The notes under the pieces: model-generated | Told to the model about the DNA's origin: nothing | What the model saw: the letters and a program-made list of their open reading frames with translations, nothing else | The model's database searches: none | NCBI GenBank assembly: GCA_050732995.1 | Contig: JBOHSA010000095.1 | Coordinates: 1,471 to 65,470, forward strand | DNA: 64,000 bases | Direction: 5' to 3' | From: Gemmatimonadales bacterium | GTDB taxonomy: Bacteria > Gemmatimonadota > Gemmatimonadetes > Gemmatimonadales > GWC2-71-9 | Translations under genes and position numbers: made by a program | Shown: piece by piece, positions 1 through 64,000 of the stretch | How the letters are laid out: every line of letters starts with the position of its first letter | How positions within the stretch are numbered: position 1 is the first letter of the stretch

Positions 1-535
1 GCGCGTACACGGTTCCGCCGGCGGGGATGCGGGGGGCGAACAGGCCGTCGAGCAGCGCCGCCCAATCGGGGTGGAGCAGGGGGGCGGTGAGGACCACGCC
101 CGCCACCATCAGCACCACACACACCGCCATCACGCGCTCGAACAGCCGGAACCCACCGCGCCAGACGAGCAGCCCGCCGACGACGGAGTGCGCGATGCCC
201 CACGCGATCTTGGAGGCATCGGGATCATGCGCCAGCGGCAGCAACCCCGTGCCGGCGACGCCGCACGCGCTGGCGAGCGCGCCGGCCGTGAAGAACCCCC
301 AGGGCAGCAGGTAGACGAGAAACGCCCACTGGGCCCAGCGTCCCAGGTGTGCGACCCACCCCTCGACGAGCGTCGTGCCGGTCGCCATCTGCCACCGGGC
401 GATCCCTTCGTTCAGGAACCACTTCAGCAGGGCCCCGATCCACGCGGCCCAGAGCAACGCGAGACCGTGGCGTGATCCCGCCAGGCTCGCCGTGAGGAGG
501 TCACCGGCTCCGACGCCCGTGGCGGCGATCAGCAT
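1..535 (-). CDS. NRAMP-family divalent metal cation transporter, 5' part (gene continues past the left window edge)
   Basis: Absent from the ORF track because it has no in-window stop. My reverse-strand translation from the ATG at 535 reads MLIAATGVGAGDLLTASLAGSRHGLALLWAAWIGALLKWFLNEGIARWQMATGTTLVEGW... and continues as hydrophobic helices to position 1. The pattern resembles Nramp/MntH TM1-TM4, with GAGD in place of the canonical DPGN. The frame stays open upstream to 670 (GTG at 628), so the start is uncertain. Confidence 0.65.
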   Translation of the reverse strand, partial: MLIAATGVGAGDLLTASLAGSRHGLALLWAAWIGALLKWFLNEGIARWQMATGTTLVEGWVAHLGRWAQWAFLVYLLPWGFFTAGALASACGVAGTGLLPLAHDPDASKIAWGIAHSVVGGLLVWRGGFRLFERVMAVCVVLMVAGVVLTAPLLHPDWAALLDGLFAPRIPAGGTVYA

Positions 536-580
536 GCCCGGCGCGAACAGGGCGAGCCGGGGGAACCGGGGTGGGGTCCG

Positions 581-622
581 GGCGGGGAGGGAGGGGGGGG
601 AGGGGGGGGAGGGGGGGGAGGG
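581..622 (+). repeat. G-tract with three consecutive G8-A units
   Basis: Read directly: G8 at 593-600, 602-609 and 611-618, each followed by a single A. It lies in the divergent region between the Nramp and ECF sigma genes. Confidence 0.9.
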
Positions 623-711
623 TTGCACGGAAGCGGTGCGGGCCGAATCTCCCGCCCGCCCCCAGCGCTGTCAACCGGGCGGGCCTAGCCACGCCACACC
701 GCCCGTGTCAT

Positions 712-1257
712 ATGGATCAGCCGTGCCCGACACTCACTCACGACCCCGCTGAGGCCGAGATGCTGCGCCCCGACCTGGAAAAGGAGCTCGAGCGCCTGCA
801 CCCCGCCGCCTTCGGTTGGGCGCTGAGCTGCTGCGCCGGGGATCGCCGGGTGGCCGAGGACGCGCTCCAGGCGAGCTACCTCAAGATCCTGGATGGCCGG
901 GCGCGGTTCGACGGCCGCTCGAGCTTCCGGACCTGGGTGTTCGGCGTCGTGCGGCGGACGGCGGCCGAAGAGCGGCGGCGCGCCCGCATCCGATGGTGGC
1001 TGACGTGGTCCCTGGACAACCCGCCGGACCCGGAGACCGCCCTGGTGCGCTCGGAGACCACCCGGCAGCTGGCAACGGCGCTCGGCGGCCTGCCGGCCAG
1101 GCAGCGCGCGGTGCTCCACCTGGTGTTCTACCAGGAGCTCACGATCGCCGAGGCAGCCGCCGTGCTGGGTGTGGCGCTCGGCACGGCCCGGACCCACTAC
1201 GAGCGCGGCAAGGCCGCGCTGCGACGGCTGTTGGTCGCGGAGGAGGACCCGACATGA
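712..1257 (+). CDS. ECF-type RNA polymerase sigma-70 family factor
   Basis: ORF 571..1257. It has a region-2-like FRTWVFGVVRRTAAEERRR and a region-4 HTH, ARQRAVLHLVFYQELTIAEAAAVLGVALGTARTHYERGKAALRRLL. The first 47 codons of the listed ORF (MGSGRGGRGG...) only translate the G-tract, so ATG 712 (or 760) is the likelier start. Confidence 0.85.
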   Translation: MDQPCPTLTHDPAEAEMLRPDLEKELERLHPAAFGWALSCCAGDRRVAEDALQASYLKILDGRARFDGRSSFRTWVFGVVRRTAAEERRRARIRWWLTWSLDNPPDPETALVRSETTRQLATALGGLPARQRAVLHLVFYQELTIAEAAAVLGVALGTARTHYERGKAALRRLLVAEEDPT

Positions 1258-1604
1258 ACGAGGCGCGTGAGCGGGAGCTGCGCGACCGGTTCGAGCGCCT
1301 GCGGCGCGAGGAGGCCGACCGCGTGCCCGCGTTCCGCGCCGTGCTCGCGGCTGCGGAGCGGCGCCGCGCCGGGCGTCCGCCCGCGCGATTCCGCCTGGCG
1401 CTCGGCGTGATCGCCCTCGCGGCCGGGGTGGTCGCGGTCGTGGTGGGGGTGAGGCTGTTCCGGGCACCCGCCACGCCTGTGGATCTCGCCGCGACCCGCT
1501 GGCGCGGCCCCACCGACTTTCTGCTGCGGCTGCCGGGCCACGAGCTGCTGGGCACGGTCCCGCGGCTCAGCACCATGTACACCGACTGGAGGAATCCGTT
1601 ATGA
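1254..1604 (+). CDS. putative anti-sigma factor (single-pass membrane protein)
   Basis: ATGA start/stop overlap with the sigma gene. Charged N-terminus (MNEARERELRDRFERLRREEADR) followed by one TM helix (LALGVIALAAGVVAVVVGV). The call rests on position after the ECF sigma gene; no family motif was recognised. Confidence 0.5.
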   Translation: MNEARERELRDRFERLRREEADRVPAFRAVLAAAERRRAGRPPARFRLALGVIALAAGVVAVVVGVRLFRAPATPVDLAATRWRGPTDFLLRLPGHELLGTVPRLSTMYTDWRNPL

Positions 1605-2017
1605 GGCACCGTTTCGCGGGAGCGCTCGCCGTCCTCGCCGCCGTGGCGCCGACCGCCGCGGGGCAGCAGCCGGGAGAGGACCCGCTGGCCCGGCTCCTGT
1701 TTCCACCGGAGCTCGTGATGCAGCGCCGGGCCGACATCGGGCTCCAGCCGGAGCAGCGCGCCACGATTACCAAGGCGATTCAGGACTTCCAGACGAAAGT
1801 CGTGGACCTGCAATGGCGGATTCAGGAGCAGTCGCAGAAGCTCGCCGGGCTGCTCGGCAAACCGTCGGTCGATCCGGCGGCGGCGCTGGCCCAGGTGGAC
1901 GAAGTGCTGAGCGTCGAGCGCGAGATGAAGCGTGCACACATGACGCTGCTCATCCAGATCAAGAACACGCTGACGCCCGAGCAACAAGCGAAGCTGGCCG
2001 CGGCGCGCGGCCCCTGA
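1601..2017 (+). CDS. periplasmic Spy/CpxP/ZraP-like (LTXXQ motif) protein
   Basis: ATGA overlap with the upstream gene. Signal peptide MRHRFAGALAVLAAVAPTAAG, a helical body, and LTPEQQAKL, which matches the LTXXQ motif. Confidence 0.6.
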   Translation: MRHRFAGALAVLAAVAPTAAGQQPGEDPLARLLFPPELVMQRRADIGLQPEQRATITKAIQDFQTKVVDLQWRIQEQSQKLAGLLGKPSVDPAAALAQVDEVLSVEREMKRAHMTLLIQIKNTLTPEQQAKLAAARGP

Positions 2018-2081
2018 GGCGGCGCTAGTGCGCGGCGTCCCCGGCGCGTAGCATATCGGTGGCCCTTTTCCCGGGACGCTC

Positions 2082-3449
2082 GTGCCGCCCCACGCTTCTC
2101 CCGAGCTGCGTCGCTCCCTCGGCTTCCTGCGCGCCACGGCCATGGTGGTGGGCACGATCATCGGGGCGTCGATTTTCGTGCAGCCGTCGGTGGTGACCGG
2201 CGCCGTGCCCTCGGTGACGGGTGGGATGCTGGTGTGGCTCGTGGCGGGTCTGTTGACACTGTGCGGCGCCCTGATCACCGCCGAGCTGGCCGCGGCGTAC
2301 CCGGAGGCGGGCGGCGTCTACGCCTTCCTCCGCTCGGCCTACTCGCCCGCGGCGGGCTTCCTGTGGGCGTGGGCGATGTTCTGGACGATGCACTCCGGCA
2401 TCATTGCCGCGCTCGCCGTGGTGTTCGCGCGTTACGTGGGGTATTTCGCGCCGCTCGGCGACGCGGGTATCCGCGCCGTCGCGATCGTCGCCATTCTCGG
2501 TCTCTCGGCCATCAACTACTTGGGCGTCGCGCTCGGGAGCGGCCTCCAGGCCGCCGTGACCCTCGGTAAGGTCGCCGGGGTCGTCGCCATCCTCGTCGTG
2601 GGGTTCTGGCTGGGCGCGGATCTCCCCAGCCACTTCGTCACCGCATCCGCCTCGGGCGTCCGGGGCCATGGACTCAGCGGGTTCGCCACCGGCGTCGCCG
2701 CCGGCCTGTTCGCCTACGGCGGCTGGCATATGGTGACCTACACCGCCGAGGAGACGCGGGACCCGGAGCGCACGCTGCCGCGCGCTCTGCTCGTCGGCAC
2801 GCTGATCGTCACCGCGGCGTATGTGGCGCTGAACGTCGTCTACCTCTACATCCTGCCGCTCGACCGGGTGATGGCGTCCGACCGGGTCGCCGCCGAGGCC
2901 GCGGACGCGCTGCTCGGCGGGCGGGGGTTGGGGGGGGGTGGCGCGGCGATCTCGGCGCTCGTCATCGGCTCGACCTTCGGCGCGCTCTCGGGGATCGTGC
3001 TCACCGGGCCGCGCGTCTACTTCGCGCTGGCCCGGGATGGGCTGATCTTTCCTTGGGTCGGGGCGGTGCATCCGACGTTTCGGACGCCGCACCGTGCGAT
3101 CGCGCTCCAGGCCGTCTGGTCCGCCGTGCTTGTGGCGACCGGCACCTACCGGGCTCTGTTCACGCGCGTCGTCTACACCGAGTGGATCTTCTTCGCGGCG
3201 ATGGCGGTGGGCCTGCTGCTGCTGCGGCGGCGCGCCGGGTACGCGCCGGCGTATCGCCTCCGCGGCGGTCCCGTGGTCCCGTTGACGTTCGCCGTTGCCG
3301 CCGTCCTCGTCGCCGGGAGCCAGATCGTGACCGATCCTCGGAGCAGCGCGATCGGCCTCCTCCTCGTGCTCGCGGGGCTGCCCGTGTACGCCGTCTGGGT
3401 GCGGGGACGAGCGGGTGACCGCGTCCGCCAGGGAGTAAACCCAACATGA
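2082..3449 (+). CDS. APC-superfamily amino acid permease
   Basis: 455-aa ORF with about 12 hydrophobic segments. N-terminal LRATAMVVGTIIGASIFVQP is typical of amino acid/polyamine permeases. GTG start at 2082. Confidence 0.85.
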   Translation: MPPHASPELRRSLGFLRATAMVVGTIIGASIFVQPSVVTGAVPSVTGGMLVWLVAGLLTLCGALITAELAAAYPEAGGVYAFLRSAYSPAAGFLWAWAMFWTMHSGIIAALAVVFARYVGYFAPLGDAGIRAVAIVAILGLSAINYLGVALGSGLQAAVTLGKVAGVVAILVVGFWLGADLPSHFVTASASGVRGHGLSGFATGVAAGLFAYGGWHMVTYTAEETRDPERTLPRALLVGTLIVTAAYVALNVVYLYILPLDRVMASDRVAAEAADALLGGRGLGGGGAAISALVIGSTFGALSGIVLTGPRVYFALARDGLIFPWVGAVHPTFRTPHRAIALQAVWSAVLVATGTYRALFTRVVYTEWIFFAAMAVGLLLLRRRAGYAPAYRLRGGPVVPLTFAVAAVLVAGSQIVTDPRSSAIGLLLVLAGLPVYAVWVRGRAGDRVRQGVNPT

Positions 3450-4426
3450 GGATCATCGACTTCCACAATCACTACTACCCCCCCGCGTACCTCAAGGCGC
3501 TGCGGGCCGGCCCCACGACGGTGAAAGTGTGGACCGACGGGGACCAGAATCCCGTCTTGGGCTACCCGGGTGACTACAACGTGGTGGTGCGCGGGCACCG
3601 CGACATCGCCTATCGGGAGGCGGTCCTGGAACGCGAGGGCGTGGCCATGCAGGTCCTCACCTTCACGACGCCCGGGACGCACGTGGAGGCGCCCGTGCGG
3701 GCCGTAGCGCTCGCCCGCCTGGTGAACGACGCCTTCGCGGCGGTGGTGCACGCGCGGGCCGCCCGGTTTGCGGCCTTGGCGACTTTGCCGCTGAACGATG
3801 CCGCCGCGGCGGCGGCCGAGCTGGAGCGTGCCGTCACGGAACTGAAGTTCCGGGGCGCGATGCTCTTCAGCAACGTCAACGGCGTGGCCCTGGCCGACGA
3901 CCGCTACCGGCCGCTGTATGAAATCGCGGACGCGCTCGGCGCCGTGCTGTACATCCATCCGACCCACCCCGTCGGCGTGGAAGCGATGACCGAATACTGG
4001 CTCATGCCCCTGGTCGGGTTCCTGTTCGATACCACGCTCGCCGCGGCGCAGCTCGTCTTCAGCGGCGTCGTCGCGCGCTACCCGCGGATCCGCTGGGTCC
4101 TGGGGCACCTGGGTGGCGCCATTCCGTATCTCGCCGAGCGGCTCGATCGCGGCTATGAGGCGTTCCCCGAGTGCCGGGTGCACATCCAGCGGCCGCCGAG
4201 CGCGTATCTGAAGGAGTTCTACTACGACACGGTGAATTTCGACCCTGCGGCGCTGCGACTCGCGCTCGCGTTCGCCGGCCCGCGCCACATCCTGGCGGGG
4301 AGCGACTACCCGCACCGGATCGGCAGTCTCACCGCGATGCGGGAGAGTCTCGAGCACCTCGATCTACCGGCAGCGGACCACGCCCTGGTGCTGGGTGGCA
4401 ACGCCGCGCGGCTGCTGGGCGACTGA
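3446..4426 (+). CDS. amidohydrolase-2 family protein (ACMSD-like metal-dependent hydrolase/decarboxylase)
   Basis: MRIIDFHNHYYPP (HxH metal motif) at the N-terminus, HLGGAIPY, and a C-terminal GSDYPH. ATGA overlap with the permease stop. Confidence 0.8.
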   Translation: MRIIDFHNHYYPPAYLKALRAGPTTVKVWTDGDQNPVLGYPGDYNVVVRGHRDIAYREAVLEREGVAMQVLTFTTPGTHVEAPVRAVALARLVNDAFAAVVHARAARFAALATLPLNDAAAAAAELERAVTELKFRGAMLFSNVNGVALADDRYRPLYEIADALGAVLYIHPTHPVGVEAMTEYWLMPLVGFLFDTTLAAAQLVFSGVVARYPRIRWVLGHLGGAIPYLAERLDRGYEAFPECRVHIQRPPSAYLKEFYYDTVNFDPAALRLALAFAGPRHILAGSDYPHRIGSLTAMRESLEHLDLPAADHALVLGGNAARLLGD

Positions 4427-4487
4427 CGTCCAGCGACCCCCCGGCGTGCACCCGGGGGTCGCGGTTCCGCTGGAGTCGCCTGCGGGC

Positions 4488-7400
4488 TCAGTGCCCGGCG
4501 TCGTCCTCGAAGGGGAACGCCAGCACGCCGGTGCTGCCGATGCGATCGACGCGGAGCACGCGGCTGAGCGTCTTGCCGTCTACCGTGATGCTGACGAGGT
4601 AGTCGCCGCTGGCGACGGTAGCCGCGCCGCCGCCGAGTCCGCCGAACCCGCCACCGCCGCCGCCAGCTGCGCGGCCGAACGTTTGGGCGACGAACCCCAG
4701 GGCGCCGAACCCGCCACCCCCGCCCCCACCCCCGCCGCCCTGACCGGGGCGGCGCAGCAGGTTGCCGAGCTGGCCAAGGAAGCCCGGGTCGGGGGCGGTT
4801 TCGGCGCCTGCGCCGCCCTCCGGCGCGGCGGCGCCTGGTGCACCGGGCGCGCCCGGAGCGCGCGGAGTCGTTTCACCGGGGCGCTCCACGAACCGCCCGG
4901 CCGCGCCGGCACCAGCCCCGCCGCCGCCCCCGCCGCCGCCCCCACCCCCGAAGCCGAAGCGCTGGGCGAGACCCTGAATGTCACCGGCGAGCAGCGCGGT
5001 CTTGATCGGATCGAGCATCTGCTGGTTCTGCCCGGCCTTGGCGAGCGAGTCGAACACGACGTTGATGCGGGCGACGAGCCATACGCTGTCCCGCTTCTGC
5101 GACGGCGACAAGGCCACGGGCGGCGGCTGGCGCCCCTGGAAATTCCACGTGACGCGGTGCAGCCCGGGACCGCCGGGGCCCTGGAGGGTGCGGATCGTGT
5201 CGCCGGTCACGTCGCTGATCACGACGCGGGTGCGGCTGCGCCGGTCGCCCGTGGTCAGGCGGTACCCGATTTCGGCGCCGTACGACGGGCTGGGCGAGCG
5301 GAACGCCTTGTGGCCGGGGCTGCCGCCGCCGAGCGGGGACTGCCCGTACTGGTAAGCCGTCTTCGGTTGAAAGAGGTAGGCCGTGGCGGCGAGCACACTG
5401 TCGGTGAGCTGCTGCAGCGGCGCGATGTCCACGATCCAGATCGCGCGGCCGTGCGTGCCGGCGATCAGCTCCCGGTCGCGGGGGTGAATCTTCAGGTCGT
5501 GCACCGGCACCGTCGGCAGGCCCGTCATGAACTTCTGCCACGAGGCGCCCCGGGTCAACGACACGTAGGCCCCGACGTCCGTCCCCACGAACAGCAGATT
5601 CCGGTTGGTCGGGTCCTCGCGGAGCACGTGGACGTAGTCCGGGCCCCCCTTCGGGAGGTTGTTCGTGATGGACCGGAACGTCTTCCCGAAGTCGGTCGTC
5701 ACGTACACGTAAGGCGTGAAGTCATTGGTCCGGTGGCCGTCGAACGTCACGTAGACGGTGGCCGTGTCGAACCGCGACGGCTCGATCCGGCTCACGTAAG
5801 TGCCCGCCGGCACGCCGGGGAAGCGGCCCGTGAGATTTTCCCACGTGCCGCCGTCGTTCCGCGTCAGCCAGACGTTGCCGTCGTCCGTGCCGGCGAACAG
5901 CAGGCCGGGCCGGATCGGGGACTCGGCGAGGGAGACGATGGTGCAGTGCGTTTCGGCCCCCGTGATGTCTGGAGTGATGCCGCCCGTCGCGCGCGTGCTG
6001 ACGCGGATCTTCATCGTGTCGCGGGTCGTCAAGTCCGCGGAGATCGGGTACAGCTCCTCGCCGCGCTTGGTGGACTTCATCACCTTGTTCGCCCCGGCGT
6101 AGAAGATCTCCGGGTTGTGAGCCGAGATGAGGAATGGCGTGTTCCAGTTCCAGCGCAAGGCGCTGTCGACCGAGTCGGAGCGCTGGCGCGCGCGCAGCGC
6201 CTGGATGCGGCGCCTTTGGGCCGCGGTCTCCGGTCGCGCGGTGTCGGGGCGCTCGATGACCACTGAGTCCTCGAACAGCTGGTAGCGCGGCCGCCAGTTC
6301 GGCTTCTGGAGCTGGACGCGGTCGCCGGTCGCGAAGTTCAACCGCGACATGTTCCCGCCCTGCGACTCGACGTAGATGATGTTCGGGTCGGTCGGGTCCT
6401 GCGCCGTATAGAAGCCGTCCCCTCCGCCGACGGTCGTCCAGTCGGCGTTGGTGATGTCGCCCTGGCGGCGGCGCGAGGGCCCGCACCAGGAGCCGTTGTC
6501 CTGGAGCCCGCCGCACACCCGGTAGGGGAACGCCATGTCGAAGCTGACGATGTACAACTGGCCCAAAGCGAAGGTGTTGAGGAAGTCGTAGTTCCCGCCC
6601 TGGTCCCACGTCTGGGCGATCCCGCCGTCGTTCCCGACGATGATGTGGCTCGGGTCGGCCGGGTCGATCCACATCGCATGGTGGTCGACGTGAATCCCCA
6701 CGGTCGCGTTCCCGACCGTTTTGCCGCCGTCAGTGGAGAAGTTGACGGGCGTCGACGACCAGTAGACGCGGTTCGGGTCCTTCGGGTCCACGCGCACTTG
6801 CGAGTAATAGAAGGGCCGGACGTTGTTGCCGTTGGTTTTCTCCCACGTCGCGCCGCCATCGGCCGAGCGATACAGGCCCGAGGGACGGGTCTGCGCGGGC
6901 TTGCCGGCGGTGGGCCGGGGGTTGGGCGTGGTGTCGGCCTCGACCATCAGATAGATGACCTTCGGGTCGGAGGGCGCGATGGCGATGCCGATCCGGCCCC
7001 GGGTGGTCTCGGGGAGGCCGCCGCCTTTCCCTTCGGTCCAGGTGCGGCCACCGTCGGTGGTTTTCCACAGGGCGCTGCCGGGGCCGCCGCTCTTCAGGAA
7101 GTACGGCCCGCGCACGCGCTCCCAGCTCGCGGCGAACAGCACCTCGGGGTTCGCGGGATCCATCGCGACGTCCACGAAGCCGGCGCGCTCGGAGACGAAC
7201 TTCACGCGCTGCCAGGTCTGCCCCCCGTCGGTGGTCTTGTAGAGCCCGCGCTCGGGGTTCGCGGCCCAGGGCTGCCCCAGGGCGGCGACGTAGACGATGC
7301 TGGGATTGGTCGGATGGACGACGATGCGCCCGATCGCGCCGGAGCGCTCGAGGCCCATGAGCTTCCAGCTGAGCCCGCCGTCGGTGGACTTGTAGATGCC

Positions 7401-7772
7401 ACAGCCGGGGGAGATCGTGTTGCGCGAGTCTTCCTCACCGGTACCCGCCCAGACTTGCAGCGTGTCGCTGGGCGCGATGGCCAGCTCGCCCAGCGCAACG
7501 CACCGCTCGTTGTCGAAGACCGGCCGGAAGGTGGTGCCGGCGTTGGTGGTCTTCCAGATCCCGCCGGCCGCGGCGGCCACGAAGAAGGTGCGGGACGGGC
7601 TCGGGATGCCGACGACGCTCGAGACGCGGCCCATCATGTTGGCCGGGCCGATGTTGCGCCAGCGGAAGCCGGCGAGCAGCGTCGAATCGAGGGGCGTGGA
7701 GACTTGAGCGGAGAGCGCGGGCGGGGCCGCGAGGGTCAGGACGGCCGCAGCCGCCCACAGGCGTTGGGTCAT
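4488..7772 (-). CDS. secreted BNR/Asp-box repeat (sortilin/VPS10-like) protein with Gly-rich C-terminal linker
   Basis: ORF 4488..7946; I place the start at the internal ATG 7772, which gives the signal peptide MTQRLWAAAAVLTLAAPPALSAQ. Repeated Asp-box motifs are present: STDGGLSWK, TTDGGQTWQ, TTDGGRTWT, SADGGATWE, RNDGGTWEN. The C-terminus contains long poly-Gly stretches. Confidence 0.85.
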   Translation of the reverse strand: MTQRLWAAAAVLTLAAPPALSAQVSTPLDSTLLAGFRWRNIGPANMMGRVSSVVGIPSPSRTFFVAAAAGGIWKTTNAGTTFRPVFDNERCVALGELAIAPSDTLQVWAGTGEEDSRNTISPGCGIYKSTDGGLSWKLMGLERSGAIGRIVVHPTNPSIVYVAALGQPWAANPERGLYKTTDGGQTWQRVKFVSERAGFVDVAMDPANPEVLFAASWERVRGPYFLKSGGPGSALWKTTDGGRTWTEGKGGGLPETTRGRIGIAIAPSDPKVIYLMVEADTTPNPRPTAGKPAQTRPSGLYRSADGGATWEKTNGNNVRPFYYSQVRVDPKDPNRVYWSSTPVNFSTDGGKTVGNATVGIHVDHHAMWIDPADPSHIIVGNDGGIAQTWDQGGNYDFLNTFALGQLYIVSFDMAFPYRVCGGLQDNGSWCGPSRRRQGDITNADWTTVGGGDGFYTAQDPTDPNIIYVESQGGNMSRLNFATGDRVQLQKPNWRPRYQLFEDSVVIERPDTARPETAAQRRRIQALRARQRSDSVDSALRWNWNTPFLISAHNPEIFYAGANKVMKSTKRGEELYPISADLTTRDTMKIRVSTRATGGITPDITGAETHCTIVSLAESPIRPGLLFAGTDDGNVWLTRNDGGTWENLTGRFPGVPAGTYVSRIEPSRFDTATVYVTFDGHRTNDFTPYVYVTTDFGKTFRSITNNLPKGGPDYVHVLREDPTNRNLLFVGTDVGAYVSLTRGASWQKFMTGLPTVPVHDLKIHPRDRELIAGTHGRAIWIVDIAPLQQLTDSVLAATAYLFQPKTAYQYGQSPLGGGSPGHKAFRSPSPSYGAEIGYRLTTGDRRSRTRVVISDVTGDTIRTLQGPGGPGLHRVTWNFQGRQPPPVALSPSQKRDSVWLVARINVVFDSLAKAGQNQQMLDPIKTALLAGDIQGLAQRFGFGGGGGGGGGGGAGAGAAGRFVERPGETTPRAPGAPGAPGAAAPEGGAGAETAPDPGFLGQLGNLLRRPGQGGGGGGGGGGFGALGFVAQTFGRAAGGGGGGFGGLGGGAATVASGDYLVSITVDGKTLSRVLRVDRIGSTGVLAFPFEDDAGH

Positions 7773-7857
7773 TGACGGTCGGGTGTGAAGGGTGGACGGT
7801 GAACCGGCGGCACGTCTTAAATGTACGCGCCGCCGGCGCCCGCCGTTGGTCGGCCCG

Positions 7858-9294
7858 CTACCCCGGCCACTGCGCCGGTGGGAGGGGGGGAAAGATGCTG
7901 GGGGGGCGGGGCGGGCGGGGGCGGCCCTTGCGGGCCTTGACTTCATACAGGGCGCGATCCGCCGTGGCCATCAGGGCTTCGGTCGTGGCGCCGTCGCGCG
8001 GGTGCCAGGCGTGGCCGACGCTGACCGCCAGCGTCGGCTTCTCCGGGTTGCCCGCCACGTGTTCCATGATGCGCTGGGCGACCTGCAGGGCCTCGGCTTC
8101 GTCCGTTTCGGGCAGGACCACGGCGAACTCGTCGCCGCCGTAACGCGCGGGGATGTCGATCGACCGGCACGAGGCCCGCAGCGCGTCGGCCACCCGGCAC
8201 AGCGCCCGGCTCCCCACGAGATGCCCATGCCGGTCGTTGATCCGTTTCAGGCCGTCCAGATCGAGCAGCAGGAGCGCGAACGGCCGGTCGGTGCGCTGGG
8301 ACCGCTGGATTTCTCCAGCAATCTCGTGGTTCAGCTGGCGGTAGTTCGCCAGGCCAGTCAGCGGGTCGGTCACGGCCAGCTGGCGCAGCTGGTCCTCGGC
8401 GCGCCGGCCTTCCGAGACGAGCGCCGCCAGCGCCAGGGTCATGATCGCCGTCACGCCCATGAACGCCTGGAGCAGGAGGAGCGACTCGTTGGGCGTTCGT
8501 CGGACGAACGGGCCGAACCCCGAGAGGGTGCCCCACACGGTGATCCCGGACAGCGCGACAATGGCCGTGACGGCGCCGCGCTGCGCGAAGCGGAATGCGG
8601 CCCACACGAACAACGGGACGCACAAGAATTCCAGCGGATAGTTCTTGACATCCGACGGAAACTGGCCGCCGAAGACCACCACCCCGACCAGGACCAGCGC
8701 GAGTCCCAGCAGCGCGGCTTCCGCTGCCCGCCCCCAGTCCCAGCGCGGCCACGGGCTCACGCTCCACGCCAGGAGAAAGGGGGCGACCACCAGATTCCCG
8801 GTGACGTCCCCGAGCCACCACGTGAACCAGATGGATCCGTAGGCCGCCCACTCGGCGAACCCACCGAGCGTGAGACTTGTGACGCCCCACGTCGGACTGA
8901 CCATCGTGCTGCCGATGGCGGCCAGCGCGATGAATCGGAAGAAGTCCGGCGCGCGCAGCAAGGCCTCGCGCCCGCCGGCGAACCGGTTGACCAGGTAGGC
9001 GCCGACGACGCCTTCGAGCGTGTTGCCGATGCCGATGGCGAGCGACGTCGCCGCGGACCCGGCCGTGGTCACATTGGCGAGGAAGGCGCCCAGGAGGATG
9101 GCGGGCCACACCCGGAGCCCGAACAGCAAGAAGGCGGTCAGCGCAATGCCCGTCGGCGGCCACACCAGAGAGGCGTTGGGGTGGAGGAAGGCGAGGCTCA
9201 GCCCGAGCTTGCCGGCCAGAAAGTACACGACAGCGAGGGCGACAAGCGTTGCCGCGTAGCGAACCGATCGGGCGCCGGTGATCCCGTGGGGCAT
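7858..9294 (-). CDS. MASE1-GGDEF diguanylate cyclase
   Basis: The N-terminal multi-TM region (YFLAGKLGLSLAFLHPNASLVWPPTGIAL) is typical of MASE1. The C-terminal domain carries DPLTGLANYR...RYGGDEFAVVLP (intact GGDEF). The Pro-rich tail RPRPPRPPSIFPPLPP is encoded by a G-tract on the opposite strand. Confidence 0.85.
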   Translation of the reverse strand: MPHGITGARSVRYAATLVALAVVYFLAGKLGLSLAFLHPNASLVWPPTGIALTAFLLFGLRVWPAILLGAFLANVTTAGSAATSLAIGIGNTLEGVVGAYLVNRFAGGREALLRAPDFFRFIALAAIGSTMVSPTWGVTSLTLGGFAEWAAYGSIWFTWWLGDVTGNLVVAPFLLAWSVSPWPRWDWGRAAEAALLGLALVLVGVVVFGGQFPSDVKNYPLEFLCVPLFVWAAFRFAQRGAVTAIVALSGITVWGTLSGFGPFVRRTPNESLLLLQAFMGVTAIMTLALAALVSEGRRAEDQLRQLAVTDPLTGLANYRQLNHEIAGEIQRSQRTDRPFALLLLDLDGLKRINDRHGHLVGSRALCRVADALRASCRSIDIPARYGGDEFAVVLPETDEAEALQVAQRIMEHVAGNPEKPTLAVSVGHAWHPRDGATTEALMATADRALYEVKARKGRPRPPRPPSIFPPLPPAQWPG

Positions 9295-9373
9295 GGACCG
9301 CGCTCCCTGAGGGTGAGAGCAAGTTCCCGCAACGCGGCGGCGGGTGACGTGACGGCCGTCACGCGCCGCACGG

Positions 9374-10933
9374 CTAGCCCGCTTTTCCCTCCCCCGCGTA
9401 CAACACCGCCCGCACCTTGGCCGCCAGCGCGGCGGGCGTGAACGGCTTCTGCATGAAGGCCGTACCGGGGTCGAGCACGCCGTGCCGCTCCACGGCGTCG
9501 TCCGAATAGCCGGAGAGGTAGAGGACCCGCACGCCCGGACGCCGTTGCACGAGCTGGCGCATCAGCTCGCGCCCGTTCATGCCCGGCATCACGACATCGG
9601 TCACCAACAGGTCCACCGGGCCGGGATGCTCCTCGGCGAGCCGCAGCGCCTCCGCCCCCCCGGCCGCGACCAGCACGGCGTAACCGGCCTGCTCCAGCAC
9701 CTTACGGGCCAGGGTCCGCACGAGCGGGTCGTCCTCGGCGATGAGGATGGTCCCGGTGCCGGCGACGGGCGTGGCAACGGGCGCGGCGTCGCCGGCGACG
9801 TCCACGGCCGCTTCCACGCGCGGCAGGTACATGCGGAACGTGGCTCCCCCGCCCGGTCGGCTGTCGACGGTGATGTGACCGCCGCTCTGCCGCACGATGC
9901 CGTACGCGGTCGCCAGGCCGAGACCCGTGCCCTTGCCGCGGGCCTTGGTGGTGAAGAACGGCTCGAACGCCCGGGCCAGCGTGTCGCGGTCCATCCCAAC
10001 GCCGGTGTCGGACACTCGGAGCAGGACGTAGCGCCCGGCGGGCAGTTCGCCGGCGTCTCCCTCGGTCAGGTCGACGTTGGACGTCGCGAGGGTGAGGCGC
10101 CCACCCTCGGGCATCGCGTCCCGGGCGTTGACGGCCAGATTCACGAGCACCTGCTCCAGTTGTCCGGGATCGACCCGGATCGCGCCCAGGTCGGGCGCGC
10201 GCTCGAGGGTCAGGGTGATGTCCTCGCCGATGAGGCGGCGCAGCATCCTGCCCACGTTTTTCACCAGGGCGCCGAGGTCGACCACCGCCGGCGTGAGCAC
10301 CTGCCGGGCGCTGAAAGCCAGCAGCTGGCGGATCAGGTCCTGCGCTCGCGTCGCCGCCTCCCGGATGATCCCCAGCTCCTCCTGGGCGGCCGCGTCGGGC
10401 GGCGTCTCCAGCAGCAGGAGCTCGGTGGAGCCGAGGACCGCCGTGAGCACGTTGTTGAAGTCGTGCGCCACGCCCCCCGCGAGCCGGCCCAGCGCCTCCA
10501 ACTTCTGGGATTCGAGAAGCTGCCGCTCGAGCTGCCGGGCCTCACGCCGCGTCGCACTGTCCTCCAGCGCCCGCGCGACGGCCGGCCCGAGACGCTGCAG
10601 CCGGTCCTTCATGACGTAATCCCGGGCGCCGGCCCGCATCGCCGCCACCGCCGTATCTTCTCCCACGCTCCCGGACACGACGATGAACGGAATGTCCGCG
10701 CCGCGCTCCTGCAGCACACCGAGCGCCGCGGGGGCGTCGAACTCGGGCATGTAGTAATCGCTGAGCACCACGTCCCACGGCTGTTGGGCGAGAGCGTCGC
10801 GCATCGCGGCGGCGCTCTCCACGCGGACGTGCTGCGGTGCGAAGCCGGCGCCCCGCAGCGCCCGGAGCATCAGCTCGACGTCGGACACGGAGTCTTCGAC
10901 GATCAGCACGTGAAGATCTCGGGGTGCGCTCAC
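9374..10933 (-). CDS. hybrid sensor histidine kinase (REC-HisKA-HATPase-REC)
   Basis: N-terminal receiver (VLIVEDS...[13 protein letters not shown]), H-box [14 protein letters not shown], ATPase motifs DTGVGM and GTGLGLA, and a C-terminal receiver (ILIAEDD...[14 protein letters not shown]). Confidence 0.88.
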
Positions 10934-12159
10934 CGTCGGTATACCTGTCCGCCCTTCATCACGAAGACGACGCGCCGGAGCGCCGTGATGTCCTCGAGGG
11001 GATTGCCGTCGAACGCGACCAGATCGGCCTGGAGGCCCGGCGCGATCGCGCCGATGCTGTCCTGGAGCCCGAGCGAGCGGGCAGCGAGCGAGGTCGCCGA
11101 CACGAGCGCCGCCAGCGGCGCCTGGCCACCCCGTTGCACGCGGTAGATCAACTCCTCCCAGTTCCGTCCGTGGGCGCCCGCCACGGCGTCCGTCCCGAAC
11201 ACCACCTGCAACGTCGGCCGCCGGAGCGCGCGCTGGAACACCGCGAGCATCAGCGGGAGCGCCTGCTCCATCTGGCGGAACCCCTCCTCGGTGTAGTTTC
11301 CGGTGCCGAGAAACCGCGCCTTGTTCGCGAAATAGTTCTCGAACACGAGGTGGACGTGCGGATCGAAGAACGTCCCGCTCGCCGCCATCAGATCCAGGGC
11401 GGCGTCATCCACCAGCGCGCCGTGTTCGATCGTGGTGCAGCCCGCGCGGACCGCCCGCCGCACGGCCTCCGCCGCGTGAGCGTGGATCACCGCGCGTCGC
11501 CCCAGCGCCCGGGCCTCGCCGCAGGCTGCGCGCAGCTGGTCCTCGCTGAGCGTGGGCCCCCCGCCCTCGCGGATGCTCTTGGAGGCGAAGATCTTGATCG
11601 CGTCCGCCCCGTCGGTCGTGCGGCGCCGCACCTCGCGGCGCAAGCCCGCCGTGTCGCCCGCCGCTTCGGTCACCCACTCGAGGGACGTCAGCACACGGGG
11701 ACTCGGGATGCCGCCCCGCGCGATCGCGTCGCGGAGATCGCGGTCGAGCGTCGCGCCGAGGCTTTGGACCGTCGTGATCCCCGCCATGAGGGTGCGATAG
11801 GCGTTTTCCACCGCGTACAGCACGCTCTGCTGGATCGGCTCCGCCCCGCCAGCCTCGTTGTGCGCCCGGCCGTCGCGGTCGAAGTGCGAGCCGATGTGAA
11901 TGTGCGTGTCGATCCCGCCGGGCATCACGGTGAGGCCGCTCAGATCGTAGGTCGCCCGGGTACCCCCAGCCCCCGCCCGTCCGGAGTCGAGCCGTACGAT
12001 GCGCGAGCCCTGCACGACGATCGTGGCATTCCGAAGCACACCGCCCCGGCCGTCGAGCACGACCCCCGCACGCAAGGTGACCGTCGGAGCGGTCGACTGG
12101 GTGCGGGCCACGGCGGGGAAGACGAGCGACCAGGCGAGCGTGCAACCAACGAGCCTCAT
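10930..12159 (-). CDS. secreted metal-dependent amidohydrolase (imidazolonepropionase/prolidase-like)
   Basis: ORF 10930..12348. I prefer the internal ATG 12159, which is preceded by AGGAGG and gives the signal peptide MRLVGCTLAWSLVFPAVARTQS. Motifs GGIDTHIHIGSHF (HxH), VIHAHA and FGTDA are present. 4-nt overlap with the downstream kinase gene. Confidence 0.8.
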   Translation of the reverse strand: MRLVGCTLAWSLVFPAVARTQSTAPTVTLRAGVVLDGRGGVLRNATIVVQGSRIVRLDSGRAGAGGTRATYDLSGLTVMPGGIDTHIHIGSHFDRDGRAHNEAGGAEPIQQSVLYAVENAYRTLMAGITTVQSLGATLDRDLRDAIARGGIPSPRVLTSLEWVTEAAGDTAGLRREVRRRTTDGADAIKIFASKSIREGGGPTLSEDQLRAACGEARALGRRAVIHAHAAEAVRRAVRAGCTTIEHGALVDDAALDLMAASGTFFDPHVHLVFENYFANKARFLGTGNYTEEGFRQMEQALPLMLAVFQRALRRPTLQVVFGTDAVAGAHGRNWEELIYRVQRGGQAPLAALVSATSLAARSLGLQDSIGAIAPGLQADLVAFDGNPLEDITALRRVVFVMKGGQVYRR

Positions 12160-12368
12160 GCTGAGCCTCCTGCCTCGGGTCTGGCGAACTGCGAGACTAA
12201 TGGTGGTTCGCGCGGTCTGACACAGTAGGATCGCGCGGAACCCGTTCTTGTGCAAGCACTTCCGCACCGGGACCTGTTCTTGCTCGTGCTGAGCCGCGAT
12301 TGTAGGGATCGGGCTCGGGCCACAGGTTAGGGACCACCCGATACACATCGCGCGGACCGGGAGCGGCG

Positions 12369-13121
12369 TTGGGCAAGTCGACCACGATCAAACACTACGT
12401 GATGGCGCTGGGCCTGGCCACTATGGGCGCGCTACCGGCTTGCTCGCATGCCTGGCCGGAGACTGCCGCACGCCCGGCGGTGGACACGGCGGCGGCCCGG
12501 CGGGCGGCGCTGCTGCCCGCGCCCACCCGGGATCCCGAGATGGAGCAGCGCCTCACCCGGCTGGAGCTGCGCGTGCTGGAGAAGGAGGCGCAGGTGGCCG
12601 AGCTCCAGGGGCAACTGGAGGAAGCGCGGCGGGAGGTCGTGCGGGCCATGGCCCGGCTCCAATCCCTCGCCAGCCGGGCCGAGGCCGCCTCGGCGATGGC
12701 GGAGGTGGAGGTCGCGCTCCAGTCTCTGCGGACCACGAGCGCCGTCATGGCGGCGCCCGAGATCGCGCAGGCCCGGCGGCTCCTGGAGATGTCCACGACG
12801 GAGTTCAATCGGCAGAACTACGGGGGCGCGCTCTACCTCGCCAACCAGGCGAAGAGTCTCGTCGGGCTGGGCCGCGGCCGGCTGGCGGATGCCGAGCGGG
12901 GGGTGCTGCGGCCGGGCGAGATCCTCTTCGCGGTCCCGCTGCAGCTCCAGGCGCTGGGCCAGAGCAATGTGCGCGAGGGCCCCGGCATGAACTTCCGGGT
13001 GCTCTTCACCCTGGAGAAGGGCGCGGCGCTCACCGGCCACTCCTACGCGGGAGAATGGGTGCGCATCAGCGACCGCGGCGGCCGCAGCGGGTGGATCTTC
13101 GCCTCCCGTGTGGGGCGCTAG
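12369..13121 (+). CDS. lipoprotein with coiled-coil region and C-terminal bacterial SH3-like domain
   Basis: Lipobox GALPAC; heptad-like LTRLELRVLEKEAQVAELQGQLEEARREV; C-terminal NVREGPGMNFRVLFTLEKGAALTGHSYAGEWVRISDRGGRSGWIF resembles SH3b. The start is TTG 12369 or ATG 12402. Confidence 0.55.
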   Translation: MGKSTTIKHYVMALGLATMGALPACSHAWPETAARPAVDTAAARRAALLPAPTRDPEMEQRLTRLELRVLEKEAQVAELQGQLEEARREVVRAMARLQSLASRAEAASAMAEVEVALQSLRTTSAVMAAPEIAQARRLLEMSTTEFNRQNYGGALYLANQAKSLVGLGRGRLADAERGVLRPGEILFAVPLQLQALGQSNVREGPGMNFRVLFTLEKGAALTGHSYAGEWVRISDRGGRSGWIFASRVGR

Positions 13122-14764
13122 CCCGTTTCCTTTCTCGATTCCTTTGGCCGCCGGCGCACGGCCTGCACCACCCGGTCGCGCCCCCCATGTTTCGCTTCGT
13201 ACAGAGCCTCATCCGCGCAGGCGAGAAGCGCCTCCGGCAGGTCGGCATGGTCGGGGAACTGCGCCACGCCGATACTCAATGTCACCTTCCCGCCCCGGAA
13301 CACTTCGTCGGCGAGGCTTGCGCGCAACCGTTCGCCGGCCTGCACCGCGGCGTCCGCGTCGGTCTCGGGCATCAGCACCACGAACTCTTCGCCCCCGAAA
13401 CGCGCCACGCAGTCGACGTCGCGCGTCGTCTCGCGAAGAATGGCCCCGACGCGCCGCAACACCTCGTCCCCCGCCAGGTGGCCGAAGCGATCGTTGTACT
13501 GCTTGAAGTAGTCGATGTCGGCGATCACCAGCGCCAAGGCATGGCGGTTGCGCCGGGCGCGCCGCACTTCGCTCTCGAGCGTCTCCATCAGCTGCCGGCG
13601 GTTGAACAGCCCCGTCAACCCGTCCGTCACCGAGAGCCGTTCCAGCCCCTGCCGTCCCTCGCGCAGCCGGGCCACCATGTCGTTGAACACCGTCGTCAAA
13701 GCCCCGATCTCGCCGCCCGTCACGACGGGGAGGTCGACGGCGAGATCGCCGGCGGCCACTTTCGCCGCTCCCTGGGTCAGGCGGACGACCGGCCGGACGA
13801 TGAGCAGGCCGAGCACGTACGCGACGAGCCCCAGGACGACGAGCAGCGCCGCGAGGATCAGGATCGTCAGGTTCCGCAGCCGCAGCACCTGGCGATAGGC
13901 CTCCGCCGTGGGCATTTCGGCCAGCACGGCCCATCCGAGGCGCGGCGCACGCGCCAGCGTGCCGACCGTCCGGATGCCCTCGAAGTTTGTGTACTCCACG
14001 GCCTCTCCGACCAGGTTGAGCAGCTCCGGAGACTCGGCCGTGCGCCCGGCGGACAGGGGTTCGACGCTGCCGGCCCCGAACCCGGTGATCAGCGCTCCCT
14101 CCCCCGTCAGGACGTGGACGTGGCCCGCCGCGCGACGCGACAAGCCTGAGAGCGCGTCCTCGACGGTGCGGAGATTGACCTGGGCCGACAGCGCTCCCAA
14201 TAGCCGCCCGCTCGGGGCTCGGATCGGCACGGCGACCGGGACGACCGGTCGCCCCAGGGCACTGTCCCGATGCACCGCGCCCACGACCGGGTGGTCCGCC
14301 CGGACCTGCGTCAGCCAGTCGGAGGGAAAGCCGGTCATCCCCTCGCCTCCTCCCCCGCCCCCCGCGCCCCCCCCGCCCCCCCCGCGCCGCCGGCCGGCGC
14401 TCGTCGCCACGACTCGCCCCGCCGGGTCGATGACCAGGAGCTCCTCGTAGTCGGCGAACCGGTGCTTGACGGAATTGAGGTAGTCCGTGAGCCGAGCGAG
14501 CGTTTGGGCCCGCCCCCCGCGCTCCAGGTTGTCGGTCACCTCGACGGACCGGGCGAATACCCGGAGATCCGAGACCCGCTCCTTGAGCCAGATATCGAGC
14601 TCGCGGGCCGCCTGAGAGCTCACGCCGCGCAGCTGCTCGGTGAGTCGTTCCGTCAGCGCGCGCTTGTTCTCCCGGTAGGACAGCCAGGAGGTGGCCAGCG
14701 AAGGGATCAGCGCGGACAGCACGGCAAAGGCCAAGATCTTGTTGCGGATGCTGTCCAGCCGCAT
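13118..14764 (-). CDS. Cache-HAMP-GGDEF diguanylate cyclase
   Basis: ORF 13118..14848; the internal start MRLDSIRNKILAFAVLSALIPSL (14764) is typical for this architecture. It has a periplasmic sensor region, a second TM, a HAMP domain, and DGLTGLFNRR...RFGGEEFVVLMP. The sensor region carries a GGGGGGAGGGGGGEG insert encoded at 14341-14400. Confidence 0.8.
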   Translation of the reverse strand: MRLDSIRNKILAFAVLSALIPSLATSWLSYRENKRALTERLTEQLRGVSSQAARELDIWLKERVSDLRVFARSVEVTDNLERGGRAQTLARLTDYLNSVKHRFADYEELLVIDPAGRVVATSAGRRRGGGGGGAGGGGGGEGMTGFPSDWLTQVRADHPVVGAVHRDSALGRPVVPVAVPIRAPSGRLLGALSAQVNLRTVEDALSGLSRRAAGHVHVLTGEGALITGFGAGSVEPLSAGRTAESPELLNLVGEAVEYTNFEGIRTVGTLARAPRLGWAVLAEMPTAEAYRQVLRLRNLTILILAALLVVLGLVAYVLGLLIVRPVVRLTQGAAKVAAGDLAVDLPVVTGGEIGALTTVFNDMVARLREGRQGLERLSVTDGLTGLFNRRQLMETLESEVRRARRNRHALALVIADIDYFKQYNDRFGHLAGDEVLRRVGAILRETTRDVDCVARFGGEEFVVLMPETDADAAVQAGERLRASLADEVFRGGKVTLSIGVAQFPDHADLPEALLACADEALYEAKHGGRDRVVQAVRRRPKESRKETG

Positions 14765-14946
14765 GGCGCGCAGCCAGCCGGCGATCACCTCTTCCCAGAC
14801 GCTGAACCGTGCCAATCCCGCCCCCTCGTGCGATACTGCAAGATTCACCCGCTGCGAGCCACCGCAAGCCGGAGTGTGATCCCCGTCACATCCGTTGCTT
14901 GGGTTCCCCCCGTTCTTGGATTCGGGAAGCGCTCGGGGGGCGGTCG

Positions 14947-15300
14947 ATGCAGCAGGGACTGTGGGCCCGTTTGCGGGGCGAGGTCGACGTACAGCTGCGG
15001 CGCGGCGGCTGGTATCGCGTCGTGCGCGAGACGCCGCTCGAGGCCGTGCTGGACGCGAATGGGCGGCAGGTCAATGTGCCGAAATCCTTCCTCCAGATCG
15101 TCTCCGCTCGACCCGAAGTCTGGACCGTCGTGCCCCGTCCGCCGCGCTCGGGCCGGCTTCCCATGACGTGGGGTCCGCGTTACGCGGTGTGCCCCAATTG
15201 CCGAGCGCGCGCGCCGCTGGGTAAACCGGTGCCGAGCATGCGCTGCCCGACGTGCAACGGGGTATTCGAAATCGGTTGGGGGGACGGCTACTCGTCGTAA
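14947..15300 (+). CDS. hypothetical protein with C-terminal zinc-ribbon (CPNC...CPTC)
   Basis: ORF 14809..15300 trimmed to the ATG at 14947 (MQQGLWARL). Two CxxC pairs are present (AVCPNCRARAP...MRCPTCNGVF). No family was recognised. Confidence 0.4.
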   Translation: MQQGLWARLRGEVDVQLRRGGWYRVVRETPLEAVLDANGRQVNVPKSFLQIVSARPEVWTVVPRPPRSGRLPMTWGPRYAVCPNCRARAPLGKPVPSMRCPTCNGVFEIGWGDGYSS

Positions 15301-15309
15301 CGTTTCCCG

Positions 15310-16728
15310 TTGCTTCAGCGGGTGCAGGGCGTAGGTTGGGACGGCGTGGGGCCGGCTCCTTCTCTCAGCGCGACCGCTTTGCGCGCGGCATGCCGCGCGC
15401 TGCTCGCCCTCGTCCTCCGGATTTTCTTCCGGCGCATTGAGATCTCCGGGCTCGAACGGGTTCCGGCCAGCGGGCCCATCATCCTGGTGCTCAACCACCC
15501 GAACGGGCTCATCGATCCCGCCTTCCTGCTCTGTCTGACGCCCCGGCGCGTGTCGTTCCTTGCCAAGGCACCGCTGCTTGGGATGCCGGTCATCGGGTCG
15601 ATCGCGCGCGCGTTCGACGCGATTCCCGTATACCGCCGCCAGGACGCGGGCTCCGATCCGGCGCACAACCGGGAGACATTCGAGGCCGCGCGTCGCGTGC
15701 TCGAGCGCGGCGGCGCGATCGCGATCTTTCCCGAGGGGGGCTCGCACTCCGACCCCAAGCTGCGGCCGCTGAAAACCGGGACGGCCCGCATCGCATTGGG
15801 CGCGGCCGCGGCGCTGGGCGAGCGCGAACGGATCCGGCTCGTGCCGGCAGGCCTGTACTACCGGGCGAAGCGCACGTTTCGCAGCGCGGCGCTGCTGCAC
15901 TTCGGAGCGCCGTTCATGGTGGATCCGGTGCCGCTCGCGCCCGGGGCCGATCCTCCCAGCGGGCCCGTGCGGGCGCTCACGGCGCGGATCGAGCAGGCGC
16001 TGGCCGCGGTCACCCTGCAAGCAGAGCAGGCCGAAGCGCATACGCTGGTGGAGCGCGCGCTGGGGATCTTCCGGGCCGCCACCTCCTCAGCGGGCGGGCA
16101 GCCGCTCGCCGAGGAGTTCGAGCTGCGGCGCCGCTTTCTCGCCGGGTATCAGGTGGTGCGGGAGCGGTGGCCGGCGCGCCTCGACCGCCTCCGCGCCCGG
16201 ATCGACCGCCACGAAGCCGCGCTCCGGGTCGCGGGCCTGGACCCGCAGCATCCGTCGGCGCGGCGGCTCACGGCGCGGGTCGTCGCCCGCTACACGCTGA
16301 GCAGCGTGGCCGTGCTCGGCGTGTTGTTGCCGGCCGCGCTCGGCGGCGCGGTGTCGCACTATCCGGCCTACCGCGCCGTGGGGTTCGTGGCGACGGGGAT
16401 CGCAAAGGGGAAGGAAGACAGTCTGGCTACGGTGAAAGTGCTCGCCGCCATGCTCTTGTTCCCGGTGACGTGGGGCGGCGTGGCGTTCGGGCTTGCGCTC
16501 CGGCTGGACGCCCGCGTCGGCGCCGCCGCCCTCGCGCTGCTGCCGCTCGCCGGGTACGCGGCACTCGTGTTTTTCGAGCGGCTCGACCGCCTGCTCGGCG
16601 CGGCCCGGGCGTTCACCCTGTTCGTGCTACGGCGCCGGGCGTTCCTGCGCTTCGAGGCCGAGCGGCGCGCCATCCGGGACGAGATCCTCGCGCTCAGCCG
16701 GGACCTGACGGCCGTCGGGGTCGGGTAG
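15310..16728 (+). CDS. lysophospholipid/glycerol-3-phosphate acyltransferase (PlsC-like) with C-terminal membrane domain
   Basis: Acyltransferase motifs VLNHPNGLIDP (H-x4-D) and IAIFPEGGSHSD. Hydrophobic C-terminal helices. The start codon (TTG 15310) is uncertain. Confidence 0.75.
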   Translation: MLQRVQGVGWDGVGPAPSLSATALRAACRALLALVLRIFFRRIEISGLERVPASGPIILVLNHPNGLIDPAFLLCLTPRRVSFLAKAPLLGMPVIGSIARAFDAIPVYRRQDAGSDPAHNRETFEAARRVLERGGAIAIFPEGGSHSDPKLRPLKTGTARIALGAAAALGERERIRLVPAGLYYRAKRTFRSAALLHFGAPFMVDPVPLAPGADPPSGPVRALTARIEQALAAVTLQAEQAEAHTLVERALGIFRAATSSAGGQPLAEEFELRRRFLAGYQVVRERWPARLDRLRARIDRHEAALRVAGLDPQHPSARRLTARVVARYTLSSVAVLGVLLPAALGGAVSHYPAYRAVGFVATGIAKGKEDSLATVKVLAAMLLFPVTWGGVAFGLALRLDARVGAAALALLPLAGYAALVFFERLDRLLGAARAFTLFVLRRRAFLRFEAERRAIRDEILALSRDLTAVGVG

Positions 16729-16735
16729 GGGTAGG

Positions 16736-18115
16736 ATGGTACCACGATCGATGCGCCACGTGCCGATCCGCTTCGCCTGTCTGATCCCGCTCGCTGTCGG
16801 GTGCCGAGCCGCAGGCCCACCCTCCGCGCGGGTGGGGGAACCGGTCCCGGAGACCGCCCCCGCCATTGCGTGCCTGCCCCTTGCAGCCCGCCCGCTCACC
16901 ACTCGTCGCGCCGCGGGGAGAATGGATTCCGTCACCGTCACGCTCGCCGAACCGGTCGATCCGTCCCGCGCACCGGTTCCGAGCAGCGCCAGCGAGGCAC
17001 TGGTGTTCCGCCACCTGTACGAAGGACTGGCCCGCGTCGATTGCGAAGGCCGGGTCCTGACGGCCCTCGCCGAGTCTTGGCAGGCGGACGATGAAGGGCG
17101 GCGTTGGACTTTCATCTTGCGCCCCGGCGCGAGCTTTTGGGACGGCTCTCCGGTCCGGGCCGAGGACGTCGTCGCGGCGTGGAGTGCCCGGTCCTCGGCT
17201 GCCGGGCCCCTCCAGTTCCAGGTGGTGGTGACCGACGCGCGCACGCTCGTCGTCACGTTCGCGCGGCCGGACGCGGCGGCGCCGCGCCGGTTCGGCGACC
17301 CCGCTCTCGCCGTGACGAAACCCGCGTCCGAGGCGGCATGGCCCCTCGGCACCGGGCCCTATCAGATCGTGTCCGCCGGCGAATCGATCACCGCGGCCCC
17401 CGTCCCGGGGGTTCACGGGCCGCTGCTCGTCCTCCGGTCCGCGTCGGCGGCGGACCCCCGGGATCTGCTCGACGCCGGTACGGACGCGCTCCTGACCGAC
17501 GACCCGGCGGTGCTGGATTACGCGGCTCCGCGACCGGCGCTGGTCTCACTCCCGTTGCCGTGGAGCGGCACCTACGCGCTCGTCACGTCGCGCGAGACCG
17601 CGCTCGCGGCGGCGGAGTCCCGCGACGCGCTCGCGCGGGACGCGGTGCGCGGTGAGGCCCGGGGAGCGCAGCCGCCGTTCTGGTGGACCGAGGATGGCCT
17701 GCGATCCTGTTCGGCGGGTCCCGCCACCGCCGTCTCGGACGCCGCGGCCGGGGCCAGCCGCATCGTGTATCCCCGCGGCGACCGGTTGGCGCGCGACCTG
17801 GCTGGCCGCCTCGTGGCGCTCGCGGCCGCCGGCCGGCTGTGGCGGTCCCCCCCTCCCGCCACGCCTCGCGTCGCGGCGGTGGGCCTCGCGACCCGCGAGT
17901 TCGACGAGGCGCTCGCGCGCGGGGACGAGCTGGGCTACGTCCTGGCCTTGCCGCGCCAGGTCTACGATCCCTGCCGAGAGATCCGGGCGCGCGGGCTCGA
18001 CCCGCGTCGCGCCGCCGCGCTCGTGCCGCTCGTCGACACGCGCCGGCGCCTGCTCGTGCGCCGGAGTCGCTTCGGGGTATCAGTCGATTGGGACGGGATT
18101 CCGCGAATCCAGTGA
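16736..18115 (+). CDS. ABC-transporter family-5 (peptide/nickel type) substrate-binding-like lipoprotein
   Basis: LVFRHLYEGLARVDCEGRVLTALAESWQADDEGRRWTFILRPGASFWDGSPVRAEDVVAAW is the typical SBP_bac_5 N-lobe. The likely lipobox LAVGC favours a start at ATG 16751. No permease or ATPase genes follow; a sensor kinase gene does. Confidence 0.7.
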   Translation: MVPRSMRHVPIRFACLIPLAVGCRAAGPPSARVGEPVPETAPAIACLPLAARPLTTRRAAGRMDSVTVTLAEPVDPSRAPVPSSASEALVFRHLYEGLARVDCEGRVLTALAESWQADDEGRRWTFILRPGASFWDGSPVRAEDVVAAWSARSSAAGPLQFQVVVTDARTLVVTFARPDAAAPRRFGDPALAVTKPASEAAWPLGTGPYQIVSAGESITAAPVPGVHGPLLVLRSASAADPRDLLDAGTDALLTDDPAVLDYAAPRPALVSLPLPWSGTYALVTSRETALAAAESRDALARDAVRGEARGAQPPFWWTEDGLRSCSAGPATAVSDAAAGASRIVYPRGDRLARDLAGRLVALAAAGRLWRSPPPATPRVAAVGLATREFDEALARGDELGYVLALPRQVYDPCREIRARGLDPRRAAALVPLVDTRRRLLVRRSRFGVSVDWDGIPRIQ

Positions 18116-18149
18116 CCCCGCACACCTGACACCCGGTACCTCTAGACCG

Positions 18150-19847
18150 ATGACGTTCCGCTCTCGTCTCCTGGCCACCTTCGGAGCGCTCGCGCTCGTC
18201 CCGCTCGCGGTGCTGGGGGTCGGCATCCGGCGCGAAACGCGGGCCCGGCTCACCCTGCAGTACGAAGCGCGAGTCGGTGCGCTCGTCGCCATCATCCGCG
18301 CGGACCTGGCGCAGGCCAATGCCGCAATCGCCGCGGCGCTCGCTGGGGTGCGGGACGGGCTCGCCGAGGACAATCGGTTCCGTCTGGCGGTGAGCGACGG
18401 CGGCGACCGCGTGTATCTGCTGGACTACGCCGGGCGTGCCATGCGCCTCGCTGGGCTGTCGATGCTGCAGCTCCAGGACGAAGACGGGCGCATCGTCAGC
18501 TCCGGTCACTTCCGTAACGAATTCGACCGGATGGAGCCGGGGCTCCCGCGCGGGCTCGCGGCCGCCGGCCCGGGCCTCGCCCTGGTCGAGGCCCGGACGC
18601 CGGAGGCGTCGTTCTTCGTGCTGGCCCGCGCGGATTCCCTGCGGCTCGGGGGCCGGCGCCTCACGCTCGTCGGCGGCCGGGTGGTCGATCACCGCTTCCT
18701 CGCGCGGCTCGCGCGCGACCGCGACCTCGAAGTGACGCTCGAATACCCCGGCGGCGTCATCACCTCTACGCCGCCGGATTCCCTCGCCTCGGGCGGGGAT
18801 GCCGTGGCGGCGGAGCTGCCGATCCCCTTCATCACCGATCCGCCCGCACTCCCACCCCCCGCAGCCCGGTTCGTAGTGGCCGCCTCGCTCGCGCCGCTCG
18901 CGGCGCTCGAGCGCAGCCTCGACGCCTGGGTGCTGAGCGCCCTTGCCGCCAGCGCCGTCGCCGCCCTGCTGGGCGCGGGGTGGCTGTCCGCCCGCGTCAG
19001 CCGACCTCTGACCGCGCTCGCCGAGCGGACGGCCCAGGTCGACCTGGATCGGCTGGACGTGGAATTTCCCACGGACCGACGGGACGAGATCGGCGCCCTG
19101 GCGCGGCTGCTCGGCGCGATGACCGAGCGGTTGCGCGCCGGCGCCACCAGGCTGCGCGAGGCCGAGCGCCGGGCCACGGTCGGAGAAGTGGCCCGCCAGG
19201 TGAACCACGACATCAAGAACGGCTTGATTCCGATCCGCAACGTGCTGCGCCACTTGGCGGAGGTCGCCCGGGACCGGCCGACGGCCCTGCCGGGGGTGTT
19301 CGAAGAGCGGCGCGGCACGCTCGAGTCGGGAATCAGCTACCTCGAGACCTTGGCCGCGAACTACGCCCGGCTTTCGCCCAAGCTGGACGGCGGCGCCTGT
19401 CAGGCGAATGCGGTGGTGGCCGAGGTCCTGCGCGACGCCCCACGGCGCGATGGTCTGGAATTCGTGACCCGCCTGGCCGAGGGCCTCCCGCCCGTGCAGG
19501 GCGACGCCGTGGTGCTGCGGCGCATTCTCGAGAACCTGGTCGGCAACGCGGTGGACAGCCTCGGTCCGGACGGCGGCGCTGGCATGGTGACGCTGGCGAC
19601 GGAGGCCGCGGGCTCGACCATCCGGCTCACCGTCGCCGACACGGGGCCGGGAATGACCCGGGCGGAGCTCGACCGGGCGTTCGAAGATTTCTATACGACC
19701 AAGCCGGGCGGCACCGGCCTCGGGCTGTCCATCGTGCGCCGCCTGGTGGTCGATCTGAGCGGATCCCTCCGGGTCGAGACGGCGCCCGGGCAGGGGACGA
19801 CCTTTGTCATCGAACTACCCGCGGCGAACCAGGGCAGCGCGGCATGA
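18150..19847 (+). CDS. NtrY-like sensor histidine kinase (TM-HAMP-HisKA-HATPase)
   Basis: ORF 17652..19847 trimmed to ATG 18150 (MTFRSRLLATFGALALVPLAVLGVGI). HAMP (DEIGALARLLGAMTERL), H-box ARQVNHDIKNGLIPI, and ATPase motifs DTGPGM and GTGLGLSIV. Confidence 0.82.
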   Translation: MTFRSRLLATFGALALVPLAVLGVGIRRETRARLTLQYEARVGALVAIIRADLAQANAAIAAALAGVRDGLAEDNRFRLAVSDGGDRVYLLDYAGRAMRLAGLSMLQLQDEDGRIVSSGHFRNEFDRMEPGLPRGLAAAGPGLALVEARTPEASFFVLARADSLRLGGRRLTLVGGRVVDHRFLARLARDRDLEVTLEYPGGVITSTPPDSLASGGDAVAAELPIPFITDPPALPPPAARFVVAASLAPLAALERSLDAWVLSALAASAVAALLGAGWLSARVSRPLTALAERTAQVDLDRLDVEFPTDRRDEIGALARLLGAMTERLRAGATRLREAERRATVGEVARQVNHDIKNGLIPIRNVLRHLAEVARDRPTALPGVFEERRGTLESGISYLETLAANYARLSPKLDGGACQANAVVAEVLRDAPRRDGLEFVTRLAEGLPPVQGDAVVLRRILENLVGNAVDSLGPDGGAGMVTLATEAAGSTIRLTVADTGPGMTRAELDRAFEDFYTTKPGGTGLGLSIVRRLVVDLSGSLRVETAPGQGTTFVIELPAANQGSAA

Positions 19848-21244
19848 CGCTCGTGCTGGTGGTAGACGACGTCCCGGCGTTGGCCGAGCAATACGCCTAC
19901 GACCTCCGGCGACTGGGGGGCGGGCCGGGGGGACCCGGGTTCGAGACGCTGGTGGCCGGCGGGGGCCGGGAAGCGCTCGAAACGCTCGCGCGCGAGGCCG
20001 TCGACTGCGTGATCCTCGACCTCGAGATGCCGGGGGTGGACGGCTTCGAGGTGCTGCGCACGATCCGGCAGCGCGGGCTCGACGTCCCGGTGATCGTGTA
20101 CACCGGCACGGGCAGTTACGACCGGTGTGTCCAGGCGGTCCGCCAGGGCGCCGACGGGTTCATCGACAAAGCGGAACCGATGGAGCGCGTGCTTCGGGAG
20201 ATCGAGGTCGCGCTCGAGCGGCGCCGGCTCACTTCCGAAGTGCGGGCGCTCCGCTCGCGACTCGGCGTGGACACTTCGCTCGTCGGGGAGAGCGAGCCGA
20301 TGCGGCGGCTGCGGGAAGCGATCGCGCGCGTGGCTTCCGTACCCAGCCCCGTCCTGATTGAAGGGGAGACCGGTACGGGCAAGGAGCTGGTCGCACGCGA
20401 TCTCCACCGGTTGGGGGGAGGGGGGGGGGCGGCACGTGAGCGCGAGCCGTTCATCGCTCTGAACTGCGCAGCGCTGCCGGAGAACCTGGTCGAGAGCGAG
20501 CTGTTCGGGCACGAGCGCGGCGCGTTCACCGGCGCCGCACAGCTGCGCCAGGGCGCCTTCGAAGCCGCGGGTCGGGGCACCCTGTTCCTCGACGAGATCG
20601 GCGAGCTGCCGGGGCCGGCGCAGGCGAAGCTGCTCCGCGTCCTCGAGACCAATGAGGTCACGCGGGTCGGCGGCACGCGGATCGTCGCCGTCCGCGCGCG
20701 CGTCCTTGCGGCGACCAACCGCCGCCTCGAGGCGGAGGTCGCCGCGGGACGGTTTCGCCAGGACCTGTTCTTCCGGCTGAACGTGCACGTCCTGCGGGTC
20801 CCCCCGCTCCGGGAGCGGCTGTCCGACGTTCCCGCGCTCGCCGAGCACTTGCTCGCGGCGCTGTGCCGGCGGCTGGGCGTCCGTCCGCGGCGCCTCGCCC
20901 CCGACGCGATCGAGCTATTGATGGGCTACGATTGGCCCAAGAACAACGTCCGCGAGCTGCGCAACATGCTCGAGCGGATGATCATCGCCTCGGATGTCGA
21001 GACCTTGACCGCGGCGGACGTGCCGCCGGAAGTCCGGGACAGCGGGCCCCCTCCCCCGCCCGGCGGCCCCGGCGTGGGCGCTCGGACCTTTCTCGAGCAA
21101 AAGGCCGAAGCCGAGCGCCGGATCCTCGTCGCCGCGCTCGAGCGCAACGACTGGCACATCAGCCGCACGGCCCGCGAGCTGGGTCTCGCCGACCACTCGA
21201 GCCTGCTCAAGATCATGCGGAGGCACGGCATCGGTCGCGATTGA
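19844..21244 (+). CDS. sigma-54-dependent response regulator (NtrC-family bacterial enhancer-binding protein)
   Basis: ATGA overlap with the kinase stop. REC domain (VLVVDDV...CVILDLEMPGVDG), AAA+ domain (GETGTGKELVA, ESELFGHERGAFTGA = GAFTGA motif), and a C-terminal Fis-type HTH (ISRTARELGLADHSSLLKIMRRHGI). Confidence 0.92.
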   Translation: MTLVLVVDDVPALAEQYAYDLRRLGGGPGGPGFETLVAGGGREALETLAREAVDCVILDLEMPGVDGFEVLRTIRQRGLDVPVIVYTGTGSYDRCVQAVRQGADGFIDKAEPMERVLREIEVALERRRLTSEVRALRSRLGVDTSLVGESEPMRRLREAIARVASVPSPVLIEGETGTGKELVARDLHRLGGGGGAAREREPFIALNCAALPENLVESELFGHERGAFTGAAQLRQGAFEAAGRGTLFLDEIGELPGPAQAKLLRVLETNEVTRVGGTRIVAVRARVLAATNRRLEAEVAAGRFRQDLFFRLNVHVLRVPPLRERLSDVPALAEHLLAALCRRLGVRPRRLAPDAIELLMGYDWPKNNVRELRNMLERMIIASDVETLTAADVPPEVRDSGPPPPPGGPGVGARTFLEQKAEAERRILVAALERNDWHISRTARELGLADHSSLLKIMRRHGIGRD

Positions 21245-21253
21245 AAACCATCC

Positions 21254-21304
21254 GTGTCCCGCCGGACACATTAGGTATCTCCTCTATGTGTCCGGATGAA
21301 CACA
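21254..21304 (+). promoter_or_regulatory. two copies of an inverted repeat GTGTCC-N4-GRACAC (candidate enhancer-binding-protein UAS)
   Basis: GTGTCCCGCCGGACAC at 21254-21269 and TGTGTCCGGATGAACACA at 21287-21304. Their centres are about 34 bp apart and lie about 100-145 bp upstream of the predicted -24/-12 promoter. Confidence 0.45.
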
Positions 21305-21400
21305 ACCAGTGTGGCCGGCAGTCCTCTCAGACCTAGGCATCAGAGGATAACCAATTGAGCCGGAGTGGCTTACGACTAGTGGCCAGCCGGCGCATTCCGC

Positions 21401-21416
21401 TGGTATTCCCCCTGCT
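21401..21416 (+). promoter_or_regulatory. candidate sigma-54 (-24/-12) promoter
   Basis: TGGTATTCCCCCTGCT has GG and GC at the consensus spacing of TGGCAC-N5-TTGCW. It lies 36 nt upstream of the ATG at 21452 and directly downstream of the bEBP gene. Confidence 0.5.
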
Positions 21417-21451
21417 TTCTCTGCGTGTGCCCACACATCAGAGGAGGCAGT

Positions 21452-22468
21452 ATGCGTCGGGAATTCACCTTGGCTCCGGCGGGGGAGCCCAAGCCATGGC
21501 AGCTCGGGGCCGTAGTTGCCGTGCTGACTGCCGTCACGTTCGTCGCCGCCTACGCGACGGGCTGCGGAGATTCGGGGCACGCGGAGCGCGACATCGGGGT
21601 GGACAGCGGGGAGGTGGCGGTGACGTCGTCGCCGACGCCGCCCACAACGTTGGCCGAAGCGGTGACTCGTGCCGCGATCTCCGGCCCGGTCGCGTTTGCA
21701 GACGCCGAAGCCGCGTACCGTGACAAACGCTACGGCGAAGCGACGGCCCTGTTCACGGCCTACAGCGAGCGCCGGCCGGAGAACCCGTGGGGTCATTACA
21801 TGCTCGGCCTCTCCGCGTGGAAGGCCGGACACGCGGATCGCGCCGTGCCCGCGTTCGAGCGGGTGCTCGAGCGCGACTCCACCCACGTGAAAGCCCTGCT
21901 CAATCTGAGCCGGGTGCTGTTGGAGATCGGACGGTCGGAGGATGCGATCCAGCGCATCGAGCGCGTGGTGGGATCCGACTCGACGCTCGGCGAGGCGTGG
22001 CGGGTGCTGGGCCGGGCTCGCGCCGAGCTGGACCAGGTGGACGGCGCCATCGAGGCCTACCAGCGGGCGCTCGCCCTCGACGACGGTGATGCATGGAGTA
22101 TGAACAATCTCGGACTGCTGCACGTCCGGGAGGGTCGATTCGAGGAGGCGTTGCCGCCCCTGGCGCGTGTCGTCGAGCTGCGGCCCGACGTCGCCGCCTT
22201 CCAGAACAACCTCGGCATCGCTCTGGAGCGGGCAGGGCAATACGGCGCGGCCGGGACCGCTTACCGCGCCGCCCTCGCGGCCGATAGCGCGCACGCCAAG
22301 GCGTCCGTCAGCCTAGCGCGGGTGGAAGGGAAGCTGGACTCCGTCGGCGTCGTGCCGGTGGACCTGGCCGCTCTGGCGCGGGGGTTCGTCGCGGAAACCG
22401 CCCGGTGGCGGGAGGAGTTCGGGGTCGGCGCTGCGGAGACGCCGTCCAAGCCTGAGCCGGCGCGCTGA
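21452..22468 (+). CDS. TPR-repeat lipoprotein/secreted protein
   Basis: ORF 21425..22468; ATG 21452 is preceded by AGGAGG. It has an N-terminal hydrophobic segment with Cys (AAYATGCG) and repeated 34-aa TPR-like units (AYRDKRYGEATALFTAY, WRVLGRARAELDQVDGAIEAYQRALALD, NNLGIALERAGQYGAAGTAYRAALAAD). Confidence 0.8.
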   Translation: MRREFTLAPAGEPKPWQLGAVVAVLTAVTFVAAYATGCGDSGHAERDIGVDSGEVAVTSSPTPPTTLAEAVTRAAISGPVAFADAEAAYRDKRYGEATALFTAYSERRPENPWGHYMLGLSAWKAGHADRAVPAFERVLERDSTHVKALLNLSRVLLEIGRSEDAIQRIERVVGSDSTLGEAWRVLGRARAELDQVDGAIEAYQRALALDDGDAWSMNNLGLLHVREGRFEEALPPLARVVELRPDVAAFQNNLGIALERAGQYGAAGTAYRAALAADSAHAKASVSLARVEGKLDSVGVVPVDLAALARGFVAETARWREEFGVGAAETPSKPEPAR

Positions 22469-22494
22469 GGAGCAGAAACCTGGCTGGTGGAGGG

Positions 22495-22524
22495 ACGAGG
22501 CCCGCGGTGCGGGCCTCGTTTTTT
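22495..22524 (+). terminator. rho-independent terminator
   Basis: Perfect 11-bp stem ACGAGGCCCGC / GCGGGCCTCGT with a 3-nt loop, followed by TTTTTT. It lies 27 nt after the TPR gene stop. Confidence 0.85.
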
Positions 22525-22572
22525 CGGTGCGGGTCTTCCTCCCCCGGGCTGCCGCACGCGATCATCATCTCC

Positions 22573-23280
22573 TCAGGACTTCCGGAACACGACGAAGAGG
22601 ATCCGGCCCAACAGTAGCGCCGTCGAGTTGTGCAGGCGATAGGGGAGCCCGGCCAGCCGAGTGTAGGCGTACACCAGCGGGACCAGCCACAACAGCCAGC
22701 GGGACGTCGTCTGGTAGCGGTCCGCCGCCACGGTCTCCACGACGAGGCCGGCGCGGTGGGCCAGATAGCCCAGCTGGTCCAGGGTGAGTGCCGCGACGTG
22801 CTGCAGGCCGTCCGTGTTCTCCGGGTCGAGCGGCTTGAAGCTGTAGAAAAACCCCGACAGCAGGAACCGCACGCGCGACTTGAGCGACAGGACGTTCGGC
22901 GTCGAGATCACGAGCCGGCCGCCGGGCTTCAGGACGCGGTGGCACTCCCGGACGAACGTCAGATGGTCCACCAGATGCTCCATGACCTCGATCGCCACCA
23001 CGACATCGAACGAGGCGTCCGCGTACGGCAGGCGCTGCGTGAGGTCGGCCTGGCGGACCTCCACCGGCGCGTAGCGGAACCGCTCCGGAAACAGGTCGCA
23101 CGCTGCGACCTCGAACCCCTGCTCGTGCAGCCGCTGCGCCAGCGCGCCGTGGCCGGTCCCGGCGTCGAGGATCCGCAGCGTGTCGCGACGCGCGTCCGCC
23201 CCACCGACCAGCTGCGTGAAGAACGCGAGGAACCGCTCGTGCACGCCGGGCATCGTGATCGGTCGAATGTCCGAGCTCAC
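22573..23280 (-). CDS. class I SAM-dependent methyltransferase with hydrophobic C-terminal tail
   Basis: Motif I ILDAGTGHGALAQRL, then DVVVAIEVMEHL and LKPGGRLVIS. The listed 383-aa ORF is over-extended. The start is GTG 23280 (GTGA overlap with the upstream stop) or ATG 23253. Confidence 0.8.
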   Translation of the reverse strand: MSSDIRPITMPGVHERFLAFFTQLVGGADARRDTLRILDAGTGHGALAQRLHEQGFEVAACDLFPERFRYAPVEVRQADLTQRLPYADASFDVVVAIEVMEHLVDHLTFVRECHRVLKPGGRLVISTPNVLSLKSRVRFLLSGFFYSFKPLDPENTDGLQHVAALTLDQLGYLAHRAGLVVETVAADRYQTTSRWLLWLVPLVYAYTRLAGLPYRLHNSTALLLGRILFVVFRKS

Positions 23281-23846
23281 TGCCCACCCTTCCGGGGCCG
23301 GGTGACGAACGTCCCGAGGTAGATGTAGTCGCCGAGCGGGGACGCGTCGTCGTCGGCGGCGTTGGCCGCCACATGAAACACCACGGGCGCCGCGCCGGAG
23401 GGCGCGGTCCACTCCAGCGTCCAGCGCGCCGTATCGGGCGCCGTGAGGTCCGTCCCAGCGAGCGTGTGGTGCACGTAGTCCACGGCGCGGACCGAGTCGC
23501 GTGTCAGCGCGACCCGCGGGTTGCCGGGGGTGAAGCGGCCCGCCTGGCGCCCTATCTCGTCTCCCGCGGCCCACCGGGCCGAGGCTTCGAAGCCGGCGGC
23601 CCGCATCCCCGGCCGGACGAGCGTGATGATCAAGCGGTAACGCTGTCCCGCGACCGACGACTCGGGAACGCCGTCGATCGAGAGGGTGCCGAGGCGCTCG
23701 TTGAGGGGCGCGCCCGAGTGACACTGCGCGCAGCTCGGCTCGCCGAATCCGCCCGTGTGCGCCGGTGGGGGACGCTCCGGAAAACGGGGCGCCGCCGCGA
23801 CCGCGGCGGCGCCGAGCACCGCGAGCCCGAAGCCGAACGGTCTCAG
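23277..23846 (-). CDS. secreted hypothetical protein with a single CXXCH haem-binding motif
   Basis: C-terminal 189 codons of ORF 23277..24839: (L)RPFGFGLAVLGAAAVAAAP...HTGGFGEPSCAQCHSG... followed by a beta-rich region ending VFHVAANAADDDASPLGDYIYLG. There is no ATG or GTG near the signal peptide. The candidate starts are CTG 23846 (CTGA overlap with the upstream stop) and GTG 23819. Confidence 0.5.
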   Translation of the reverse strand: MRPFGFGLAVLGAAAVAAAPRFPERPPPAHTGGFGEPSCAQCHSGAPLNERLGTLSIDGVPESSVAGQRYRLIITLVRPGMRAAGFEASARWAAGDEIGRQAGRFTPGNPRVALTRDSVRAVDYVHHTLAGTDLTAPDTARWTLEWTAPSGAAPVVFHVAANAADDDASPLGDYIYLGTFVTRPRKGGQ

Positions 23847-24832
23847 GGCAACCGCGCCCGACCGATCGTGCCGACGTCGGTGCCGAACCAGATCTCGCGC
23901 GTCGGCCGGTGGTACACCATGTGCCGCACCGTCCCGCCGCCGCTCTTGATGTCGGTGATGCTCCAAAACTCTCCCGTCGTCGGGCCGAAGCCGACGAGCC
24001 GATTGGGTTGCCGGCCGGTCTCGACCAGCCAGATCCGGTCGCGCTCGTCCACCGTCATCGCGTAGGGGCGCGACCCCGCCCCGCCGGGCATCGGCCACTC
24101 CTTGAATGCACCCGTCGCGGGATCGTAGCGGCCCAGCTGGCCGGCGGCGTAGTCCCCATACCAGATCTTGTCGTCCGAGGTGATGCCGATCCGCCGCGGC
24201 CGGGTTGCCTCCCGCGGCAGCGGTATCTCCCGCAGCGCCAGCGAGGCAGGGTCGACCGTGGCCAGCTTGTTCGTGCCGAACAGCACGATCCATGGCCGGT
24301 CTTTCGAGTCGATCCAGATACCATAAGGGCGGGCGTTCGGCGTCGGCACCGGCACGAGGCGCACGACCCCCGACGCGACGGTCAGCTTCCCGATCCGGTT
24401 GGCGCCCTGCAGGGTGAACCAGATGTCGCCGTGACTGTCGAACACCAGCGTATGCGGGTCGCGGGCGGCGGGATCGGGCATCGGGTACTTGGTGATCCCG
24501 CCCGTCTTGGGATCGAGCTTCCCGATGTGCGCGGCCCGGTTCCCCGCGTACCACACGAAGCCGTTCCGGTCCACGATGAGGTTGTGCGGCCCGGCGCCCG
24601 AGTCGAGCGGGAACCGCTTGAACTCCCCGGTCTTGGGCTCGAGGTAGGCGACGTAATCGGCGGTTTGCCCGACGAACCAGACCCGGCCCTGACCGTCCAC
24701 GTACGGGTCGCGGGGGCGCGAGTTCGGCCAGGGGACCGGCCATTCCCGGATGTCGACGGGGTTCGTGTCCGGCCCGGGGGTCACGCTGGCCCCGAGCAGG
24801 GGCAGGAGCAGCAGGGTGAGGCGCGGTTTCAC
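23843..24832 (-). CDS. Vgb (virginiamycin B lyase)-like beta-propeller protein, secreted
   Basis: ORF 23843..25054 trimmed to GTG 24832 (VKPRLTLLLLPLLGASV signal). It has repeated approx 40-aa blades with (P/A)xGI(W/T)xDxxGxIW(F/Y) patterns: PHNLIVDRNGFVWYAG, PHTLVFDSHGDIWFTL, PYGIWIDSKDRPWIVL, PRRIGITSDDKIWYGD, PYAMTVDERDRIWLVE. Confidence 0.75.
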   Translation of the reverse strand: MKPRLTLLLLPLLGASVTPGPDTNPVDIREWPVPWPNSRPRDPYVDGQGRVWFVGQTADYVAYLEPKTGEFKRFPLDSGAGPHNLIVDRNGFVWYAGNRAAHIGKLDPKTGGITKYPMPDPAARDPHTLVFDSHGDIWFTLQGANRIGKLTVASGVVRLVPVPTPNARPYGIWIDSKDRPWIVLFGTNKLATVDPASLALREIPLPREATRPRRIGITSDDKIWYGDYAAGQLGRYDPATGAFKEWPMPGGAGSRPYAMTVDERDRIWLVETGRQPNRLVGFGPTTGEFWSITDIKSGGGTVRHMVYHRPTREIWFGTDVGTIGRARLP

Positions 24833-24959
24833 GGAGCACTCCCGGAAGGTCTCGTGGAAGTGTACGCGCCGCCGCGCGCGTTCGTTAGAGCCCCGGGTGT
24901 CCTTGTGGCGGGCCGGACCCGGCGTTCTCTTTTCCGGAGCCACGTCACAAGGAGATCGC

Positions 24960-27032
24960 GTGCGTTGCGCCGTCCTGCTGTCGCTGGCCGTCCTGGCCGC
25001 CCCCTCGGGCCTTCGCGCCCAGGAAACCCCGTCCGACACGCTGCTCACCGTCAACCATTACCTGGACTGGGAGACCGTCGCCGAGCCTCGGCTCTCCCCC
25101 GACGGATCGCAGGTCATCTACACCCGCCGCTGGGTGAACAAGCTCGAGGATCGCTGGGAATCGGCGTTGTGGATCATGCACGCCGACGGGACCAAGAACC
25201 GCTTCCTGGTCAAGGGCTCGAACGCGCGCTGGTCACCCGACGGGACGCGGATCCTGTACCTGGGCGACGGCGAGCCCAAGGGGTCGCAAGTGTTCGTGCG
25301 CTGGATGGACGCCGAGGGCGCGACCTCCCAGGTGACGCGCGTGCTCGAGGCGCCGGGCAGCCCGGAATGGTCGCCCGACGGCCGGTGGGTCGCGTTCGCG
25401 ATGCTGGTGCGCGATGCCGAGGCCTGGAAGATCAGCATGCCGGCCGCGCCTGAAGGCGCCAAGTGGACCCCCGCGCCGCGCGTCGTGGACCGCCTGCACT
25501 ACCGCCAAGACCGGTCGGGGTTCATGCAGGACGGCTACACGCACCTGTTCGTCGTCGCGGCGGACGGCGGCACCCCGCGGGCGCTCACCAGCGGGCCGTG
25601 GAACGTGGGCGCGCGGTTCGATATGCTCGTCGGCACCGTGGGCTTCGACTGGACGCCGGACGGCCGGACGATCGTGTTCGACGGCTACCGCGACCCGGAC
25701 GCCGACTGGAACCACCGGGATTCCCATTTGTACGTGGTGGACGTCGCGAGCGGCGCGATCCGACAGCTCACCGTCCGCCGCGGCTCATGGACCGACCCGG
25801 TGATCTCGCCCGACGGTCGCTCCGTCGCGTTCACCGGCTTCGACTCCACCGCCAAGTCGTACAAGACCGACGAGGTCTTCGTCATCGGGATCGATGGGTC
25901 GGGCATGCGGCAGATCTCGGGGAACTTCGATCGCGATCCGGCGAACCTGCACTGGGCGCCGGACGGGAGCGGGCTGTACTTCACGGCGGCGGACCGGGGG
26001 ACGAGCAACGTCCTCTTCGCTGGCAGTCGGGGCGGGGGCGGCGTGCGGAAGGTGACCGAGGGCACGCACATGCTCTCGCTGACCGCGATCGACCGCACCC
26101 TGAACGCCGTCGGCATCCGCGCCGATCCCGACGAGCCGGGCGACGTGGTGCGCTACAACCTGCGCCGGCCGCAGCCCATCACCCGCCTCACCGCCGTCAA
26201 CGACGACGTCCTGGCGAACAAGCGGCTGGGCCCGGTAGAGGAGGTCTGGTACACGTCGACGAGTGGCACCCGAGTGCAAGGCTGGATCGTCAAACCGCCG
26301 GGCTTCGACGCCGCCAAGAAGTACCCGCTGATCATGGAGATCCACGGCGGGCCGCACGGGATGTACAACGTCGCCTTCAGCTACATGTATCAGAACTTCG
26401 CCGCCAACGGGTTCGTGGTGCTGTACACCAACCCGCGCGGGTCCACGGGCTATGGGACGACGTTCGGCAACGCGATCGAGCGCGCCTACCCCGGCGTGGA
26501 TTACGACGATCTGATGGCCGGTGTGGACACGGTGCTGGGGCGCGGCTACATCGATCCCAAGCGGCTGTACGTGGGCGGCTGCAGTGGGGGTGGGGTGCTG
26601 TCGAGCTGGGTCATCGGCCACACCACCCGCTTCGCGGGGGCGGCCGTGCGCTGCCCGGTGATCAACTGGATCAGTATGGCGGGCCAGACCGATATCCCGC
26701 TCTTCACCTACTTCTGGTTCGACGCGCCGTTCTGGGAGAAGCCGGAGCAGTGGCTCAAGCAGTCATCCCTGATGTATGTGGGGAATGTGACGACGCCGAC
26801 CCTGGTCATGACCGGCGAGCTCGATCTCCGGACACCCATGCCGCAGAGCGAGGAGTACTTCGCGGCCCTGAAGATGCGGAAGGTCCCGACCGTGCTCCTG
26901 CGGTTCAACGGCGAGTACCACGGCACGGGCTCGCGGCCATCGAACTTTATCCGCACCCAGCTCTACATGATGAGCTGGTACAAGAAGTACGGCGGCGGCG
27001 GAGAGACCGCCGCGAGCGGCGAGCAGAAATAG
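24960..27032 (+). CDS. S9-family serine peptidase (prolyl oligopeptidase/acylaminoacyl peptidase type) with N-terminal PD40 beta-propeller
   Basis: ORF 24750..27032 trimmed to GTG 24960, preceded by AAGGAG (VRCAVLLSLAVLAAPSGLRAQ signal). PD40-like repeats (RLSPDGSQVIY, RWSPDGTRILY, EWSPDGRWVAF, VISPDGRSVAF), nucleophile elbow YVGGCSGGG, and later GELDLRTP and GEYHG. Confidence 0.88.
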   Translation: MRCAVLLSLAVLAAPSGLRAQETPSDTLLTVNHYLDWETVAEPRLSPDGSQVIYTRRWVNKLEDRWESALWIMHADGTKNRFLVKGSNARWSPDGTRILYLGDGEPKGSQVFVRWMDAEGATSQVTRVLEAPGSPEWSPDGRWVAFAMLVRDAEAWKISMPAAPEGAKWTPAPRVVDRLHYRQDRSGFMQDGYTHLFVVAADGGTPRALTSGPWNVGARFDMLVGTVGFDWTPDGRTIVFDGYRDPDADWNHRDSHLYVVDVASGAIRQLTVRRGSWTDPVISPDGRSVAFTGFDSTAKSYKTDEVFVIGIDGSGMRQISGNFDRDPANLHWAPDGSGLYFTAADRGTSNVLFAGSRGGGGVRKVTEGTHMLSLTAIDRTLNAVGIRADPDEPGDVVRYNLRRPQPITRLTAVNDDVLANKRLGPVEEVWYTSTSGTRVQGWIVKPPGFDAAKKYPLIMEIHGGPHGMYNVAFSYMYQNFAANGFVVLYTNPRGSTGYGTTFGNAIERAYPGVDYDDLMAGVDTVLGRGYIDPKRLYVGGCSGGGVLSSWVIGHTTRFAGAAVRCPVINWISMAGQTDIPLFTYFWFDAPFWEKPEQWLKQSSLMYVGNVTTPTLVMTGELDLRTPMPQSEEYFAALKMRKVPTVLLRFNGEYHGTGSRPSNFIRTQLYMMSWYKKYGGGGETAASGEQK

Positions 27033-27045
27033 ACGGCGCGACGCC

Positions 27046-27870
27046 TCAGAACGGGTGCTCGAAGCTGAGGTAGAGGAACAGGGCATCCTCGCCCCGGCTC
27101 TGCCCCACGCCGATCGGGAACGCGATCCCCGGCACGATCTGGAGCCCGCTCGGGAAATTGTGCGCCCAGCGGACGCCGGGGTTCACGAACAAGGCCTCGG
27201 CGCGCGCCGTCGCGCCGGGACCCGTCACCGTTTCGCCCCGGGACCATACGACCTCGACCAGCACGTTGAACGTCGAGCGCGCCAACCAGATGACGCTGGC
27301 GCCGAGATTGTACTCGGTCGTGGTCGCTTCGTCGCCCAGCGGGCTGTTCGCGTCCGGCGTGAGCGTCGCGCCGGCGTTCCAGTGCGTCACGACGCGGGGC
27401 GCCAGCGTGACGCTGACCGGCAGGTTGACCTGGAGCCCCGCGGCGCCCGTGCCCAGCCCCTTCGCCTCGTCTCCCGTCGGCAGGAGGACGGAGAGACGCG
27501 GGGCGACCGAGACGCGCGTCTCGGTGCCGGCGAGCTGATACCGGTAGTTGACCGCTATGTCGCGCAAGCCGGTCCGACCGGCCCGCTCGACCGGCACCGT
27601 GAAGCTCAACTGGCTCGTCTGCCCGAACAGCGGCCACTCCTGCGTGAAGGCGTAGACCCATGTGCCAGCGCCGCGCGGGCGGAGAAACGCGCTGATGTGC
27701 TGCACGACGCCTGGCTCCTGATTGTACGCCTCCTCCAACAGGAAGCTGTTGTCCGCGATTGCCGGCGCGTCTTTGCGCTCCTGGCCGGCGGCCACCCCTA
27801 TGCCCCCGCCTGCGCCGAACGCCAGGGCGGCCACCAAGGCGCCGCACGGCCACCGACCGCGCCGCGTCAC
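27046..27870 (-). CDS. outer-membrane beta-barrel transporter-like protein (MetA-pathway/phenol-degradation-like family)
   Basis: Signal peptide, alternating beta-strand pattern, a conserved-looking N-terminal ADNSFLLEEAYNQEPGVVQHI, and a terminal aromatic residue (...YLSFEHPF). Confidence 0.65.
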   Translation of the reverse strand: MTRRGRWPCGALVAALAFGAGGGIGVAAGQERKDAPAIADNSFLLEEAYNQEPGVVQHISAFLRPRGAGTWVYAFTQEWPLFGQTSQLSFTVPVERAGRTGLRDIAVNYRYQLAGTETRVSVAPRLSVLLPTGDEAKGLGTGAAGLQVNLPVSVTLAPRVVTHWNAGATLTPDANSPLGDEATTTEYNLGASVIWLARSTFNVLVEVVWSRGETVTGPGATARAEALFVNPGVRWAHNFPSGLQIVPGIAFPIGVGQSRGEDALFLYLSFEHPF

Positions 27871-29354
27871 TGGCGGCCCGCGCGCTCGACATCCCCCCAG
27901 CCGGCGACGCCCCCATGTCCACCCGCCACCCGCTCGAGGGCGATCCCGCGCGCGCGCGCGAAGGCGAGGAGCTCGGCGCTGCCGATCGGCGCCAGCGTGG
28001 GTCCGGGGGTCAGCACGTCGCTCGTGAACAGGAGCCGCGCGCTCGGCACGTAGGCCGCGAGCATCCCCTCGACGTGCGTGGTCGGGAGGCGGTAGATCAC
28101 CACCCGGCTCTCACCCTGGCCGAGTACGAGGCTGTCGTCCACGGTCTGGATGACCGGTGGCGTCGGCCGCCGCGACAAGGCGTCGGGGGCGATGGTCTTG
28201 CGCGCCGTGGCGATCTCCCGGATCAACGCAGCGTTGCGACGGTGCGTGACCACGGGGATGCCCGCGGCGAGATAGCCCCGCACGCCACCGGCGTGATCCC
28301 AATGGTGGTGCGTATTGACCAGCAGCCGGACGGGTTTCGCCGGGAAGCGGACACGCAGGGTGTCGAGCACGGCCTGGGACCGGGCCGCGCTCTGGGGCCC
28401 TTCCACCACGACGAGGCGAGTCGGCTGCTCGACGACGAGGGAATGGTGCGACCCCCCCTCGGCGCGCCACACGCCGGGCGCGAGCTCGACCAGGGTCACC
28501 GTGATTGGGGGCGGCGTCGGGTTGCTGCGCTGCGCCCGGCGGGTGATCGAGTCGGGAATGACGAACAGGGAATCGGGCAGGTCGGGGTTGACGGTCACCG
28601 CCGTGAACACCGAGTGGTTCTGCAGGCGGCCGTTGACCGCGACGTCGTACTGGCGGGGATATTTGAGGCCGCCGCCCGCGCCGCCCGCGCCGCCCGCGCC
28701 GCCCGTCGCCTGCCAGCGCGTGTACCACCGCGCGGTCCGCCGGTCGCCCAGGATCGGGTCGTCGGTGACGGTTTCCGCCACGGTCAAGAGCCCCGAAGCG
28801 CGATCGAAGTACAGATCCAGCGTGTCCGGTCCGCTCGCGTACCGCACGCCGTCATGCGGCTCGCCCCGCCAGGGCTTGGGGGGCAGGGGCCGCAGCGCGC
28901 CCGGGTGATCGAGCCCCGCGAGGAGCAGCCGCTCCGGTGCCTGCCGCATCCCGGTTTCCACGCCGGCCACGGTGGCCGGGTTGTCGGGCGCCTGACGGCC
29001 GTTGGTCTCCAGCATGCCGATCCCGCCCGCGGTCACGCGCCGCAGCCGGTTCACCACCCCTGCGACCACCCGCAGCTCGGTGCTTCCGGTCTGGCGGGCG
29101 CCGCGGTAGTCGGTGGCAGTGCGGCCGACGACCAGGTTGGCGCGCGCGGCGGAGGCGGGCGTTTCCTCCTGGCCGATGGCGAACGTGGCGCCATAGAACT
29201 CGGTCGTGATCCCCGTCAGGCCGCGCAGCGCCTGCTCCCCACCCATCGCCGCGACGGCGCGCGCGACGATGTCTCGAGGCGCAGCGCCCTGAGCACTCGC
29301 ACCGGGCGGTCCGATCACGATGAGTGCCCACACCAATCCGAAGCGGTTCGACAT
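27867..29354 (-). CDS. secreted MBL-fold metallo-hydrolase
   Basis: Signal peptide MSNRFGLVWALIVIGPPGASAQ. LLVNTHHHWDHAGGVRGY (HxHxDH) in the C-terminal half. 4-nt overlap with the downstream OM gene. It contains a (GGA)n insert encoded by a 9-bp tandem repeat. Confidence 0.82.
   Translation of the reverse strand: MSNRFGLVWALIVIGPPGASAQGAAPRDIVARAVAAMGGEQALRGLTGITTEFYGATFAIGQEETPASAARANLVVGRTATDYRGARQTGSTELRVVAGVVNRLRRVTAGGIGMLETNGRQAPDNPATVAGVETGMRQAPERLLLAGLDHPGALRPLPPKPWRGEPHDGVRYASGPDTLDLYFDRASGLLTVAETVTDDPILGDRRTARWYTRWQATGGAGGAGGAGGGLKYPRQYDVAVNGRLQNHSVFTAVTVNPDLPDSLFVIPDSITRRAQRSNPTPPPITVTLVELAPGVWRAEGGSHHSLVVEQPTRLVVVEGPQSAARSQAVLDTLRVRFPAKPVRLLVNTHHHWDHAGGVRGYLAAGIPVVTHRRNAALIREIATARKTIAPDALSRRPTPPVIQTVDDSLVLGQGESRVVIYRLPTTHVEGMLAAYVPSARLLFTSDVLTPGPTLAPIGSAELLAFARARGIALERVAGGHGGVAGWGDVERAGRQ
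28671..28706. repeat. perfect 9-bp tandem repeat CGCCGCCCG x4 inside the MBL gene
   Basis: Read directly. On the coding (minus) strand it encodes the GGAGGAGGAGGG segment. Confidence 0.9.
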
Positions 29355-29368
29355 GCCCTATCCCTCCT

Positions 29369-30259
29369 CTAGCGGGGAGTCGTCTTGGGGATGGCTGCAA
29401 TCGCCAGGCGGTCACCGCGCGGACTCACGGCGAGGCGTCCGATGTCAGCGAGGCCGGCGGCGGCGAAGTCCGCGATCTCCACCCAGGCGGTGCCGCTCGC
29501 CGGGGTCCATTGAAACACCTTGGTGCCCTTGCCCGCGAGCAGGATGCCATCGGGCGTCCAGGCGAAGAAATCCTGGCCTTCGAGCGTTCGGACGAGCGGC
29601 CGGGCCTCGCGCGTCGCTCGGTCGAGCTGGCTGATCCACTGCGTTTCGGAGATCTTGTGCACGAAGGCGACGGCCCGCCCACCCGGCACCGGCAGCAACG
29701 AGCGCCCGATGTCGCGCGCCACCGTATCGGCCCGGCCGGTGCGCGTGTCCGCGAGCTGGAGAGTCGGCGGCGACCCGAGCACGAAGAGCGCGACGGTGTG
29801 CTCGTCCGCCCACGCATGATAGCCCACGGGCTTGATGCCGGCGAGCACGAGGCGAGGGTTCGAGCCATCCGGGTCGAACCGCCACAGCCGCTGCGTGGAG
29901 TCCGACTCGACCCGGACGACGGAGAATCCGCCGTCGGCAGTCGGCGTCGGGGAATACTCGCTTTCCGGTGTGGCGGTGACACGGACCGACCGGTGGGTGG
30001 TCAGGTCATAGCGATAAATGTCGGCCTGGCCATCCGCCCCGATCGCCGTGTAGAGCAGCGCGCGCCCGTCGGGGAGGAAGAACGGCTGATTGTCGTAACC
30101 GTCGCGATTCGTCACGTTCACCGGGGCGCTGACCGACACGCGCCCGTCCCGTACTCGCAGCTCGGCGAGAAAGATGTCGGTCGCCGGCGGTCCCTGGGCA
30201 GGGCAGGGGACCGCCGCGAGCGGTGCGAGGTAGAATAGAATCGTGAAGCGGCCCATCAA
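29369..30259 (-). CDS. secreted TolB/PD40-like beta-propeller protein
   Basis: Signal peptide MMGRFTILFYLAPLAAVPCPAQ. Motifs NQPFFLPDGRALLYT, ADIYRYDLTT, YSPTPTADGGF, FAWTPDGILL and LAVSPRGDRLAI. Confidence 0.7.
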   Translation of the reverse strand: MMGRFTILFYLAPLAAVPCPAQGPPATDIFLAELRVRDGRVSVSAPVNVTNRDGYDNQPFFLPDGRALLYTAIGADGQADIYRYDLTTHRSVRVTATPESEYSPTPTADGGFSVVRVESDSTQRLWRFDPDGSNPRLVLAGIKPVGYHAWADEHTVALFVLGSPPTLQLADTRTGRADTVARDIGRSLLPVPGGRAVAFVHKISETQWISQLDRATREARPLVRTLEGQDFFAWTPDGILLAGKGTKVFQWTPASGTAWVEIADFAAAGLADIGRLAVSPRGDRLAIAAIPKTTPR

Positions 30260-30358
30260 GCCTCTCCGACCGTGCGAGTGTGCTGGGGGAGAGTTATCAT
30301 ATTTGGGTGTGGCTGTCCATCTGGGAGAACTCCTCCAGGCCTTGACGCGGAGTGGATC

Positions 30359-30751
30359 ATGAAACCGTGCTACGTGCTCCTGCCGGCATTGCTCGCCGGG
30401 TGCAGCTCGGCCTCGTCGTCGTCACGGACGGCGCCGGCGCCGGCCGCCGCGGCGTCCCGCGACGTCATCACCCAATCGGAGATCCAAAACGCGAACGTGG
30501 CGACCGCGTACGATGTCGTGGCGCGTCTGAGGGGTCACTGGCTGCGGCGCCGCGGTGCCGTCAGCATTCAGGAGCCCAATGCGGGCGAGGTCGTGGTGTT
30601 CGTGAATGAAGTGCGGACCGGCGGGGCGGAGGTGTTGCGGGGCATCCGCACGGACGAGACCCGCGAAATCCGCTACCTGAATGGCCCCGACGCTACCATT
30701 CGCTACGGCACGGGCTTCGGCGGCGGCGTTATCCAGGTCTTCACGAAATGA
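30359..30751 (+). CDS. small lipoprotein with TonB-receptor plug-like fold
   Basis: ORF 30272..30751 trimmed to ATG 30359. Lipobox LLAGCS. ATAYDVVARLRGHWLRRRG...VVVFVNEVRTGGAEVLRGIRTDETREIRYLNGPDATIRYG resembles plug-domain sequences. Confidence 0.5.
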   Translation: MKPCYVLLPALLAGCSSASSSSRTAPAPAAAASRDVITQSEIQNANVATAYDVVARLRGHWLRRRGAVSIQEPNAGEVVVFVNEVRTGGAEVLRGIRTDETREIRYLNGPDATIRYGTGFGGGVIQVFTK

Positions 30752-30756
30752 ACGAA

Positions 30757-30789
30757 GGGGGAGTGTCGGCCCTCTCCCCCCCCCTTTTT
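30757..30789 (+). terminator. possible intrinsic terminator between convergent genes
   Basis: GGGGGAG (30757-63) pairs with CTCCCCC (30774-80) across a 10-nt loop, followed by CCCC TTTTT. A weaker hairpin than the one at 22495. Confidence 0.45.
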
Positions 30790-30811
30790 CCGCCTGGCGT
30801 TCCTTTCGGCC

Positions 30812-33373
30812 CTAGAACGTAGCCGTGACGCCCGCGATCACCCGCCGGCCCACGACCGAGCCGCCGTAGATGTGGAACCGTTGCTGGTCGAACAGGTTCG
30901 TCGCGATCGCGTGCACGCGGAAGTTGTCGTTCACCCGGTAGCCCGCGTTCAGGTTGACGATCTGGCTCCAGTCGACCAAGCCACTGAACACGCCCGCCGC
31001 CCAGTCGAACGCCGTCTGGCGGCGGACCGTCAGTCCGGCGTCGATGCCCTGCGCCCCGGCGTACTGCACTGACAGCGTCCCCTTATGCCTCGGCGTGTTG
31101 GGGAGCACCTTGTCGCCTGACAGGGTGCCTTCCGGTTCGTCGAAGTCGAAGAACGAGTAGGAGCCTTCCACGCGGAGCTCATTGGTCAGAAGGAGGCCGC
31201 CGCTGAACTCGAGGCCGCGCTCCTTCGCCTTCCCGGCGTTTGCGTAGGACACGACGATGGCCGTGTTGCCGTTCGCCAGGCGCGTGAGTCCCGCGGCCGC
31301 GATGGGCTGGTTCGCGGCGAGGAGCTGCTGACGGACCGCGGTCTCCAGCGCCGGGCGGAACTGCGCCGGCACCGCAGCGGGCGAGGTCCAGGGACCGTAG
31401 GTGGGATTCACGCCGGGCAAGAGGTCCGTCACGAAGTTGCTCAGCTCGTTCTGATACAGGTCGACGCTCACGTACAGCTTCGGCGTGATGTTGCCTTTGT
31501 ACCCGACCTCGAACCCGTTCACCTTTTCGACCGACAGGTCCCGGTTGCCGAGCGCGAGGACCGGCACCGCGGACGAGGTGGTGAACAGGGTGCCCGATGG
31601 GACGCCCGCGAGCGCGGGCCCGAGCGGCGACGCCCGCAGCCCGGCCTCCAACGCGGCGAGGTTTGCCGGCAGGCCGGCCGGGACGCGCAGGTACCATTCG
31701 GAGTAGTTGGGCGTCTGGAACGCCTGGTTGGCCGTGATGCGGAACGAGTGCTTGTCGTTGGGGCTGAACACCAGGGCGCCTTTGGGCGAGAAGAACGCCG
31801 CGATCAGGTCGCCGTCGTCGAGCCGGCCGGCCAGGACCGCGCGGAGCTGCGGCGTGATCCGGTACTCGACCTGCCCGTAGAGCGACTGGTATTGGTCTCC
31901 CCGGTCGTCGTCCGAGGGCTGCATCAGCGTCCCGTCGGTGTCCAGGTTGTATTGCCGGAACGACGCGCCCAACACCGCCCGTGCCTTGTCCTCCATGAAG
32001 CTCCGGTGGACCTGGCCCTCGACGTGGTAGATGCCTGACTGCTCCTTCAGGCCCAGGTTCGCCGCGAGGGAGTACTGCGGCTCGACCGTATTCCGCCCCG
32101 TGTACCAGGCCATCAGGTTGTAGCTCGGCGCCGCCCACGCGACGCGGGCCCAAGGCCTGCGCGTCTTGGTAACCTGCACGCGGCCGATCCCGGTGACGAA
32201 CACCTCGTTTTGCACTTGCGCGTTGCCGTATTCGACCGAGCCGACGGAGCCGCCGCCCGCATAGTAGTCGACGCGGAGCGCCCCATACGTGTTGTTCAGG
32301 TCGTCCCGGTCGCCGGTGGCCTCGTAGTTCCGCACCGGGATCGCGGTCTGTCCCTTCAGCGGCCGGGTTTCGAACCCGGGGTTCGGGGGTCGGACGGGCT
32401 CGGGCGTGGCATCGGCGTACTCCCGGCGGAAGTCCAGGGTGTCGCGCCGGGTGCGCGAGCGCGTCCACGTATCACTGCGGTTGTGCCCGACGTTGAAGCG
32501 GTAGCCGAAGCGCCCACCGGCGACGAAGCTCGCCGTGTTCACATCGAGGCGTTTGGTGTCCGGCCCGCCGCCCGCGACGGTGATTTTCGAACCGAGCACT
32601 TCGCGCGCCGTCGGCGTGCGGATATCGATCACGCCGCTGAACGCGTTCGCGCCGTACAATGCCGAGCCGGGGCCGCGCACGACCTCGATCCGCCCCAGGT
32701 CCTCCAGCGGGAGGGACATCCCGTTCCATTCCTGGGCGCCGAGAAACGCGATGGCCATGTCGCGACCGTCCTGGAGCACGAGCATCCGGCGGTTCAGCGT
32801 CGAGTTGTACCCCCGCGCGTTGATGTTGAAGTCGTTCATGCCGCTCTGCACCACGTCCACCCCGGGCGTCACGGCGAGGGCGAGGGGCACCTGTCCGGCC
32901 ACCGACGTCGCGCGGGCCACCGCGGGATCGACGACGGCGATGGCGGACGGGGCCTCCACGATCCGCTCGGGCGCGCGCGAGGCCGTCGTGACGATGATCT
33001 CGCCCAGCGTGATCGGCTCGGCGGAGAGCTCCGCGCTGACGGTCTGCGTGCCGCCGGCCGCCACCTGGACGGCCTGCTCCTGCGGCCGGTGGCCGAACCA
33101 GCGGAACAGGAGGGTCTGAGCGCCCTCGGGGACGCGCTCAATGGTGAAGCGGCCGTCCGCGGCGGTGACGGCGCTGAGGCGCGTGCCCCGCACCGTGACG
33201 CTCACGCCGCCCAGCGGGGTGCCGTCGCTCTGGCGGACCGCCGTCCCCTGGACGGTGCCGGTGCCCCCGCCCTGGGCGGACGCATCCGGCGTGAAGAGAC
33301 CGAGGAGGAGGGCGCTGGCGACGGCGCTCGGGAGCAGACGATGCGGCAATTTAGACGGGCGCTCGGACATCAT
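30812..33373 (-). CDS. TonB-dependent receptor with N-terminal carboxypeptidase-regulatory-like domain
   Basis: ORF 30812..33502 trimmed to ATG 33373, preceded by GAGGGAG. Signal peptide, GTVQGTAVRQSDGTPLGGVSVTVRGT...DGRFTIERVPEG (CarbopepD_reg), plug (ITLGEIIVTTASRAPERIVEAPSAIAVV), and a long beta-barrel ending ...RVIAGVTATF. Confidence 0.9.
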   Translation of the reverse strand: MMSERPSKLPHRLLPSAVASALLLGLFTPDASAQGGGTGTVQGTAVRQSDGTPLGGVSVTVRGTRLSAVTAADGRFTIERVPEGAQTLLFRWFGHRPQEQAVQVAAGGTQTVSAELSAEPITLGEIIVTTASRAPERIVEAPSAIAVVDPAVARATSVAGQVPLALAVTPGVDVVQSGMNDFNINARGYNSTLNRRMLVLQDGRDMAIAFLGAQEWNGMSLPLEDLGRIEVVRGPGSALYGANAFSGVIDIRTPTAREVLGSKITVAGGGPDTKRLDVNTASFVAGGRFGYRFNVGHNRSDTWTRSRTRRDTLDFRREYADATPEPVRPPNPGFETRPLKGQTAIPVRNYEATGDRDDLNNTYGALRVDYYAGGGSVGSVEYGNAQVQNEVFVTGIGRVQVTKTRRPWARVAWAAPSYNLMAWYTGRNTVEPQYSLAANLGLKEQSGIYHVEGQVHRSFMEDKARAVLGASFRQYNLDTDGTLMQPSDDDRGDQYQSLYGQVEYRITPQLRAVLAGRLDDGDLIAAFFSPKGALVFSPNDKHSFRITANQAFQTPNYSEWYLRVPAGLPANLAALEAGLRASPLGPALAGVPSGTLFTTSSAVPVLALGNRDLSVEKVNGFEVGYKGNITPKLYVSVDLYQNELSNFVTDLLPGVNPTYGPWTSPAAVPAQFRPALETAVRQQLLAANQPIAAAGLTRLANGNTAIVVSYANAGKAKERGLEFSGGLLLTNELRVEGSYSFFDFDEPEGTLSGDKVLPNTPRHKGTLSVQYAGAQGIDAGLTVRRQTAFDWAAGVFSGLVDWSQIVNLNAGYRVNDNFRVHAIATNLFDQQRFHIYGGSVVGRRVIAGVTATF

Positions 33374-33483
33374 GACTCCCTCGTGCGGAAAGGTGAAGGA
33401 TTCTCTCCGGGCCGCCAAAAATGCACCGCCCCGGGCCGTTCGGCGAGTGGCCCCCCCCCCCTGTCCGGCCCGCCAATCCGGGG

Positions 33484-34377
33484 CTACAGTCCCGGCCGCC
33501 ACCGTGGCAGCACATCGGTGAACCCGTCCCGCGTCACCCTGGAGATGCCCCCGCCGCTCACATGGTAGATCCGGAGTTCCCCGTCACTGTCGAAGGCGAT
33601 CCGGGTGCCGTCGGGGGACCAGGCGGGCAACTCGTCGGGCACGGAGCTGGTGGTCAACTGCGCCACCCCGGTGCCATCGGCGTTCATCACATAGAGGGCG
33701 TACTCGCCGTCGCGGCGGGACATGAAGGCGATCTTGGTGCCATCGGGCGACCAGGCCGGGGTAAGGTCGCCAAACGGGTTGTTCGTGAGGTTCGTCGGGC
33801 CGCTCCCGTCGGCGTTCATCACGTAAATCTCGGCGTTGCCGTTCCGATCCGAGACAAAGGCGATTCTGGTACCGTCGGGCGACCACGCCGGGTGGAGGTC
33901 GAGACCGGGGTCGGTGGTGAGCCGGGTGGCCCCCGTCCCGTTGGCGTTCATGACGTAGATCTCGGCGTTGCCGTCGCGCTCACTGCTGAATACGATCCGC
34001 GTGCCGTCGGGCGACCAGCTCGGCTGCCCGTCCGCTGCGGAGTCCGAAGTCAGGCGCACGACCCCGGTGCCGTTGGCGTTCATCGTGTAGACGTCCAGAT
34101 TCGGGATGCCATTGCGGGAGTCCCGGTCGGATTCGAACGCGAGTTGTTGGCCGTCGGCCGACCAGGCGGGCCAGAAATCGTACGCCAGGCTGTCGGTCAG
34201 GTTCACGAGCCCGGTCCCGTCCACATTCATGACGAAAACGTCGAACTGCCGGAGGCGCCCCCGGTCGCTCGCGAACGCGACCGCGCCGGCGCCGGGCGGG
34301 GGACCCAATTCGGGCGCCTCGTCCGCTCGGCAAGCCGCCAGGGCCAGGAGGCCTAACGCAGACGCGAGGATTCTCAC
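33484..34377 (-). CDS. TolB-like PD40-repeat beta-propeller lipoprotein
   Basis: Lipobox LALAAC. Six or more PD40 repeats (PAWSADGQQLAF, PSWSPDGTRIVF, PAWSPDGTRIAF, PAWSPDGTKIAF), each followed by (E/D)IYVMNA(N/D)G(T/S)G. Confidence 0.88.
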   Translation of the reverse strand: MRILASALGLLALAACRADEAPELGPPPGAGAVAFASDRGRLRQFDVFVMNVDGTGLVNLTDSLAYDFWPAWSADGQQLAFESDRDSRNGIPNLDVYTMNANGTGVVRLTSDSAADGQPSWSPDGTRIVFSSERDGNAEIYVMNANGTGATRLTTDPGLDLHPAWSPDGTRIAFVSDRNGNAEIYVMNADGSGPTNLTNNPFGDLTPAWSPDGTKIAFMSRRDGEYALYVMNADGTGVAQLTTSSVPDELPAWSPDGTRIAFDSDGELRIYHVSGGGISRVTRDGFTDVLPRWRPGL

Positions 34378-34431
34378 CGGCGACCTCCGCGTAGAGACGG
34401 GTGGGCGGGGGTGGGGAGGCTGGCCACGAAA

Positions 34432-35562
34432 CTATCCCGCCGCCACCAGGCGCGCCACCGCCCGCGCGTCCCGGTTGATGTTGTGCAATCCGCCCGTGGC
34501 GTCGTAGTTGTGTCCCACGAAATACAGGCCGGGATGGTCGGCGCTTGCGACCCGGCCGTGGCGCAAGGCGAAGCCACGCGCATCCTTACGAATCAGGTCC
34601 CCGAACGGGGCCAGGGCCGGCGCGAAGCCGGTAGCGAGAATCACGTCGTCGAAGGCCGCGTGAGAGCCGTCGGTGAATGTGGCGCCCGTCTCGCTGAATT
34701 CGGCAACGCCGGGTGCCACGGTCACGAGCCCGGCCCGAATGGCGTCGACTAGATGGAACCCGATGACGGGGATGGCTTCGAGCGGGCTGTGGGCGGGGCG
34801 GGGGAGCACCGGCGGACCGCGTCGGAGCTCGGTGACCTTCCCCACAGCGGCCACGAGGAGCTCCTGGAGCGGTCGGGGCAGCTTGCGCACCCAGTAGGAC
34901 ACGTACTGGATGGGGACGCCGAACAGGGTCAGCGGAACCACGTTGGCACCAGAGCGCACCGCGATCGTGACTCGCGCGCCCGCGCGCGCCAGCTCGCTCC
35001 CGATCTCCGCACCTGAGTTTCCGACGCCGACCACCAGCACGCGGCGGCCGACGTACGGCTCGGGCTGCCGGTACTCGATGCTGTGCGCGATTCGGCCACG
35101 GAACCGCTCGCGGCCCACAAAGGGCGGGACTTGTGGGTTCGCGATGATGCCCGTGGCGACGACGAGCGCCCGCGCCGTGAACGACCGCCCCCCCCCTCCC
35201 TCCACTCCCCCCCGGCCGCCATGCACCGTCACGACCCAGCGACCGTGGTCGAACCGGACGCCGGAGACCGGGCTCCCGGTTTCCACCGGCAGGGCGAACC
35301 GGTCCGCGTAGTCACGGAGATACTCCCAGAACGCGTGGCGCGGAATGAACACAGGATAGGAGCGCGGAAAGGGGAGACCGGGGAGGCTCGACATGCGCTT
35401 GCCCGTGTGCAGCCGGAGGCTGTGGTACAGGTGGGCCCAGCTATGGCCGACCTGGTCGCCGCGCTCGAGCACGCGATGGGCGATCCCGCGCCGCTCGAGC
35501 TGCTGCGATGTCGCCAGCCCGGCCGGTCCGGCGCCCAGGACGAGGACGTCGCTTTCGCTCAT
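34432..35562 (-). CDS. flavin-containing monooxygenase-like FAD/NAD(P)-binding oxidoreductase
   Basis: ORF 34432..35589 trimmed to ATG 35562. DVLVLGAGPAGLA (FAD GxGxxG) and VLVVGVGNSGAEI (NADPH site). It carries a GGRGGVEGGGGRS insert. Confidence 0.8.
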   Translation of the reverse strand: MSESDVLVLGAGPAGLATSQQLERRGIAHRVLERGDQVGHSWAHLYHSLRLHTGKRMSSLPGLPFPRSYPVFIPRHAFWEYLRDYADRFALPVETGSPVSGVRFDHGRWVVTVHGGRGGVEGGGGRSFTARALVVATGIIANPQVPPFVGRERFRGRIAHSIEYRQPEPYVGRRVLVVGVGNSGAEIGSELARAGARVTIAVRSGANVVPLTLFGVPIQYVSYWVRKLPRPLQELLVAAVGKVTELRRGPPVLPRPAHSPLEAIPVIGFHLVDAIRAGLVTVAPGVAEFSETGATFTDGSHAAFDDVILATGFAPALAPFGDLIRKDARGFALRHGRVASADHPGLYFVGHNYDATGGLHNINRDARAVARLVAAG

Positions 35563-35613
35563 GCAGGTTCCAATCTTACGCGCTGGCAAGCGGTTACACA
35601 GCTGTTGTCCAAT

Positions 35614-35625
35614 ACGAACGTTCGT
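35614..35625. promoter_or_regulatory. perfect 12-bp palindrome ACGAACGTTCGT (candidate TetR operator)
   Basis: Lies in the 77-bp divergent region between the FMO-like gene start (35562) and the TetR gene start (35640), in a locally AT-richer stretch. Confidence 0.5.
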
Positions 35626-35639
35626 GCTATTATCGTGCC

Positions 35640-36233
35640 ATGCGACGCGGCGATCTTACGCGACGAGCGATCCTACACCGCGCCACGGGGCTCGCCAGCA
35701 AACTCGGCCTTGGGGGCCTGACCATCGGCGCGCTCGCCGATGCGCTCGAGCTCTCCAAGAGCGGCCTGTTCGCCCACTTCCGGTCCAAGGAAGCGCTGCA
35801 GCTCCAGGTGCTGGAGTTCGGCGCCACGGTCTTCGTGGACCACGTCGTGCGGCCTGCGCTGGCGGCGCCGCGCGGCGCGCCGCGCATGCGGGCGCTATTC
35901 GAGAACTGGCTCGCTTGGGCGCGGTCGAGCCCGCTTCCGGGCGGCTGCCTGTTCGTTGCCGCGACGACCGAGCTGGACGATCGCCCCGGTCCGGTGCGCG
36001 ACCAGCTGGTCCAGCTCCAACGCCAGTGGCTCGACGTCATCGCTGTTTCATTCCAAAAGGGGATCGGCGAGGGGCACTTCCGCCCCGATGCCGATCCGGA
36101 GCAGTTCGCTCACGACTTGTATGGGGTGATGCTCGCGTTTCATCACGCGTCCCGTCTGCTGAAGGACGCCCGGGCGGCAGCCCGGGCCCGTCGTGCCTTC
36201 GACACCCTGCTCGCGGCCGCGCGCCCGAGCTGA
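35640..36233 (+). CDS. TetR/AcrR family transcriptional regulator
   Basis: ORF 35508..36233 trimmed to ATG 35640. HTH region GLGGLTIGALADALELSKSGLFAHFRSKEALQLQVL. Confidence 0.88.
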   Translation: MRRGDLTRRAILHRATGLASKLGLGGLTIGALADALELSKSGLFAHFRSKEALQLQVLEFGATVFVDHVVRPALAAPRGAPRMRALFENWLAWARSSPLPGGCLFVAATTELDDRPGPVRDQLVQLQRQWLDVIAVSFQKGIGEGHFRPDADPEQFAHDLYGVMLAFHHASRLLKDARAAARARRAFDTLLAAARPS

Positions 36234-36252
36234 CCGACCGGGAGCTTCTCGC

Positions 36253-37227
36253 ATGCACCCGTTGCGGCTCGTCTTCTCCGTTCTCCAGCCCGTCGCGCCC
36301 CGCCTGGCCGCGCGCTGGGCCGAGCAGCTGTTCTTCGCCCCGCCACTGTCCCGGCGCCGCTCGCCGCTCACCGCCGAGGGGCGGCGGCTGCTGGAGACCG
36401 GCCACGCGTTTACGGTGTCGGTTGGCGGGGAACGGGTCGCCGCCTGGTCCTGGAGTGACCACGGACGCGACCATCCGGCGGTCTACCTGGTGCACGGCTG
36501 GGGCTCGCGGGGAGGCCGGCTCGCCGCCTTTGTGCCGCCGCTGCTCCGGGCGGGTGTGCGGGTGATCACGTTCGATGCTCCCGGGCACGGGGCATCGGAG
36601 GGGCGGCTGAGTTCGATGCCCCAGTTCGCGCGCGCCTTCCGAGCGGTGGTGGACGCGGCCGGGCCGGCGCAGGGCGTCATCGCGCATTCGATGGGGGCGT
36701 CGGCGAGCGCCCTCGCCATGTCCTGGGGGCTAACGGTCGGGCGGGCCGTGTTCCTGGCGCCCGCGGCCGACCCGTCGGCGTTTGCGGCCCAGTTCGCCGC
36801 CGCCTTGGGGCTCGGCCCCCGGATCATGGCCGGAATGCGCGAGCGCAGCGAGCGGCGTCTCGCCTTCCGCTGGGCGGACCTGAACATCCCGACGCTGGCG
36901 CGCGGGATCTCCGCGCCGCCGCCGCTGCTGGTGTTCCACGACCGGGGGGATGCGGTGGTGCCCTGGTCCGACGGCGCCGCCATCGCCGCCGCGTGGCCGG
37001 GACCGGCGGGTGGCCCCGGAGGCGCCGAGCTGGCCAGCTCGACCGGCCTCGGGCACCGCGACCTGGTGCGCGCGCCGGATGTGGTCGCCCGGGCGGTCGC
37101 CTTTATCCTCGAGGGGAGGACACCCCGCCGCGGGTCTGAACTTCCGTCGGCGCTGGTACCCGAGGACGTCTGGCTGGAGCGGGATCTGTTCGATCGGGAG
37201 GCGCGCCGGCGCCGAGTGTTCTCCTAG
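36253..37227 (+). CDS. alpha/beta-fold hydrolase
   Basis: ORF 36193..37227 trimmed to ATG 36253. VYLVHGWGSRGG (oxyanion HG), nucleophile elbow VIAHSMGASA, and C-terminal GLGHRDL. Confidence 0.78.
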   Translation: MHPLRLVFSVLQPVAPRLAARWAEQLFFAPPLSRRRSPLTAEGRRLLETGHAFTVSVGGERVAAWSWSDHGRDHPAVYLVHGWGSRGGRLAAFVPPLLRAGVRVITFDAPGHGASEGRLSSMPQFARAFRAVVDAAGPAQGVIAHSMGASASALAMSWGLTVGRAVFLAPAADPSAFAAQFAAALGLGPRIMAGMRERSERRLAFRWADLNIPTLARGISAPPPLLVFHDRGDAVVPWSDGAAIAAAWPGPAGGPGGAELASSTGLGHRDLVRAPDVVARAVAFILEGRTPRRGSELPSALVPEDVWLERDLFDREARRRRVFS

Positions 37228-37237
37228 GCCCTGGCGC

Positions 37238-38746
37238 TCAGGCGGCCAGGATGGCGGGCGCGTCGGCGCGGATCGCTTCGGCCACCCGGTCGGCCAGGGC
37301 CATGATGGTTACGTAGGGATTGATCTCGAGCGCGTCCGGGAAGAGGCTGGCATCGGCGACCCGAAGCCAGGGCAGCCCATGGACGCGCCCCCAGGAGTCG
37401 GTGACCGAGTCGGTGGCATGTCGCCCCATGGCGCACCCGCCCATGAGGTGCGCCGCTGACACCGAGATCTTGCCCGGGTTCCAATGGTGGGCACCGATCA
37501 GGGATTCCAGGCGATCGGCGTCGCGCGCTTCGATCAGCGGCGGCTCGGCGAACGGGGCGTGCACCCGTTGCGCGCCGGCGGCGAGGAAGATCCGCGCCGA
37601 GGCCAGGGTGCCGCGCGCCAACCCCGCCACCGTCTCCGGGGTGAACCGGTAGTGCACGACCGGTTTCCCGGCCCGGTCCACTGTCACCCGGTTGTCCGGG
37701 ATCGCCCGGTCGCAGGCCAGAACGAGGATCATTTGCAGGCGGGGGAAGGCGCGCATCATGGCGCTGTGGGCCGCGCCGAAGCCGGTGATCGCTTTCGCCG
37801 TGGTGAACGGGAAGTACATGCAGGTCTCGAGCACGAACCGTTCGTCGGCCCCGCGGTCCACGAAGAAGCTCTTCGGGTGGCCGACGTCGTTAGTGATGGG
37901 GCGGGAGTGCTCGGCGACGAGAATCAGCGCCGGATGGCAGGTGAAGCCGCGCCCCAGGGCGCGGGGTGCGGGGAGCGAGGAGCGCAAGAGCAGCGCGGCG
38001 GTCCCGATCGCGCCGGCGGCGAGGACCACGAGTCGGGCCTGGACCCGGTGCTCCCCGGGCGCCCATTCCGACGGCGCGCCCTTGGCTCCCGGCGACGGCT
38101 CGGCCACGCGGACCGCCAGCCCGCGATCCCGCCCGATCCGCGTGACCTCGGCCCGCGTGACCACCTCGACACCGGCGCGCTCGGCGAGCGGCAACTGTAC
38201 CCGGTTGGTGCCCTGCTTCGCCTGGTTCGGGCAGCCGAGGTTGCACAGGCTCGACCCACGACAACCTTTCACATTGACGGGGAATTGCTCGACGTGGTAC
38301 CCGGCCGCCCGGCCCCCCGCGACGAACAGCTGGTTGTTGTCGTTCACTTCCTCGGCCGGGAGCAGGTGCACGTTGTTCTGCTGCAGGTAGGTGCGGGAGC
38401 GGCGGGCGAGATCGGCGTGATCCAGCCCCGGCACATCCCAGCGCCGAATCACGCGCTCCGGCGCGACGAGTGAGGTCCCAGTGTAGACGACGGTCGAGCC
38501 GCCGTAGGCGGCCGCGAACGCGAGGGTCATCGTGCCATCCGCCGTGAGGAACCCGCCGCCGTCCTCGTACAGCGCGGTGGCCATCTCGAGCTCCCGACCG
38601 GTGAACTCGTCGTCGGCGAAACGGGGCCCCTTTTCGAGCAGCAGCACGCGCACGCCGTCCCGCACGAGCGGGGCCAGCGCCTGGGCGGCCGTGCCCCCGC
38701 CGGCGCCCGACCCGATGATCACGATGTCGTAGGAATGCTCGATCAT
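37238..38746 (-). CDS. GMC-family FAD-dependent oxidoreductase
   Basis: Real part of the 967-aa ORF 37238..40141. The start is ATG 38746 (MIEHSYDIVIIGSGAGGGTAAQAL, FAD-binding GxGxxG). C-terminal SAAHLMGGCAMG...LRVADASLFPDALEINPYVTIMALA is typical of GMC enzymes. Confidence 0.88.
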   Translation of the reverse strand: MIEHSYDIVIIGSGAGGGTAAQALAPLVRDGVRVLLLEKGPRFADDEFTGRELEMATALYEDGGGFLTADGTMTLAFAAAYGGSTVVYTGTSLVAPERVIRRWDVPGLDHADLARRSRTYLQQNNVHLLPAEEVNDNNQLFVAGGRAAGYHVEQFPVNVKGCRGSSLCNLGCPNQAKQGTNRVQLPLAERAGVEVVTRAEVTRIGRDRGLAVRVAEPSPGAKGAPSEWAPGEHRVQARLVVLAAGAIGTAALLLRSSLPAPRALGRGFTCHPALILVAEHSRPITNDVGHPKSFFVDRGADERFVLETCMYFPFTTAKAITGFGAAHSAMMRAFPRLQMILVLACDRAIPDNRVTVDRAGKPVVHYRFTPETVAGLARGTLASARIFLAAGAQRVHAPFAEPPLIEARDADRLESLIGAHHWNPGKISVSAAHLMGGCAMGRHATDSVTDSWGRVHGLPWLRVADASLFPDALEINPYVTIMALADRVAEAIRADAPAILAA

Positions 38747-39159
38747 TCCGTGCCGGCCGCGGCGCGCCGCGCCGCCCACCCGCCCCGGTGCCCCCGATAG
38801 CCGATCTCGCGGCTGGCGTCCGGCCGGGCGTAGTACCCCATCAGGATGAGCGTGCGCAGGCCCCAGAATCCGCGCCGGAGCAGGAGGAGGCGCGCATCCT
38901 GGATGGCGGCGAGGAACCGCGCCCTGCGGGTGGGGTCGAGCGCCGTTAGCGAGCGCCCGTAGCGCAGCAGCGGCAGCCATTGGAGCAGCAGCAGCAGGAT
39001 TCCGAACTGCCGTCGCATCCGGGCTGGCCGAGCCGCGAGTGCCCGATCCACGATCCGTTCCAGGCCATCCCAGCCCCGGTCGTCCAGCCGGGACGCCTCC
39101 GGCACGACTACCGTGCCGACCGCGCGAAATACGCGACGCCAACCCTCGGGCACGGGCAA
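38743..39159 (-). CDS. small subunit of GMC oxidoreductase (gluconate 2-dehydrogenase subunit-3-like)
   Basis: ATGA overlap with the GMC gene. 138 aa with FRAVGTVVVPEA...LDPTRRARFLAAIQDARLLLLRRGFWGLRTLILMGYY, the pattern I recall for subunit-3-family partner proteins. Confidence 0.6.
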   Translation of the reverse strand: MPVPEGWRRVFRAVGTVVVPEASRLDDRGWDGLERIVDRALAARPARMRRQFGILLLLLQWLPLLRYGRSLTALDPTRRARFLAAIQDARLLLLRRGFWGLRTLILMGYYARPDASREIGYRGHRGGWAARRAAAGTE

Positions 39160-39211
39160 AACCTAGACCCGCCCCACGCGTAGGGCAAGAAAGCCGCATA
39201 CTCCGAGGCCG

Positions 39212-40160
39212 ATGTCGCGTTCGCGCTGGATAGTGTTCGGAGGTCTCCTGCTGCTGCTCGCAGCTGCCCTCTGGCTGCGCGGGTGTCCCGCTCACGCGGT
39301 GCGACTGGACGCGCTCCACGTGCCGCCCGGCTTCCACATCGCGCTCTATGCCGCTGCCGTCCCGGGCGCGCGGGCCCTCGCCCTCGGCGCGCAGGGGACT
39401 GTGTTCGTCGGGACGCGGGGCGTGGGGCGCGTGTACGCGCTGGTCGATCGCGACGGCGATCAGCGGGCGGATACGGTTTACACGCTGGCGCGCGACTTGA
39501 ACTCCCCCAACGGCGTCGCGTTCCGAGACGGCGCGCTGTACGTGGCGGAAACCCACCGCGTGGTGCGCTTCAATGGCATCGAGGCCCGTCTCGAGCGGCC
39601 GCCGGCACCGGTGGTGATCACCGATCGCCTCCCGCGGGAAGGACACCACGGCTGGCGCTATCTCGGGTTTGGGCCGGACGGGTGGCTCTACATCGGGTCC
39701 GGCGCGCCCTGCAACGTCTGCGACGCCCCCGACGAGCGCTTCGCGGCGATCCTGCGCCTGCGGCCGGACCCGGGCGGCCTCGGCCCGGAGATCTTCGCGC
39801 GCGGCGTGCGCAACACGGTTGGATTCGATTGGCATCCGGGGACGGGAGAGCTGTGGTTCACCGACAACGGCCGGGACTTGCTCAGCCCCGACCGGCCGCC
39901 GGATGAGTTGAACTGGGCGCCGCGGTCGGGCCTGCGGTTCGGGTTCCCCTTCTGTCACGGCCGGGACATCCTGGACCCCGAGTTCGCCCGGGAAGGTGCG
40001 GCCGCCTGCGCGGAGTTCGCGCCTCCGGAAATGGCGCCACGGAGTCAACCGGGAGGCGTGGGGACGGCCGGTCGATGTGCTGGTAATGCCGGATGGCGCC
40101 CTGCTGGTCTCGGATGATCGGGCGGGTGTCGTATATCGCATCAGTTATGAGAACCGGTAG
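39212..40160 (+). pseudogene. PQQ-dependent sugar (sorbosone/glucose) dehydrogenase, internally deleted and frameshifted
   Basis: Frame 1 (39212-~40035) gives family motifs (LNSPNGVAFRDGALYVAE, GHHGWRYLGFGPDGWLYIG, RNTVGFDWHPGTGELWFTDNGRD, FGFPFCHG, CAEFAPPEMA). The conserved C-terminal motif EAWGRPVDVLVMPDGALLVSDDRAGVVYRISYENR* is in another frame and ends at 40160. About 75-80 residues normally found between these parts are missing. Confidence 0.6.
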
Positions 40161-40308
40161 ATGGACAGCCAGGCGCGTAGGCGCACAGGCGCGTAGCGGG
40201 TTGGAGGATCCAGTTCACAGGAATTCCTAAACGCTGCTTCCTGGTACCCGCTGTGCGCCTTCGCGCTTACGCGCCTGACTGATAGCTTCTTGTCCTATCC
40301 TTGTACTG

Positions 40309-40893
40309 ATGGAGCCTGCCATGGCCCCCGAACTCAGCGAGTTTCTCTCTCAGTTGGAAGCCGTCAAAGCCGATGGTCGCGCCGTCGCTGCGGGCCTGTC
40401 CGAGGCCCAGTTCAATTGGCGGCCGGCGCCGGACCGGTGGTCCATCGGGGATTGTCTCGCGCATTTGAACGAGAGCGTGACGACGACCCTGCCGGCGTTC
40501 GACGCCGCCATCGCCGCGGGGCGCGCGCGAGGGCTCGTGAGTCCGGGACCGTACAAGTACGGCTGGTTCGCCAGCTGGATGGCGCGCTCCATGGAGCCGC
40601 CGCCCCGCTGGCGCATGCGCTCCCCCAGCGTCTTTCGCACGTCGCCGGCTCAGCGGCGGGCCGACGTCGTGGTGCCCGAATTCCTGGCGGTGCGCGATCG
40701 GCTGGCCGAGCGCGTACGTCGGGCCGACGGACTCGATCTGACACGCGTGCGGGTCACGTCGCCGGCGTCGCGGTTTTTCCGCCTGCCGCTCGGGGCCTAT
40801 TTCGGCTTCGTCCTTGGCCATGAGCGACGCCATGTGTGGCAGGCCCGCCAGGTCCGGAATGCGCCGGATTTCGGCGCCGAACGGGGGGCTTGA
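40309..40893 (+). CDS. DinB-superfamily (DinB_2-like) protein
   Basis: WRPAPDRWSIGDCLAHLNES... and C-terminal FGFVLGHERRHVWQARQV; these His-containing motifs are typical of the DinB/YfiT-like four-helix bundle. Confidence 0.72.
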   Translation: MEPAMAPELSEFLSQLEAVKADGRAVAAGLSEAQFNWRPAPDRWSIGDCLAHLNESVTTTLPAFDAAIAAGRARGLVSPGPYKYGWFASWMARSMEPPPRWRMRSPSVFRTSPAQRRADVVVPEFLAVRDRLAERVRRADGLDLTRVRVTSPASRFFRLPLGAYFGFVLGHERRHVWQARQVRNAPDFGAERGA

Positions 40894-40925
40894 CGTCCGG
40901 TGGGCGAGTGCTAGTTTTTTAGCAC
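40890..40925 (+). promoter_or_regulatory. candidate promoter (TTGACG ... TAGTTT) overlapped by palindrome GTGCTA-N6-TAGCAC
   Basis: TTGACG at 40890-95. GTGCTAGTTTTTTAGCAC at 40908-25. Lies 57 bp upstream of the BlaI-family gene start and is the only AT-rich patch in this interval. Confidence 0.4.
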
Positions 40926-40981
40926 TATGCTGGTTTCTTCGCAGCACCCGACGCCCGACGCAAACCCGGTGGGGCCGGCGC

Positions 40982-41371
40982 ATGGCTAACCCTGGGCGGG
41001 CGCATCTCAGCCGGCGCGAGCGCCAGATCATGGACGTGATCTACCGCCTGGGCCGGGCGACGGCCGCGGACGTGCTGGACAGCCTCCCCGATCCACCCGG
41101 GTACTCGGCCGTGCGCGCGTTGCTCCGCGTCCTGGAAGAGAAGGGGCATCTGAAGCACGAGCAGGAGGGACCCCGCTACGTGTTCGAACCGACCGTGCCC
41201 CGGGAGCTGGCCCGCCAGTCAGCGTTGCGGCAACTCGTGAGCACCTTCTTCGACGGCTCCGCGGAGCAGGCCGTGGCGGCGTTGCTCGATCTCCCGGCCG
41301 CCCGGCTCTCCGCGGCGGAGCTGGATCGGCTCGCGGGGATCATCGCGCAGGCCAAACGGGAAGGACGGTAA
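40982..41371 (+). CDS. BlaI/MecI/CopY-family transcriptional repressor
   Basis: ORF 40814..41371 trimmed to ATG 40982. LSRRERQIMDVIYRLGRATAADVLDSLPDPPGYSAVRALLRVLEEKGHLKHEQEGPRYVFEPTV is the typical winged-helix Penicillinase_R domain. Confidence 0.88.
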   Translation: MANPGRAHLSRRERQIMDVIYRLGRATAADVLDSLPDPPGYSAVRALLRVLEEKGHLKHEQEGPRYVFEPTVPRELARQSALRQLVSTFFDGSAEQAVAALLDLPAARLSAAELDRLAGIIAQAKREGR

Positions 41372-41374
41372 GCC

Positions 41375-43815
41375 ATGCGAGACCTGGTTGATGCCATCCT
41401 CGCGAGCGCCGTCCTGGGCGGCGGCGTCGCGCTGCTCGTGGACACGGCCGTGAAGGCCACGCTGCTCGTGCTCCTCGCTGCCGCGCTGACCGCCGTGTTG
41501 CGGCGCTCCGCCGCCTCGTTGCGGCACTTTGTCTGGTCGCTGACCGTCGCCGGCCTGGTGACGCTGCCGCTCGCGGCCCGGCTGTTGCCCGCCTGGAACG
41601 TCCCGCTGCTGCCCCGCTTCGTGCCCGCGTTCGACGCGGCGGCGGTGTCCGAGCCGCCGGCGCGACCTGCCATCGAGCAATCGCCGGCGGTCGCGACGCA
41701 AACGGCCCCCCCCCCTTCCCCCCTCCCGGTAGGGAAAGCAGTCGAGCTCGACGCGCCCGCGCCCGGCGCGTCCGGGGCGGAGCGGTTCCGGCTCAGCTTC
41801 GGGTGGACCGCCTGGGTCGTGCCGGTGTGGCTGAGCGGTGTGGCGCTGGTACTCGCCGGGATCGTGCTCGGGCTCGCGCGCTTGCGCTGGATCGCGCGCG
41901 CCGCCCGACCCGTGACGGACCCGGCGTGGGCGCGGCTGCTCGCCGAGCTGTCGCGCGAGATCGGAGTGTCGCGCCCCGTCACGCTATTGCGCAGCCCGGG
42001 GCCCGCGATGCCGATGACCTGGGGCGTCCGGCGGCCGGTCGTGCTCCTGCCGGCGGACGCCGACCGCTGGCCCGCGGATCGGCGCCGGGGCGTCCTGTTG
42101 CATGAGCTCGCCCACGTGCGGCGCCACGACGTCCTCACGCAGCTCGTCGCCCGGCTCGCCTGCGCCGTCTACTGGTTCCACCCGTTGGTTTGGGTCGCCG
42201 CCGCGCGGCTGCGCGTGGAGCGGGAACGCGCCTGCGACGATCAGGTCTTGCGCGCGGGCGCCCGGGCCTCGGAGTATGCGGGGCACCTACTCGAGATCGC
42301 GCGGTCGTTGCGCGTGGCGCCGGCGACCTCGCTGGCGAGCGTGGCGATGGCCCGGCCCTCTCAGCTCGCGACCCGGCTGCTGGACGTGCTCGACACGGGC
42401 CGGCGGCGGCACGGGGTGAGCCCGCGCACGATGGTCCCCGCGTGGCTCATCCTGGCGGCGGTCGTGCTGCCGCTGGCGGCCGCCGTTCCCTCACCGACAT
42501 CCGCCCCTCCCCCCGCTCCCCCCGCTCCCCCCTCCCCCCCCCCTCCCCCGGTGCCCCGACCGACCGGCTCCGGGAGGGAACCGAGCCCGCGGCCCTACTC
42601 TCGCTCGCGCCGTCCGCGCGGGCTGAGCGAGGCCGTCCCCGGGCCGCCGTGGAGGCGCCGCGGCCGGCGGCGTGGTCGCCGGACTCGCTGCGCGAGTGCG
42701 GCGGTGACCGGGTCAAGCGCAGCAGCACCAGCAGGACGGACAATGACGGCGCGGTCCAGCGGACCACCATCCGGACCCTGGTCGGACAGTGTGAGGTCCT
42801 GTTCCGCGCCGAGGGCAAGTTCACCTTCACCGCCGATTTCACCGACATCGCCACGGTCGCACGCGGCGGGGAAGTCATGGTCGAGGTGGATTACGGCCAC
42901 CGCGCGCGCCGGCTCGAGATCCGGCGCGGAGATGGCGCCGGCGGTCTCGAGCGCGAATACACGGTGGATCGCGCGGTCCGCCCCTTCGACGCCGAGGCCC
43001 GTGCCTGGCTGGCGGAGACGCTCACGTTTCTCCTGCGCCGCAGCGGCCTCTCCGCCGAGCAGCGGGCGCAGTGGATTCTCGAGCGCCGGGGGATCACCGG
43101 GCTCGTCGACGAGATTGCGCAGCTGCAGAGTGACTACGCACGGCGCCAGTACTATCAGACGGCCGTTGCGAGTGGCAAGCTCGATCCGGCCGGCTTCGAG
43201 CGCCTCGTCACGCGGGCGGGGCAGGAGATCGAAAGCGACTACGAGCTGGCCGAGCTGCTCATCGAAGTCGCTCGGCAGCAGCCGCTGACGGCGGGGCTGC
43301 AGGCCGGCTTCGTGGCCGCGGCCCGGACCATCGACTCGGACTACGAGCGGCGGCGGGTGCTCGACGTCGCGCTGGGGCGGCCCGGGCTCACGACCGAGGT
43401 GGCGGCCGGCATGCTCGGAGCGGCGGGGGAGATCGACTCCGACTACGAGCTCGCGGAGCTCTTGATCAAGCTCCAGCGCGCCCGCCCGATCGATGACGCC
43501 CTGCGGCCCGCCTACTTTACGGCGGTGAACACGATTCAGTCGGACTACGAGCATCGGCGCGTGCTCGGGGCGTTGCTGGACCAGCGGGAGCTCAGTGGCC
43601 CCGTGCTCGCGGCGACGCTGGAATCGGCGCGGGCGATCCGGTCCGACTTCGAGCTGGCGGAGCTGCTGGTCGCCGTGGCGCGGCGCCACCGTATCGACGC
43701 GAGCCTCCGCCCCGCGTTCGAGGAGGCCGCCAATACCATCGGCTCGAGCTACGAAAACGACCGCGTGATGGCGGCGCTGGCGCGGAGCCAGGGGCGCAGC
43801 CCCGAGCGCCAGTAA
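41375..43815 (+). pseudogene. BlaR1-like M56 peptidase/signal transducer with SDYE-repeat C-terminal domain, reading frame broken at a C-tract
   Basis: Frame A (41375 onward) gives TM helices and the M56 zinc motif LLHELAHVRRHD, up to ...AAVPSPTSAPPPAPPAPPSPPPPP. Beyond the C-rich tract 42501-42550 (which contains C10 at 42534-43), frame A turns Arg-rich nonsense. Frame B (ORF 42190..43815) carries the sensible continuation WSPDSLRECGGDRV...SDYELAELLI repeats. Adding one nucleotide in the tract would fuse the two frames. Confidence 0.65.
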
Positions 43816-43835
43816 CCCGCTTCCGAGGAGCGCTG

Positions 43836-46469
43836 ATGACGCGCTGGCCGATGTCCGCGGTGCTCCTCGCCGCGCTGGTCGTGCCAGGGTCGGCCGGCGG
43901 GCAGACCGCGCCGGCGCCACCGCCCCGCAAGCAGGCCCGCGCGCTGCGCCTCGACCGGGAAACGGTCCGGCTGGACGGCCGGCTGGACGAGGCCGCGTGG
44001 CGCCGGGCCGCGTGGATCTCGGATTTCGTCCAGAAAGAGCCGAACGAGGGCGCCGCCCCCACCGAGCGCACCGAGGTGGCCTTCTTCTACGACGCCGACG
44101 CGCTGTACGTGGGCGTGCGGGCCTATGCGGATGATCCGGCCAAGATCCAGGCCCCGCTGTCCCGGCGCGACAACACCGCCCAGGCGGAGCACGTCTGGAT
44201 CTCTCTCGACACGTACCTCGACCATCGCACGGCGTACTCGTTCGGCGTGACCGCGTCGGGCGTGCGGATGGACTTCTACCACGCCACCGACCGCGAGCAC
44301 AACGTAGACGGCCGGTTCGATCCGGTGTGGGAGGCCCGGGCGGCGATCGACTCGCTCGGCTGGACGGCCGAGCTGCGCATCCCGTTCTCCCAGCTCCGCT
44401 ACACCGCGAAGGACGCCCAGGTCTGGGGCCTTAACATCGATCGCTGGATTCCATCGCGGCGCGAGGACGTGTTCTGGATCCCCGTGCCCAAGAACGAAAC
44501 CGGCTGGGCCTCGCGGATGGGCGAGCTGCACGGGATCGAGCGGATCGCCCCCTCCCGCCGGCTGGAGCTGCTCCCCTACGCGGCGAGTAACGCGACGCTC
44601 ACCGGCGACCGCGATCCCGCGGACCCGTTCGACGACGGCCGGAACCTCGAGGCCCGTGCCGGCGCCGACATGAAGATGGGCGTCGGCCCCAACCTGACGC
44701 TCGATGCGACGGTGAACCCGGATTTCGGCCAGGTCGAGGCCGACCCCGCGATCGTCAACCTGTCGGCCTTCGAAGTCTTCTTCGACGAGCGCCGGCCGTT
44801 CTTCACGGAGGGGAGCCAGCTCTTCCCCTCCCGCTTTTTCTACACGCGCCGGGTGGGGGCCCGGCCGCGCGGCGCGCCGGTCGCGGACGACGACGACTAC
44901 GTGGACTATCCGGACGCCAGCACCATCCTCGGGGCCGCCAAGCTCACGGGGCGGCTGCGCTCGGGCACGTCGGTCGGCGTTCTCGCCGCGCTCACGGCCC
45001 GGGAGCGCGCCCGCGCCTACGACCCCACGACCGCGCGCGTCACGGAAACTGTGGTCGCGCCGGTCAGCGGGTTCGGCGCCCTGCGGACCCGACAGGAGAT
45101 CGGCGCCGACGCGTCGGTGGGCGGGACGCTCACCATGGTCCGCCGCGATCTCGCGGACGGCGACCCGCTCGCCGGGATCTACGCCCGCGAGGCGTACGGA
45201 GGCCGGCTGGACTGGAACCTGCGGTTCGGCCGGGACGCCTACGTGCTGGACGGGGACATCGGGTTTTCGCACGTCCGGGGCGACTCGAGCGTGTTGCTGC
45301 ACATTCAGGAATCGCCGGTCCATTACTTCCAGCGGCCGGATGCGGGCCACGTCGCGGTGGATTCGTCCCGGACCGCCCTCAGCGGCTATGTCGCGAGTCT
45401 CGCGTTCTCCAAGATCAGCGCTCGGCACTGGCTGTACGAGGTCAGCGTGGGCCGGGAATCACCCGGCTTCGAGCCTAACGATGCCGGCCGGCTCTCGAAC
45501 GCCGACGGGCAGAACGCGTTCGCCCAACTGCGGTACCGGGAGACGCAACCGGGCCAGACGTTCCACACCTACGAGCTGAGTTTCGAGACGGGTGGCGAGT
45601 GGAATTTCGGCAACGACCGGCAGTTCTACACCACGCGCTGGGACGCCAAGCTGACCTGGAAGAACTTCTGGGTGACGAACCTCACCTTCTGGATCGACCA
45701 CCCCTCGCAGAACCAAGCGCAGACCCGCGGCGGGCCCTCCATGGGCACGCCCCGCAGCCGGGTCGTGATCGCGCGACTGGGGAGTCGGCTCGGCGCGCGG
45801 ACGGCGTGGAACGGCCGGGGGTACTACGGGTGGGACGAGCTGGGCGGGGAGATCTACCGGCTGAGCGGCGGCCTGTCGGTGCGCCCCAGCACGCGCTGGC
45901 AGGTGTCGGTGGATCCGAACTACCTGCGCGTGATCGACCCGCGCCAGTACGTGGCCACGTTCGACTCGGGACCGGCGGCGACGTACGGCCGGCGTTACGT
46001 GTTCGCGTTCGTCGACCAGAGCGAGTTCCGGATCCCGATCCGGGCCAATTACACCCTCACCCCCGACCTGACGCTCGAGCTCTTCGCGGAGCCGTTCGCC
46101 GCGAGCGGCCGCTTCTACGGGTTCGGCGAGCTCGCGGCGCCCCGAACCACCCGGCTGCGCCGCTACGGCACCGATGGCACCACGATCGCGCGCGACCCCG
46201 CCGGGGACTACCTCGTGACCGACAACGGCGGCGCGGACACGCTCGCCATCGCCAACCCGGACTTCAACGTCCTGTCCTTCCGCAGCAACCTCGTGCTGCG
46301 CTGGGAGTGGCGCCCGGGGAGCACGCTGTTCCTCGTGTGGCAGCAAAATCGCCAGCACGACGACGCGCGCGGCGCGCACGTGGGGCCGGCCGATCTGATG
46401 GATTCGCTGCGGGCGACGGGGGACAACTTTCTGGCGATCAAAGCCAGCTACTGGATCCCGGTGCGGTAG
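43836..46469 (+). CDS. DUF5916/CBM9-like domain outer-membrane protein
   Basis: Signal peptide MTRWPMSAVLLAALVVPGSAGGQ. LDGRLDEAAWRRAAWISDFVQKEPNEGAAPTERTEVAFFYDADALYVG (CBM9-like), then VNPDFGQVEADPAIVNLSAFEVFFDERRPFFTEG and a long beta-rich C-terminus. This is the pattern I recall for DUF5916 proteins. Confidence 0.75.
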   Translation: MTRWPMSAVLLAALVVPGSAGGQTAPAPPPRKQARALRLDRETVRLDGRLDEAAWRRAAWISDFVQKEPNEGAAPTERTEVAFFYDADALYVGVRAYADDPAKIQAPLSRRDNTAQAEHVWISLDTYLDHRTAYSFGVTASGVRMDFYHATDREHNVDGRFDPVWEARAAIDSLGWTAELRIPFSQLRYTAKDAQVWGLNIDRWIPSRREDVFWIPVPKNETGWASRMGELHGIERIAPSRRLELLPYAASNATLTGDRDPADPFDDGRNLEARAGADMKMGVGPNLTLDATVNPDFGQVEADPAIVNLSAFEVFFDERRPFFTEGSQLFPSRFFYTRRVGARPRGAPVADDDDYVDYPDASTILGAAKLTGRLRSGTSVGVLAALTARERARAYDPTTARVTETVVAPVSGFGALRTRQEIGADASVGGTLTMVRRDLADGDPLAGIYAREAYGGRLDWNLRFGRDAYVLDGDIGFSHVRGDSSVLLHIQESPVHYFQRPDAGHVAVDSSRTALSGYVASLAFSKISARHWLYEVSVGRESPGFEPNDAGRLSNADGQNAFAQLRYRETQPGQTFHTYELSFETGGEWNFGNDRQFYTTRWDAKLTWKNFWVTNLTFWIDHPSQNQAQTRGGPSMGTPRSRVVIARLGSRLGARTAWNGRGYYGWDELGGEIYRLSGGLSVRPSTRWQVSVDPNYLRVIDPRQYVATFDSGPAATYGRRYVFAFVDQSEFRIPIRANYTLTPDLTLELFAEPFAASGRFYGFGELAAPRTTRLRRYGTDGTTIARDPAGDYLVTDNGGADTLAIANPDFNVLSFRSNLVLRWEWRPGSTLFLVWQQNRQHDDARGAHVGPADLMDSLRATGDNFLAIKASYWIPVR

Positions 46470-46494
46470 GGGGGGGGGGGAGGGGGGGGGGAGG
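46469..46494 (+). repeat. G12-A-G10-A-GG tract between convergent genes
   Basis: Read directly. It begins at the last base of the TAG stop of the DUF5916 gene and ends 22 bp before the stop of the convergent ada-like gene. Confidence 0.9.
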
Positions 46495-46515
46495 CCGGCC
46501 GGGGCGTCGAGCCGC

Positions 46516-47631
46516 TCAGGTCCGGTTTCCCGCTTCCAGGTCCAGCAGGGCTCGCTTGCGCTCGACTCCCCACCGATATCCCCCCGGCTCCCCGTCCTCC
46601 CGGACGACGCGATGGCACGGGATGACCAGGGCGGCGGGATTTCTCGCGCACGCCCGCGCCACCGCCCGGCTCGCGGTGGGAGTCCCGAGAGCCCGCGCCA
46701 CTGCCCCGTAGGAGCGGGTGCGGCCGTAGGGGATCTTGCGCAGCGCCTCCCAGACGCGGCGCTGGAACGCGGTGGCGCGCACGTCGAGCGGCAGCTCCAG
46801 TGGCGGCTCCCGGCCCGCGAGGTGCCGGAGGATGACCGCGACCGTCCGGGCCAGCCCGGCCGCGTCGCGCCGGATTTCCGCCGCCGGGAACTCGGCCTTG
46901 AGCTCGGCCGCGAGCTCCGCCGCGCCGTCGCCCAGCGCGACGCGGCAGATCCCGCGCGCCGTGGCGGCTACGAGCAACCGGCCCAGGGGGCGCGCGCAGG
47001 GCACGATCGCATACCCGATCCGCATCCCCCGTCCGCCGCGGCCATAGGTCGCGGGCGTCATGCCGAGTTGCGCGTCGGCGCGCTCGTACACCCGGCTGCC
47101 CGAGCCGTAGCCGGCGGCGTACACCGCCGGACTCACGCGCCGGCGCTCCCGCAGCTGGGTCTTGAGCCGGGTCAAGCGCCGCGCGTCCTTGTACTGGCTT
47201 GGCGTGATGCCGAGCACCCGGCGAAACACGCGCAGCAGGCGGTGCGGGCTGCAGCCCAGCCGCCGGCTGAGGCTCGCGAGTCGGGCGTTGGCGTCGGGGT
47301 GGGCGTCGAGCAGCCGACAGGCCTCCTGCACCAGGGCGACGGCAGGGTCCGCGCCGTTGCGCTGCTCGGGCCGGCAGCGCCGGCACGGCCGGAACCCGGC
47401 CAGCTCGGCCGCCGGCGGAGCGGGGAAGAAGGAGACCAGCGCCCGCCTGGGCCGCCGGCTCGGGCACGACGGCCGGCAGTAGATCCCGGTCGAGCGGACG
47501 GCGTACACGAAGGCGCCGTCGAACCGGCGGTCGCGACGCAGCACGATCCGCCAGGGCCGCTCGGACCCCAGCGCGGTCAAATCCGGGGCGGGATGCACAG
47601 GGGGAAACCTAGCGCGCCCCTCCCGCGCCAT
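46516..47631 (-). CDS. ada: bifunctional Ada-like protein (Zn-Cys methylphosphotriester acceptor + AraC HTH + O6-methylguanine-DNA methyltransferase)
   Basis: N-terminal Cys cluster (YCRPSCPSRRP...FRPCRRCRP), AraC-type HTH (LASLSRRLGCSPHRLLRVFRRVLGITPSQY), and a C-terminal MGMT active site VIPCHRVV. Confidence 0.88.
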   Translation of the reverse strand: MAREGRARFPPVHPAPDLTALGSERPWRIVLRRDRRFDGAFVYAVRSTGIYCRPSCPSRRPRRALVSFFPAPPAAELAGFRPCRRCRPEQRNGADPAVALVQEACRLLDAHPDANARLASLSRRLGCSPHRLLRVFRRVLGITPSQYKDARRLTRLKTQLRERRRVSPAVYAAGYGSGSRVYERADAQLGMTPATYGRGGRGMRIGYAIVPCARPLGRLLVAATARGICRVALGDGAAELAAELKAEFPAAEIRRDAAGLARTVAVILRHLAGREPPLELPLDVRATAFQRRVWEALRKIPYGRTRSYGAVARALGTPTASRAVARACARNPAALVIPCHRVVREDGEPGGYRWGVERKRALLDLEAGNRT

Positions 47632-47655
47632 CTATCCGATTCTGGCGGCCAAACC

Positions 47656-47924
47656 TCATATCCACTGCTCGTCCGCGGACGGGCCGTGGATGGACGGCAC
47701 CTGGCCGCCTGCCATCCGCAGATAGACCGAGAACTGGCCGCGGTGGTGCACCATGTCCATCAGCAGGAACCACAGAAAGTCGAGCCGCCGCACGTCGCCC
47801 ATTTGCTTCGGTCCGGTGAAGAACTTGACGGTCGTATTCAGGTAAGCGTCGTCCGCTTTCCGGACCTTGTCCCGTAGCCCCTGGAAGACGCCCATGTTCC
47901 GAGGAACTGCTCCTTCTCCGTCAT
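47656..47924 (-). pseudogene. DinB-family protein remnant (internal deletion with frameshift)
   Basis: A strong SD (AAAGGAGGAG) precedes ATG 47924, giving MTEKEQFLGTW and then a stop after 28 codons. A different frame (ORF 47656..47976) carries only the family C-terminus: ...FQGLRDKVRKADDAYLNTTVKFFTGPKQMGDVRRLDFLWFLLMDMVHHRGQFSVYLRMAGGQVPSIHGPSADEQWI. About 70 central residues expected for the family are absent. Confidence 0.6.
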
Positions 47925-47999
47925 GACTCCTCCTTTGGTTCGTCATCATCGCCTGAGTGGTGTTCGTCGTCAACACGAGAATCCTGAGGACCGGGACAC

Positions 48000-48587
48000 C
48001 TAAGAAGTAAGCCCCGGCAGCGTCGGGCGACCCATCTCGCCGCGCACCTCGAGATGACGCCGGTCCTCACCACGAGCGGCCACCGGCCCTGAACCGCGCT
48101 TAGTCCCGGGCCCGGCCTCGGCCGTCTGCCGGTACACGGCGACCCCGTACCAGCAGGGATTCAGCCGGCACTCGGCCATGACGATCTTGACGCGGAAGCG
48201 TGTATCCGTCTGCGGCCGTACCTGCACGACGGCCGCGGCGCCGCTCGCGCGGTCCGCGGCCACCTCGTAATCGCTGTCATTGTAGAGCAGAATACTGAGC
48301 GCCGCGCAATCGCCGTCACACACGCCCAGGACCGCGTACTGTGCAGCGGGCTCCAGCGTCAGTGTGAACGAGCCCGATTCGCCGGTATCGAGCAGGCCCG
48401 CGTGATCGGCGGGGATCCGTTCGAACCCCGTGCGCGTGAGGGACCGCTGAGCCCGGGCCAGCCCGTTCTGCACCTGTCGAAGCCACCGGTTTCCCCGACC
48501 CTCCTCCCCTTCCTCTCTCTGGGCTGAAGCGCTTGCGGCGCCGAGCAGCGCGGCCGCGCTCAGCACGATCGGCCAGGCGCCGCGCAT
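48000..48587 (-). CDS. secreted hypothetical protein (last gene of the GntR-ABC operon)
   Basis: ORF 48000..49298 trimmed to ATG 48587 (TGATG junction with the upstream stop). Signal peptide MRGAWPIVLSAAALLGAASASAQ. Beta-rich body with Cys pairs (GVCDGDCAAL, AECRLNPCW). No family was recognised. Confidence 0.5.
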   Translation of the reverse strand: MRGAWPIVLSAAALLGAASASAQREEGEEGRGNRWLRQVQNGLARAQRSLTRTGFERIPADHAGLLDTGESGSFTLTLEPAAQYAVLGVCDGDCAALSILLYNDSDYEVAADRASGAAAVVQVRPQTDTRFRVKIVMAECRLNPCWYGVAVYRQTAEAGPGTKRGSGPVAARGEDRRHLEVRGEMGRPTLPGLTS

Positions 48588-49798
48588 CAGCGGGCCTGGC
48601 GGCGAATGGCCGCGAGCAGCGCGCTCAGGACCGCCACGCCCGCCAGGAGTACGCCCGTCACCCCGGCACTCAGGGGGGCGATCGGTCCCAGGGGCAGCCG
48701 CGGGGCGAAGCGCCGCTGCCAGCGCGCGGTCCATTCTCCCACGGGCGCCCGCAGCGCCGCCGCCAATGAGGGCTCGACAGCCAGCGGGGAATTCCAGAAC
48801 CGCAGGAATCGGTCGTGACCGACCTCGCGGACGACGTCCGCCAGGAATCGGTCCTCCTCCAGCAGGCGCTCTGCCCGCCACCACGAGGGCGTGATCGTGA
48901 CGATCCGGGGCAGGGAGTCCTCGACCCGATCCCCGGAGCCGGCCAGGACGGCGTCCTCGCAGCTGGTGGCCCTTCCCCCCAAGCAGCCGACCGCCGAGAC
49001 GGGCATTCCGCTGATACCGCTCCACCACCACCGTCCCGTCGCCGGATCGTGCACGAACGCGGAATGCCCTCCTACCTCGGCGGCCACGCTCGGACTCCAG
49101 TCGGGGACTACAGCGAGGGTGTAGTGCCGGGCTGCCAGCCAGCGCCGCGCCGGTCTCCCGGGCGTTCCGAACCCGGCATAGAACGCACATGGCCCGAGGG
49201 CGAGCTTGAGCCATTCGGCGAGCTGTTCGGTCCGTCTCGCGGGGACGATGGTCTGCAGCCACCGCTCCCATCGGTCCGCCGGGACGTACGCCACGCACGC
49301 CGCGCGATCGGTCGAATCAGGCAGCAGGTAGGACCGCGCGCGAACTATCTGCGGGTGGTTCGAGGCTGCGGGGGAGGGGGGGGGGGGCAGAGCCCCACCG
49401 GTTTCCAGGACGACGCCGACGGCGACTTTGGACACGCCGAGGTCGAGCGAGCGCCAAACGGCGTCGAGCGTCTGTCGCACTGTCCGCTCGAACTCTGCGG
49501 CGACATTCCCCTGTGTCCCCCCGGCGAACAACAACGCCGGGCCCTCCACGTCCGCGTGTCGGCGGCGCTCGAATTCGGGCTCCAGGCGGTTCCGGAACTG
49601 GGCGAGTCGGAGCGCCAGATCCATCTCGCGCCATTGCTCGGCGAGCGCTTGGGCCTGGAGGCGGGCGGCGGTCGGCGGCGCCGCCCGCGGCGTCCGGGAG
49701 CGGGGCGGGGATGCGCCTCGAGGTGGCAGGTAGGCCGCCGCGATCAGGACGCACACGGCCGCGGCACCGGCTCCCCACCAGGTCAGCTGACGCGCCAT
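48587..49798 (-). CDS. hypothetical bitopic membrane protein (paralogue of 49783-50904)
   Basis: ORF 48587..50503 trimmed to ATG 49798 (MARQLTWWGAGAAAVCVLIAAAYL, N-terminal TM). C-terminal TM LSAGVTGVLLAGVAVLSALLAAI. Its C-terminal module is shared with the upstream gene product. Confidence 0.5.
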   Translation of the reverse strand: MARQLTWWGAGAAAVCVLIAAAYLPPRGASPPRSRTPRAAPPTAARLQAQALAEQWREMDLALRLAQFRNRLEPEFERRRHADVEGPALLFAGGTQGNVAAEFERTVRQTLDAVWRSLDLGVSKVAVGVVLETGGALPPPPSPAASNHPQIVRARSYLLPDSTDRAACVAYVPADRWERWLQTIVPARRTEQLAEWLKLALGPCAFYAGFGTPGRPARRWLAARHYTLAVVPDWSPSVAAEVGGHSAFVHDPATGRWWWSGISGMPVSAVGCLGGRATSCEDAVLAGSGDRVEDSLPRIVTITPSWWRAERLLEEDRFLADVVREVGHDRFLRFWNSPLAVEPSLAAALRAPVGEWTARWQRRFAPRLPLGPIAPLSAGVTGVLLAGVAVLSALLAAIRRQAR

Positions 49799-50904
49799 CT
49801 CGAGCTCCACAGCGCGCACCCAGCGAAGACGATCACCCAGCCGAGCGCCACGGGCCATCCCCACGACGGGAGATCGATCCGCCGCGGGTACGCCGCCAGG
49901 ATCTCCGCCCGCCACGTCGTCAGGAGCGAGTCCACCGGCACCCGCGCCGCCGCGGCCAGGCGCTCGGCGATCGACAAGGTCGGATCGCCGATCAGCCGGC
50001 GATAGGCGTCCCGCCCGCCGAGCCGGAGCGCGAGATCCACCACCGTCTGCCGGACGCCGGGGGTGAGGGGTCGTGGCACGAACTCCCGCGGCGTCGATCT
50101 CAGCAATTCGACGCACGCGGTGTCGTTGCCGCGCGCACAGGCGCGGAAGGCTCGCTCGGTGGGCCCTCGGGCGAGCCCGCCCAGCGATCGCGTCACAGCC
50201 TCCCGGCGTTCCGCTGGTGTGACGTACCAGAGCAGCGCGATGTCTGGGGAGGCTGTGAGCTCGAGCGCGGTCCGGCAGCGCCCGAGATCGCCGAGATAGC
50301 AGTCCCGCGCCGCTCCGGAGGGGGTGGTCACGAGCTCGACGTACACGCGGGACCGCAGCGCGCGGGGCTGGAGCAGGGGCCGCACCGAGCCGGTGCCGCC
50401 CGCGCCTCCCTCCCCCAGCCACCGAGTCAGGCCGGCGTCGGGTGGCGCGAGTGGCGCCCGGGCGGCCAGGAGGCCCGTAAGGGCCGCGAGCTCCGTGTCC
50501 CACGGCAGCGCGAGGACACCGCGGGCCACGGGCCCGTCGGGCGTCGTGTCCGGGTCAAAGGGGAGGATGACAATGGGCCGGCGCACGAGCGACTGGGCCT
50601 CGTCGCCGTACAGGCTGTCGAGCACCTGCCAGGCCCGGGCGGCCGCCTCCCGCAGAGGCAGGGGCGACGCGTCGGCGATGATCCACAACGCCCCCGCGCG
50701 GATGGTGTCGCGCGCCACGGGGCTCCGAAGGAGCGCCAGGCTATCGAGGGCATCGGCCAGCGCGTTGGCTCGCCGCCAGGCGATCGCCACACTGTCCGCC
50801 CGGATCCGGAGCCGCACGAGGTCCGAACCTCCGCCCTGGGCGTTAAGGGGATGCGTGGCGGCCGACGCCACCAAGAGCCAAAGGGGCCAGCATCCGCTAC
50901 ACAT
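49783..50904 (-). CDS. hypothetical secreted/membrane-anchored protein
   Basis: 373-aa ORF with signal peptide MCSGCWPLWLLVASAATHPLNAQ and C-terminal TM WGWPVALGWVIVFAGCALW. Overlaps both neighbours (8 nt upstream, 16 nt downstream). No family was recognised. Confidence 0.55.
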   Translation of the reverse strand: MCSGCWPLWLLVASAATHPLNAQGGGSDLVRLRIRADSVAIAWRRANALADALDSLALLRSPVARDTIRAGALWIIADASPLPLREAAARAWQVLDSLYGDEAQSLVRRPIVILPFDPDTTPDGPVARGVLALPWDTELAALTGLLAARAPLAPPDAGLTRWLGEGGAGGTGSVRPLLQPRALRSRVYVELVTTPSGAARDCYLGDLGRCRTALELTASPDIALLWYVTPAERREAVTRSLGGLARGPTERAFRACARGNDTACVELLRSTPREFVPRPLTPGVRQTVVDLALRLGGRDAYRRLIGDPTLSIAERLAAAARVPVDSLLTTWRAEILAAYPRRIDLPSWGWPVALGWVIVFAGCALWSSRWRVS

Positions 50905-51553
50905 CGATCAGCATCCAGCGGCCGGTGAAGATGGCGAAGGGCCCGGGCCAGTTCAGCACGATCGGGAGGAGCCGCCCGGGGAGGTCGAGGTCGACGTTGG
51001 CCGCGCCCGCGATCACCTGGACGACGATGACCGACCCCAGCCCAGCGAGAATGAACGCAGCGGTCCGCGAGGTGCCGGAGGAGACCGAGAAAAAGACGGC
51101 ATAGGCCACGAGCACCGCCAGCGCGAATCGAGCGGCGAGGGCTATGGGATAGGTCTGCAGCCCCGGCGGGACGGTGGCGCTCGCGGTCGCCAGGATGGCG
51201 CCGACCAGGACGGCGCCGACCGGCGCTGTCAGGAGGACCAGGCCCGCACCGAACCGCAGGAGCGCATAGCGCCAGCGCGGCAGCGGCAGCGACAGCGCGT
51301 GGACGTGGCGCCCGCGGTGATCCGGCGCCCACGCGGCGACCGCGACCAGGAGTCCCAGGGCGGCGGCCAGCACGGGGTACAAGGTGCCCCAGGACTGGAG
51401 TGCCTGGAGTAGGTCGGGAGCGGAGAGGGCGCCGCGGTCCGGTCGGGTGGCCCCCTGGACGGACAGAATCGGCAGGGCGAATCCGGCGATCGAGCCGAGC
51501 GCGATGATCAGGCGGCTCCACTTCCACTGGCTGAAGAGCATGACACGAAACAT
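50897..51553 (-). CDS. integral membrane protein (putative permease partner of the ABC ATPase)
   Basis: 218 aa with about 6 hydrophobic helices. It follows the ABC ATPase gene after a 9-nt gap. Confidence 0.6.
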   Translation of the reverse strand: MFRVMLFSQWKWSRLIIALGSIAGFALPILSVQGATRPDRGALSAPDLLQALQSWGTLYPVLAAALGLLVAVAAWAPDHRGRHVHALSLPLPRWRYALLRFGAGLVLLTAPVGAVLVGAILATASATVPPGLQTYPIALAARFALAVLVAYAVFFSVSSGTSRTAAFILAGLGSVIVVQVIAGAANVDLDLPGRLLPIVLNWPGPFAIFTGRWMLIDV

Positions 51554-51562
51554 CGTCGGCTC

Positions 51563-52477
51563 CTAACGCGGAGGGTCGCGAAACGCCCGGAGCAGCTCCA
51601 CGAACCCCTCCTCCAGGTCGAGGTCGATCACGTCACGCAGGTCGGCGCCAATGGTCGCGAAGTACGCCGCCATCGCCGGCTCCCAATCGCGCACCGCCCA
51701 ACGCTCCGCCGACCCCTCCCCCCCCTCCCCTCCGTTGACCGGATGACGTCCGAGCACTACGAATGGCGGCTCAGGAACACGCGCGGGCGCCCCGTGCACG
51801 TGGAGCCGTTTCATGCCGTGCTTGAAGCGGTCCATCGGGACCTCCAGGACCAGGCGGCCGTCGTCCATGACTCCGATCCAGTTGCAGAAGCGCTCCAGCT
51901 CGTGGATCAGATGACTCGAAATGAAGATCGTGGCCCGGCGCTCCGAGACGTAGTCGAGGAGGGCGGACAGGATATCGCGCCGAACCACGGGATCGAGTCC
52001 GTCGGTCGGCTCGTCCAGCACCAGCAGCTCGGGCTGCTGCGCGAGCGCCAGCAGCACCATCAGCTTGCCCTTCTGACCCTTCGAGAGGCGCCCGAACAGC
52101 TTCCCGTCGTCGAGCCGGAACTCGCGCACCAGCTGTTCGGCGCGCTGCCCGTCCCAGGCCGGGTAGAACGCCGCCTGGTAAGCGACGGTCTCGCGCACGG
52201 TCAACGTCGGGTCGAGATGCGGTTGCTCCGGCACGTATCCGACGTGCGTCAGCACACGCGCGGCGGCGCCGGGCATCTCGCTCCCGAGCACCTGGATGTG
52301 GCCGGCACGAGGGCGGAGCAGCCCCAGGACCAGCCGGATCGTCGTCGTCTTGCCGCATCCGTTGGGGCCGAGAAAGCCGTAGATCGCCCCGGCGGGGACG
52401 TGCAGGGCCAAATCCTCGATGGCGAACGTCCGGCCGGCGTGGTACGACAGGCGCTGGGTTTCGATGGCGTTGGTCAC
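51563..52477 (-). CDS. ABC transporter ATP-binding protein
   Basis: Walker A GPNGCGKTT, signature LSKGQKGK, Walker B LLVLDEPTDGLD, and H-loop SSHLIHE. The C-terminal region carries an NGGEGGEGS insert. Confidence 0.9.
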   Translation of the reverse strand: MTNAIETQRLSYHAGRTFAIEDLALHVPAGAIYGFLGPNGCGKTTTIRLVLGLLRPRAGHIQVLGSEMPGAAARVLTHVGYVPEQPHLDPTLTVRETVAYQAAFYPAWDGQRAEQLVREFRLDDGKLFGRLSKGQKGKLMVLLALAQQPELLVLDEPTDGLDPVVRRDILSALLDYVSERRATIFISSHLIHELERFCNWIGVMDDGRLVLEVPMDRFKHGMKRLHVHGAPARVPEPPFVVLGRHPVNGGEGGEGSAERWAVRDWEPAMAAYFATIGADLRDVIDLDLEEGFVELLRAFRDPPR

Positions 52478-52854
52478 GGGGTCGGCGCTCCGATCTCTTC
52501 GGTGATCGCGGCCTGCAAGTCCTGGACGGCCACGCCGAGGCGCGCGGCGTCGGCGAGCAGCCGTCGGACCAAGCTCGTGGCGTGACGGGCCCGCTCGCGG
52601 GCCCGCCGTTCGGGGGCGAGCTCCCGCACGAAAGTCCCCTCCCGCTCCCGCGTCTCCACGAACCCCGATGTTTCGAGATCGCGGTAGGCCTGCACGACAG
52701 TCGCCGGGTTCACGCGCAGCTCACCGGCGAGCTGGCGCACGGAGGGCAGGGCGTCCGCGGGGCGCAGGTGCCCCGCGGCGATCGCCACCCGGACGCGGTC
52801 GGCGATCTGGGCATAGAGTGGTGTGGCGCTCCGGGGATCGATGTGCTCAAACAC
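52474..52854 (-). CDS. GntR-family transcriptional regulator, YtrA-like short subfamily
   Basis: 126 aa. PLYAQIADRVRVAIAAGHLRPADALPSVRQLAGELRVNPATVVQAYRDLETSGFVETREREGTFV is the GntR winged HTH. GTG start at 52854. 4-nt overlap with the ABC gene. Confidence 0.88.
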   Translation of the reverse strand: MFEHIDPRSATPLYAQIADRVRVAIAAGHLRPADALPSVRQLAGELRVNPATVVQAYRDLETSGFVETREREGTFVRELAPERRARERARHATSLVRRLLADAARLGVAVQDLQAAITEEIGAPTP

Positions 52855-52862
52855 GTGGTCGT

Positions 52863-52884
52863 CTGTATTGCTGTTGTGATACAG
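52863..52884. promoter_or_regulatory. inverted repeat CTGTAT-N10-ATACAG (candidate YtrA-type operator)
   Basis: Lies 9 bp upstream of the GntR start codon, in the divergent GntR/MarR intergenic region. Confidence 0.4.
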
Positions 52885-52913
52885 TGGGGATCCCGGCAGG
52901 GCCTGTCAAGCGC

Positions 52914-52944
52914 ATATAGTTTGGTTTGACAAAACAAACTATAT
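52914..52944. promoter_or_regulatory. 31-bp near-perfect AT-rich palindrome ATATAGTTTGGTTTG-A-CAAAACAAACTATAT (candidate MarR operator)
   Basis: 14 of 15 arm positions pair. It ends 17 bp upstream of the MarR start codon and is strikingly AT-rich for this sequence. Confidence 0.55.
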
Positions 52945-52960
52945 TCCGTAGCTTGCCGCC

Positions 52961-53446
52961 ATGGCCGACAGCAGTGTGCACCGCCTCCTCGACCTCTATC
53001 CCCGCATCTTCTTCGCGTGCCACACCCGGCACGTGCGCGACCCCCAGTCCCGCACCCGGCTCAGCGCCCACCAGGCCGGCATCCTCGATCACCTGGACGA
53101 CGTGGAACCGACGAGCCTGACCGGCCTGGCGCGCCATATGGGCGTCACGGCGTCCACCATGTCGCTCGGCGTGGACCGGCTGGCCCGGCACGGGTACGTC
53201 GTGCGGGCCCGGGACCCCGAGGACGGCCGCCGCGTCCTGCTCCGGCTGACGGCGGCGGGCGCGCGGATCAAGGAGGCCCAGTCCGTGCTGGAGCCGGAAC
53301 GGGTGAGGGCGATGCTGGACCGACTGTCGGCCGACGAGCAGACACAGGCCCTGCGGGGATTGGGGCTCCTCGCGCAAGCCGCCGATGAGATGATGCAGGC
53401 CCGCAGCGCGGGCGCTCTCCCGCCCTCGGAATGGAGGTCGACATGA
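52961..53446 (+). CDS. MarR-family transcriptional regulator
   Basis: LSAHQAGILDHLDDVEPTSLTGLARHMGVTASTMSLGVDRLARHGYVVRARDPEDGRRVLLRLTAAG is the canonical MarR winged helix. Confidence 0.88.
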   Translation: MADSSVHRLLDLYPRIFFACHTRHVRDPQSRTRLSAHQAGILDHLDDVEPTSLTGLARHMGVTASTMSLGVDRLARHGYVVRARDPEDGRRVLLRLTAAGARIKEAQSVLEPERVRAMLDRLSADEQTQALRGLGLLAQAADEMMQARSAGALPPSEWRST

Positions 53447-53958
53447 AATGGGTCTTGATCGTGGTGGCAGCGGTCGTGGGGTTGGTCGGCGTCGTGGCGC
53501 TCGGCGGCGCGCTCCTGCCGCGCGGCCATACAGCCAGGCACACGGGTCGGTTCCGACAGCCGCCGGACTCCGTGTGGCGCGCCATTACCGACTTCGCCTC
53601 CGCGCCCTCGTGGCGCGCGGACGTGCGGGCCGTCGAGCGGCTCCCCGACCGGGACGGCCATCCGGTGTGGCAGGAGACCGACAAGCACGGGCAGCGGCTG
53701 CCCCTCGAGGTGCTCGAATTCGCGCCGCCGCGCCGCCTCGTGTTGCGCATCGCCGATCCGAAGCTTCCGTTCGGCGGCACCTGGACCTACGAGATCAGCC
53801 CCGTTGCCGCGGGTAGCAGTCTGACCATTACCGAGGATGGCGAGATCTACAATCCCATCTTCCGGTTCGTGGCCCGGTTCATTCTCGGCTACACGGCCAC
53901 GATGAAGGGCTATGTGCGAGCTCTCGGGCGCCGGTTCGGGGAGGACGTGGTTTCCTGA
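53443..53958 (+). CDS. SRPBCC-superfamily (polyketide cyclase/START-like) protein with N-terminal TM anchor
   Basis: ATGA overlap with the MarR stop. TM segment WVLIVVAAVVGLVGVVALGGALL, then PPDSVWRAITDFASAPSWRADV...TWTYEISPVAAGSSLTITEDGEI, which resembles SRPBCC. Confidence 0.65.
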   Translation: MKWVLIVVAAVVGLVGVVALGGALLPRGHTARHTGRFRQPPDSVWRAITDFASAPSWRADVRAVERLPDRDGHPVWQETDKHGQRLPLEVLEFAPPRRLVLRIADPKLPFGGTWTYEISPVAAGSSLTITEDGEIYNPIFRFVARFILGYTATMKGYVRALGRRFGEDVVS

Positions 53959-54004
53959 GCGGCTGTTTGCCGAGTCCCGGTGCACCCGCCAGATTGAAGT
54001 CTCC

Positions 54005-54454
54005 ATGACCTCCTACGTGCGAGCGCGGTACGACTCCGGGGAAACCGATCCCCAAAGGGGGGGGGGAGGGCCAGCCGTATCGGAGCGCTCCCGCGGCGTC
54101 GCGCTCGCGCTCGGCTTCATCGGCGGCGTGTTCGGTCTGCACCGCTTCTACACGGGCAAGATCAAGAGCGGTCTCTTGATGATCTGCACGTTCGGCGGGC
54201 TCGGTTTGTGGTGGCTGTACGACATGATCCTGCTCGCCACGGGTGAGTTTCGGGACGCGGACGATCTCCCCTTGCGAAACTGGAACGTCCAGGAGCCGCG
54301 CGGGATGGCCCGCGCGGCCGACCGGCGCACGGACGAGCTGGAAGAGCGCTTGGACGCGCTGCAGGGGGAGGTCGCGGAGATGCAGGAGCGGTTGGACTTC
54401 ACGGAACGCATGCTGGCCCAGCAGCGTGACCGCGATCGTCTGTCGAAGGGGTAG
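54005..54454 (+). CDS. TM2-domain membrane protein with C-terminal coiled coil
   Basis: ORF 53912..54454 trimmed to ATG 54005. GVALALGFIGGVFGLHRFYTGKIKSGLLMICTFGGLGLWWLYDMILL is the TM2 signature. The C-terminal helix is LEERLDALQGEVAEMQERLDFTERMLAQQRDRD. Confidence 0.8.
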   Translation: MTSYVRARYDSGETDPQRGGGGPAVSERSRGVALALGFIGGVFGLHRFYTGKIKSGLLMICTFGGLGLWWLYDMILLATGEFRDADDLPLRNWNVQEPRGMARAADRRTDELEERLDALQGEVAEMQERLDFTERMLAQQRDRDRLSKG

Positions 54455-54511
54455 GCCTGCCGGCTTCATCGAGCCGGCGTTCTAGGAACGCATCCACGCA
54501 CACAGGGGTTC

Positions 54512-55621
54512 GTGATGAAGGTTGGGGTTCCGAAAGAAACCGCCGCCGCCGAGCGCCGGGTCGCCCTGGTTCCCGACGTCGCCGCCCGGCTGGGCAAGGC
54601 GGGTCTCGAGGTGGTGATCGAGCGCGGGGCGGGCCAGTCGGCAACGTTCCCCGATGCCGCCTACGAAGCCGTGGGCGCGACGCTCGCGCCCACGGCGGGA
54701 GCGCTGTACGGAGCGGCCGACATCGTGCTCAAGGTCCGGCCGCCGTCTGCTGCGGAGGTGACGCAGGTGCGCGAGAGCGCCGCGCTCATCGGCCTGCTCC
54801 AGGCCGCGACGAGCCCGGACCTCGTGGCGCAGCTCACCCAGCGCCGCGTGACCGCCTTCAGTCTCGAGCTGCTGCCGCGGATCACGCGGGCCCAGCCGAT
54901 GGACGTGCTGTCGTCGCAGGCGACGGTGGCGGGGTACAAGGCCGTCCTGCTGGCGGCGCACGCCGCGCCGCGGTTCTTCCCGATGCTCGTGACCGCGGCC
55001 GGCACGCTTCCGCCCGCGCGCGTCCTCGTGCTGGGCGCGGGCGTCGCCGGCCTGCAGGCGATCGCCACCGCCAAGCGGCTCGGGGCGGTGGTCTCGGCGT
55101 TCGACGTGCGACCCGCCGTCAAGGAGCAGGTCGAGAGCCTGGGCGCGACGTTTCTCGCCCTGGAGATCCGGGAGGAGGCCGAGACTGCCGGCGGCTACGC
55201 GAAAGAGCTGTCCGAGGAGTCGCACCGCCGCGAGCTCGCGTTCATCGCCAGCCATGTGCAACAGGCGGACGTCGTGATCACGACCGCCCTGATTCCGGGG
55301 AAGCGGGCGCCCGTGCTCGTCACGCGGGACGCGGTGGCCGGCATGCGGCCCGGCTCGGTGATCGTGGACCTCGCCGCCGAGGCGGGCGGGAACTGCGAGG
55401 TCACGCAGGCGGGCGCCGAGGTCGCGGCGCACGGCGTCGCGGTGCTCGGCCCGCTGAATCTGCCCGGCACGCTGCCGCTGCACGCGAGCCAGATGTACGC
55501 CAGGAACGTCGCCAGCTTCCTGCTCCACCTGGTGAAGGACGGCCGGCTCGAAGTGCATCTCGACGATGAGATCACCCGCGGGACGTGTGTGACGCACGCC
55601 GGCCAGGTGCTGCGCCGGTGA
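54512..55621 (+). CDS. pntAA: NAD(P) transhydrogenase subunit alpha part 1 (PntAA-like; alanine dehydrogenase/PNT fold)
   Basis: MKVGVPKETAAAERRVALVPDVAARL..., Rossmann motif VLVLGAGVAGLQAIATAKRLGAVVSAFDVR, and ALIPGKRAPVLV. No pntAB or pntB follows. Confidence 0.78.
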   Translation: MMKVGVPKETAAAERRVALVPDVAARLGKAGLEVVIERGAGQSATFPDAAYEAVGATLAPTAGALYGAADIVLKVRPPSAAEVTQVRESAALIGLLQAATSPDLVAQLTQRRVTAFSLELLPRITRAQPMDVLSSQATVAGYKAVLLAAHAAPRFFPMLVTAAGTLPPARVLVLGAGVAGLQAIATAKRLGAVVSAFDVRPAVKEQVESLGATFLALEIREEAETAGGYAKELSEESHRRELAFIASHVQQADVVITTALIPGKRAPVLVTRDAVAGMRPGSVIVDLAAEAGGNCEVTQAGAEVAAHGVAVLGPLNLPGTLPLHASQMYARNVASFLLHLVKDGRLEVHLDDEITRGTCVTHAGQVLRR

Positions 55622-55659
55622 CCGCTGGCCTCGCCCGGTAGGGAGGCGCTCGTGGCAGG

Positions 55660-56090
55660 ATGCCCATGATCCCAGGCACCGCATTTGTGGCGACGCTCGC
55701 GCTCGTCGGCGTGGTCATCGTCGTTGCCGCGCTGCTCTCGGGGGTCGTCGAGCGCACGCGCTTCCCCCAGGTCGCGCTCTTCGTCCTGCTCGGTCTGTTG
55801 CTGGGCCCCTTCGGCCTCCGGATCGTCGATTTCCGCCTCGAACTCCGGCGTGCTTGCGACCATCGCCACGCTCGCCCTGGTCCTGGTCTTGTTCACGGAT
55901 GCGGTCTCGATCAACGTCGCGGAGGTGCGGCGGCATCGCACGCTGGCCCTGCTCGTGCTCGGTCCCGGGACGCTGCTCACGGCCGCGCTCGTTGCGGTCG
56001 CGGCGTGGGCGCTCCTCGACGTGGCGCCGGCTCCCGCGGCGATCCTCGGCGCGCCGCTGGCCTCCACCGACCCGGTGATCATGCGCGGCA
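55660..56090 (+). pseudogene. cation:proton antiporter (CPA1-type) remnant, frameshifted and 3'-truncated
   Basis: Frame 1 gives MPMIPGTAFVATLALVGVVIVVAALLSGVVERTRFPQVALFVLLGLLLGPFGLRIVDF. Near 55840 the sensible reading moves to another frame: SGVLATIATLALVLVLFTDAVSINVAEVRRHRTLALLVLGPGTLLTAALVAVAAWALL...LASTDPVIMRG. Homology stops about 140 residues in, whereas this family is usually over 400 aa. Confidence 0.55.
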
Positions 56091-56267
56091 GGCGGCCGGG
56101 ATGCCGGTGGCGCCCAGGCGGCGCTGATTCCCGCTCAGGGAGGCGGTCGCGTAATCATGCGGAGCGGCGCGTAATTATCCGATCTTGACGCTCCCGCCGC
56201 CGGGTCGGAGCTTTTTCAGGACGCGCCCATCCACGTGTCGAGTGTCACTCGAAGGAGGCTCCCCGTC

Positions 56268-57179
56268 ATGTGCCGGAATGCCCGTTCCCCCATCGTCGTC
56301 GTCGCTGCCGGACTCGCGCTCGCCGCCTGTAGCCGGCCGGACGGTGCCGGTACCGTCGCGGCGCCGCAGTTCGCCCATGTGCAGGATTTGATCGGCACCC
56401 CCGACCTGATCGTCGACGCCAAGAAGCTGGCGACCTCGTGGGTCGTGTACGACCAGGAGCTGAAGGAGTCGTTCTGCAGCATCGACGAAGCCGACCTCGC
56501 CCCCGGCCGGTACCGCGTGCTGCGATTCACCGTGAACACGCCGAACATCGGCGATGCCGACGTCTTCATCGGCAGCCCCTGGAAGCACATGGACCCGAAC
56601 GACGACGGGAGCTTCGCCGATTCCGACGGTCTGTATGAGGAGTCGACCTGCCACCGCCACTTCCATTTCCGCAACTACGCCCTGTACCAGCTGATCGACG
56701 CCGCGACGGGGAAGGTGTTCCGGGCCCGGAAGAACGGCTTCTGCATGATCGATATCACGCCCTGGTCGGAAGAGGTCCCCCCCGGAAGCTGGGTGTACCG
56801 AAGCTGCGGGAACTCACTGGTCCGAGGCTCGGGGTTTCAGGGAATCAGCGTCGGCTACGGCGACGAGTACTTCAAGTGGCTGGGCGGGCAGTACTTCGTT
56901 CTTGAGGGGGATCCCAACGCCGAGCCGATTCCCCCCGGGCAGTACCTGCTCCGGATCTGGGTGAACCCACCGTTCGTGGCGCGGGGCAAGGAAGTGTGTC
57001 CCGCCAAGGATCCCCAGGGCCTCTGCCACATGTTCGTGGAGAGCGACTACGGCAACAACATCGGCCAGGCGCTCATCACGATCCCGGCCGGGCGGCCCGG
57101 CAAGACGGGCTTCGGACCGGGCGGCGGCCAGCTGGCGCAGGACGAGGCGATCGACGACGAGAATCGGCCGAACAAGTAA
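56268..57179 (+). CDS. lysyl oxidase (LOX) catalytic-domain homologue, lipoprotein
   Basis: ORF 56235..57179 trimmed to ATG 56268, preceded by GAAGGAGG. Lipobox LALAAC. Motifs TCHRHFHF, RKNGFCMID, QGISVGYGDEY and ESDYGNNIG align with LOX copper-His, LTQ-Lys, LTQ-Tyr and C-terminal motifs. Confidence 0.8.
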   Translation: MCRNARSPIVVVAAGLALAACSRPDGAGTVAAPQFAHVQDLIGTPDLIVDAKKLATSWVVYDQELKESFCSIDEADLAPGRYRVLRFTVNTPNIGDADVFIGSPWKHMDPNDDGSFADSDGLYEESTCHRHFHFRNYALYQLIDAATGKVFRARKNGFCMIDITPWSEEVPPGSWVYRSCGNSLVRGSGFQGISVGYGDEYFKWLGGQYFVLEGDPNAEPIPPGQYLLRIWVNPPFVARGKEVCPAKDPQGLCHMFVESDYGNNIGQALITIPAGRPGKTGFGPGGGQLAQDEAIDDENRPNK

Positions 57180-57220
57180 ACTGAAGCCGTCTCACTCCTG
57201 GACTGAAGGCGACGCTCCCG

Positions 57221-58376
57221 TTAGACGCCTTTGATGATTTGTGCCGCCCGATGCGCAATCCCCATGATCGTGAGCATCGGGTTGACGCCCGAGGCTGAAG
57301 GAAAGACGCTGGCATCGGCGACGTACAGGCCGGGAACGCCCCAGACCTGGTTCTCCGCATTGACCACCGACGTGCGGGGGCTCGATCCCATCCGGCACGA
57401 CGCCATCTGGTGGTAGCTCGCGAGCAGCAGCTGGTTCGGTCCGAGCCCGGCGCCGTCGATCGCCGCGAGCCAGTGGGCGCGCGTTGACTCCCCGGGCCGG
57501 CAGGAGATCCAGCGGTGCAGCGGCGCGGTCTCGAACTTGAACCCGAACCCGCGGTCGAGGTCGGCGAACTGGCCGGAGTAGTGCGCCTGCAAGGTTCCCG
57601 TCCAGGGGCGGATCTCCTCGGGCATCAGCGCGAAGATCGCCGTGGCGGGATGCAACGCGAGAAACCGGCCGAGCGCCGGCAGCCGGATTCCGGAGCGGCA
57701 GAGCAGGGCGGGCGAGTGCAGCGCCCCGCCGGCGACCACCACGCAGCGCGCCCGCACGATCAGCCGGTGATCCCCCACGCGGGCCTCGACGCCCGCCGCC
57801 CGGCCCGCCTCGAACGACACCCGTTCCGTCATGGCCCCCACGACGAACCGGGCCCCCCGCGCCGCGGCATCCTGCAGCGGCCGCGGCGAGCTCGCCGGCC
57901 ACCACGCCCCCGCCCGCTCCGGAGCCGACGATCACGACGTCGCAATCGAGCGTAGTGTCACGCGGGATCGCGAGCGGCGTGATGCGTTTGGGGGTTGTCG
58001 GCGGCGGGCTCATCGGACCCGGATAGGCGATCCGCGCCCGGGCGGCGGCGGTCGTGTAGTGGACCAGGGTGATCAGCCGCTTGAGCGCCTGAAACCCTTT
58101 GCGGCGGAGCGGCAGGCGGCTTTCGGCCCAGCTCCGCAGGTAGCGCTCCCGCCACTCGACCGGCATGGCGCTGAACGGCCGGGGACTGCCGGTGAGCAGC
58201 AGGTTCGCGACGCGGCTCTCGAACAGCCGGAGCAGCCGCTCGAGCTCGGCGCGGTCCGTGGCGCCGGGCAGCAGCGCGAGCTTCGCCGCCACCCGATCCG
58301 TGAGCTCCGGCCCGGCCTCCGGGACGAGCGTCTCGGCGACGGCCCGGAGGCTCAGCGCGACCGGTGCCGCGGTCAG
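57221..58376 (-). pseudogene. GMC oxidoreductase fused to a subunit-3-like N-terminal domain, disrupted by internal deletion(s)
   Basis: The N-terminal frame (within ORF 57192..58652) reads LRAVAETLVPEAG...WRERYLRSWAESRLPLRRKGFQALKRLITLVHY...DCDVVIVGSGAGGGVVAGELAAA. Near 57880 the sensible reading jumps frame to LQDAAARGARFVVGAMTERVSFEAGRAAGVEA...(ORF 57221..57841)...YHQMASCRMG...LYVADASVFPSASGVNPMLTIMGIA. About 190 residues of the FAD/substrate domain are missing, and possibly about 80 more between FETAPLH and YHQM. Confidence 0.65.
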
Positions 58377-58834
58377 CCGCGGCTGAGGGAGAGTCGGAAC
58401 CCGTCCGGGTCTTGCACCAGGAAGGAGCGCGACCCATACCGGTCGGCCGGCTGCTCCAGGATCGTGCCGCCGCCGCCGTAAGCCCGGACGCGTTCGGCCA
58501 GCGCGTCGATATCCTGGGCCGTACTGCACCACACCCGGAAGCCGACGCCCTTCGGCCGGTCCCGGCCTTTGGCGAAATCGTCCTGGGAGAGCCCCAGCTG
58601 GCAGCTGCCCGCCTTCAGCATCACGCCGACCAGCCGGCCGTTCTCCTCCCACCGGTCGGTCACCACGAAGCCGAGCGCGTGGCTATACCAGTTGATACTG
58701 CGCTGGAGGTCGTCGACCGTGAACGAGGGATTCACCGAGCGGAGCCGCAAGGTCTCCGGCTGGCGCCGTTTGGGCCGGCGCGGGGCGGAGGCCGGGCGTT
58801 TGGTCGCTGTCCGTCGTTTGGTCTTCGTGGCCAT
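58373..58834 (-). CDS. VOC/glyoxalase-bleomycin-resistance family protein with basic N-terminal tail
   Basis: LRLRSVNPSFTVDDLQRSINWYSHALGFVVTDRWEENGRLVGVMLKAGSCQLGLSQDD...GSRSFLVQDPDGFRLSL is the typical VOC fold pattern. The N-terminus is MATKTKRRTATKRPASAPRRPKRR. Confidence 0.78.
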   Translation of the reverse strand: MATKTKRRTATKRPASAPRRPKRRQPETLRLRSVNPSFTVDDLQRSINWYSHALGFVVTDRWEENGRLVGVMLKAGSCQLGLSQDDFAKGRDRPKGVGFRVWCSTAQDIDALAERVRAYGGGGTILEQPADRYGSRSFLVQDPDGFRLSLSRG

Positions 58835-58941
58835 GGGGGTCTCCTCTCGAAACGTGACTCGCAGGGCGCCGACGGATCAAGCGTAGCGCACCGGCGCGCG
58901 AGCCGCCAGATTACCCCTCCCGACCCATTCGGCAGGAGCTC

Positions 58942-60501
58942 GTGGCCATGACCCTCTCGCGTGTTCTCCGCCTCGCCGCCGTCGGCTGGTTCGCGTCCCC
59001 CCCCCTGGCATCGGCGCTCGCCGCCCAGCAGGTCGTCCAGGAGCGCGTGGACCTCTCGGTGGTCCAGCGCATCCGGGACGAGGGAATGAACCGGTCGCAG
59101 GTCCCCGAGCTGGCGGGCTACCTGACCGATGTCATCGGGCCGCGGCTCACCGGCTCGAGCGCCATGCGCCGGGCCAACGACTGGACGGCGGAACAGTTCC
59201 GCGGCTGGGGGCTCGCGAACGTGGTCGTGGAGCCCTGGGGGCAGTTCGGGCGCGGTTGGGAGCGCGTCTCGTTCAGCGGGCGGATCCTCGAGCCGTTCGT
59301 CTGGCCGCTGCAAGGCTCGCCGCTCGCCTGGAGCGGCAGCACGCGCGGCACGGTCGTCGGGCCGGTGGTCTTCGTGGAGCTCCGGGACACCGCGGATCTG
59401 GCCCGCTACCGCGGGAAACTCCGGGGTGCGTTCGTGATGCGCGACACCATCGTCGCGGTGGCGCCGGAGTTCGACCCGGCGCCGCTCCGGACGCCGCTCG
59501 ATCGGCTGCTGGACACGACGCGGCAGCAAGCGCCACCGCCCACGCCGCCGACGCCGGAGCAGCAGGCGCGGCAACAGGCCCAGGCGGCGTTCAATCGCGC
59601 GGCGTACGCCTTCCTTCGGGCCGAGCGTGCCGCCGGCGTGCTCACCTACTCGAGTCGGCAGTACGCGATCATCCGGCCGGGCGCGGGTCCGTTCTCGACG
59701 GCCGTGCGGTATGATACGATCCCCGACCCGCTGCCCGCCGTCATGCTGTCGCAGGAGCAGTACTTCCAGATCGTCCGGAACCTGAAGCGCGGCACGCCGG
59801 TCCGCCTCGAGCTCAACGCGCAGAACCGGTGGCTGACCCAGGACCGGCAGGCCTACAACACGTTGGCCGAGATTCCCGGCGCGGATCTCAAGGACCAGGT
59901 CGTCATGCTCGGCGCCCATCTCGACAGCTGGTTCGGGGGGACCGGCGCCACGGACAACGGGGCGGGCTCGGTCGTCATGATGGAGGCGATCCGGATCCTC
60001 AGGACCCTGGGCCTCCAGCCACGCCGCACGATCCGCATCGCGCTGTGGTCCGGCGAGGAGCAGGGCTTGCGCGGCTCGCGCGCCTGGGTCGAGAACCACA
60101 AGGCCGAGCTCGACAAGATCTCGGCCTACGTGAACGTGGACAACGGCACGGGACGGATCCGGGGCATCTGGAATCAGTCCAACGAGGCAGTCCTCCCGGT
60201 GTTCGAGCAGATCCTCTGGCCGTTCCGCGACCTCGGCGTGGTCGCGGTCCGGCGCGGCAACACCGGCGGCACCGATCATCTGGCGTTCGACGCCGCCGGC
60301 GTCCCGGGCTTCAACTTCATCCAGGATCCGATCGAGTACGGGACGCGGACGCATCACACCGACGCGGACACGTTCGAGCGGCTCTTGATCGACGACCTGA
60401 AGCAGGCGGCGACCGTGGTCGCCTACACGGTGTATCACCTGGCGATGCGGGACGAGATGATGCCGCGGAAGCCGGCGCCGGCCGCAACCGGAGGGCACTG
60501 A
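58942..60501 (+). CDS. M28-family metallopeptidase (aminopeptidase), secreted
   Basis: Signal peptide. VVMLGAHLDSWFGGTGATDNGAGSVVMMEAIRIL and LWSGEEQGLRGSRAWV (M28 zinc ligand motifs). GGTDHLAFDAAGVPGF. Confidence 0.88.
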   Translation: MAMTLSRVLRLAAVGWFASPPLASALAAQQVVQERVDLSVVQRIRDEGMNRSQVPELAGYLTDVIGPRLTGSSAMRRANDWTAEQFRGWGLANVVVEPWGQFGRGWERVSFSGRILEPFVWPLQGSPLAWSGSTRGTVVGPVVFVELRDTADLARYRGKLRGAFVMRDTIVAVAPEFDPAPLRTPLDRLLDTTRQQAPPPTPPTPEQQARQQAQAAFNRAAYAFLRAERAAGVLTYSSRQYAIIRPGAGPFSTAVRYDTIPDPLPAVMLSQEQYFQIVRNLKRGTPVRLELNAQNRWLTQDRQAYNTLAEIPGADLKDQVVMLGAHLDSWFGGTGATDNGAGSVVMMEAIRILRTLGLQPRRTIRIALWSGEEQGLRGSRAWVENHKAELDKISAYVNVDNGTGRIRGIWNQSNEAVLPVFEQILWPFRDLGVVAVRRGNTGGTDHLAFDAAGVPGFNFIQDPIEYGTRTHHTDADTFERLLIDDLKQAATVVAYTVYHLAMRDEMMPRKPAPAATGGH

Positions 60502-60502
60502 C

Positions 60503-60931
60503 GTGCCGACGAGTCACGCCACGGCCGTGTGGGAAGGGAAGCTGCGCGACGGCAAGGGGAGCTTCAAAGCCGGCAGCGGCGCCTTCACCGGGCCGTATAC
60601 GTTCGCGACGCGTTTCGAGGGCGCGAAGGGGACGAACCCCGAGGAGCTGATCGCCGCCGCCGAAGCGGCGTGCTTCAGCATGGCCCTCTCCGCCGGTCTG
60701 GAAAAGGCCGGCAAGCCCGCCGCACGGGTCGAAACGCGGGCTGCCTGCACGCTGGAGATGGTCGGCGGCGCGCCCAAGATCACCCGCATCGACCTGACGG
60801 TGCGGGGCAGGGTGCCCGGGCTCGACCAGGCCGGGTTCCAGAAAGCGGCCGAAGAGGCCCAGACCGGCTGCCCGGTCTCCAAGGCACTCAAGGGCAACGT
60901 CGAGCTCACGCTCGACGCGAAACTGGAATGA
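60503..60931 (+). CDS. osmC: OsmC-family peroxiredoxin
   Basis: 142 aa. GTNPEELIAAAEAACFSMALS and the second Cys in TGCPVSKAL are typical of the OsmC subfamily. GTG start. Confidence 0.88.
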   Translation: MPTSHATAVWEGKLRDGKGSFKAGSGAFTGPYTFATRFEGAKGTNPEELIAAAEAACFSMALSAGLEKAGKPAARVETRAACTLEMVGGAPKITRIDLTVRGRVPGLDQAGFQKAAEEAQTGCPVSKALKGNVELTLDAKLE

Positions 60932-61365
60932 GCCGGCGGGGGGGAGGGGGGAGCGGGGAATGGGGAGTGGGGCTCGCGGTCGGACTCCTTGCGCTGGCGG
61001 CGTGCCGGATGGAGCGGGCGGCCACGGTGCGGATCGTGGAGCCGGCGGAAGGTGCGACGATCGTCGGGCCCAGCGTCCGGGTCGTGCTGCAAGTGACGGG
61101 AATGGAGCTCGCCCCCGCGTCGGAGCAACGCCCGGGGACGGTCCACCACCACCTGTTCCTCGACACCGAGCTCACCCCGCCGGACGATACGATCCCCGCG
61201 GGCGTGACCGGCATCATCCACCTCGGCCGCGCCCAGACGGAGTTCAGCTTCGACAGCGTGCCGCCGGGCCCCCACCGCGTGATCGCCTACCTCGCCGACC
61301 CCTGGCACGTGCCGGTCAAGCCGGTCGCGGTGGATACGGTACGGTTTGTGGTGACGAGACCCTGA
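60928..61365 (+). CDS. DUF4399-like periplasmic lipoprotein
   Basis: ATGA overlap with the osmC stop. Lipobox LALAAC. GTVHHHLFLDTEL...IIHLGRAQTEFSFDSVPPGPHRVIAYLADPWH matches my recollection of DUF4399. The N-terminal RRGGGGSGEWG is encoded by a G-tract. Confidence 0.65.
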   Translation: MSRRGGGGSGEWGVGLAVGLLALAACRMERAATVRIVEPAEGATIVGPSVRVVLQVTGMELAPASEQRPGTVHHHLFLDTELTPPDDTIPAGVTGIIHLGRAQTEFSFDSVPPGPHRVIAYLADPWHVPVKPVAVDTVRFVVTRP

Positions 61366-61366
61366 C

Positions 61367-61470
61367 GGGGAGGACGGGGAAGGACGGGGGGAAGACGGGG
61401 GGGGGACCTCCCCCGTCCTCCCCCGCCTTCCCCCGCCTTCCCCCGTCCTCTCCCGTCCTCTCCCGTCTCC
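61367..61470 (+). repeat. purine/pyrimidine-asymmetric decamer array forming a long imperfect inverted repeat
   Basis: Left arm: GGGGAGGAC GGGGAAGGAC GGGGGGAAGAC GGGGGGGGG (61367-61405). Right arm: six in-phase decamers CCCCGTCCTC CCCCGCCTTC CCCCGCCTTC CCCCGTCCTC TCCCGTCCTC TCCCGTCTCC (61411-61470). CCCCGTCCTC is the reverse complement of GAGGACGGGG. Intergenic, between the DUF4399 and DUF971 genes. Confidence 0.9.
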
Positions 61471-61480
61471 CATCCGCCCC

Positions 61481-61816
61481 ATGGACATTCCCATTCCCAA
61501 GCTGATTGGCCGCCAGGCGGCACGCGGCGACTTTCTGATCCGGTGGGATGAGGGCCACGAAGGCGTCTACCCCGCCCGGGTGTTGCGATTGGCGTGCCCG
61601 TGCGCCGAGTGCCGCGAAGAGATGACCGGACGCCGGCTGCTCGATGCGCGTCGGGTGCCGGACGACATCGATGGCGTGCGGGTGGAGCTGGTCGGCCGGT
61701 ACGGTATCCGCATCGACTGGAGCGACGGGCATCACACGGGGATCTACACCTACGAGATGTTGTACGAGATGTGTCCCTGTGCGAGTTGCTCAGCGGCGAA
61801 GCGACCGAGGGGCTAA
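61481..61816 (+). CDS. DUF971-family protein (gamma-butyrobetaine hydroxylase N-terminal-like zinc domain)
   Basis: 111 aa. FLIRWDEGHEGVYPARVLRLACPCAECREE...GIRIDWSDGHHTGIYTYEMLYEMCPC is the typical DUF971 pattern. Confidence 0.75.
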   Translation: MDIPIPKLIGRQAARGDFLIRWDEGHEGVYPARVLRLACPCAECREEMTGRRLLDARRVPDDIDGVRVELVGRYGIRIDWSDGHHTGIYTYEMLYEMCPCASCSAAKRPRG

Positions 61817-63090
61817 GTCCCTTCACCCCTGGGCCCCCCAGCCCTTCCCACCCGCTGCAGCAACGCCAGCCCCAAGACGAACAGCCCCCCCACGGCCAAC
61901 ACCGCCGCCCGCTGGTTGCCGCCGGTGGCGCGCGACACGGTGCCGAAGATCAGGGGTCCCAGCACGGCCGAGGACTTCCCGACCACCGCGTAGAATCCGA
62001 ACATCTCCGCTTCCTTGCCGTGCGGGATCAGGGACGCCATTAGCGCGCGGCTCGCGGCCTGTACCGTGCCGAGCTGTGTGCCCGCGACCACGGCCACGGC
62101 GTAGAACACGGTCTGGCTCCGGATCAGCGCGGCCGCGATCGCGACGCCCACCCAGACGGCGAGGCTCAGCGTGATCACCCGCTTGGGGCCCCAGCGGTCG
62201 GTCGGCCGGGCGAGGACGAGCGCGCCGACCAACGCGGAGACCTGGACCACGATGAACATGAGAATCAGCTGGGCCGTGCTGAAGCCGAGGGTCTTGGCGG
62301 CGTAGAGGCTCGCGAAATAGATCGTGGTCTCGACCCCGTCGATGTACACGAAATAGGCCGCGAGGAACCGGCGCAGCTCGCCCACGCCCAGCACGTCGCC
62401 CCAGATGCGCCGGAAGTGCGTGACGCCGTCGATCGCCGCGCGCCGCGCCGGCACGCCGGTCGGCGCGTCGGCGGGCATGACCCGGAAGATCGGCACGGAG
62501 AAGACCACGAGGAACAGCGCGACCATCAGCCAGGTCAGCTCGAACCGGCCCGCGTTGACGAGCGGCAGCGCCAGCAACAGCCCGACGGTGGACCCGGCGT
62601 AGCCGATGCCGTACCCGAGTCCCGAGACCTCTCCCCGGCGCTCGGGCGGCGCCACATCGGGGAGATAGGCGTTGTAGTAGACGATCCCGCCCTCGAACCC
62701 GACGTTGGCCAGCACGGCCAATACGAAACCCCAGAGGATCATGCCCGGCTGGATCGTGCTGAACAAGGTGACACTGAGGACGCAGAGATAGGTGAACGCG
62801 AACAGCATCCGCTTGCGGACGCCCGCCCGATCAGCCACCGCCCCCAGCACGGGCGAGGTGAGCGCCACGATGATCATCGACGCGGACACGACCCAGCCCC
62901 ACACCTGGTCGCCGCGCCCCGTTTCGTTCCCGACGATGTTCTGCGCGAAGTAGACGCTGAAGATCGTCGCGATGATCACCGCCGCGTAGGCGGAGTTCGC
63001 GAAATCGTAGAGACACCAGGCCAGGACTCGGCGGCGATCCAGAGCAGGACGGGGGAGGATGGGGGAGGACGGGGACGGGGCGTCGGGCAC
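61813..63090 (-). CDS. MFS transporter (UMF1/Atg22-like family)
   Basis: 425 aa, about 12 TM. The N-terminal RRVLAWCLYDFANSAYAAVIIATIFSVYF is characteristic of UMF1-type MFS. The Pro/Ser-rich N-terminus is encoded by GGGGGAGGAY decamers on the opposite strand. Confidence 0.82.
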   Translation of the reverse strand: MPDAPSPSSPILPRPALDRRRVLAWCLYDFANSAYAAVIIATIFSVYFAQNIVGNETGRGDQVWGWVVSASMIIVALTSPVLGAVADRAGVRKRMLFAFTYLCVLSVTLFSTIQPGMILWGFVLAVLANVGFEGGIVYYNAYLPDVAPPERRGEVSGLGYGIGYAGSTVGLLLALPLVNAGRFELTWLMVALFLVVFSVPIFRVMPADAPTGVPARRAAIDGVTHFRRIWGDVLGVGELRRFLAAYFVYIDGVETTIYFASLYAAKTLGFSTAQLILMFIVVQVSALVGALVLARPTDRWGPKRVITLSLAVWVGVAIAAALIRSQTVFYAVAVVAGTQLGTVQAASRALMASLIPHGKEAEMFGFYAVVGKSSAVLGPLIFGTVSRATGGNQRAAVLAVGGLFVLGLALLQRVGRAGGPRGEGT

Positions 63091-63137
63091 GCGCCGAAGA
63101 TGGCCTTCTCAAACCGCAGGCGCTAGCTTGTCCCGCC

Positions 63138-63386
63138 GTGCCCTGGTTCGTGTATCTCCTCCGCTGCCGGGACGGGTCGCTCTACACCGGGATCACTAAC
63201 AACCTCACGCGGCGGCTCGCCGCCCACCGGGCGGGCGCGGCGAGCGCGTACACCCGGTCGCGCCTCCCCCTGCGCCTGGTCTACCGCGAGCGCCAGCCCG
63301 ATCGCGCCGCCGCCTTGCGCCGGGAAGCGGCCATCAAACGGCTCCCGCGAGGGGCGAAGCTGGCGCTCGTGCGCCGGACGCAATGA
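63138..63386 (+). CDS. GIY-YIG domain protein (YhbQ/UPF0213-like small nuclease)
   Basis: WFVYLLRCRDGSLYTGITNNLTRRLAAHRAG...E..IK: GIY-YIG motifs (FVYLL / LYTGIT) and conserved R/E. GTG start. Confidence 0.8.
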   Translation: MPWFVYLLRCRDGSLYTGITNNLTRRLAAHRAGAASAYTRSRLPLRLVYRERQPDRAAALRREAAIKRLPRGAKLALVRRTQ

Positions 63387-64000
63387 GGTCGCGCGACCTG
63401 GTCGTCGGCGGGGTCGCGCTGCTCGTCGCCGCTGGGTGCGTCCGGCTCGGCTTCTGGCAGCTCGATCGGCTGGGCCAGCGTCGCGCCCGGAACGCCGAGG
63501 TGTGGGCGCGCCGGGCCCTGCCGCCGATCACGCTCGCCGGAACGGGCCTCCCGGTGGCCGCGGACAGCGTCCGCGATCGACGGATGATCGCGCGCGGGGT
63601 GTTCGATTACGCGCGCGAGCGCGTATGGCGCGGCCGCACGTACGACGGCGTGCCCGGGGTGGCGCTCGTCACCCCGCTGCGCCTGGCCGACGGATCGGCG
63701 GTGTGGGTGGATCGCGGGTGGGCCCCGTCGCCCGACGCCGCGCGGGTGGACCAGGTCGCCTACCGGGAGGGCGATTCGGCCGTCGTGGAGGGCGTAGGGA
63801 TGCGAGCGCCGCGCGGACGCGGCGATGTGGACCCTGATGGCCTGCGAGACTCGCTGCCCTATCGGAGCCTGCCATTCGTCATCCTTCGGACGGACGCCGT
63901 GCGGGCGTCCGCCGACGCCCATCCGCTCCGCTGGTCCCCGCCGGCGCTGGGCAACGGCCCGCATCTGTCCTATGCGATCCAGTGGTTCAGCTTCGCCGTG
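63383..64000 (+). CDS. SURF1-family cytochrome oxidase assembly protein (3' end beyond the window)
   Basis: Absent from the ORF track (no stop in window). My translation from ATG 63383 (ATGA overlap with the GIY-YIG stop) reads MRSRDLVVGGVALLVAAGCVRLGFWQLDRLGQRRARN...GVALVTPLRLADGSAVWVDRGWAP...GPHLSYAIQWFSFAV, which carries SURF1 hallmarks (GFWQL.R, V.RGW, HL.YA.QWF). Confidence 0.8.
   Translation, partial: MRSRDLVVGGVALLVAAGCVRLGFWQLDRLGQRRARNAEVWARRALPPITLAGTGLPVAADSVRDRRMIARGVFDYARERVWRGRTYDGVPGVALVTPLRLADGSAVWVDRGWAPSPDAARVDQVAYREGDSAVVEGVGMRAPRGRGDVDPDGLRDSLPYRSLPFVILRTDAVRASADAHPLRWSPPALGNGPHLSYAIQWFSFAV

Follow-up and report, generated by a model that had tools for sequence, protein, structure and literature searches.

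The DUF4399 and DUF971 genes of a soil Gemmatimonadales bacterium are separated by an array of 10-nt repeats that is predicted to fold, almost in its entirety, into one long GC hairpin. With a probability of roughly 0.55, we read this array as a non-coding, lineage-specific hairpin built out of repeats, which originated through slippage and inverted duplication, has no dedicated function, and locally breaks the coupling of DUF971 to DUF4399. Arrays of G5 decamers (unit GGGGGAGGAC and variants), of which this is one, recur across Gemmatimonadales as a class, either one-armed or as hairpins in which a G-rich arm is followed by a C-rich one. The class is a little-noticed kind of repeat in this order, present also in frame inside ordinary genes. 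For the array's own genome, the analysis covered the window, that is, the whole 64-kb stretch of DNA (64,000 nt), which holds two arrays with the decamer unit, one of them within a gene. The features referred to below are as follows.

60928..61365, plus strand: DUF4399 lipoprotein gene (Pfam), stop codon TGA at 61363-61365
61367..61405, plus strand: G-rich arm, GGGGAGGAC / GGGGAAGGAC / GGGGGGAAGAC / G9, that is, 3.4 units plus the G9 run
61407..61471, plus strand: C-rich arm, 6.6 decamers with consensus CCTCCCCCGT in exact 10-nt phase
61364..61457, no strand assigned: main predicted hairpin, about 45 bp with a few 1-nt bulges, loop near 61408-61414
61458..61480, plus strand: C-rich tail, mostly unpaired, running up to the DUF971 ATG
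61481..61816, plus strand: DUF971 / GBBH-like_N gene (Pfam), 111 aa, intact
61813..63090, minus strand: MFS (UMF1/Atg22-like) transporter gene, GTG start at 63090, convergent with DUF971
63046..63080, minus strand: second decamer array, CCCCGTCCCCGTCCTCCCCCATCCTCCCCCGTCCT, encoding MFS residues 4-15 (APSPSSPILPRP)

Re-reading positions 61367-61470 returned a sequence identical to the one described in the first-pass annotation, and the six pyrimidine decamers in exact 10-bp phase reported there were confirmed by Tandem Repeats Finder (61407-61471: period 10, 6.6 copies, 87% matches) and by a repeat search that placed six copies at start-to-start spacings of 10, 10, 10, 10 and 10 nt. The G-rich side (61364-61402) has a period of 10-11 with about 3.4 copies, and its arm contains Shine-Dalgarno-like GGAGG cores. 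Across the window, the pattern GARGRYGGGGGARGRYGGGG (two decamers, up to 3 mismatches) was matched 13 times against 0.87 expected, a count that none of 100 shuffles reached, and 8 of these 13 matches fall in the two arrays. Unlike a CRISPR array, with its 23-55 nt repeats and unique spacers, the units are contiguous and 10 nt long with no spacers between them. The C-arm exceeds the G-arm in length, which leaves most of the tail unpaired; the tail contains neither a Shine-Dalgarno-like purine stretch nor a sigma-70-like promoter. Searching the window with Rfam gave nothing at gathering thresholds, and at relaxed thresholds the only matches were to generic GC-rich miRNA-precursor hairpin models, far under their cut-offs. 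We rejected a peptide-coding role for the array, across which the DUF971 frame is open without a start codon before 61481.

The predicted RNA fold of the region is a single hairpin with an MFE of -84.9 kcal/mol (z -4.3; none of 200 shuffles as stable), and the corresponding DNA fold is predicted at -43.5 kcal/mol (z -3.9). The stem begins within the DUF4399 stop codon, and an outer 5-bp helix (61356-60/61465-69) extends into the final codons of that gene. It had previously been noted that about 18 bp at the centre were nearly complementary and that a hairpin or cruciform was possible. Both observations stand (61387-61404 and 61407-61424 are 89% complementary over 18 nt), and the folding predictions, which support the structure strongly, take it over nearly the entire array rather than the central 18 bp alone, with 37-nt arms that are 76% complementary. 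The arms could pair in several registers offset by 10 nt; as each arm is a tandem repeat, pairing survives the gain or loss of units. Among 2555 windows of 130 nt (mean -56, sd 9, in a stretch that is 71% GC), the array hairpin ranked second in energy. We dropped raw MFE as a test of uniqueness, as other GC-rich windows fold equally well.

The hairpin occupies a junction that is elsewhere tight. Pfam supports the names first given to the flanking genes, assigning DUF4399 and GBBH-like_N, the latter being the DUF971 family. In every relative with the junction the two genes lie 0-8 nt apart or overlap, the closest relative with a readable junction being 75% identical in DUF971. The spacer is 8 nt in L001 and L002 and about 3-5 nt in L119-L134, the genes overlap as TGATG in L204, and on contig P0005, where the order DUF4399-DUF971-MFS is that of the window, they occupy gene coordinates 749-1192 and 1193-1522. 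These spacings show the array, at the level of sequence comparison, to be a derived, lineage-specific insertion and not a conserved element, one that accounts for the 115-nt separation of two genes translationally coupled in all relatives. No further contig was recovered in an exact-protein look-up with the DUF971 protein and the representative of its 100% cluster. The first-pass annotation had offered to dismiss the array as an incidental low-complexity expansion should it be unique in the genome and absent from close relatives. One part of that description fits, the array being missing at this locus in all available relatives, but the repeat type itself recurs in many Gemmatimonadetes genomes.

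Another way to view the insertion is through its likely effect on the M28-OsmC-DUF4399-DUF971 transcript, in which it would place a G:C stem of about 45 bp reaching from the DUF4399 stop codon to 23 nt before the DUF971 ATG. Such a stem would break the ancestral translational coupling of DUF971 to DUF4399, may stall terminating ribosomes in the manner of REPs within 15 nt of a stop codon, and could impede RNA polymerase or 3' exonucleases, so that DUF971 expression would be reduced relative to DUF4399 but not abolished. We reason in this way because the DUF971 ORF is intact and has no promoter-like site or Shine-Dalgarno sequence upstream. The array would therefore predict changed DUF971 expression in this bacterium. 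For REPs, location within 15 nt of the stop codon is associated with ribosome stalling and lowered translation according to Liang et al. 2015, as summarised in PMC12306157, and REPs near a stop codon also protect upstream mRNA (PMC12306157).

We then consider the wider repeat class. The decamer GGGGGAGGAC is present in at least nine other Gemmatimonadetes MAGs, as single arrays and as hairpins; in a genome-collection scan, two exact decamers were found at 12 or more loci from at least nine Gemmatimonadetes MAGs among the 114 matches listed. Five further two-armed copies were identified (two in L019 and one each in L021, L039 and L065), with predicted folds of -83 to -98 kcal/mol, and all five have the G-arm 5' and the C-arm 3', the same polarity as the window array. 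Arm units, arm lengths and loops vary among the six two-armed copies, which are low-complexity and not orthologous, while the decamer and the architecture are common to all. Two-armed copies lie in frame within an alpha/beta-hydrolase gene and an AAA+ gene, where a bacilliredoxin gene is cut short at its 3' end, and, interrupted by an IS3-family element, in a promoter region between divergent genes. One-armed arrays occupy linkers of phosphomannomutase, thiolase and ATP synthase gamma, and in the latter two the array takes the place of a loop and lengthens the protein by only 3 aa net. In-frame residence in coding genes, which is the hallmark of RPEs, extends to the second array of the window, the L021 and L039 hairpins, the L005, L012, L013 and L096 arrays and the hydrolase orthologues, and the decamer is free of stop codons in all six frames. 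The heterogeneity of these contexts argues against one dedicated role. Similar (GGGGGARGRY)n arrays were seen in cyanobacteria, actinomycetes, Planctomycetota, Verrucomicrobiota and one Ignavibacteria MAG, and those outside Gemmatimonadetes and cyanobacteria are mostly one-armed. A literature search for the decamer strings returned primers and human sequences only, and one for Gemmatimonadetes repeat elements returned nothing relevant.

The alpha/beta-hydrolase has roughly 1,500 orthologues, and those compared offer a view of how such hairpins change. The peptide encoded by the hairpin is present in 23 of 28 orthologues, the other five being without some or all of the G-arm and loop, and C-arm length changes in 9-nt (TSP) steps. 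The insert in L021 was sized by alignment of orthologues, a PDB comparison being too distant. A short allele retains the C-rich tract only, and the G-arm of the filled alleles is the reverse complement of that tract; because the short allele keeps its C-arm, local duplication or deletion fits better than excision. Decay in L207 shows no compensating change. In the origin that we propose, replication slippage would create and resize the decamer arrays, and inverted duplication of a G- or C-rich tract, by fold-back or template switch, would make the second arm. The resulting array is most likely functionless, selfish or neutral DNA of the kind represented by REP and RPE elements. That the hairpin has persisted for long in the hydrolase orthologues could, however, be a sign of selection rather than neutrality.

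The second array of the window (Tandem Repeats Finder, 63046-63080: period 10, 2.9 copies) had been described as a related decamer array 1.6 kb from the first and in the same orientation. The array is real and has its G on the same strand, but it lies in the MFS coding region and not in a spacer. It adds 11 residues (33 nt), in frame, to the N-terminus by comparison with an 84% relative, from which it is missing, and is shared, with the reading frame kept, by the 90%-identical relative L199, the two copies being inherited with point substitutions. The first-pass annotation had suggested that the two arrays bracket the DUF971 and MFS genes; as the second is translated as the MFS N-terminus, common to L199 and absent at 84%, this idea is unsupported. 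We also discarded the possibility that the arrays delimit a DUF971-MFS cassette, the 82-84% relatives having neither DUF971 nor a matching array pair. The L199 contig stops before the first array, about 75 nt short of the region, and carries a different repeat-built hairpin between convergent gene ends. A tblastn of the MFS protein against the first-collected loci found no homologue.

The window array is similar to REP and RPE elements without belonging to either. MIRUs, the mycobacterial interspersed repetitive units, are minisatellites of 40-100 bp units whose small ORFs overlap the stop and start codons on either side. Like them, the window array is a tandem-repeat array in the intercistronic spacer of an operon whose stop and start codons are adjacent or overlapping in relatives; it differs in its 10-nt unit, its two-armed palindromic form and an open frame without a start codon. 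In common with the REPs and BIMEs of Enterobacteria and Pseudomonas, it is a GC-rich imperfect palindrome in an operon spacer, begins within 15 nt of the upstream stop, and has dispersed sister copies, one of them interrupted by an IS element. However, REPs are palindromes of about 20-40 nt with a GTAG-type head, whereas the array is 104 nt, some three times REP length, is composed of tandem 10-nt units with no GTAG head at either end, and has copies inside ORFs, where REPs by definition do not occur. High copy number within one genome and an associated RAYT (TnpA_REP) transposase are further marks of REPs. RPEs are palindromic, lie in frame within protein genes and are translated (PMC10969869). 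Members of the present class are likewise palindromic and about 100 nt long, lie in frame in loops or linkers of unrelated housekeeping genes, are translated, and are vertically inherited among orthologues. They differ from RPEs in that the arms are low-complexity tandem repeats with no unique consensus, arrays grow or shrink by repeat units, neither TIRs nor TSDs were observed, and some arrays replace a loop with almost no gain in length; in addition, the window copy is itself intergenic. Palindromic repeats within protein-coding genes are known from few lineages, the main example being Rickettsia with its RPEs; a high-GC soil phylum would join them through GC hairpins built of repeats that tolerate the gain and loss of units, lack stops in all six frames and persist in conserved enzymes.

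Could the hairpin instead be a dedicated terminator or attenuator, a T-less "I-shaped" or factor-assisted structure favoured by selection because it stops or attenuates transcription of OsmC-DUF4399 ahead of DUF971? We think this improbable. A very stable GC hairpin that begins at a stop codon does recall the I-shaped terminators proposed in high-GC bacteria, and T-run terminators occur in the window at chance level (24 found against about 19 expected), so that the lineage may use other signals. The one clear canonical terminator of the window (30753-30795) has the same G-arm-then-C-arm polarity, the L199 hairpin stands at convergent gene ends, and G-arrays begin at stop codons in L053, in L003 and at 46468 of the window. 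However, the 3' flank (CCTCTCCCGTCTCCCATCCGCCCC) has no T-run and the terminator scan was blank here; thus the array is not a canonical intrinsic terminator, as had been concluded at the outset, and its stem of about 45 bp over 61364-61457 far exceeds that of any known terminator, intrinsic terminators having stems of about 5-14 bp and loops of 3-8 nt. Moreover, DUF971 is an intact gene with no promoter-like site of its own, and efficient termination ahead of it would leave it silent. All relatives lack the element at this junction, and stopping transcription would do harm or serve no purpose at the sites of its sister copies, which are ORFs and a divergent promoter region.

It is similarly doubtful that a hairpin-recognising transposase or nuclease mobilises the array in trans, as it would a non-autonomous element of the MITE, REP or RPE-like kind. 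The same decamer and two-armed architecture do recur at unrelated loci in several genomes, the loops of L021 and L039 are similar within one MAG, and one copy sits at the breakpoint of a gene truncation. REPs are known IS targets and are often struck, as one copy here was by the IS3-family element. The copies in frame in ORFs also recall Rickettsia palindromic elements (PMC10969869). Yet no direct (target-site) duplication flanks the window array, L021 or L065, and whereas a MITE has TIRs and target-site duplications, here the whole element is an inverted repeat with no conserved termini beyond its low-complexity arms. Copies also differ in unit sequence, arm length and loop, the thiolase and ATP synthase gamma arrays replace a loop (+3 aa net) rather than adding a discrete insert, and the short hydrolase allele keeps its C-arm. 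Finally, the occurrence of G5-decamer arrays in unrelated phyla points to a general mutational process.

A decamer shared across species and a uniform G-then-C polarity are, however, not obviously predicted by random slippage, and could point to a templated or enzyme-driven process; the polarity in particular is a concrete clue to the origin of bacterial inverted repeats. On a more speculative reading, to which we give little weight, Gemmatimonadales, and perhaps some cyanobacteria, would carry an undescribed class of self-propagating hairpins with G5-decamer arms of fixed polarity, actively made and colonising spacers, promoters and genes. Each G-rich strand would run 5' to 3' toward the centre. 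A dedicated enzyme might produce this, or broken DNA whose 3' ends are extended, on a template or by fold-back, and then joined, much as in head-to-head telomere fusions. The targets would be spacers close to stop codons, promoters, and in-frame loops of housekeeping proteins, and the window array would be a young intergenic member of an RPE-like phenomenon outside Rickettsia.

We consider it quite unlikely that the array acts at the level of DNA, as a G-quadruplex/i-motif or cruciform switch, or as a helically phased protein-binding array, controlling local transcription or replication. The 10-bp phasing would put the G-tracts on one helical face, and the G4 structures initially proposed find a basis in motifs on both strands (plus, 61367-61405, with four G-tracts of at least four bases; minus, 61410-61480, with six G-tracts in the C-rich arm), a motif of at least four G-tracts of three or more bases with loops of up to 7 nt denoting sequence potential only. 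G5N5 is a canonical G4 unit, as in G4-prone minisatellites (for example, eukaryotic CEB1-type) and bacterial G-rich short tandem repeats, which the array also resembles in changing length by units. Taken alone, the arms give G4 folds of -24 and -42 kcal/mol (RNA parameters), and the minus-strand RNA gains a G4 when G4 is allowed; the plus-strand RNA, however, keeps the hairpin. The full complement in the duplex competes with G4, and in contrast to such minisatellites the array has a complementary arm opposite, so that a hairpin dominates the structure prediction. A 10-nt period is also expected from non-coding slippage, arrays in ORFs shift to 9-nt or 30-nt steps, the element is not conserved at this locus, and neither a partner gene nor a conserved motif in the flanks was seen. 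The strict purine/pyrimidine asymmetry initially described, and the triplex (H-DNA) it was thought to permit, did not hold: each unit has one base of the opposite class, so that the arms are 90-91% pure, and the longest pure runs are 10 nt in the G-arm and 9 nt in the C-arm. H-DNA calls for an uninterrupted homopurine-homopyrimidine mirror repeat of about 15 nt or more, and the locus is missing from the list of runs of at least 15 nt; with no homopurine run above 10 nt and an interruption each 10 nt, H-DNA appears unlikely from the sequence. The window as a whole is G4-rich, with 31 motifs.

Least probable is an assembly artefact, a spurious or mis-sized low-complexity join. The contig is known from a single MAG, its exact proteins were found on no other contig, and the close relative L199 ends about 75 nt short. 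On the other hand, synteny across DUF4399 and DUF971 is conserved and correctly carried on by the flanks, the arms do not form an exact palindrome, being imperfect copies, the 104-nt array fits inside single reads, and equivalent hairpins occur in many independent assemblies (NCBI, JGI, ENA, Logan).

Annotators of MAGs would need to recognise elements of this class, which appear as Gly/Arg-rich and Pro/Ser-rich low-complexity inserts and as spurious ORFs, and which may contribute to MAG contig breaks. An opposite-strand ORF at 60514-61500, which overlaps DUF4399, was itself rejected as spurious. The DUF4399 gene has an ATG that overlaps the OsmC stop and encodes a LLALAAC lipobox, and a G-tract near its start encodes the N-terminal residues RRGGGGSGEWG.

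The window comes from a Gemmatimonadales MAG, in which the decamer array at 61367-61470 (array 1) has a G-rich arm (G-arm, 61367-61405) and a C-rich arm (C-arm, 61407-61471).

Genes around array 1, in order
M28 peptidase gene, first in the local order, followed by OsmC
OsmC gene, between the M28 peptidase and DUF4399 genes
60928-61365, DUF4399 lipoprotein gene, directly before array 1
61481-61816, DUF971/GBBH-like_N gene, directly after array 1
61813-63090, MFS/Atg22-like transporter gene, on the strand opposite to DUF971
GIY-YIG gene, beyond the MFS gene and before SURF1
SURF1, an ORF running past the window end, named from the SURF1 at the same position in relatives L199 and L200

The first-pass annotation had transcribed the array exactly, and its 10-bp phasing of the pyrimidine decamers was borne out by a repeat search, which returned six in-register copies (spacing 10,10,10,10,10). 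For 61407-61471, Tandem Repeats Finder gave period 10 with 6.6 copies and 87% matches; for 61364-61402 it gave a 10-11-nt unit repeated about 3.4 times. The two halves can pair in fourteen alternative inverted-repeat registers, the best having 37-nt arms (76%), 24-nt arms (88%) or the central 18-nt arms (89%). A degenerate two-decamer pattern matched the window 13 times against 0.87 expected, a count reached by 0/100 shuffles, and 8 of these matches fall in array 1 and a second array (array 2) in the MFS gene. The predicted + strand RNA forms a single long hairpin (61364-61457) with an outer helix (61356-60/61465-69) and an MFE of -84.9 kcal/mol (z = -4.3), and none of the shuffles folded as well; the - strand RNA gave -93.3 kcal/mol, and DNA parameters -43.5 kcal/mol (z -3.9). 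Among 2555 130-nt windows of this 71% GC sequence (mean -56 ± 9 kcal/mol) the hairpin ranks 2nd, its energy being extreme yet not unique. The observation itself stood and its interpretation did so in part: the purine/pyrimidine asymmetry, described as strict, amounts to arms that are 90-91% pure with longest uninterrupted runs of 10 and 9 nt, and the proposed triplex (H-DNA) is unlikely.

The hairpin starts within the DUF4399 stop codon, which is separated from the DUF971 ATG by a 115-nt spacer. The 23 nt immediately 5' of this ATG are C-rich and lack any Shine-Dalgarno-like stretch; a sigma-70-like promoter for DUF971 was likewise not detected. In every relative with a readable junction the two genes nearly touch: 8 nt separate them in L001/L002, about 3-5 nt do so in sixteen metagenome loci (65-69% identity), they overlap as TGATG in L204, and they are adjacent (coordinates 1192 and 1193) in the P0005 contig, whose gene order, DUF4399-DUF971-MFS, is that of the window. 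From these junctions, array 1 is derived, an insertion that has separated two genes coupled in the ancestral state. DUF971 lies between DUF4399 and MFS in the window, L199 and the P0005 contig, and is absent from the closest MFS relatives at 82-84% (L200, L202 and L203); compared with the window and the P0005 contig, these three show loss or gain of DUF971 at the exact array position. After the DUF4399 stop, L200 carries a 28-nt G-rich stretch and L202 an unrelated palindromic repeat; within the clade, this is a position where small repeats accumulate. L014, L053 and L202 share a recurrent palindromic repeat with the sequence GTCATCCCGAGCGRAGCGAGGGATC, beside decamer arrays or at the DUF4399 3' end, which looks to be one more small dispersed element of soil bacteria. 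Other repeats were seen nearby in relatives. L199 has a different repeat-built hairpin at 3050-3150, (GGGAGCA)n facing (CTGCTCC)n heptamers, between convergent MFS/DUF971 stops. L003 has a (GGGKAGC)x7.7 array overlapping the DUF971 stop codon (8122-8175), followed at 8230-8470 by a ~120-nt palindromic element in two tandem copies; the arms of this element consist of purine-rich octamer arrays (CACGGAGACACGAAGGACACGGAGG...) opposite their complements, around a conserved loop.

Besides array 1, five more two-armed copies were found in Gemmatimonadetes.

Two-armed copies in other Gemmatimonadetes loci
L019, near 1-115
L019, 2222-2319
L021, 3272-3356, in frame inside an alpha/beta-hydrolase gene
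L039, 2261-2346, in frame inside an AAA+ gene
L065, arms split by an IS3-family element, between divergent gene starts

All five place the G-arm 5' and the C-arm 3', with folding energies of -83 to -98 kcal/mol. The L065 element (5011-6222; HTH_Tnp_1 orfA plus rve orfB, inverted ends GCCCCGRTTTKGTGGACAC) sits in the hairpin loop in another Gemmatimonadales MAG, and removing it in silico restores a hairpin of -98.5 kcal/mol. The second L019 copy begins 2 nt past the stop of one, convergent, gene and marks a truncation point in another, a bacilliredoxin-family gene (PF06491; 2216-2629, - strand) that matches only profile positions 1-99 of 136, since the last 37 positions give way to 31 residues encoded by the hairpin.

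Our scan for GGGGARGRYGGGGGARGRYGGGG, with one genome per species, gave at least 114 loci. Among the matches listed, 12 loci come from 9 Gemmatimonadetes MAGs, 12 from one Ignavibacteria MAG with the unit (GGGGGAAGAT)n, about a dozen from Oscillatoriales-type cyanobacteria, and the remainder mostly from actinomycetes, Planctomycetota and Verrucomicrobiota; most of the arrays listed are one-armed, and the three C-then-G arrays there are short and from other phyla. The Ignavibacteria MAG (50% GC, labelled Ignavibacteria UBA2333; L030, L049, L051, L073, L082, L084, L089, L097, L104, L109, L115, L117) has many such arrays at contig ends and may be unusually rich in this repeat. Three cyanobacterial loci (L007, L070, L100) carry long head-to-head arrays whose arms have non-identical units, for example (TAGGGGAGA)n facing (ATCCTCCCC)n, with the G-then-C polarity of the Gemmatimonadetes hairpins; Laspinema arrays often have a GTAGTAACGACTTCAGTCGTT hairpin after them.

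Neither the decamer nor its common variants contain a stop codon in any of six frames, which is why arrays survive within genes. In phosphomannomutase (at one and the same site in two MAGs) and in thiolase, one-armed arrays sit in frame in the linkers between domains, and in ATP synthase gamma one sits in frame in a loop. Set against solved homologues, thiolase and the gamma subunit each have the array in place of a loop and are only 3 residues longer on balance. Of the 28 L021 hydrolase orthologues sampled, 23 have the hairpin-coded peptide (EVGGGRGRLGEV...SNLPQPPPTSP) and five are without some or all of the G-arm and loop, and the C-arm varies in length by TSP (9-nt) steps. At the DNA level, two filled alleles were compared with a short one, which retains the C-rich tract alone; the reverse complement of this tract forms the G-arm of the filled alleles. 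The G-arm of L207 has decayed without compensation. The 9-nt or 30-nt steps by which in-gene arrays change set them apart from array 1, whose strict 10-nt period fits its non-coding position.

Array 2 (63046-63080, - strand) had been read as bracketing DUF971 and MFS together with array 1, which we could not support. It is not intergenic: it lies inside the MFS coding region, downstream of the sole available in-frame start (GTG at 63090), and specifies residues 4-15 of MPDAPSPSSPILPRPALDRRR. In L199, which is 90% identical, the homologous array keeps the frame and differs by several substitutions (MTAPPPLSSPVLHPPALDRRR), and the N-terminus of L200/L201 (84%), MSAPLFDRRR, is 33 nt shorter, so that array 2 is an in-frame insert that is translated and inherited vertically.

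Array 1 fits a class of slippage-prone G5-decamer arrays able to acquire an inverted copy. The simplest route would be a fold-back or template-switch duplication adding the inverted arm, giving a hairpin whose pairing withstands gain or loss of units. The contexts vary, relatives lack the array at this locus, and the decay in L207 is uncompensated; these three points speak against a single dedicated function for the family, which in this respect is much like REP and RPE elements. Array 1 most resembles REPs in position and structure, and its class most resembles RPEs in gene tolerance. Array 1 fails the defining features of both, as it does those of MIRUs, canonical terminators and CRISPR arrays, and it matches no Rfam family. 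It belongs, as a variant, among palindromic or tandem repeat elements. We came across no account of decamer-array hairpins from Gemmatimonadetes in the literature that could be searched. Alone, array 1 is a moderately interesting locus; it is of more interest as an entry point to a repeat class found both in spacers and in housekeeping genes of a phylum that has been little studied.

A true mobile element is suggested by the recurrence of the repeat type, its in-frame residence in genes (compare RPEs, PMC10969869), the IS-struck L065 copy and the L019 copy at a truncation breakpoint, but target-site duplications and conserved termini are missing, and no two of the six two-armed copies compared are identical. 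The polarity is uniformly G-then-C and many species have one decamer in common, two observations that leave room for an active, possibly break-associated or enzyme-driven process generating the hairpins, which we consider improbable. G4, i-motif or protein-array roles are permitted by the sequence, although nothing specific supports them. A dedicated terminator might be entertained where T-run terminators occur at chance frequency overall, as in the window, but is disfavoured: array 1 has no U-tract and is not conserved, DUF971 depends on read-through, and sister copies lie in ORFs and promoter regions. An assembly artefact is unlikely: synteny is correct, the arms are imperfect, and many independent assemblies contain equivalent hairpins.

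Locally, where relatives have a coupled junction of 0-8 nt, the window has a predicted ~45-bp G:C stem starting in the stop codon, a change that would hardly be neutral. REPs ≤15 nt from a stop codon stall ribosomes and reduce translation (Liang et al. 2015, as summarised in PMC12306157). By analogy with REPs, from which we infer all effects on expression, the hairpin would uncouple DUF971 from DUF4399, may stall terminating ribosomes and could impede RNA polymerase or 3' exonucleases, together lowering DUF971 output. The block is probably partial, because DUF971 is intact and has no visible promoter.

G- or C-tract array loci number 7 in the 64-kb window against 2 in about 110 kb of relatives. 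A (GGGAGGGGG)x4.8 array (580-622) lies inside a 73-nt G4 motif (550-622) in the spacer that separates an Nramp-family gene (-) from a divergent ECF sigma factor gene (+, probable start near 760). The (CTCCCCCCG)x4.8 array at 42504-42549 encodes a Pro-rich linker in a BlaR1/M56 peptidase gene; two long ORFs in different frames (41375-43288 and 42190-43815) overlap there, which suggests a frameshift, slippage-prone site or assembly error at the C-runs. The TAG stop of a DUF5916/CBM9 gene (43836-46469) is where a G12-A-G10-AGG tract (46468-46494) begins; the tract lies within the 46-nt spacer separating this gene from a convergent Ada-type methyltransferase/AraC gene (46516-47631).

Further G-/C-tract runs in the window
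4709-4736
7880-7925
14339-14388
20413-20429
35188-35203
54054-54070
60938-60972, in the DUF4399 signal peptide

Several of these are translated as runs of Gly or Pro within loops or at the termini of ordinary proteins, the tract-bearing proteins including a sigma-54 activator, a flavin monooxygenase, a GGDEF protein (C-terminus) and DUF4399 (signal peptide), and one immediately precedes a start codon. Only one clear canonical intrinsic terminator was seen in the window, GGGGGAG-loop-CTCTCCCCCCCCC then TTTTT (30753-30795); it follows a + strand stop codon and was missed by a simple scan. A long imperfect palindrome (40166-40281; 61-nt arms, 74% complementary) occupies a spacer of comparatively high AT content that precedes an ORF with its start near 40330.
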